A stretch of DNA of 20,000 nt, taken from IMG/VR virus record IMGVR_UViG_3300038825_001395. One strand, given 5' to 3'. This DNA is from an uncultured virus (IMG/VR IMGVR_UViG_3300038825_001395). Lineage: Duplodnaviria; Heunggongvirae; Uroviricota; Caudoviricetes. Below the pieces are notes generated by a model, which was not told where the DNA came from, ran no database searches, and worked only from the letters and a program-made list of their open reading frames with translations. This document shows, piece by piece, positions 1 through 20,000 of the stretch; position 1 is the first letter of the stretch; every line of letters starts with the position of its first letter. The translations under genes and the position numbers were made by a program.

Positions 1-28
1 TACCATTTGCTATGTTGATTTTTGCCAT
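1..28 (-). CDS. 5' end of the next gene (MAKINIANG...), running off the window; likely virion structural protein
   Basis: ATG at 28-26 lies 2 nt after the stop of the 2309-aa gene and the frame is open to position 1. Only 9 codons are visible. Confidence 0.55.
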
Positions 29-30
29 AC

Positions 31-3000
31 TTACATTTTCCTAATCATACATTTTATTAAGTTGGAATCTCCATCGCAACTTTCTAATGCTTGAGCAATA
101 ACTTTTCCAAATAAATCCTTCTTCAATAAATATCCTCTTTTAACAGATTTACCATGTCCTATTTTATCCGAGGTTACAATGTAATCTCCGACATTTACTT
201 TACCGGTAACTAATACAGGTTCAGCACCTAATACTATTGGTTCATCTTTTCCTTTTTTAATTACACCCATAACAAGTTCATCTTCATTTTTATCACACGG
301 AACTAAACCATCTTCTTCCCAACTTACAATTGTTCCCGTTGGGTTGTCTCCAATCTTTTCTGTTCTTAATCCTGTCTCAAATACACCACCAGTTGTTGTT
401 TGAACAGCAAAAACATCTGAAAATCTTAAAGCTGCAGTTCCTAATGTTGCTTGATTATCAACACTTGGTCTTATTAAAGTTGTACTACTACCACCCAACT
501 GAATAAAGGTATTGTCAGGCACAACAATTTTATTTGAGTCTCTATTACCACCACCTCTAATCTCAACACTCTTAGTATCTTTAGCAGAAATATAAGTGTT
601 CCCATCAGATATTCCAGATATTATCATATAATCACTAGAACCCATAAATCCTGTTTTCATTCCAACATAACCTGCGAATGTTGTATCTCCAAGTTCAAGT
701 AATGATCCTGATCCTGCTCTCAAAGCACCAAACGAACCGGTTGAGGTTGCTGAACCACTTACATTACCTGTAACATTTACATCATCCTCTAATGAAATCA
801 CACCACCTTCATTAACAAGTCTTAAATTACTCCCATCATAGTAAATTTGAGCATCGGAATCGGCATCAGTAACTAATCCAGTTCCAAATACAAGTTTTGT
901 ATTGTCTTGAAATTTTAATTGATCTGCTGATTGATCCCAACTTATATATCTGCCAGCAGTATCTCCGTAAAATCTAACATCAACTCCGGTTCCACTTACA
1001 CCAAATGTTGTGTTTCCATCAATCTGAACAGTTCCGTCTATATCAACATTATCTAAATTTGTTGTTCCATTAACATCAATATCACCTTCCAAGTCTATAT
1101 CACCACCAAACGTCCCATTGGAATCAATTATCAACTCACCAAACGAACCAGTTGAGGTTGCTGAACCACTTATTGTAGAAGCAGTTAAAAACTCTACATT
1201 ACCTGAAGCATCTATTGACATATGAGTTGCATCACCTTCAATAAAATTTATAGAACCTCCACTTTGTCCACTTCCGATGTTTATATTATTTGAGCTATCT
1301 AATCCAATTACTCTTCTTTTTGTTCCTCCAGAATCTTTTCCTTCATAGTGTTGATTGTTGTCAATTAAAATTGGATTACCTACAACATGAAGTTTTCTTT
1401 CAGGAGCAGTTGTGCCGATGCCGACCTTATCACCATCAAATGACATTATAGTAGCATTAACACCTGACCTTGCATCATTTAACCGCCTAAAATTGAGTTT
1501 ATCCGCTACAGAAACAATATCAAACGCTTGACTATTAGAAGTTGCACCAGTATCTTGTAGCACTACTCTTCCTTGAGTTGAGCCTATTAATAAGATAGCC
1601 GAATCTGCACCAGTAATGTGTAGTGGATACGCTGGACTTGTTGTGCCGATGCCTAATTTATCAGCAATAAAACCATGACCAAACGAACCAGTTGAGGCCG
1701 CTGAACCACTAATGTTCCCACTCTGAACATTTAATCCAGTTCCATTTGGTATTACCACACCAGCAGAAGTATTTAAGTTTATATTAGCACCATAGTTATT
1801 ACCTAAAGTAATTACAGCACCAGTTGTTAATGAAAATAAAGTTCTTGAGTTAGTTATATCTTTAATTGTAAATACATCACCGTGTTCTGCTAATTCATAT
1901 TTTTCACGAACACGAACCGAACCAAACGAACCGGTTGAAGTTGATGAACCACTTATTATAGTTCCAGCAAATTTATGAATTGTTCCAGCTGGCTTACCAT
2001 ATTGTATTGAGTTATAAGAATTATCATAACCAACAGTTAATTCATCAGTACCAGGTTGTCTTCCTATAGATATAGCACCAAATAAATGAACCCTACCACC
2101 AAAGTAACCATAACCACTAGCACTAACCGTTCCTTCTACATTTATACTATCATATATACTTCCACTAATTATACCATCAACTGTTAAATTATCATTACCA
2201 GGATCAGATGTCCCACCGACATGAATTCCACCTAATGTAACTATACTAGAATTACTATTTAGTGATTTAAAAAATCTAATTTCATCACCTAAACCATATC
2301 GAAACATCTTTGTGCTTCCGGAATAAAAGTTCATACTATCAGTACTATTATCCCAAACAATTTTAGCAGCCTCTATTTCAGTTCTATGACCAAAGTATAT
2401 ACTACCACTATTATCGTTTTTACTTTGAATTCCAATGTGAGAACCACCATCTATATCAGAAACAAATAATCTTGTATCCGCAATAGGATCAGCCATTACG
2501 GTTGAATAATTATCCTCAAAAATATGAATTGGTGCTTTTGGATTTACAGTTCCTACACCTAATTTATTATCAATATATCCAGCACCAAACGAACCAGTTG
2601 AAACGGCTGAACCACTTATTGATGTTCCCACTAATCTTAAAAGTTCAGTTCCATTTGGTGTAAAAGATAAATAATTATTTGCACTACTTCCTAATATTTT
2701 TGTATTTGAATCACCAAACTCAAGAGCAACACCACTCCCCAATGTTACATTTCCACTACCATCTATAACAAAATGAGCATCACTTGCTCCGCCACTCCCC
2801 TCACCAATAAAAAATTCTGTTCCATCAAATCCACTAACATCACTATCGGTTAATCCAGCATACCATTTAGCAGAACCAGCAGTTAGGTATTTTACTTGAG
2901 ATAAATTACCAGTTGCACCTCTATCTAATTCAATATAAGCATGGTCACTTGAATCAACTTTTATAGCAGCACCAGCTCCGACAATATCTAACATTCTAAC

Positions 3001-6000
3001 TGGACTTGTTGTGCCTATGCCTAAATTATTAGCAATAAAGCCATGAGCAAACGAACCGGTTGAGGTTGATGAACCACTTACTTGTTGAATATTTTTTATA
3101 CTATTGACGGCATCAAAATCCATATCACCACCAATAATAACACCCCCACCAGAATCATTTTGTAGTCGTAAAGAACCAACACTTGTGTTAATACTATCTT
3201 GGTCAATAGTCATATAGTTAGAACTAAAACCGGATCTTTCTATTCTTATACCATCACCAGGACCACCAACACCACCAACTATATGAAGTGTTGTTGCTGG
3301 ATTTGTTGTTCTAATGCCTACTCTATCAGCAATATGAGCTTCAGCAAACGAACCGGTTGAGGATGCTGAACCACTTATTCGTGTTGTTGAAGCTCCAAAT
3401 TCTGCAGTATTACCGGTTAATGTAAAACCTGGTGCTGAACTAGCAGCAGCAGTGAATGCAAATCTGTTAAGAGCATGACTGTATTGTATCATCCCAATAT
3501 TGTTATCATCAGGATCACCAAAGAAAATACCACCTATTTTATTATTAGGTGTGAGTATTGAAATACCACCATCATTATCATTTTCAGCAACTATCTCATC
3601 TGCACTTGCATGAGCAACAACTGAACCAGCAGTTGCTGTATGGGAGTGAAGTGTTCCATCAGGAGTTGATGTGCCGATGCCTACTCTTCCTGTATTTCCT
3701 CTTATTACAAATTCTGTACCAGAAGCTATGTCAGCATTTCTTGATATAGAAAAGTTTTCAGCACTTGTTACTCCAGCATACCAATCTTCAGAAGCATTTT
3801 TAAAATGTACTGCTGCATTTGTTGTACCACTTCTTTCTATTCTAAAGTTATTTGCAGTTGATGATGAAAGATGTAATTGTACGGCAGGACTTGTTGTGCC
3901 GATGCCGACTTTTCCACCACTAGCAACTCTTAAAACTTCACCATCAATCTGATTTCCTAAAACAAAATGTTCTTCATTTACACTTCCACCAGCTATAAAT
4001 CCTAAGTAACCATCACCACCATTTTTTTCTAATCTAAAATGTATTAAATTATGTGGTTGAGTTGCACCAGTATTTGTATTTTCTAGTCTTAGCATAGCTT
4101 TACCATAAGCAGCAGTATCGTACTCATCAGATTCATTTTTAGCTATTGTTATTGGATAGTTAGTAGATGGAGTTGTCGTGCCGATGCCGACATTTCCCGA
4201 TGATAATACAGATATATTGGTAGTTGCTGCTTCAGCTGATGGACCAAAAGAGGATATACCCCCTTCAGCGACAACGTATGCCGAAGTATCATTATCCGCT
4301 ACCCGTAATTTTGCTCTGTTAGTTCTTGATTGTATCTTTAGTCCAACTTCACCACCACCCTCACTATTGAATATAGCAGTTTTAGTTAAACCAGATGTAG
4401 AAACACCTAATTGTAATCCAACTGTTGGATTTGTTGTGCCGATGCCTAAATTATCAGCAATATGAGCAGTACCGAACGAACCAGTTGATGTTGATGAACC
4501 ACTTATTGTATTTCCAAGAAACGTATGAGTATCGTCAGCACTATCTCCAAATATAGTTGAACCACTTAATGACTGATATTCTATAGAAGTGACTGATGAA
4601 GATACAATAAAGTTTTGAGCAGTTATGTTTCCTACTATATCTATGTTACCTGTTCCGGTAATATCATTACTATTAAGGTCTAAGTCACCGCCTAGTTGTG
4701 GTGTTGTATCTTCTACGACATTTGATATACCACTTCCACCACTTCCACCAGCAGCTAATGAGGCTGATGTAAAGTTTCCACCACCAACCATGAGATGACC
4801 GAATGAGCCGGTTGAGGTTGATGAGCCACTTACATTATTAAATGTTCCTAAAAAATTATGAATTACATCTGCGTCTTTTCCATATTTTATCTCTGTCCAA
4901 TAACTAGCTCCACCTAATAGTAAAGTAGTAGAGTTTGACGCTATAATATTAGAAGTTGCAGTTCCATCGTTTAATTGTGTAGTTCCTCCTAAAATAGTAA
5001 TACCATCAATTTCAAGATTACCTTGAACTTTATCAGCAACAACCAATGAACCAAACGAACCGGTTGATTGGGCTGAGCCACTTACCAATCCACCACTACT
5101 TCCAAGTAAAGTTAGTGTGTCTTGACGAACAGAAAGAGTATTATTACTACCAGTTCCAAAATGAATACCGGTAGCTTTTGTAGGATCATTTTCGTTATAA
5201 GGATTACCAGATGAACCTGAATTTATTAATATAGATACCCATTCGTAGATACCATCACCAATTCCATTTGGTCCAAAATCATTTCTTTTGTATAGTTGAT
5301 CAAAAAATCCATTGTAACCAGTAGTTAATTGTTTACCTACAAAGTGATTATTAGCAGTAGTAGGACCTATTGAATCAAAAAATGGATTAAAATTAGCATT
5401 TGAACCAGTTGTATATACATTTAAATGTTCATTTATTTTAGAACCAGCGGTTGTTAGACTATAGATAGTATTAGCACGAAAATCTGCTCGGTCATCTCTA
5501 GCATCTATTTCAAAACCAGCATTTTGACTTGAGTCTCCAGCAAACATTGAAGCAGTAGCAAATATATCAGTATTGACCACCCTTTCTGAAAATAAAGATG
5601 TTTGACCTATTTCATATCCACCGATAGTACCATCAGTAGCAGTTATTGAACCACTTAAAGTCATAGTGTTATTAGCAGGATCTAAATGAAAAAGAGAAGA
5701 ACTTATTTCTATGTTTCCACTACTAGCACTTATAAATTGACTTGTCTCACTTCCAATAAAAAATTTATTTGTTCGTATATCTAATTCACTTGGATTGGTT
5801 CTAAATCTAAAAAAACTTTCACTATTAGCAACCAATTCTAAACCAACTCCACCCAAAGAATAATCATCTGTTATATCATCTTTAACAGAACCGGAATACA
5901 TTAATATACCAGGACCCAATCCAAGAGAAGCACTTGTAAATCCTTTGTAATCTACGGTTGATAGTTCTGCTGATTTCTTACCCGAAAATGTAAATCCCTT

Positions 6001-6960
6001 TCCAACTTCTCTACCAACACTTAACGAACCGGTTAATAGGTTATCTGTTTTTTCTACAAAGAAAGGAGCAGAATCAAATGTTATAAATGATGATGTTACC
6101 TCAACTATCTCACCTTGTCTATCTTTATCTAGGTATTGTGCTAATTGTTTTGACGGACTTAAAAATCTTAATCTAAATTTTACAGGTGTGTTTCTTCTAA
6201 ATGTTTTTGGTGTCGGTATCTTTGTGGTATTTGTTATTGGGTTTAGACCAGAGGTAAGAGTTTGACTATCTGTTTCAAACGAACCACTTGTTAATGGATA
6301 TGATGTTATCACATCAAAATCATCTGTTTTAGATTTTTGTTCGTTGTATGCTAATTCTACAGATTCAATCTTTCCACCATTAGTTTCTAAATCAGAAAGA
6401 GTTACATTAATAAAACTTCTTTTATAAACTGTATCACTATCATCAAACTCAACCGTTTCACTTATACTTAAATTTGTTTGAATATCGGATGGCTTTGCTA
6501 ATACAAGTGGCGATGTATTTGGAAAATCTTTTCTTATATCATAGGTAAAAGAAGTTCTTACATTATATATTCCTTTCCAATCATTTGGTATTTCTTCACC
6601 ATCTAACTCACCCATTACATATAAGAAAGCAGGTCCGTCAGCAATCTCATCTGCTGTTCTTAATGGATCTTTCTTTATCCAAATAAATCCATTACCAGCG
6701 CCACTTAATTCTTCTATATCTATAAGGTTAGAAAATATTACAGTTCCACGAGAGTCAACAAACTCAAAAACAATATTGGATAAGTTTTTAAGAAGTGGTT
6801 CGTCTTCAGGATCATTAAAGGTTATAGAAAAAGGATGTTTTCCATAACTTAGGGTGCTGGGTAGACCAGTTATACTAAAGTATTTGGTATCGTTATCCTG
6901 TGTTTCAAGGAATACATCTTTCTTTTTGAGGTCTAGTACCTGACTAAATAGTTCTGCCAT
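31..6960 (-). CDS. Large tail fibre / receptor-binding virion structural protein (2309 aa), modular
   Basis: Gly/Ser/Thr-rich. Repeated (N/K/R)(V/L)GIGTTxP motifs and ten SGSxxSTGSF(G/A) motifs. TPQLGGDLDLN motif typical of marine phage virion proteins. C-terminal ..GDYIVTS..GHG..VIAQALE.. resembles tail-fibre/tailspike chaperone-like C-termini. Confidence 0.8.
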   Translation of the reverse strand: MAELFSQVLDLKKKDVFLETQDNDTKYFSITGLPSTLSYGKHPFSITFNDPEDEPLLKNLSNIVFEFVDSRGTVIFSNLIDIEELSGAGNGFIWIKKDPLRTADEIADGPAFLYVMGELDGEEIPNDWKGIYNVRTSFTYDIRKDFPNTSPLVLAKPSDIQTNLSISETVEFDDSDTVYKRSFINVTLSDLETNGGKIESVELAYNEQKSKTDDFDVITSYPLTSGSFETDSQTLTSGLNPITNTTKIPTPKTFRRNTPVKFRLRFLSPSKQLAQYLDKDRQGEIVEVTSSFITFDSAPFFVEKTDNLLTGSLSVGREVGKGFTFSGKKSAELSTVDYKGFTSASLGLGPGILMYSGSVKDDITDDYSLGGVGLELVANSESFFRFRTNPSELDIRTNKFFIGSETSQFISASSGNIEISSSLFHLDPANNTMTLSGSITATDGTIGGYEIGQTSLFSERVVNTDIFATASMFAGDSSQNAGFEIDARDDRADFRANTIYSLTTAGSKINEHLNVYTTGSNANFNPFFDSIGPTTANNHFVGKQLTTGYNGFFDQLYKRNDFGPNGIGDGIYEWVSILINSGSSGNPYNENDPTKATGIHFGTGSNNTLSVRQDTLTLLGSSGGLVSGSAQSTGSFGSLVVADKVQGNLEIDGITILGGTTQLNDGTATSNIIASNSTTLLLGGASYWTEIKYGKDADVIHNFLGTFNNVSGSSTSTGSFGHLMVGGGNFTSASLAAGGSGGSGISNVVEDTTPQLGGDLDLNSNDITGTGNIDIVGNITAQNFIVSSSVTSIEYQSLSGSTIFGDSADDTHTFLGNTISGSSTSTGSFGTAHIADNLGIGTTNPTVGLQLGVSTSGLTKTAIFNSEGGGEVGLKIQSRTNRAKLRVADNDTSAYVVAEGGISSFGPSAEAATTNISVLSSGNVGIGTTTPSTNYPITIAKNESDEYDTAAYGKAMLRLENTNTGATQPHNLIHFRLEKNGGDGYLGFIAGGSVNEEHFVLGNQIDGEVLRVASGGKVGIGTTSPAVQLHLSSSTANNFRIERSGTTNAAVHFKNASEDWYAGVTSAENFSISRNADIASGTEFVIRGNTGRVGIGTSTPDGTLHSHTATAGSVVAHASADEIVAENDNDGGISILTPNNKIGGIFFGDPDDNNIGMIQYSHALNRFAFTAAASSAPGFTLTGNTAEFGASTTRISGSASSTGSFAEAHIADRVGIRTTNPATTLHIVGGVGGPGDGIRIERSGFSSNYMTIDQDSINTSVGSLRLQNDSGGGVIIGGDMDFDAVNSIKNIQQVSGSSTSTGSFAHGFIANNLGIGTTSPVRMLDIVGAGAAIKVDSSDHAYIELDRGATGNLSQVKYLTAGSAKWYAGLTDSDVSGFDGTEFFIGEGSGGASDAHFVIDGSGNVTLGSGVALEFGDSNTKILGSSANNYLSFTPNGTELLRLVGTSISGSAVSTGSFGAGYIDNKLGVGTVNPKAPIHIFEDNYSTVMADPIADTRLFVSDIDGGSHIGIQSKNDNSGSIYFGHRTEIEAAKIVWDNSTDSMNFYSGSTKMFRYGLGDEIRFFKSLNSNSSIVTLGGIHVGGTSDPGNDNLTVDGIISGSIYDSINVEGTVSASGYGYFGGRVHLFGAISIGRQPGTDELTVGYDNSYNSIQYGKPAGTIHKFAGTIISGSSTSTGSFGSVRVREKYELAEHGDVFTIKDITNSRTLFSLTTGAVITLGNNYGANINLNTSAGVVIPNGTGLNVQSGNISGSAASTGSFGHGFIADKLGIGTTSPAYPLHITGADSAILLIGSTQGRVVLQDTGATSNSQAFDIVSVADKLNFRRLNDARSGVNATIMSFDGDKVGIGTTAPERKLHVVGNPILIDNNQHYEGKDSGGTKRRVIGLDSSNNINIGSGQSGGSINFIEGDATHMSIDASGNVEFLTASTISGSATSTGSFGELIIDSNGTFGGDIDLEGDIDVNGTTNLDNVDIDGTVQIDGNTTFGVSGTGVDVRFYGDTAGRYISWDQSADQLKFQDNTKLVFGTGLVTDADSDAQIYYDGSNLRLVNEGGVISLEDDVNVTGNVSGSATSTGSFGALRAGSGSLLELGDTTFAGYVGMKTGFMGSSDYMIISGISDGNTYISAKDTKSVEIRGGGNRDSNKIVVPDNTFIQLGGSSTTLIRPSVDNQATLGTAALRFSDVFAVQTTTGGVFETGLRTEKIGDNPTGTIVSWEEDGLVPCDKNEDELVMGVIKKGKDEPIVLGAEPVLVTGKVNVGDYIVTSDKIGHGKSVKRGYLLKKDLFGKVIAQALESCDGDSNLIKCMIRKM
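728..5083. repeat. Dispersed ~33-bp direct repeat, 10 copies (consensus ccaaacgaacc(g/a)gttgaggttg(c/a)tgaaccactt), encoding SGSxxSTGSF(G/A)
   Basis: Copies start at about 728, 1139, 1679, 1922, 2585, 3047, 3344, 4472, 4799 and 5051, all in frame within the tail fibre gene. Confidence 0.9.
1412..4446. repeat. Dispersed GTGCCGATGCC repeat (GGC-ATC-GGC-AC on the coding strand, G-I-G-T), 6 exact copies plus a 1-mismatch copy
   Basis: Exact copies at 1412, 1643, 3671, 3896, 4178 and 4436; variant at 3011. At about 1632-1710, 3000-3079, 3299-3376 and 4427-4504 this motif (or a degenerate copy) joins the 33-bp repeat to form ~80-bp similar blocks. Confidence 0.88.
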
Positions 6961-6967
6961 ATCAGTA

Positions 6968-6975
6968 ATAAATAT
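6968..6975 (-). promoter_or_regulatory. ATATTTAT motif 7 nt upstream of the tail fibre ATG; putative phage (late) promoter element
   Basis: Minus strand reads ATATTTAT-TACTGAT-ATG with no Shine-Dalgarno. The same motif and spacing occur at 15644-15651. Confidence 0.5.
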
Positions 6976-6996
6976 TTAATAAATAAGTTATCGTAT

Positions 6997-7004
6997 ATAT
7001 TTAT
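6997..7004 (+). promoter_or_regulatory. ATATTTAT motif upstream of the + strand RHH gene (divergent promoter region)
   Basis: ATATTTAT at 6997-7004, GGAG at 7018-7021, ATG at 7031. Confidence 0.4.
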
Positions 7005-7030
7005 AAGTATATTATATGGAGATTATCGGT

Positions 7031-7195
7031 ATGAAGAAGAAATGTTCTTTTACAATAGATGACCAGCTTATAGAATGGTTTAAGTTATATGCTAAGGAAG
7101 AAAGCACTACTATGAGTGCTGTATTAAATCAATATATTCTTAGTTTAAAACGAGGAACATCTAAACCTAAAAATGTTCTTTATACTAACCGTTAG
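7031..7195 (+). CDS. Small ribbon-helix-helix (CopG/Arc-like) DNA-binding protein, 54 aa; not in the ORF track
   Basis: MKKKCSFTIDDQLIEWFKLYAKEESTTMSAVLNQYILSLKRGTSKPKNVLYTNR*. Beta-strand (KCSFTID), helix, T-M-S turn and second helix match the RHH pattern. GGAG SD 9 nt upstream. It fills the 6961-7191 gap, and its TAG overlaps the SbcCD stop. Confidence 0.8.
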   Translation: MKKKCSFTIDDQLIEWFKLYAKEESTTMSAVLNQYILSLKRGTSKPKNVLYTNR

Positions 7196-10100
7196 TTATA
7201 TATAACCTTAGAAAAACCTTTATCATCTACATTTACAGGTAGTAAATAATCCATAAAGTCTTTGATTGTATCTAAGTGAGATATGATAAAAACAGAATCA
7301 AATCTTGTTTTTAGATAATCAAAAGCACCTTTCATATTTGATAAGTTGTCCGTATCAAGTGTTCCAAATCCTTCATCTATAACAAGAAAGTTAGGACTTG
7401 GAAGATTAGATACATTAATCAAACCAACTCGGAGAGCAAGAGAAGAAACAAACTTTTCCATACCAGATGATAAACTTAACGGCCATTCTTGGTCATCATA
7501 CTTTATGTATAGGTTTATACTTTTATCTTCACTTGTTATACCTAACTGAAAACCAGCCATCATATGGTCTAATACTGTATTAACTTCATTTTCTATTATT
7601 GGAAGAGCATCATTTATAATAAGTTGTGGTATCCCATCACGATTAACTAACCTTAAATAAATCTCATAATCCGAAACCTTTTGTTCTGCCTTTACCAAGT
7701 CTTTGATTTCTTCTCCAAGATTTTTTTGATTTGTTTGTTCTATTAAGATACTAGATTCTGTTATAGCTAAGTCTTTTTTGTTTTCATCTAATATATCACT
7801 TGCTATTCTTACTTGAGTTTCTAACTTATTTATTTTTTGTGTTAAGTTATAATTGTGAGCAATAGCAACTTCATTATCTAAAAATATTGCTTGTTCTTCG
7901 GTAATCTTTTTTAAGGTTGATTGTGTTTGTTCTACTAAAAGTTCTAGTTCTTTTACTTTAGCATGAGTTTTATAAGCATCACCTTCAACTCTTTTTAAAT
8001 CCTCAACCATACCGTCATATTTTTGTTTTGTCTTTACTATTGTTTCATCTAGCACAATACTATTTTGTTGTTCTATTAACAATTGATAACTTATTGTGGC
8101 ATCACCTAAATCTTTTACTGCTGATTCTTTATCTTTGATTTGATGATCTCCATTTCTTAAACAATCTTCACAATCTTTGTTGTAATGATACTTATCAAGT
8201 TCTGTTATTTGTTTTTCTAATAAGTCAATAGCCATTTCAACTCTTTCTATTTCTTTTTCTATATCAGAAAGATTGGTTTTTTGTTTAAGATATTCTTCAT
8301 GTTTTTTGTTTAGGTCATCTTCATCATATACTTTTATCTGGTCAAATATTTGATTGTAGAGTGGTCTAAGATTTTCTCTATATTCATTTTCGGAAGCAAG
8401 AGTTGATTGTTGTTCTTCTAATTTAGTTGTAGTTTCTTCTATTAGTTTATCAAAATCCAATTCTTTTACATCACCGACATCTTTTAGTTTTGAGTTTAAT
8501 TCTACTATCTCTTCTTTAAACTCTTTAATATCAGTTTCTATAGGCTTTATCTTTTGTTCTAACTCATCTTTCTTTTCACCTAAATCAACTAAGGTTTGTT
8601 CTAACTTACCCATTTTTTGAAATACATTTTTATCTTTGATTCTTTTTAGATATCCTTTTTCATCAGATACATCTTCACGAGCAATATCATAAAGTTTATC
8701 AAAAAGGTCAATACCCATAAATTGAGATAAAATCTTTTTTCTTTCTGCTTGTTTTTTATCAACAAAGTTTTGTCCGTTGTTTTGTAGAGAAAGTGATGTA
8801 AGAATAAAGTCATCAAATGTCCCTAAGATACTTTTTATTTCTTCATTAGTTCCACTTCCATATTGTGAATTACTACGAGCAGCTCCACTAAGGTCAATCA
8901 TCTCATCATTTTCTATAACATAAAACTTAACAGATACAGGACATAGTTTTCTTACTTCGCCTGTTTTGCGACTTGTTCTAACTTTTAGTTTACCAGTTCG
9001 GTGAATAATATAATCAACACCATTTACCTCTAAGGATAGTTTTACCTCAAAGTTTTTTGACTTGTTGTTTAAGACTTCTATAGCTTTAAATGTTCTACTA
9101 CAAGTATCAAATATGGTATAAGCAATAGCATCTATTAAAGCTGACTTACCACTATGGTTTGGAGCAACAACACCAACTACACCATTTAGTTTAGTAAAAT
9201 CAACTTTGTTATTTTTACCATAACTAAACATATTATCAAACTCAATATACTTTAATTTCCAATCTACATTTTTTGGTAGTTCATTTTTCATACCAATAGA
9301 TGAGTTTGTAAATTCATTAATATCAAATAATCTTTGTATAGTTTTATCATCTATGGCTGGGTTTTCTAATCTAGCCATTTTATCTATCAAATTATTTTGA
9401 ACTTTTAAATCATGAATATCTTCTATTGATATTTTTGTATTAGAATTATTCATTATGTTTTCAATAGAATCTAATTTTTCAAATGATATAGATTTAAGTT
9501 CTGAATAAGTTTTTCTTAAATCCATTTCTATCAAACGGAGTTTTTCAGCTGATGTTCCTTTATGTTTTATTTTTAAGTTACCATATCTAGGAACAAAGTT
9601 CATCTTACTTTTTATTTCATCATCTTCTACACGGATTGTTTTAAATCCATAATCATTTTCTACTTGAACAAACTCGGACTTTCTTTTTTCTACATCCCAT
9701 AAAAGAAATCCGTGATCTGGTGCTTCAGCAAAGTTTTGTTGTATTAGTGAACCTGGATACGCAATAGTTTCATCATTATTTAAAAATTGTCTTTTGTGTA
9801 TATCACCTAATAAAACTAAATCATAACCATCAAAGTCAATAACATTTACATGTTCATCACTCATAACTAAACCGGTATCAACTTGAAAGTTTCCAACACC
9901 ACCATGATAAATAGCAATCTTATGGTCACCATCTATGTCTTTTGCTCTTGGTATATTTTTAGCATTTGGTTTTCCATCTTTTGTAATATCAAATACAGAT
10001 AGATGACCGAATTGACAACCACCCATTTCATATACACCTGTTTTTTTCCAAAAATGTATTCTTGGATTTATCTGTTTTACTAAATCAACAATTGGAGAAA

Positions 10101-10392
10101 GAACATCTTCTCTTGAAACATTATTTAAATTACAATCATGATTGCCTGGTACAACCAATAAGTCGGATATATCAGCAAGATTTAAAAAGAACTCTGCTAC
10201 TAATCTTGTTTCTTCAGGTGAGGTGTCTAATTTTCCATGAACAATATCACCACCTATGTATATTAAGTCTGGTTTTACTTCTTTTAACTTTACATATAAT
10301 CTATCAAACACATCTCTGTATTCTACAAACCTATGTAGTTTTCTAATGTGAATATCTGCTAAATGAGCAATCTTATTTATCTTCTTATCCAT
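7192..10392 (-). CDS. Fused SbcD/Mre11 nuclease - SbcC/Rad50 ATPase (T4 gp47-gp46-like recombination nuclease), ~1066 aa
   Basis: Metallophosphoesterase motifs ADIH, GGDIVH, GNHD, GDIH, YPGS. Walker A APNHSGKS, coiled coils with central CEDC zinc hook, signature LSSGME, Walker B LVIDEGFGTLD, H-loop ISH. Start moved to ATG 10392, which overlaps the primase stop (ATGGATAA). Confidence 0.92.
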   Translation of the reverse strand: MDKKINKIAHLADIHIRKLHRFVEYRDVFDRLYVKLKEVKPDLIYIGGDIVHGKLDTSPEETRLVAEFFLNLADISDLLVVPGNHDCNLNNVSREDVLSPIVDLVKQINPRIHFWKKTGVYEMGGCQFGHLSVFDITKDGKPNAKNIPRAKDIDGDHKIAIYHGGVGNFQVDTGLVMSDEHVNVIDFDGYDLVLLGDIHKRQFLNNDETIAYPGSLIQQNFAEAPDHGFLLWDVEKRKSEFVQVENDYGFKTIRVEDDEIKSKMNFVPRYGNLKIKHKGTSAEKLRLIEMDLRKTYSELKSISFEKLDSIENIMNNSNTKISIEDIHDLKVQNNLIDKMARLENPAIDDKTIQRLFDINEFTNSSIGMKNELPKNVDWKLKYIEFDNMFSYGKNNKVDFTKLNGVVGVVAPNHSGKSALIDAIAYTIFDTCSRTFKAIEVLNNKSKNFEVKLSLEVNGVDYIIHRTGKLKVRTSRKTGEVRKLCPVSVKFYVIENDEMIDLSGAARSNSQYGSGTNEEIKSILGTFDDFILTSLSLQNNGQNFVDKKQAERKKILSQFMGIDLFDKLYDIAREDVSDEKGYLKRIKDKNVFQKMGKLEQTLVDLGEKKDELEQKIKPIETDIKEFKEEIVELNSKLKDVGDVKELDFDKLIEETTTKLEEQQSTLASENEYRENLRPLYNQIFDQIKVYDEDDLNKKHEEYLKQKTNLSDIEKEIERVEMAIDLLEKQITELDKYHYNKDCEDCLRNGDHQIKDKESAVKDLGDATISYQLLIEQQNSIVLDETIVKTKQKYDGMVEDLKRVEGDAYKTHAKVKELELLVEQTQSTLKKITEEQAIFLDNEVAIAHNYNLTQKINKLETQVRIASDILDENKKDLAITESSILIEQTNQKNLGEEIKDLVKAEQKVSDYEIYLRLVNRDGIPQLIINDALPIIENEVNTVLDHMMAGFQLGITSEDKSINLYIKYDDQEWPLSLSSGMEKFVSSLALRVGLINVSNLPSPNFLVIDEGFGTLDTDNLSNMKGAFDYLKTRFDSVFIISHLDTIKDFMDYLLPVNVDDKGFSKVIYN

Positions 10393-11299
10393 ATAACTTT
10401 GCCTGTATTGAATCACTAAAACTAGCCGATTCAGTTGAGTTTATTAATGTTGTTATTTTTTCCCAACCCAAATCATTCGGGTCTTGGTCTTTCGGTAATT
10501 TTACTACTTTACTATCTATCCCAAAATCCTTAAAGAACTCTGACATAACATAAGCATCTTTCTTTGCATCATCATCAAGAGCAATATAAATTGTCTTAAC
10601 ATTTTTTTCAAAAATCTTTTGTAACAAACTTTTTGATGGTTTCTTACTTAACATCGGTATAGCGTTTGACCTAATAGACATAGCATCAAACACACCTTCA
10701 CACAATATAATTGGTTTTGACCAAGCAATATACCAATCAAATGGTATTACATCTCTTGATACATTTGGGTTTTTATACTTCATCTTTTCACCGACAAAAG
10801 AGCGACCAACAAAATAATTAAGTAATCCCATATGGTCATAACTTGGAATGATTATTCTGCCTTCATATAAACCTGAATCACAGAAACCTATTTTATATTT
10901 TTTTATATCCCAATCAGTAATACCTCTTTTATGTAAAAATGATTTTGCTTGATTACGGTAAATAGATTTACTAACTTTCCAAAGAGCTTGAAAATCTCTT
11001 GGTAAAGATACAATAACCTTTGATTCAGTTTCATCTTTTGATTTACTTGGAGTAAATACTAAATCTTTAAGCTCGGTAAAATACCTAGTGTCAGCATTTA
11101 CTTTTTTAAATAGTGAGTAAATAGAATGACCACCTTGATTACTAACCCAACAATGCCACTTCTGTGATTCTATGTTGACCTGTAACTTAGGCTTATAGTG
11201 ACTAACAAACGGAGAGTAAAACATATACTCATCTGCTTTGGTTAGGTTTTTACTTTTACTATTTAATGTTCTTTCTAATAGATAAACTAATTTATTCAT
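10385..11299 (-). CDS. DNA primase (DnaG-like, TOPRIM domain), ~304 aa
   Basis: FLHKRGI, GRIIIP, YFVGR, KYKNP, CEGVFDA, ALDDDA and DPND motifs. N-terminal zinc-binding-like region SPFVSH..WHCWVS. Start moved to ATG 11299, overlapping the upstream stop. Confidence 0.88.
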   Translation of the reverse strand: MNKLVYLLERTLNSKSKNLTKADEYMFYSPFVSHYKPKLQVNIESQKWHCWVSNQGGHSIYSLFKKVNADTRYFTELKDLVFTPSKSKDETESKVIVSLPRDFQALWKVSKSIYRNQAKSFLHKRGITDWDIKKYKIGFCDSGLYEGRIIIPSYDHMGLLNYFVGRSFVGEKMKYKNPNVSRDVIPFDWYIAWSKPIILCEGVFDAMSIRSNAIPMLSKKPSKSLLQKIFEKNVKTIYIALDDDAKKDAYVMSEFFKDFGIDSKVVKLPKDQDPNDLGWEKITTLINSTESASFSDSIQAKLYG

Positions 11300-11795
11300 A
11301 TAAGGCACATACTAATGCGTCATAAGCATCCATGTTTCTTTTATCCCATAATCCTGTCTTAGTTAATTTAACATATTCTTCTAAAGAATACAAGCAATTT
11401 ATTTGTTTTTTTACAAAATCTTTTGCTGATACTCCTTTTTCACGAGATTTACCAAAGAGATTTTTTCTCGCTGTCATAGGGTTAATACCATCTACTATTT
11501 CTCCATAAGCAAACTCTAAACAATATACTAATACTGCATTAAACTTTGCTAACTTTATGATTGTTTGTTGTGATGTTCTACCACGCATAAAACCAGACAA
11601 ACTATCTTCTATATAGATTTTATCAATTTCATCAAAAGGATCTAACTTATTGACTTCATCTAATGTAAGTTTTACTTTGTCTCTTATTGTTTTTTCTTTG
11701 TTGATGGGTATGAAACCCATATCAATAACTTTTTTGTTTTCAACAAATGCATATCCAACTGTTGTGGTAGAGGCATCCAAACCTAATATTTTCAC
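11292..11795 (-). CDS. RuvC-like Holliday junction resolvase (RNase H fold)
   Basis: ILGLDASTTTVGYA, YIED and C-terminal DAYDAL acidic catalytic motifs. GTG start overlaps the upstream TGA (GTGA). Confidence 0.82.
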   Translation of the reverse strand: MKILGLDASTTTVGYAFVENKKVIDMGFIPINKEKTIRDKVKLTLDEVNKLDPFDEIDKIYIEDSLSGFMRGRTSQQTIIKLAKFNAVLVYCLEFAYGEIVDGINPMTARKNLFGKSREKGVSAKDFVKKQINCLYSLEEYVKLTKTGLWDKRNMDAYDALVCALYE

Positions 11796-12355
11796 TTATA
11801 TATGTTTTTCCTATTAATCCTTAAATAATCTTTTGCCATTTTACGACCAAACTTTTCTGCTTTCTTTTCAAAGTAGTTATCATCGTGAAAATCACCACCC
11901 CTTTCAACAGCCTTATTCATTTCCATCTCATATCTTTGTTTATATTTTTTCTTACCAAACTTTTTAGCGTCTATAGCGTGGTCTATTTCGTGAAAAACTG
12001 TAACTAAAAAATCTTTGAAATCTGATGTTGGTGTTATATAAATAGTATCTGTATCTACATTATAATCAGCTTTATTTCCAGCTCTTTTAGCAAATACAAT
12101 CTTTGATTTTAATCCAGCTTTATTTACTATCTGTTTTGCTGTATCATGAAAATCTACTCTTTCATTTACTTCTGTCTTTGGAGCTATTCTAAAATTCACA
12201 ACTTTTCTTCCGTTTATCGTTGGCATTCCGTGTTCATCTTTTCCAATAGACTTAACAACTATCTTTTTGTTCTTAAACCTACCCCCTAATATAACATCGC
12301 CAGGTTTAATATCCAAGACAATTCTTTCTAAAAGTAAATCTTTTAATTTAACCAT
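11792..12355 (-). CDS. Hypothetical phage protein with HExxH zinc-metallopeptidase-like motif, ~187 aa
   Basis: VFHEIDHA plus downstream NYFEKKA. N-terminal MVKLKDLLLE leader. Start moved to ATG 12355, overlapping the upstream stop. Confidence 0.65.
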   Translation of the reverse strand: MVKLKDLLLERIVLDIKPGDVILGGRFKNKKIVVKSIGKDEHGMPTINGRKVVNFRIAPKTEVNERVDFHDTAKQIVNKAGLKSKIVFAKRAGNKADYNVDTDTIYITPTSDFKDFLVTVFHEIDHAIDAKKFGKKKYKQRYEMEMNKAVERGGDFHDDNYFEKKAEKFGRKMAKDYLRINRKNIYK

Positions 12356-12872
12356 AATTAACCACCCTAGCATCCATCTTAATATTTGGGTATTTACCTT
12401 TTAGTTTTTTTACAGCACTTACATTTTTTGGTGAGTCATCAAGAAATAATATATTATCATATCCCTTTTCTATTTGACCTTGTATCCAATCAGCTTTTTT
12501 CTTGGGATTACTATCTCCTAATGCTACAACATAAACATCATTAAACCCAACATCCTTTAAAAACTTTCTTACGGGTTTGTAAGCAGCCCTAGCAGTTAAA
12601 ATGGTTAATCTTCTACTACCACTAGCTTTATAAATGTTTTTAAATACTCTGAACATAGCTTTTATTTTTTTTGGTTCTATGACTTTATCAAAATCAGAAA
12701 AGTCAAACTCATCACCAGGTTTTTTATTATAGACAGCAAACTCACCAGGCGTTAAGGTTTTCTTTTTACCTTTATTTATAACAAACACTTTAGAATTAGA
12801 TTTAACTAAGGTATCATCAAAATCAAATACCCTTAGTTTTTTTTCTAAAATTAAATCAAGAAGTTTAATCAT
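12348..12872 (-). CDS. HAD-superfamily phosphatase, ~174 aa
   Basis: Motif I VFDFDDTL, motif II ILTAR, motif III K, motif IV FLDDSPKN. MIKLLDLILE leader. Start moved to ATG 12872. Confidence 0.8.
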   Translation of the reverse strand: MIKLLDLILEKKLRVFDFDDTLVKSNSKVFVINKGKKKTLTPGEFAVYNKKPGDEFDFSDFDKVIEPKKIKAMFRVFKNIYKASGSRRLTILTARAAYKPVRKFLKDVGFNDVYVVALGDSNPKKKADWIQGQIEKGYDNILFLDDSPKNVSAVKKLKGKYPNIKMDARVVNYG

Positions 12873-13287
12873 CCTTTTCGCCAAAAGCTTTCTTACCCCA
12901 AATGTAAGAAATCTTATCATCCTTTATAGGACCACCTTTAGCCCAAGTATTACAAGAACGAGCAGAATGACATTTGAAATGATGCATCCAACAATATCCC
13001 AATACACCTGAGTCATCTGATACTTCACCTGGCATACACTCTAACATTCTCGGTGATATGTCAAATGCTGTACAATTACCACAAAGAGATGTTCTGGCTG
13101 CTTCTACGGATGTGTTCCACTTATCAGCAATCTTTTCCCAATAGTCACCAGGCTCATCAGGATTAAGAGGACCATACATATGATTTTTTACAGTTTCATC
13201 TCTGTTTCTTGTATTAAGCTCAACATCTTGAGTTGATGGTGGGCACTCTTTAAACTTTTGTTCTAATAGGTCTTGTAGTTTTATCAT
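12865..13287 (-). CDS. Cys/His-rich hypothetical phage protein (possible metal-binding), 140 aa
   Basis: CGNC..C..GYCWMHHFKCHSARSC pattern. MIKLQDLLE leader. ATGA overlap with the upstream stop. Confidence 0.7.
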   Translation of the reverse strand: MIKLQDLLEQKFKECPPSTQDVELNTRNRDETVKNHMYGPLNPDEPGDYWEKIADKWNTSVEAARTSLCGNCTAFDISPRMLECMPGEVSDDSGVLGYCWMHHFKCHSARSCNTWAKGGPIKDDKISYIWGKKAFGEKDD

Positions 13288-14030
13288 TTTATCCCCTTAA
13301 GAATAAGTTGTTTTTCTATCCACTTTTTACCTAGATAATTTTTAATTGGTTGTTTAATAAACTTATTAATACCCTTTTTCATTAACATATCAAATTTATC
13401 TTTTGCCTTTTTTTCATCCAATGTTTTAGAATTATCAACCATAAGAAAATTAGCATTTCCAAAAAGACCTTGAAATGATATTCTATTTTTTTGTACTTCA
13501 TTCCAAGATGTTTCTACTAATTCAGGATTAAGTTTTCTAGGTCTTTCCATGTTTCTTTGTTGAGCTACATCTAAATCTGTATGAACAAATACCATATAAC
13601 AATCATAACCTATTGCTTCTAACTCTCTTTTTTGTTCTAATATCTTTCCGTATTTATGACCGGTGCCATCTATGATTAATCCCAATCTACCATTCATATA
13701 CATTTTTTTTCTTTGAGCAGTTAGTTCTTTTGCTCTACCCCTCATCCCACTATAATCATCATAATCAGGATCAGTAAGTTGTCTGAATAGTTCTTCTGGC
13801 ATATCATCTAAGTCTAAACCAAAACCATATTTTTTTAACATTCTTTCTAATTCTTTATCTTGATTAACAAGTTTTAGTCCATAAGCAGATACATTAATTT
13901 TTTTTGGTATTCCAAATAACCCTTGAGCAACAAAAGATTTACCACTACCAGGTCCTCCAGCAAGAAATACTGCCTTGAGAATACCTTTGTCCATAACACC
14001 TTCTGTAAGTATATCCTTTAACTTTACCAT
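13284..14030 (-). CDS. P-loop kinase (AAA_33 / zeta-toxin / polynucleotide-kinase-like), ~248 aa
   Basis: KAVFLAGGPGSGKS Walker A, LIIDGTG Walker B-like, lid RNMERPR. MVKLKDILTE leader. Start moved to ATG 14030. Confidence 0.8.
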   Translation of the reverse strand: MVKLKDILTEGVMDKGILKAVFLAGGPGSGKSFVAQGLFGIPKKINVSAYGLKLVNQDKELERMLKKYGFGLDLDDMPEELFRQLTDPDYDDYSGMRGRAKELTAQRKKMYMNGRLGLIIDGTGHKYGKILEQKRELEAIGYDCYMVFVHTDLDVAQQRNMERPRKLNPELVETSWNEVQKNRISFQGLFGNANFLMVDNSKTLDEKKAKDKFDMLMKKGINKFIKQPIKNYLGKKWIEKQLILKGIK

Positions 14031-15289
14031 TTTTTGCAACTCCAATATCTAGCTTTATGTCTTGGTCCTGGAGTATCACAATTATGTCTTGCTCTAAAGT
14101 TTCTACGAGCATCAGGATTAGACTTACGGATTCTCATAGTTTTACCTTTAGCAGAACTACCACCGTGTCCAAAATTTACCTTGACAACATTACCTTTATC
14201 ATTTTTTACATATACTTTAAACTTCTTTACATCACCTTGCATTGGCTTACCAAGTTTTACTTTTCTACCTTGATATTCTGCCTCTACTAAACCTGTCATT
14301 GTGTATCCAAATGAACCATCTTCATTCCATATGTCATATGATTCTTTTTTTACACAATTAGGATACTTTTTACCAAACATAGTTTTCATACCCTTTTGTG
14401 TATATCCTTTCCAACAGGCTTCACATAAACATTGATTTTCATTTACACCTTCTTTTTTAGATTTATTACCCCAATTCTTAGCACCGACCTTACGGCACTT
14501 TACAAGAGCACCACTTGCGTAAGCTGATGGCCAGACATCATAACGGGCTTTTACCTTATGATAACAAGCATCTTTTTTTTCATATATCTCTTCTGTTTGT
14601 TTAGCACATTCATCATGTTGACATAGTTTCATTACATTCTCCTGCTTCTTTCGTCCAGCACAATGTGCTTTCTGACTAAACCCCTTTGGGTTATTACAAT
14701 CAATACTTTTTTTATATTTATCAGACCAACCTTCATTTCTTTGTTTGGTTTTTTTCTTCATCTTATTAATAAACTTTCTATACACAGCAGCCTGAGATGA
14801 CTTACCCATCTCTCTGGCTCTTTGTTCCATAGCAACAGCTGCCTGTATTTTATGGGCATGAGACTTACCACTACCTTTTATTTTAGATACTGACTTTTCA
14901 GCATCCTTAACAGTAGCAAACTTCAATCCCTTTATTGTACCTTTTGGATTTTCATCCGTATACAAATCTGAATGACTTGGTGAGTTTCTATGTTGACCTT
15001 TCTTACGAGGTTTTCTTGGAGCTTCACCCAAAAGAGAATATCCCAAGATAGCCATAGCTTTATCTCTTGGAGAATCCCCTCTAAATTTTTTAACTACTTT
15101 TTTGTAATTCTTCTTTATCATATCTGTAGCATCTTTAGTAGACCTTCCATATTGTGTGAGAATTTTATGTATTGTTTTTATTTCAGACTCACTTATCTTT
15201 CCAATCATACCTAATGGTCTAGGACCACATCTCTTTCTGTATTGTGCTACTGTCTCGGTATTACTTTTATGTCCACAAGGTAAAGACAT
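14024..15289 (-). CDS. Basic, Cys-containing modular hypothetical phage protein (421 aa)
   Basis: String of short modules recognisable from large/T4-like phage hypothetical proteins (HSDLYTDENPKG; KYKKSIDCNNPKGFSQKAHC; DACYHKVKARYDVWPSAYASGALVKCRK; ACWKGY..PNCVK; AEYQGRKVKL..VKVNFG..ARYWSC). TAATG coupling to the upstream gene. Confidence 0.75.
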   Translation of the reverse strand: MSLPCGHKSNTETVAQYRKRCGPRPLGMIGKISESEIKTIHKILTQYGRSTKDATDMIKKNYKKVVKKFRGDSPRDKAMAILGYSLLGEAPRKPRKKGQHRNSPSHSDLYTDENPKGTIKGLKFATVKDAEKSVSKIKGSGKSHAHKIQAAVAMEQRAREMGKSSQAAVYRKFINKMKKKTKQRNEGWSDKYKKSIDCNNPKGFSQKAHCAGRKKQENVMKLCQHDECAKQTEEIYEKKDACYHKVKARYDVWPSAYASGALVKCRKVGAKNWGNKSKKEGVNENQCLCEACWKGYTQKGMKTMFGKKYPNCVKKESYDIWNEDGSFGYTMTGLVEAEYQGRKVKLGKPMQGDVKKFKVYVKNDKGNVVKVNFGHGGSSAKGKTMRIRKSNPDARRNFRARHNCDTPGPRHKARYWSCKKW

Positions 15290-15636
15290 TACTTCTTTGG
15301 TTTGGTATTAACTCTTATTGGTTTCTTACCACCACCCTTTAAATCCGATGTTCCACCTCTACCAGCTTTATTTTGAGCTGCTCTTTTTCTACGAGTTGCT
15401 GATTGTTTTTGTTTTTTGGTCATACCAGCAGCTTTTGATTTAGGAACACATTTAGCATAGCCTCTTGTTTTACCACTAGTTCCACAAGGGGGATGTTTAC
15501 CGGATTTATCTTTCTTACCGATGTTAACCCATTTATCAGAAAACCATTTCTTTAGATTTTCATCTACAAGGTTTCCACAATGAATACAGGTATTTTCATC
15601 AAAAATACTTTCTACTATTTTTCTTAAATGTATCAT
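15289..15636 (-). CDS. Basic hypothetical phage protein (115 aa)
   Basis: MIHLRKIVE..E leader. LKKWFSDKWV..PCG..YAKCVPKSKA module of the same kind as in the adjacent gene. Confidence 0.72.
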   Translation of the reverse strand: MIHLRKIVESIFDENTCIHCGNLVDENLKKWFSDKWVNIGKKDKSGKHPPCGTSGKTRGYAKCVPKSKAAGMTKKQKQSATRRKRAAQNKAGRGGTSDLKGGGKKPIRVNTKPKK

Positions 15637-15643
15637 TACATCT

Positions 15644-15651
15644 ATAAATAT
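15644..15651 (-). promoter_or_regulatory. ATATTTAT motif 7 nt upstream of ATG 15636; putative phage promoter for the 15636-7192 operon
   Basis: Minus strand reads ATATTTAT-AGATGTA-ATG, with the same spacing as at 6968-6975. All genes from 15636 to 7192 overlap start/stop, consistent with one transcript. Confidence 0.5.
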
Positions 15652-15681
15652 AATGTAAAAAAGAAAGGTTACTAATTAGTA

Positions 15682-16746
15682 TTATTTTAATATTGTTACT
15701 TTAGTTTTTTTGTAATTGGATACTAAAAAGTATATGCCACTTGGAACATCAGATGTATTCCAATTGTAATTTTTATTTATAATTTTTTCTTCAACTAACC
15801 TACCATTCATATCATAAATACCAATTAACCCATTAGCTATTATATTAACATTACTATTTGATGGATTAGGATAAGCAGATAATTTTGGTATTAATTTATT
15901 GAAAGTATTTTGGTCTAATACTGATTCTAAAAATGCTATAGCTTGTTGTTGATTACCACCAATCACTATCTGAACTAATCTTATTACATCAAGAATATTC
16001 ATCACACCATCGCCATTTACATTACCAGCTTCATATCCACATTGACTATCATTGTCTCCTAATATAATATCAACTAATATTAAAATGTCTGTTAAACTTA
16101 TAATTAAATCTCCATTTACATCTCCACCAGTCCATATTAAATTATTACAAGCATCACATACATCACCAATCTCATCACCATCCGTATCTACTTGATTTGG
16201 GTTATACCCATCAATACAATTATCATTATCATCAAATATACCATCGGCATCAGTATCTAAAACTAAATTTTCTATTCCTTCATTTATAGAATTTATTATC
16301 ATCGTTTGATTAAAACCGGATTCGGAAAGTAATACTTCACCATCACCACCTATGACAATATTATGCGGGATATAACCTGTTCCAAATAATCCATAGATAT
16401 TACTAACATCATCTAAGATAGGATATGTTAAACCAAAGGCTGTTCCCCATTCCTCACAACTATAAGGTTGATTCCATTCACTACCTATAGCAATCACCTC
16501 TAATACTGATTCATCATAATCTTGAAATATATCTTCTGTAAGTGGAGCCTCCACTTGACAACTTGGTCACCAACTGGTAAATAGATTTATCCAAACAACC
16601 TTATCCCTACCATCGGTATCATAATACCAAGTGCCTTCACCATTTTGACATATAGGAGCAGAGAAGTTATTTACATAATCTCCTACTTGATATGTTTGTC
16701 CTATTAATATTTGTAATGTAAATATCAGTAATATTATTTTATTCAT
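15682..16746 (-). CDS. Secreted redoxin (TlpA/AhpC-like) selenoprotein, 354 aa: signal peptide - UxxC thioredoxin-fold domain - TSP3 Ca-binding repeats - dockerin - T9SS-type C-terminal domain
   Basis: From ATG 16746 (overlapping the upstream stop) it reads MNKIILLIFTLQILIGQTYQVGDYVNNFSAPICQNGEGTWYYDTDGRDKVVWINLFTSW-TGA-PSCQVEAP.., in frame with the 290-aa ORF. TGA is codon 60 (16569-16567), at the first Cys position of WCxxC. Later motifs: YPIL..YIPHNIVIG (redoxin), DTDADG..DNC..NPNQVDTDGDEIGDVCD (TSP3), GDVNGD..TDILILV / GNVNGDGVMNILDVI (dockerin), YPNPSN..IYDMNGRLV..SGIYF..KVTILK (CTD). Confidence 0.88.
16537..16560 (-). promoter_or_regulatory. Putative bacterial SECIS hairpin
   Basis: mRNA reads UGA-CCAAGU-UGU-C-AAGUGGA-GGC-UCCACUU-ACA: a 7-bp perfect upper stem with a G-initiated loop 17 nt after the UGA, a bulged C and a 3-bp lower stem. 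Confidence 0.72.
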
Positions 16747-17134
16747 AAGCTCTCATTTTCTTTTTTATAACTAAAATGTAATTATCTATTACATCTGTAT
16801 TGACTTTATCCTTTTCCATCTTTTCTTTTTTAGCTACCAACTTACCATAAACTTTCTGTAAATCTAAAAGAGATAATGACCTCATAGATTTTCTGTAATA
16901 TAATTTATTGAGAGCTTCATCTTCAGCTTCTGCTCCACGAACTCCAGCAACTGTTGTTACTTTTTCTATCTCATAGTCTTTAATAGTAACTTCTTTAATT
17001 TCTTCCCACACGGTGTTTTCCCACATGGCATCTAAATCAAGTTCTTCTGTTGTGTCTTGACTAAAACTCAAGTTTAACAGGATACTCAGCCAAAATAAAG
17101 TTAAGACTATCGTAGGTATAATACCAAATCTCAT
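16739..17134 (-). CDS. Secreted hypothetical protein (131 aa) with TVAGVRGAEA motif
   Basis: Signal-peptide-like N-terminus ending LSFS|QD. AGGAGA SD upstream of the ATG. Overlaps the last pilin gene by 74 bp. Confidence 0.72.
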   Translation of the reverse strand: MRFGIIPTIVLTLFWLSILLNLSFSQDTTEELDLDAMWENTVWEEIKEVTIKDYEIEKVTTVAGVRGAEAEDEALNKLYYRKSMRSLSLLDLQKVYGKLVAKKEKMEKDKVNTDVIDNYILVIKKKMRAYE

Positions 17135-17480
17135 TATTCATTCTCCTATGATAAATTGCTGGATTACTTAAAATTGATGTTGAAAACTTCCATTCATTAT
17201 CAAATAGAGGAAGTCCTTCTGTAAGTGTTATATGATACCCACGAGTTCTTCCAACTAAAGTTAAGGGATTATATGGATATTTTTCAACTCCATTTACTTC
17301 TAATTCATACTCAGCGTATTCTTCTAAATCTTCCCAAAGTTTGTTAATAAACTTTTTTTCTAATTGTAGTAATTCAAGTTCTAATTTTTTTTGCATTTTA
17401 GGTAATTGAATTACAGAAAGTATTCCTATTATCACAATTACCATAACTAATTCAATCATAGTAAAGCCTTTAGAATACAT
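17061..17480 (-). CDS. Type IV pilin / pseudopilin (139 aa)
   Basis: Prepilin motif KG|FTMIELVMVIVIIGILSVIQLP (G-1, F+1, E+5, P+22). C-terminal half is paralogous to 17947..18387. Confidence 0.9.
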   Translation of the reverse strand: MYSKGFTMIELVMVIVIIGILSVIQLPKMQKKLELELLQLEKKFINKLWEDLEEYAEYELEVNGVEKYPYNPLTLVGRTRGYHITLTEGLPLFDNEWKFSTSILSNPAIYHRRMNNEIWYYTYDSLNFILAEYPVKLEF

Positions 17481-17926
17481 TAAATTTCTCCGATTACTTC
17501 TTCTTCATAAGATGGGCTATCCTCATCCTCATCAACTATAATTATCATCCGTGTTACAAATCCCGTTTCAGATGTGTCGGATTGAACATAATAATAAAAT
17601 GGATTGTTATTAGAATTCATCGGAAGATCACCACTAAACAAATCATTAACCATTCTACCATCTGATAAAACTTGAGCCTTAAACTCTAAATCCATTTGAT
17701 TGTTTTCTGGTTGTGGTGGAAAGTTAGGGTTTCCTATCATATGTCCTTCTTGCCAATACATCATAAATGTTGTTTTAACAATCTCCATATTTGTGATATT
17801 AGATTGTCTTTGTGTAGCAAGAACATTAGATTGGTAGGAGGGGATAGCGAATGACATCAATATCCCCACCAACGAAATAGAAACAACTAACTCTGCCAAT
17901 GTGAAACCATCATTGGAGTTTCTCAT
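17480..17926 (-). CDS. Type IV pilin / pseudopilin (148 aa)
   Basis: DG|FTLAELVVSISLVGILMSFAIPSY motif; AGGAG SD. Confidence 0.9.
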   Translation of the reverse strand: MRNSNDGFTLAELVVSISLVGILMSFAIPSYQSNVLATQRQSNITNMEIVKTTFMMYWQEGHMIGNPNFPPQPENNQMDLEFKAQVLSDGRMVNDLFSGDLPMNSNNNPFYYYVQSDTSETGFVTRMIIIVDEDEDSPSYEEEVIGEI

Positions 17927-17946
17927 TGGGTTCTCCTTTTTATTTA

Positions 17947-18387
17947 TTAAAGAGCTACCCTTTCACCGATTGAACCGATAGCAGCATTATCTCCATCTTG
18001 AACACCTTTATCATAGTCCCAAGCCCAACGAGTATTATCATTTCTCTGATGGGTAATCTGTAATGTTACTAAGTTATATGTCCATTCTCCATCTGTATCT
18101 GCATCATCTGTATCAGTAGCATCATATCCAGCAGGAGTTTCTTCTAATCCATCAAATGGATGATCTGGCCATACCTTACGACCTTCTGAAAATAGTTGTT
18201 CCATAGCATAGTTGGATAGTCCAGCTTGTATACTAGCGATTATAGCATCTTCAGCAGCTTCTTCAGCTTTTGTTACAGTTCCAAGATATCTTGGTACAGC
18301 AACTGCTGATAAAATACCTAAAATTATTGTTACCATTATTAGTTCAATTAATGTGAACCCTTTGTTGTCTTTTATTGTGTTAAACAT
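17947..18387 (-). CDS. Type IV pilin / pseudopilin (146 aa), MshA/PilA-like N-terminus
   Basis: KG|FTLIELIMVTIILGILSAVAVPRY motif; AAGGAG SD. Confidence 0.92.
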   Translation of the reverse strand: MFNTIKDNKGFTLIELIMVTIILGILSAVAVPRYLGTVTKAEEAAEDAIIASIQAGLSNYAMEQLFSEGRKVWPDHPFDGLEETPAGYDATDTDDADTDGEWTYNLVTLQITHQRNDNTRWAWDYDKGVQDGDNAAIGSIGERVAL

Positions 18388-18398
18388 TTCTGTTCTCC

Positions 18399-19034
18399 TT
18401 ACGGTTGTAGTTTCTTTTTAAAGTTAGCAGGTGATTCTAAATCAGCCACATAAAGTATTGGTGAATAAGAGGATTGTCCACTTCCACCACCAGCGATTAC
18501 TGTGTAAATATAGTGTCCATCCTGAAAAGGTGATTTAACAGCGTTTCCACCAAATTCATTTAGGAACTCTTCAGCTCCAACGGTTTCGCTGAAAGAACCA
18601 TCATCATCTGGATCTTCAGCAGTATTGACACTAGCACCCGTTGGCATTGGATTAGCAGGATTTTGTGTTCCAAATATAGAAGCCCATTTAGATGCTTCTG
18701 CACTTTCAAATGTTTGGAATACATTAAGTCCAGCTACCACAGAACTTTCATCTTGGTATCCACCACCATCAGGAACAGATTCATTGTATTTAACTTGACC
18801 TGGAAATCTTCCACGACCTTCACTAGTTACTTTTTCATTATAAAAGTTATTAGCAGATTTTACAATCTTATCAATATCAGCTAATGTCTTTTTTTCTTTA
18901 GCACCCTCTCCTACGCCAGAGAACTTAGGTGCAGCAGTAGTAGCGAGTGTCGCCATCATCGCTGTTGTTACAGCGAATTCAGCGAGTGACTGACCACTTC
19001 TACCTTTTAATTTTTTTCTTAGCTTTTGAAACAT
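18399..19034 (-). CDS. Pilin-like protein with atypical G|QSLAE cleavage motif (211 aa); candidate major pilin
   Basis: Basic leader MFQKLRKKLKGRSG|QSLAEFAVTTAMMATLATTAAPKF (E+5, P+22). AGGAGA SD at 19041-19046. First gene after the promoter region. Confidence 0.8.
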   Translation of the reverse strand: MFQKLRKKLKGRSGQSLAEFAVTTAMMATLATTAAPKFSGVGEGAKEKKTLADIDKIVKSANNFYNEKVTSEGRGRFPGQVKYNESVPDGGGYQDESSVVAGLNVFQTFESAEASKWASIFGTQNPANPMPTGASVNTAEDPDDDGSFSETVGAEEFLNEFGGNAVKSPFQDGHYIYTVIAGGGSGQSSYSPILYVADLESPANFKKKLQP

Positions 19035-19071
19035 TTTGTTTCTCCTATGTTAGTTGTTCTACACTATATAA

Positions 19072-19088
19072 TACAAAAACTATACCAA
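19072..19088 (-). promoter_or_regulatory. Sigma54 (RpoN)-like -24/-12 promoter for the pilin operon
   Basis: Minus strand TTGGTAT-AGTTT-TTGTA versus consensus TGGCAC-N5-TTGC(A/T). GG-N10-G spacing is exact, but -12 is GT instead of GC. Lies ~40-50 nt upstream of the first pilin ATG. Confidence 0.55.
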
Positions 19089-19160
19089 AGTACCTGTTTT
19101 TTACAAGTTTTTTTTAATTATTTTTTTAGTATTGATATTGTTGAGGTTAGGGGTATAAAT

Positions 19161-19189
19161 AAAAAAACCCCACTATGTGTGAGGTTTTT
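19161..19189 (-). terminator. Rho-independent terminator after the thioredoxin-like gene
   Basis: mRNA AAAAACCUCAC-ACAUA-GUGGGG-UUUUUUU: stem with one G-U pair followed by U7. Confidence 0.8.
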
Positions 19190-19191
19190 AA

Positions 19192-19233
19192 AATGATACA
19201 ACTGTATTTATTTGTTACAAATTATGTATCATT
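19192..19233. repeat. Inverted repeat AATGATACA-N24-TGTATCATT enclosing TGT-N11-ACA and the near-palindrome ATTTGT-T-ACAAAT; candidate activator binding sites
   Basis: Arms at 19192-19200 and 19225-19233; TGT-N11-ACA at 19203-19219; palindrome at 19210-19222. Confidence 0.5.
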
Positions 19234-19606
19234 AAAATACATCTTCTGCTAATACATCATCTATAGCACTTTTTATTTCTTTATTACTGGCATCTATCTC
19301 ACCATCCATATCACCTTTCCAAGTTTCTTTCTTAGAACCATCATAGAAAAGAGCCATAGATGGAAAGTTTCTAAATCTAAGTTTCTTTATTACTTTTGGT
19401 GCTTCTTCACTTTTAACATAAAGTATTTTACAATCTTGATATCCCTTTACACCCTTTATAAGTGATTCATCAAAATCAGCGTCTTGCCATTCTGATGTAA
19501 ATATGGCTACGACTATACCACCATTAATTTTTTCTTTAAAGTTCTTATCATTTATTTGTCCGTATGACACAGACAAAAATAATAATAAAGTAAATATAAA
19601 TCTCAT
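19232..19606 (-). CDS. Secreted thioredoxin-fold protein lacking the CxxC motif (124 aa)
   Basis: Signal peptide ..VSYG|Q, then INDKNFKEKI..VVAIFTSEW(QDAD), cis-Pro loop RNFPSMALFYDG. AGGAG SD. Confidence 0.75.
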   Translation of the reverse strand: MRFIFTLLLFLSVSYGQINDKNFKEKINGGIVVAIFTSEWQDADFDESLIKGVKGYQDCKILYVKSEEAPKVIKKLRFRNFPSMALFYDGSKKETWKGDMDGEIDASNKEIKSAIDDVLAEDVF

Positions 19607-19615
19607 AAGTAACTC

Positions 19616-20000
19616 CTATTTGTCTTTCTTCCTTCGTTCTAGGTCTTTAATATCCGATCTTAATTCTTTTATAAGTTCTTCATACTCATCTATTATTTCA
19701 TAGACGGCATCCATATCTTCTTGTAGTCCACCTACTTGGTTTTTATATTGTTCATAAGAACGAGGCCAGTTATGACCATCAGGTTTAGATGGATATTCAT
19801 CTGTAAAAATTGATTCTACATTTATTTCAGGTAGATTTTTTGCTTCTTCTATTTCTTGTAATAACATATAATAACCACCGACAGCAGTAGATATAAGAGT
19901 TATCAACCCTACTATGGTTTGAACCGACATTGAGAACTTAGTTCCCATAACCTTTTCTTCCGATAACTCAACCGGTTCTTCTTTTACAGGTTCGGGTTCA
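19616..20000 (-). CDS. Single-TM membrane protein with C-terminal coiled coil, 5'-truncated by the window
   Basis: The frame stays open upstream of the listed ATG 19948 to the window edge (..EPEPVKEEPVELSEEKVMGTKF..). Hydrophobic segment TIVGLITLISTAVGGYYML; heptad-rich C-terminus. Confidence 0.7.
   Translation of the reverse strand, partial: EPEPVKEEPVELSEEKVMGTKFSMSVQTIVGLITLISTAVGGYYMLLQEIEEAKNLPEINVESIFTDEYPSKPDGHNWPRSYEQYKNQVGGLQEDMDAVYEIIDEYEELIKELRSDIKDLERRKKDK

Follow-up and report, generated by a model that had tools for sequence, protein, structure and literature searches.

Organization of the locus

The window, a 20,000-nucleotide stretch of the uncultured virus record IMGVR_UViG_3300038825_001395 (IMG/VR), carries on its minus strand a putative selenoprotein gene that standard gene calling divides in two (Table 1). 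Under translation table 11, a single minus-strand frame holds a 59-aa ORF (16567..16746) and a 290-aa ORF with a GTG start (15682..16554). Reading through the intervening TGA fuses them into 354 codons, with U60 as the sole odd codon and F-T-S-W-U-P-S-C as the local sequence around it. The preliminary description of this DNA had stated that the ORF track begins mid-domain at 16554 and that the frame runs 64 codons further upstream, through a single TGA, to an ATG coupled to the previous stop. We found the same arrangement: the split falls within one thioredoxin-fold domain, the distance from ATG to GTG is 64 codons, and the ATG at 16746-16744 overlaps the stop codon of ORF 16739..17134 (ATGAATAA). 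All sequence elements that had been described are present in the DNA, and the observation is confirmed as real. The redoxin gene is inserted directly behind a module made up of ORF 16739-17134, prepilin-like ORFs at 17061-17480, 17480-17926 and 17947-18387, and ORF 18399-19034.

Table 1. Coordinates of the features discussed, in window positions
Feature	Position	Strand	Basis or detail
Complete putative selenoprotein gene	15682..16746	-	354 codons + TAA stop 15684-15682; read-through translation; full-length homologue alignment
ATG start codon	16744..16746	-	overlaps TAA stop 16741-16739 of upstream ORF 16739..17134
Predicted N-terminal signal peptide, about residues 1-17	16696..16746	-	hydropathy; helix 2-15 in model; homologue N-termini
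ResA/TlpA/CcmG-like thioredoxin-fold domain, about residues 21-160	16267..16686	-	Pfam, PDB and Foldseek matches
UGA codon 60, putatively read as selenocysteine	16567..16569	-	first residue of UxxC motif W-U-P-S-C; TGA 84/84, Cys 75/75 in distant homologues
TGT codon, Cys63, resolving partner in UxxC	16558..16560	-	nearly invariant C63 (alignment A1)
SECIS-like hairpin	16536..16561	-	lower stem 16561-16558/16539-16536; upper stem 16556-16550/16546-16540; loop GGC 16549-16547
Thrombospondin type-3-like Asp-rich Ca-binding repeats, residues 164-201	16144..16257	-	phmmer thrombospondin-2 8e-7; PF02412 on homologues
Dockerin-like EF-hand pair, residues 208-257	15976..16125	-	Pfam Dockerin_1; PDB 2y3n dockerin 0.004
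Type IX secretion system C-terminal sorting domain, residues 292-350	15697..15873	-	Por_Secre_tail; PDB 8glj CTD 0.0045
Stretch missing from variant contig form	15683..16754		8 other letters instead; joint 15682 to 16755
Upstream conserved phage module, separate from redoxin gene	16739..19034	-	N_methyl motif matches; synteny in UViG relatives L178-L181

Conservation of the in-frame UGA

The codon-60 column was compared across the window gene and 87 further loci, four of which stop short of it. TGA occupies the column in all 84 sequences that cover it. Because the pattern used in the motif scan admitted only W or C at this position, these loci were unselected for TGA. Distant homologues carry Cys here, as WCxxC, without exception (75/75), and the sequence match to ResA in the PDB aligns codon 60 with the first Cys of its WCKPC motif, which bears out the earlier assignment of the TGA to the catalytic first Cys. 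Both flanks are strongly conserved, with 26 invariant columns of alignment A1 distributed on both sides of column 60. An assembly error, named beforehand as a possible explanation, is excluded: the codon recurs in dozens of independent assemblies, and a virome contig matches the window exactly over 15653-16804.

Standard gene calling nevertheless yields separate 59-aa and 290-aa ORFs, and about 50 entries in databases have the 290-aa form, as would fit a genuine stop codon within a decaying gene or between two small genes. We consider this extremely unlikely. Sequences down to about 50% identity conserve both halves in a single frame, and the 84 loci contain no other stop or frameshift, a sign of decay that the preliminary description had singled out. 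Moreover, the split lies inside a single fold domain, and the GTG 'start' at 16554 sits within an arm of the SECIS-like hairpin. A genuine stop is thus contradicted by the comparative data. A single in-frame UGA conserved on both sides, together with the Sec/Cys pair, supports the reading of codon 60 as selenocysteine, and we infer Sec insertion from this pattern.

A covarying hairpin downstream of the UGA

A hairpin with a G-initiated loop had been reported 17 nt after the TGA, and we located its core, AAGUGGA-GGC-UCCACUU, at 16556-16540, with a lower stem extending to 16561-16536. The hairpin spans 5-31 nt past the UGA, and the first loop G lies at 17 nt. Its GGAGGCUCC core is invariant across the compared sequences, and T10 and G11, in the codon for Cys63, are invariant in alignment A2. 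Since the hairpin overlaps the codons of a conserved E-A-P motif, this invariance is partly protein-level.

Hairpin statistics were computed on the 67 distinct sequences of alignment A2, with 500 shuffles and slid-position controls. Stem cells were paired in 87.8% of cases, compared with 77.7% in shuffles (0/500), and the covariation score was 0.350 against 0.170 (0/500), with slid controls at or below 0.087. The covariation for which the stem had been proposed as a test case is therefore present. Pair 17-27 is formed in 67/67 sequences (CG 51, UA 11, AU 4, UG 1), and pair 16-28 takes six pair types among the 67. Synonymous sites within the hairpin are also constrained relative to the rest of the same genes: Glu is encoded by GAG in 84/84 cases versus 353/1217 (29%) elsewhere, Ala by GCT in 84/84 versus 367/967, and Pro by CCG in 66/83 versus 80/960. 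The folding energy of the 76-nt stretch taken alone is not significant (MFE z-score 0.16). The case for a candidate SECIS element immediately 3' of the UGA, conserved as a structure, is thus built on covariation, its controls and frozen codons between sequences, not on folding energy. A close Cys form of the protein, P0006 (SWCTSC), also lacks the E-A-P hairpin core and reads VAGP instead.

Consensus features of bacterial SECIS elements have reportedly been described by Zhang and Gladyshev. Like the fdhF-type SECIS of Escherichia coli, the window hairpin is located inside the gene just 3' of the UGA and has, at a fixed distance, an apical loop that contains a G; it differs in its GGAGGCUCC core and its 3-nt GGC loop (or 5-nt AGGCU loop).

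Genetic code of the window

Among the aligned database proteins, 20 of 22 show W at the codon-60 column (WWPSC), gene callers having picked code 4 for them, and some large phages are known to recode stop codons. Both observations favor an alternative in which the TGA specifies an ordinary amino acid, Trp or Gly, through a recoded phage or host code or near-cognate read-through, and selenocysteine plays no part. However, one of these proteins, P0009, is a letter-for-letter code-4 translation of locus L014, whose DNA reads TGA; the Trp in the database proteins is a code-4 gene-calling artefact. In the 18 genes of the window, TGA occurs in frame once among 6,532 sense codons, compared with 61 TGG, and is thus not the frequent sense codon of an alternative code. 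TGA also ends two neighboring genes, both of which overlap the next start (ATGA/GTGA) and would gain only 3 and 1 codons by read-through. The position of the codon exactly on the catalytic Cys column, the covarying hairpin with its frozen synonymous sites, and the presence in the cellular lineage discussed below of full Sec machinery and a Sec-containing SelD all further argue against decoding as an ordinary amino acid, which we regard as very unlikely.

Predicted domains and export of the product

The upstream extension had been said to add a signal peptide, and the sequence is consistent with this prediction. The N-terminal segment, MNKIILLIFTLQILIGQTY, is hydrophobic (Kyte-Doolittle means over 11 residues reach 2.9), the structural model places a hydrophobic helix at residues 2-15, and homologues also begin with a hydrophobic segment, after which Q17 is invariant (alignment A1). 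The domain that follows matches AhpC-TSA (1.2e-10) and Redoxin (2e-6) in Pfam and, by phmmer against the PDB, ResA (4nmu, 4.3e-11). The AF2 model (pLDDT 76.6) finds its best Foldseek matches in ResA, DsbE and CcmG (TMt 0.74-0.82) and places residue 60 between strand 50-57 and helix 61-75. A thioredoxin fold with the C(U)xxC motif at the N-terminus of helix alpha-1 is therefore predicted by the model, as in the TlpA/ResA/CcmG-like family.

These oxidoreductases are the closest relatives in sequence and fold, and they share with the window protein an exported location, which for the latter is predicted, a WCxxC motif at the N-terminus of helix 1, a Glu after the motif (E66, nearly invariant in at least 90% of rows) and a Pro loop (P127, invariant in A1). 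In contrast to them, the window protein would have Sec in place of the nucleophilic Cys and carries a type IX secretion system (T9SS) sorting domain instead of a membrane anchor, and its gene has no link to cytochrome c maturation genes. The pneumococcal proteins Etrx1 and Etrx2 are surface TlpA-like thioredoxin-fold proteins and occur among the fold matches (TMt 0.75-0.78), but they are cellular lipoproteins and Cys enzymes. Etrx1 and Etrx2 feed MsrAB.

Toward the C-terminus, the Ca-binding repeat region is modeled with low confidence (pLDDT <50), and the dockerin-like pair matches Dockerin_1 at 9.2e-5, with 23.0 bits against a cut-off of 22.9. The sorting domain matches Por_Secre_tail (PF18962) at 1.1e-10 (42 bits, cut-off 27), and the model is all-beta at 289-352. 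Such a C-terminal beta-sandwich is that of a type IX secretion cargo with a type A CTD. The product is thus a predicted extracytoplasmic UxxC thiol-disulfide oxidoreductase, possibly displayed at the cell surface. Lys and Arg are absent from residues 50-255 of the read-through protein, and with R256 as the next cleavage site trypsin would leave an active-site peptide of 207 residues.

The statement that UxxC redoxins occur in marine bacteria also agrees with our comparison, in which the family is of the known marine Prx-like/TlpA-like UxxC kind. The available part of PMC2398784 lists 'Prx-like 1' (pfam00578, UxxC) and 'Prx-like 3' (pfam08534, UxxC) and notes fusions of Prx-like selenoproteins to extra domains. 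Marine UxxC selenoproteins from GOS and the Sargasso Sea (PF00578, PF08534, cd02966) resemble the window protein in their thioredoxin-fold redoxin domain, UxxC motif, marine metagenomic origin and Cys homologues. The window copy differs from these subfamilies, as known from their published descriptions, in its location in a phage genome and in its fusion to TSP3-/dockerin-like repeats and a T9SS sorting domain. Because the family is already a known marine selenoprotein kind, the novelty lies in carriage by a phage, not in the enzyme.

Phage backbone and variable presence of the redoxin gene

Four IMG/VR records of 54-73 kb are collinear with the backbone of the window, which comprises the pilin-like cluster, a RuvC-like gene, a primase, an SbcCD fusion and a giant ORF. 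These records are 29-40% complete according to CheckV, with estimated genomes of about 190 kb, and one of them, G008, encodes baseplate-wedge, tail-fibre, virion-structural and PhoH genes. Window proteins match PHROG families (primase, SbcC, RuvC and phrog_727), the SbcCD fusion is nearest to those of Microcystis phage Mel-JY01 and huge phages, and ORF 14024-15289 matches 379 phage records. The close relatives L001 and L002 are themselves IMG/VR records, and the exact sequence was also found in a run labelled as a viral metagenome. Synteny with records bearing baseplate and tail-fibre genes supports the view that the window is phage DNA.

Several features could instead be expected of cellular DNA mis-sorted as viral, such as a Neomarinimicrobiota chromosome or another mobile element, in which case the gene would be an ordinary bacterial selenoprotein gene. 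The same family occurs in chromosomal context in metagenome-assembled genomes (MAGs), the gene bears a host-type export signal (the T9SS CTD), its neighbors are prepilin-like, and GC content is 31-37% in the window and the MAGs alike. In addition, no capsid or terminase gene was seen on the phage fragments examined, where the Gp23 profile was silent in the controls too and is thus uninformative. We judge this origin unlikely in view of the collinear backbone, of window proteins whose best matches are in phage genomes, of the viral-metagenome copy, and of the cellular copies, which sit in a different, fixed neighborhood of Redoxin/Omp28 and DUF6029.

The redoxin gene was not found in the five IMG/VR backbone relatives G007-G011. 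It is absent from the syntenic relatives L178-L181, and the syntenic spot itself is present in L178 and L181. As these syntenic relatives lack the redoxin, we regard it as accessory cargo. A variant form joining 15682 to 16755 was seen twice, once in a contig of X1 (DNA) and once in a contig of X15 (RNA library), with 30-40 nt on its sides; this joint gives weak to moderate grounds for describing the gene as a present/absent cassette. Location in a phage genome, variable presence and a cellular homologue are all features of a phage accessory gene. Contigs from RNA libraries (X15 and X16) match parts of the gene at 90-99% likeness, the covering contigs being variants at about 90-95%, and one bridges the TGA; such contigs are no proof of transcription. 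Among 50,697 GenBank phage records, tblastn with the redoxin protein returned one weak match (26% identity, 34% coverage), and none of the isolate phages in this set has the redoxin gene. Neither tRNA-Sec nor any other tRNA was found on the phage fragments, nor was selA, selB or selD; the fragments are 7-40% complete, so that a phage-borne tRNA-Sec or SelB is possible.

Cellular homologues and Sec machinery

Cellular homologues, which also carry the TGA, are located in Neomarinimicrobiota MAGs. Twenty of the 87 loci are linked to DUF6029, among them MAG contigs 36 and 323 kb long that have GlnS-like and PrmA genes nearby. The preliminary description had made the reading dependent on Sec genes in the candidate lineage, and selA, selB, selD and tRNA-Sec were found in MAGs with cellular copies. 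None of the refuting conditions listed in that description was borne out. Across five MAGs, selA exceeded the cut-off in four, selB in three and selD in two, and tRNA-SeC(tca) was confirmed in two. Both selD genes carry their own in-frame TGA; the hairpins that follow it showed no obvious common motif with the redoxin hairpin. Each of the five candidate host MAGs has 56-77 T9SS CTD matches. Cellular clades are visible in a quick tree of 143 columns with midpoint rooting, so any direction or number of transfers read from it would be provisional.

Proposed mechanism and significance

We propose that the gene at 16746..15682 (-) encodes a selenoprotein and forms accessory cargo of a large tailed marine phage, and we place the probability of this explanation as a whole, with its decoding, product and origin, at about 0.82. 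In this model, UGA codon 60 would be decoded as selenocysteine by a ribosome directed by the bacterial-type SECIS hairpin. This hairpin starts 5 nt past the UGA, presents its GGC loop at 17 nt, and would be recognized by SelB of the infected cell with Sec-tRNA(Sec); because the phage fragments lack tRNA-Sec, we assume that the host supplies the Sec machinery. The product would be a ResA/TlpA-like oxidoreductase with Sec60 as nucleophile and Cys63 as partner. Its signal peptide would export the redoxin across the inner membrane, and the T9SS sorting domain may then place it on the cell surface of a host in the FCB group. That host is most likely a member of the Neomarinimicrobiota (Marinimicrobia, SAR406), and the gene was most likely acquired from such hosts, in which the cellular copies form part of a Redoxin/Omp28-DUF6029-Sec-redoxin operon. 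Expression during infection, which may be selenium-dependent, probably keeps or alters the redox state of the cell surface; this role in infection is conjectural.

Selenocysteine decoding requires a dedicated factor, tRNA and mRNA signal. A phage selenoprotein gene would therefore work only in Sec-competent hosts. A more specific reading, which we advance tentatively and at somewhat under even odds, is that a guild of myovirus-like marine phages of about 190 kb infects Neomarinimicrobiota (SAR406) and carries Sec surface redoxins, whose SECIS matches that of the host copy in an identical GGAGGCUCC core, with repeated movement between host and phage. Given this match and host, the phage protein would be gated by host SelB, tRNA-Sec and selenium. 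If so, it would represent the first bacteriophage selenoprotein together with a built-in host-range marker, and would tie viral infection to the marine selenium cycle.

No phage selenoprotein was named in the literature searched, and the viral selenoproteins recorded in the available part of PMC8310308 are poxvirus glutathione peroxidases. The corresponding part of a 2021 marine survey (PMC9402790) reports that, beyond the three metalloprotein families RNR II, plastocyanin and Cu-Zn SOD, families lack or have very few viral sequences, and the words phage, virus and viral are absent from a 2026 review of prokaryotic selenoproteomes (PMC13188914). The window gene appears to be the first clear bacteriophage selenoprotein gene. 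Its nearest viral counterparts, the glutathione peroxidases of molluscum contagiosum and fowlpox viruses, are likewise virus-borne, host-captured selenoprotein genes that use host Sec decoding, and the fowlpox SECIS is located in the coding region according to the same portion of PMC8310308. However, those genes belong to eukaryotic viruses and involve SECIS/SBP2 and a GPx, whereas the window has a bacteriophage, a putative SelB-type hairpin and a TlpA-like redoxin. A phage link to Sec decoding also exists in huge phages from wastewater, for which the accessible text of PMC10747093 predicts tRNA-Sec genes and names no selenoprotein gene; in the window phage the situation is the reverse, with a selenoprotein gene and no tRNA-Sec on the fragments.

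Dozens of phage-like contigs share this TGA and hairpin, a recurrence that would extend auxiliary-gene biology to recoded genes. The family also links phages by sequence to the uncultured SAR406 lineage, and it provides a natural phage/host pair for comparing SelB-SECIS specificity. In databases, members of the redoxin family take one of two forms, a 290-aa protein truncated at the N-terminus or a code-4 protein with 'WWPSC', which amount to a systematic annotation error.

Probable recoding of the UGA codon

ORF calling with table 11 divides the redoxin locus into two minus-strand ORFs in the same frame, one of 59 aa ending at a TGA and one of 290 aa with a GTG start at 16554. Read-through of the TGA joins them into a single gene of 354 codons, in which codon 60 (U60, context F-T-S-W-U-P-S-C) is the only odd codon and whose ATG overlaps the stop codon of the upstream ORF (ATGAATAA). 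The preliminary description had proposed this frame, with its stop-coupled ATG and a TGA within W-U-P-S-C, and the sequence bears out both. A true stop at codon 60, a pseudogene or a changed genetic code is argued against by the other genes: the 18 minus-strand genes of the window contain one in-frame TGA among 6,532 sense codons, beside 61 TGG codons, and two neighbouring genes end at TGA stops in ATGA/GTGA overlaps with the next start, where read-through would add merely 3 and 1 codons. TGA is thus an ordinary stop in the phage genome and is exceptional only at codon 60 of the redoxin.

A protein search returned 85 relatives, about 50 of them 290-aa forms starting just past the TGA. Column 60 of the 22 aligned full-length or near-full-length proteins holds Trp in 20 (FTSWWPSC), is garbled in one and is Cys in one, P0006, the lone close Cys form among them (SWCTSC). 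The Trp is an artefact, since P0009 is identical letter for letter to the table-4 translation of L014, a related locus whose DNA has TGA at this position. We took the DNA of 87 related loci (2 from IMG/VR, 80 from metagenomes and 5 from close MAGs), which with the window makes 88 sequences; four begin downstream of column 60, and the codon is TGA in all 84 that cover it. These loci were not selected for TGA, because the scan pattern permitted only W or C at the Sec position and they were recovered through another motif. In 75 of 75 more distant homologues (L088-L162, from Bacteroidota and other groups, at 23-38% identity), the Cys of WCxxC aligns to this column. At the sequence level, column 60 forms a classical Sec/Cys pair, and the protein is conserved both before and after the UGA, the pattern that the preliminary description had proposed looking for. 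The family is stored wrongly in public protein collections (P0002-P0086), either as N-truncated 290-aa proteins or as 'full-length' entries with Trp at the Sec site, the latter because gene callers adopted code 4 for contigs that are short and AT-rich (verified for P0009 and L014).

The gene also occurs in independent data. A 1,152-nt contig from DNA run X1 spans 15653-16804 with zero differences, and 14 DNA runs, which come from six or more studies, contain every sampled word of the gene.

Features of the window discussed in the text
Feature	Position	Strand	Remarks
2,309-aa ORF	31-6960	minus	no Pfam or PHROG match
Mre11/SbcD-type phosphoesterase and Rad50/SbcC-type ATPase	7192-10416	minus	one 1,074-aa chain
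ORFs 14024-15289 and 15289-15636	14024-15636	minus	short modules phrog_727, phrog_23735, DUF5872
Redoxin gene	16746..15682	minus	354 codons, joined by read-through
59-aa ORF	16746..16567	minus	TGA-terminated
Redoxin residues 50-258	15972-16599		residues 50-256 with no Lys, no Arg ahead of R256
SECIS-like hairpin	16561-16536	minus	AAGUGGA-GGC-UCCACUU and four-pair lower stem; loop begins 17 nt past UGA
Prepilin-like ORFs	17061-17480, 17480-17926, 17947-18387	minus	N-terminal methylation motif; cluster 16739-19034
Secreted-looking small protein	19232-19606	minus	no CxxC motif

A conserved hairpin downstream of the UGA

The SECIS-like hairpin noted in the preliminary description lies 3' of the TGA as described, including the distance to its loop, and the covariation check suggested there came out in its favour. 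Across 67 distinct 51-nt sequences, each beginning at the UGA, the core GGAGGCUCC is invariant save in locus L087, whose variant UGAGGCUCA is itself a compensated pair. Of the cells in the 11-pair structure, 87.8% are paired, compared with 77.7% after shuffling (0/500 reach the observed value). The covariation score of 0.350 compares with 0.170 after shuffling (0/500) and with 0.087 or less in a control that displaces the pairing partners by 1-3 columns. Pair 17-27 is maintained in 67/67 sequences (CG 51, UA 11, AU 4, UG 1) and pair 16-28 occurs as six pair types. RNAalifold independently predicted the six-pair upper stem; folding energy alone did not set the region apart (z 0.16).

The hairpin sequence also codes for a conserved E-A-P, and synonymous sites were therefore checked as well. 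The Glu codon is GAG in 84/84 sequences (353/1217 elsewhere in the same genes), the Ala codon GCT in 84/84 (367/967) and the Pro codon CCG in 66/83 (80/960). The amino acids flanking E-A-P (V, T, Q, A or S before; L, Q, V, S or I after) change together with pairing kept. The Cys form P0006 reads VAGP in place of VEAP, so that the hairpin core is lost in the sole Cys form.

The encoded protein

Pfam matches comprise AhpC-TSA (residues 21-138, 1.2e-10), Redoxin, a Dockerin_1 match barely above the cut-off and the T9SS sorting domain Por_Secre_tail (residues 292-350, 1.1e-10). The best match among solved structures is ResA (4.3e-11), with U60 on the first Cys of WCKPC, in agreement with the earlier placement of the TGA at the catalytic first Cys of a thioredoxin fold; residues 164-201 match thrombospondin type-3 repeats. 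An AlphaFold2 model built from the protein alignment of redoxin relatives (mean pLDDT 76.6, pTM 0.45) places residue 60 between a strand (50-57) and a helix (61-75) and has an all-beta C-terminal domain, and its top Foldseek matches are ResA, DsbE and CcmG (TMt 0.74-0.82). Given these matches and the hydrophobic helix at the N-terminus, the product is therefore a TlpA/ResA-like oxidoreductase, predicted to be exported, with a UxxC centre, Ca-binding repeats and a T9SS C-terminal domain. The mature protein is strongly acidic, and its run without Lys or Arg would give a 207-residue active-site peptide on tryptic digestion, so standard metaproteomics would miss the Sec site.

Phage context and accessory status of the gene

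Several lines of sequence evidence point to the window being phage DNA. Its proteins match PHROG families for a primase (phrog_47, 7e-39), SbcC (phrog_77, 8e-47), a RuvC-like resolvase and phrog_727 (3e-35), and the nearest matches of the SbcCD fusion are in Microcystis phage Mel-JY01 (34% over 97%) and in uncultured huge phages (484-735 kb). ORF 14024-15289 has matches in 379 phage records, for the most part cyanomyophages, and the modules of this ORF and its neighbour are 63-79% identical to hypothetical proteins of many cyanomyophages and pelagiphages. The gene order (211-aa ORF, three prepilin-like ORFs, RuvC-like gene, primase, SbcCD fusion, giant ORF) is common to four IMG/VR records of 54-73 kb (44-89% amino-acid identity), which CheckV rates 29-40% complete, implying genomes near 180-200 kb. 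In one of them, G008, 8 of the 26 large ORFs submitted matched PHROGs (4 of its 30 ORFs, already identified, were left out), including baseplate-wedge subunits, tail-fibre and virion-structural proteins, PhoH and a CobS-like ATPase. The IMG/VR record L001, with a redoxin 81% identical, carries an SLT lysozyme, a denV-like glycosylase, a CobS-like gene and a 2OG-Fe(II) oxygenase. Capsid and terminase genes were not seen in the phage fragments examined, which are incomplete genomes. Neighbours of other non-cellular redoxin loci are also phage-type, with PHROG matches at 1e-8 or better in 11 of 39 ORFs (PhoH; phrog_26846, 1e-161; DNA ligase phrog_114, 1e-77; virion structural proteins).

The redoxin is absent from the syntenic relatives L178-L181, as are ORFs 14024-15289 and 15289-15636; in L178, a homologue of ORF 16739-17134 is followed directly by one of 13284-14045. 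A contig form lacking 15683-16754, with 8 other letters instead, occurs in one X1 DNA contig and one contig from RNA library X15. The evidence for this form is weak to moderate, because the contig sides are short (30-40 nt).

Cellular relatives and selenocysteine machinery

A DUF6029 gene lies upstream of the redoxin in 20 of the 87 loci, usually preceded by a Cys-type Redoxin or Omp28-like gene; MAG contigs 36 kb and 323 kb long are among these loci and carry a GlnS-like tRNA synthetase and PrmA close by. The name Candidatus Neomarinimicrobiota is attached to two of the five MAG loci, and GC content is similar in phage (32-37%) and MAG loci (31-36%). In a quick midpoint-rooted tree (82 rows, 143 columns), the cellular copies fall into two clades, one of 14 rows and one of 7 (six DUF6029-linked loci and one unclassified), each lying within a background of phage-like copies. 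The window redoxin belongs to another clade of 7 rows (SH-aLRT 98), which is sister to the 14-row cellular clade (support 89). This topology suggests more than one host-phage exchange. Twelve loci (L048, L052, L055, L057, L058, L061, L062, L067, L071, L083, L085, L086) show the cellular setting of the family, a fixed operon-like array of a Cys-type Redoxin (171 aa) or Omp28-like gene, a 650-667-aa DUF6029 protein and the Sec-redoxin, in this order; the arrangement is suggestive of a redox module at the outer membrane of Neomarinimicrobiota.

The search for Sec machinery in candidate hosts, also advised in the preliminary description, found selA above the cut-off in four of the five MAGs, selB adjacent to it in three, plus a fragment, selD in two, each with its own in-frame TGA, and an ARAGORN-confirmed tRNA-SeC (anticodon tca) in two. 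T9SS C-terminal-domain matches number 56-77 per MAG. In the Neomarinimicrobiota MAGs, the selD genes (L163 in G004, L164 in G001) are selenoprotein genes too, their TGA lying in the motif GAGUACK ahead of two short hairpins. Another MAG, G002, has three separate tRNA-Sec matches over the Rfam gathering score (contigs C188, C90 and C33; L175 alone ARAGORN-checked), which could be multiple copies or bin contamination.

Proposed role and relation to known selenoproteins

When the phage infects a Sec-competent host of the FCB group, most likely Neomarinimicrobiota, the host's SelB, carrying Sec-tRNA(Sec), would bind the hairpin and Sec would be inserted at UGA60; the hairpin core is the same in phage and cellular copies, which fits use of the same SelB. 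The redoxin would then be exported, passed to the T9SS and act at the cell surface as a highly nucleophilic thiol/selenol-disulfide oxidoreductase. If Sec were not inserted, a 59-aa fragment would result, so that production of the redoxin should depend on selenium and the host's machinery. Our best guess is that the redoxin maintains surface or periplasmic redox state during infection; alternatively, it might alter surface receptors.

The kind of enzyme is already known: a catalogue drawn from GOS data includes marine Prx-like and Trx-like UxxC selenoproteins (PMC2398784), and a 2026 review lists them too (PMC13188914); the words phage, virus and viral are all absent from that review. No description of a phage-encoded selenoprotein was found in the literature outside subscription-only sources. 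In the accessible parts of each source, a 2021 recoding review names, among viral selenoproteins, poxvirus GPx genes alone (PMC8310308), a 2021 marine trace-element study reports viral sequences as absent or very few outside three metalloprotein families, RNR II, plastocyanin and Cu-Zn SOD (PMC9402790), and a 2023 paper that reports predicted tRNA-Sec genes for huge phages names no selenoprotein (PMC10747093).

Other features of the window

The prepilin-like cluster is flanked by the 211-aa ORF and a 131-aa ORF whose N-terminus is hydrophobic, and is syntenic in the four IMG/VR relatives. The secreted-looking small protein has a weak thioredoxin match under the Pfam cut-off (E 7.9e-4) and is conserved in L003 and L180. 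Relatives of the 2,309-aa ORF in the syntenic records align over its first ~460 residues only (44-74% identity); the ORF may encode a variable protein of the virion or fibre.

Follow-up and report, generated by a model that had tools for sequence, protein, structure and literature searches.

The window analysed here, a stretch of 20,000 nt from an uncultured virus of the class Caudoviricetes, contains a five-gene cassette encoding four pilus subunits and one exported protein. The genes lie on the minus strand in the order pil211, pil146, pil148, pil139 and h131, behind one predicted sigma-54-type promoter. The operon starts with pil211 (18399-19034), encoding an atypical type IV pilin of 211 aa with the N-terminus KGRSG|QSLAEF, followed by three genes for canonical prepilins: pil146 (17947-18387; 146 aa; NKG|FTLIELIMV), pil148 (17480-17926; 148 aa; NDG|FTLAELVV) and pil139 (17061-17480; 139 aa; SKG|FTMIELVM). 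An earlier note on this DNA had described four consecutive pilin-like genes with prepilin-peptidase sites in this region (17061-19034, minus strand), with strong Shine-Dalgarno sites and one TAATG coupling. All of this is borne out: the Shine-Dalgarno sites of the module read AGGAGAA, and the start of pil139 overlaps the stop of pil148 (TAATG). The four pilins were recognised correctly, but the extent given for the module missed its fifth gene, h131 (16739-17134, minus strand), which encodes the 131-aa exported protein.

As prepilins we regarded proteins with a short basic leader ending in Gly, a hydrophobic stretch of ~20 residues and a Glu at +5. The Pfam family N_methyl (PF07963; curated cut-off 21.2 bits) matches pil146, pil148 and pil139 with 31.4, 26 and 26 bits, respectively, and the same three proteins score above the cut-off of TIGR02532. 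Matches to PHROG families were found for pil146 as well (phrog_3433, annotated 'pilin', and phrog_27437). For pil211 there was no match to PF07963, to any Pfam family at E ≤ 0.01 or to any NCBIfam family; its G-1 and E+5 are invariant in 57 of 57 aligned relatives, and position +1 is a Gln. Pilins typically have a lollipop fold, an antiparallel sheet against which an extended N-terminal helix packs. The structure model of pil211 (pLDDT 85.4) consists of a 58-residue N-terminal helix (residues 15-72), an alpha/beta head and three C-terminal strands. A Foldseek search of this model against the PDB returned nothing at E ≤ 0.001, with the best pilin at rank 6 (TM 0.30), while VIA-align placed pilins or pseudopilins at all of ranks 1-14, with Z scores of 4.1-5.2 that lie below the tool's safe level. 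The N- and C-terminal parts of pil211 are conserved, and the middle (approximately residues 85-160) is variable and occurs in two allele types. Two other identities were considered and rejected. Scores against TIGR01710, the model for the type II secretion major pseudopilin GspG, are 41.3, 31.1 and 27.1 bits against a cut-off of 88.85; the alignment covers only the N-terminal helix of pil146 (residues 9-65) and of pil139 (4-55), and in pil148 it reaches residue 117 of 148, at only 31.1 bits. The G|QSLAEF N-terminus of pil211 presumably resembles that of a Tad/Flp pilin or a TadE-like pseudopilin; there is no Pfam Flp or TadE match, and the neighbours of the host homologues are of the PilB/PilC/PilD type, not of the Tad type.

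The fifth protein, h131, has an N-terminal signal-peptide-like segment ending in SFSQ|D and an invariant AGVRGAEAEDEAL..LYYR core, and the AGGAGAA site of its gene lies within the 3′ end of pil139. The gene is present in all 18 related loci that reach its position. In five of the five host genomes searched, a homologue with 44-53% identity closes the same-strand genes of a pilus supercluster. Searches of Pfam, PHROG and NCBIfam gave no family match for h131, and the ESM Atlas no usable one. Its structure model is poor (pLDDT 61.7, pTM 0.36), and a predicted complex of h131 with the pil211/pil146 heads scored 0.00, which is uninformative either way.

A sigma-54 promoter is defined by GG at -24 and GC at -12 at fixed spacing, together with rpoN and an enhancer-binding activator. 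The pilin operon is predicted to start with a promoter of this type, similar to those preceding host pilin genes: TGGTATAGTTTTTGTA (19072-19087, minus strand) has GG at -24 and TTGT at -12 and sits 37 nt upstream of the pil211 ATG. The window has a single exact copy of the pattern TGGTAYANTNNTTGTA, and two matches when one mismatch is allowed, against 0.14 expected. Of the 17 related loci having the region, 15 show the promoter at this position. Host pil211 genes carry TGGCAC-N5-TTGC/T at the equivalent place in 13 of 13 regions inspected; the exact phage pattern had no match in the host loci, and only the wider sigma-54 pattern is common to both. The phage -12 element is TTGT where the consensus is TTGC, with the GG and the spacing kept, and some host promoters also have TTGT. 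The rpoN gene was found in three of three host genomes and in neither of two phage records, and a sigma-54 activator gene lies in the host pilus locus. Between the promoter and the upstream thioredoxin-like gene (19232-19606) lies an intrinsic terminator-like hairpin with a T run (19163-19189, minus strand; identified by reading the sequence and by a terminator scan), which would close the thioredoxin-like gene. It is the sole terminator-like site in 15500-19400; as shuffled sequences average 1.5 such sites, it is a weak indication on its own that the hairpin may set the module apart as a transcription unit. An Rfam search of 15000-20000 gave nothing above the gathering score. The module is covered by RNA-library contigs from three studies, a weak hint only, since DNA can occur in such libraries and the contigs thus cannot prove transcription. 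In one RNA run the pilin bins are far above the rest of the window; this run was found using the stretch itself, and we therefore draw no conclusion on expression levels.

The PHROG matches of the window include primase, SbcC-like and RuvC-like genes. A 125.6-kb relative carrying the module encodes a family-B DNA polymerase, clamp, clamp loader, baseplate wedge, tail fibre, terminase large subunit, portal and endolysin, together with other host-like functions (PhoH, peptide deformylase and Hsp20). CheckV estimates this relative to be 68% complete, which puts the full genome at ~185 kb. The carrier of the module is apparently a large T4-like ocean phage, and apparently a virulent one (no integrase seen so far). 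The order of the module genes is kept in 22 of 22 related viral contigs, within the limits set by contig ends, and holds even across contigs with pilins down to 45-55% identical. Recurrence of this gene set and order in 22 viral contigs argues against a chance arrangement. Gene by gene, pil211 is present in 18 of 18 related loci including its position, and pil139 in 18 of 19. Three doubts raised in the earlier note can be settled: the viral context is confirmed by the terminase, portal and baseplate genes of the relative, related phages do carry the pilins, and a chimeric join is refuted by the phage genes that lie to either side of the module in many independent contigs. The phage group is present in many marine data sets. 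Searched as DNA, 15600-19200 had no match among public phage genomes, and tblastn with pil146 gave matches to two Vibrio phages that were confined to the N-terminal helix.

Type IV prepilins are cleaved and N-methylated by a PilD-type peptidase, and PilB/PilC assemble them. Genes for a pilus assembly machine are absent from the module's surroundings, as the earlier note had stated. None of the 19 window proteins scanned belongs to the PilB, PilC, PilD or secretin families. The same holds for five related phage contigs (78-126 kb, 42-68% complete): in these incomplete sequences PilD, PilC and secretin were each found in none of the five, and T2SSE gave only sub-threshold P-loop matches, with no PilB above the cut-off. 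One such match, examined as a candidate PilB, is a MoxR/CbbQ-type AAA+ protein. The proposal that the phage relies on host machinery is a reasonable one, as its genes are homologous to pilins that lie beside PilD/PilB/PilC in Marinimicrobia.

Relatives of pil211 were found in 45 genome loci, of which 19 are labelled Marinimicrobia/Neomarinimicrobiota, 22 are unlabelled and four carry other labels. These MAG and SAG labels, combined with gene homology, point to SAR406/Marinimicrobia as the likely host. One type IV filament supercluster of Marinimicrobia genomes contains homologues of all five module genes; the gene order there is [pil211]n-pil146-pil148, with up to 4-5 pil211 paralogues in one locus and 15 pil146-type genes in another. 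Host homologues of pil211 are up to 81% identical to the phage protein, those of pil146 (directly after host pil211) 52-69%, and those of pil148 (in the same third position) 32-43%; pil139 has no host orthologue and is 28-36% identical, over its full length, to host pil146-type genes. In one single-cell genome, the genes for PilD, PilB, a sigma-54 activator and PilC lie in this order directly upstream of the pilin array, and those for minor pilins, PilO and a secretin lie downstream in the same cluster. The Marinimicrobia supercluster also has an MshE-like N-terminus on PilB, GspH-like and other minor pilins, a lectin-domain protein, an ExeA-PilM fusion, PilO, a GspB-like protein, a secretin, a cyclase, an FG-GAP surface protein and a TPR protein. 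The host ATPase and platform protein score alike against the PilB/GspE and PilC/GspF models, below both cut-offs, as could suit either a pilus or a secretion pseudopilus. The homologies suggest that the cassette derives from this host type IV pilus locus. As the putative source of the five genes and of the promoter type, the supercluster shares the order pil211-pil146-pil148 with the phage, which in the contigs examined has none of its other genes (the GspH-like minor pilins and the lectin-domain protein are not carried) but adds pil139. Rather than the 'major plus minor' set proposed earlier, the phage thus has counterparts of the three genes that open the host array, together with pil139, a paralogue confined to phages.

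All five module genes are under purifying selection, with gene-wide dN/dS of 0.09-0.54 in the phage lineage (41 computable pair-by-gene values). Near-identity to host copies, which would have spoken against the reading of the earlier note, is not what we find: the best identity is 81%, and dS is saturated against the closest host copy. For pil211, dN/dS is 0.03-0.28 in the N-terminal helix and 0-0.19 in the C-terminal sheet, a constraint as strong as in hosts, and 0.11-0.50 in the middle region. Because region-wise values never exceed 1, positive selection on pil211 is not shown. In the trees, the phage copies of pil148 form one clade (SH-aLRT 91). The pil139 copies, paralogous to the pil146 family, make up a long-branched clade that contains phage sequences only, and one of the two pil211 allele types has a long branch exclusive to phages. 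The pil211 tree interleaves phage and host sequences; several phage-host exchanges are nevertheless unsupported, as a joint group of the 19 phage rows is not rejected (p-AU 0.28). The pil146 tree likewise interleaves phage and host sequences, and there a tree constrained to unite the 22 first-slot phage copies is rejected by a narrow margin (p-AU 0.031), for a group that was chosen once the tree had been seen.

We put at about even chances the explanation that this is a host-derived pilus-fibre cassette, whose subunits are assembled by host machinery and thereby remodel the pilus; infected cells would probably renew their pili using subunits encoded by the phage. Transcription of the operon during infection would fall to host sigma-54 and the activator of the pilus locus, and host PilD would cleave the four prepilins. 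The host PilB/PilC/secretin machine would then build the phage pilins into the host fibre, or assemble them instead of it, and the resulting pilus would show phage-specified surfaces. Such a remodelled pilus could stay assembled yet escape pilus-binding competitors and sibling virions. The benefit that we favour, by analogy with the phage minor pilin P-FimU, is superinfection exclusion through receptor replacement, which is the least certain step of the scheme. A bolder and distinctly tentative reading is that the phages re-specify the whole exposed host fibre, running a 'viral pilus' programme under the host's sigma-54 pilin switch, with exchange of pilin alleles between phage and SAR406 over time. 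The phage would here supply three host-type subunits, the phage-only pil139 and the exported accessory protein. If true, phages would both store and promote the pilin diversity of a lineage that is uncultured and abundant in the ocean.

Among the alternatives, pilus maintenance deserves the most weight, although we consider it rather unlikely. Here, in the manner of auxiliary metabolic genes, the phage would keep or boost adhesion to particles, uptake or surface sensing, with fast-turnover fibre subunits being resupplied during a long infection of a slow host, as host expression declines. The cassette indeed comprises exactly the fibre-type genes that hosts amplify (pil211 and the pil146-type arrays), and it keeps a host-type promoter. 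The lectin-domain and FG-GAP surface proteins of the host cluster suggest an adhesion role, the phage carries the further host-like functions PhoH, peptide deformylase and Hsp20, and the viral pili of SNJ2 are reported to promote host biofilm formation and motility (PMC12426801). The phage genes are no host replicas, however, given the 32-43% identity of pil148, the lack of a host orthologue for pil139 and the divergent pil211 allele, and such divergent copies fit altered function better than simple resupply.

Remodelling of an intact pilus also has to be weighed against poisoning, in which phage pilins would enter the host pathway and block extension or retraction; the pilus would be lost, which would bring about exclusion as well. 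Altered pilin stoichiometry is reported to disturb assembly, and overexpression of FimU to disrupt it (PMC12952977), and pil139 and the divergent pil148 could terminate assembly. One subunit would suffice for this purpose, yet five genes are conserved, among them one whose product is a full-length pilin of the major type, variable in its exposed part, and the assembly helix and C-terminal sheet of pil211 are as constrained as in hosts; we judge this reading improbable. Still less credible, at a very low probability, is passive cargo, that is, pilin genes caught by chance and shuttled between hosts with no role in infection. The interleaving in the pil146 tree, with its marginal, post hoc rejection of a joint 22-copy group, would suit it, whereas the gene order kept across contigs with pilins at 45-55% identity, the purifying selection on all five genes with dS saturated against the closest host copy, and the conserved promoter speak against it. 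That the pilin genes are really chromosomal, through an assembly chimera or bacterial contamination, as their close homologues in bacterial genomes might suggest, has next to no chance of being correct: it is refuted by the synteny, the host loci contain none of the other window genes, and 14 DNA runs from seven studies (three of which may be the source) contain at least 92% of the sampled words of 16600-19300.

Remodelling by phage-made subunits has precedents. P-FimU of F10-like prophages of Pseudomonas aeruginosa is a minor (tip) pilin that is reported to be incorporated into the pilus and to block adsorption (Sztanko et al., Cell Rep 2026; PMC12952977). As described there, it shares with our cassette that a phage copy of a host pilus subunit occurs without assembly genes, in diverse versions and behind a conserved upstream promoter. 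P-FimU is incorporated by the host machinery, which for the cassette is a proposal. It is also a single minor pilin of temperate phages in a cultured pathogen, with an anti-adsorption effect shown experimentally, whereas the cassette combines four fibre-type pilins with an exported protein and a predicted sigma-54-type promoter in an apparently virulent T4-like ocean phage of an uncultured host. The same source reports P-PilA in Xylella fastidiosa prophages and PilA-like proteins in four non-temperate phage groups. These resemble the cassette in being major-type pilins, ~50% identical to host PilA and in some cases carried by virulent phages, but are presented there as single, uncharacterised genes found by BLAST, not as a multi-gene set with a host promoter.

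The archaeal pleolipovirus SNJ2 encodes PilA1 and PilA2, from which host PilB/PilC are reported to build the filaments that predominate on the cell surface (Xiang et al., Cell Rep 2025; PMC12426801). SNJ2 proviruses likewise carry pilin genes of host origin, two to four in tandem, with duplication after their capture. Unlike the carrier of the cassette, SNJ2 is a temperate, membrane-enveloped archaeal virus whose pili serve as the receptor for a second virus, and the sections of PMC12426801 that we consulted mention neither a sigma-54 promoter nor an exported accessory protein. Aqs1 of phage DMS3 and a Pf phage protein are described as inhibitors of pilus function, rather than pilins, that target the type IV pilus and stop superinfection (PMC13436744, PMC8764522), in contrast to the pilus subunits encoded here. 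The earlier view that phage anti-pilus proteins act only by inhibiting assembly is outdated, since P-FimU (PMC12952977) and SNJ2 (PMC12426801) supply pilins. Nor can the cassette be called an undescribed kind of system, because P-FimU and the SNJ2 pilins are reported to join host-assembled pili, and P-PilA (2026) is a further precedent.

Our literature search, which covered sources outside subscription journals, found no description of this particular cassette. Virus-made, host-assembled pilins were, according to these reports, first shown experimentally in 2025-2026, for one tip pilin and two haloarchaeal fibre pilins. New here is a multi-gene set with its own predicted host-type regulatory signal, in an apparently lytic phage of an abundant uncultured ocean host. 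The cassette links the phage group to its likely host, and it gives a handle on the role of the SAR406 pilus and on phage-phage competition in the open ocean. Apart from the pilus genes, a gene adjoining the module looks like that of a phage-borne, T9SS-exported selenoprotein.

The stretch at 17061-19034, flagged in an earlier note for four prepilin-type N-termini, indeed carries four such ORFs, which like every gene of the window lie on the minus strand. With the prepilin-peptidase site marked by a slash, their N-termini read KGRSG/QSLAEF (pil211, 211 aa), NKG/FTLIEL (pil146, 146 aa), NDG/FTLAEL (pil148, 148 aa) and SKG/FTMIEL (pil139, 139 aa). Re-reading of the sequence also agrees with the ribosome-binding sites and the TAATG overlap described there. 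The Pfam N_methyl model scores above its curated cut-off in pil146, pil148 and pil139, which fall into PHROGs families including phrog_3433 'pilin'; pil211 matches neither N_methyl nor any other family. Its Gly-1 and Glu+5 are invariant in all 57 relatives, and in its predicted structure (pLDDT 85.4) an N-terminal helix of 58 residues leads into a small alpha/beta head. A Foldseek search of this model against the PDB gave no significant match. With VIA-align, the best 14 of 48,161 chains are all pilins or pseudopilins, at Z-scores of only 4.1-5.2. We take pil211 to be a divergent pilin, mainly because of its motif and its genomic company.

A fifth gene, h131 (16739-17134, minus strand, 131 aa), belongs to the pilin module. 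It starts within the 3′ end of pil139 and is preceded by its own AGGAGAA site. Its N-terminal segment resembles a signal peptide, a character that relatives keep while the sequence itself changes, and its invariant core is AGVRGAEAEDEAL..LYYR. Searches of Pfam, PHROG and NCBIfam returned no family match for it.

Using the pil146 protein as a query against IMG/VR yielded 22 loci, in all of which the order of the module is identical as far as the contigs extend. Both pil211 and h131 are present in every locus covering their positions (18 of 18 each), and pil139 is present in 18 of 19, the exception being L012, where pil148 adjoins h131 directly. In four loci (L019-L022), a second pil146-type gene occupies the pil148 slot. 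The setting is viral: products of the window include a PHROG primase, a fused SbcD-SbcC-like nuclease and a RuvC-like resolvase, and a 125.6-kb relative was annotated in full (94 ORFs of at least 110 aa). This relative matches a family-B DNA polymerase, clamp and clamp loader, baseplate wedge proteins, terminase large subunit, portal, endolysin, a tail-fibre protein of 4,469 aa, PhoH, Hsp20 and peptide deformylase, with no integrase match among the 94 ORFs. CheckV estimates the contig to be 68% complete, implying a genome of ~185 kb. PilD, PilC and secretin are absent from all five phage contigs examined (42-68% complete). T2SSE matches were considered as PilB and rejected, being weak and confined to the P-loop; the one inspected is a MoxR/CbbQ-type ATPase.

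Scanning the pil211 alignment against one genome per prokaryote species returned 45 loci, 19 of them labelled Marinimicrobia or Neomarinimicrobiota, 22 unlabelled and 4 with other labels. These genome loci lack the other genes of the window, with L056 as the sole exception. L056 is a 2.7-kb contig from a bacterial MAG. It represents phage sequence that was binned with a genome, namely a phage-type fragment belonging to the L019-L022 subgroup, with pil211, two genes of pil146 type, pil139 and the beginning of h131.

In the host genomes, one to five pil211 paralogues are followed by a pil146 homologue and then a pil148 homologue. Upstream, a single-cell genome encodes a response regulator, PilD, PilB (with an MshE-type N-terminus), a sigma-54 activator and PilC; downstream it encodes GspH-like and other minor pilins, an ExeA-PilM fusion, PilO, a GspB-like protein and the start of a secretin. 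The cluster extends further in a second genome, through a lectin-domain protein, the secretin, a CHASE2 cyclase, a 1,426-aa FG-GAP protein, a 911-aa TPR protein and a 150-aa h131 homologue, beyond which the strand switches. The h131 homologue follows the TPR gene in all five host genomes searched, and PilT-family genes score above cut-off elsewhere on the chromosome in four of the five. No host orthologue was found for pil139, which the tree places as a phage-only, long-branch member of the pil146 family. Tandem amplification of fibre-type pilins is seen in Marinimicrobia (L050, 9956-20618; L049, 9956-16087; L029, 7019-10636; L039, 957-5651), with up to five pil211 paralogues; one host locus holds 15 copies of pil146-type genes, and some adjacent pilin copies are identical after trimming.

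The closest host copy shares 81% protein identity at saturated synonymous divergence, meaning that the transfer is either old or heavily ameliorated. The phage pil148 copies group in a single clade (SH-aLRT 91); pil211 and pil146 of phage and host interleave in trees built without 12 host paralogues that miss the exact N-terminal regex (pil211) and without nine rows (pil146). A single origin was not rejected for pil211 (p-AU 0.28) and was rejected, only marginally, for pil146 (p-AU 0.031, for a group named after the tree had been seen). Gene-wide dN/dS ranges from 0.09 to 0.54 (41 computable pair-by-gene values). In phages and hosts alike, the middle third of pil211 evolves fastest (0.11-0.50), and no region of this gene exceeds 1.

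A terminator-like hairpin (19163-19189) lies upstream of the first pilin gene, with TTTGGTATAGTTTTTGTA between the two. The sigma-54-type motif TGGTAYANTNNTTGTA occurs once in the window, where two matches are observed when one mismatch is permitted, against 0.14 expected, and its position is unchanged in 15 of the 17 related loci having the region. All 13 regions inspected upstream of host pil211 contain TGGCAC-N5-TTGC or a close variant, some with TTGT, and most host pil211 paralogues have their own copy of a wider sigma-54-type pattern. The gene rpoN was found in all three host genomes and in neither of the two phage records searched. Judged from the motif pattern, the host promoters and this distribution of rpoN, the phage operon looks wired to the host pilin switch. 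Downstream of h131, two related loci (L004, 3856-3871; L005, 12427-12442) have a second motif copy, placed immediately ahead of a 674-aa gene. In L016, the counterpart of this gene matches a PHROG family annotated 'cobalamin biosynthesis protein', and the next gene encodes a MoxR/CbbQ-type ATPase.

Relatives in marine metagenomes number 3,234 for pil146 and 4,426 for h131 (E<=0.001). At least 92% of sampled words of 16600-19300 occur in each of fourteen DNA runs from seven studies, three of which runs are possibly the source itself. RNA-library contigs from three studies cover the module, only a weak hint of expression, since DNA may be present in such libraries and genes cannot be ranked by contig depth.

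The best reading is a cassette that host sigma-54 and its activator would transcribe, whose four prepilins would be cleaved by host PilD and whose pilins the host machine would build into its fibre. As to purpose, we infer by analogy. PMC12952977 describes P-FimU, which takes the place of a tip pilin and prevents tip-binding phages from adsorbing, as well as uncharacterised PilA-like genes in Xylella prophages and virulent phages. PMC12426801 describes SNJ2-like archaeal proviruses with one to four host-derived pilins assembled by host PilB/PilC. These cases overturn the earlier premise that phages only inhibit pilus assembly, and virus-made pilins that use host machinery are thus an already known kind of system. 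What is new is the combination of five genes, the host promoter type that has been kept, pil139 as a phage-only paralogue, h131 as an accessory exported protein and the occurrence in abundant phages of an uncultured phylum in the ocean. No description of this cassette was found in the literature searched, and a single-cell study of marine virus-host pairs gave no match to 'pilin' or 'pili' in a term search (PMC4611503).

Directly downstream of the module, the called ORFs 16567-16746 (59 aa) and 15682-16554 (290 aa) form one minus-strand frame (15682-16746) with a single TGA within. This TGA (16567-16569) is the first position of a thioredoxin-fold W-U-P-S-C motif; read as selenocysteine, it gives a 354-aa product with a predicted signal peptide, redoxin-like domain, dockerin-like repeats and T9SS C-terminal sorting domain. 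Both this TGA and a hairpin ~13 nt downstream are kept in the relatives L002, L003, L015 and L018, with substitutions in the stem. Homologues 45-56% identical, each with exactly one internal TGA, occur in four of five host genomes, and SelA likewise in four of five. The product is a candidate phage-borne, T9SS-exported selenoprotein; no natural phage selenoprotein is among the literature matches listed. No terminator was found between this gene and the pilin module. In L001 (11254-12035, compared with window 15289-17134), the pilins are 100% identical to those of the window, yet the selenoprotein gene is missing and h131 is directly followed by the h115 homologue; a single phage population is therefore polymorphic for the presence of the selenoprotein gene.

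Further along the minus strand, two basic, Cys-containing proteins of 115 and 421 aa (14024-15636) match the unknown-function families phrog_23735 and phrog_727, and their genes are rearranged or differently fused in relatives. A 1,074-aa protein (7192-10416, minus strand) fuses an Mre11/SbcD-type phosphoesterase (N-terminal residues 15-244) to an SbcC/Rad50-type ATPase; in T4-like phages these are two genes, gp47 and gp46. A 2,309-aa ORF (31-6960, minus strand) has no Pfam or PHROG match, nor does a 2,232-aa ORF of the 125-kb relative, located two genes downstream from its baseplate wedge genes; the 4,469-aa protein of this relative carries a tail-fibre C-terminus. All three could be giant components of fibre or baseplate, with a possible role in receptor binding.
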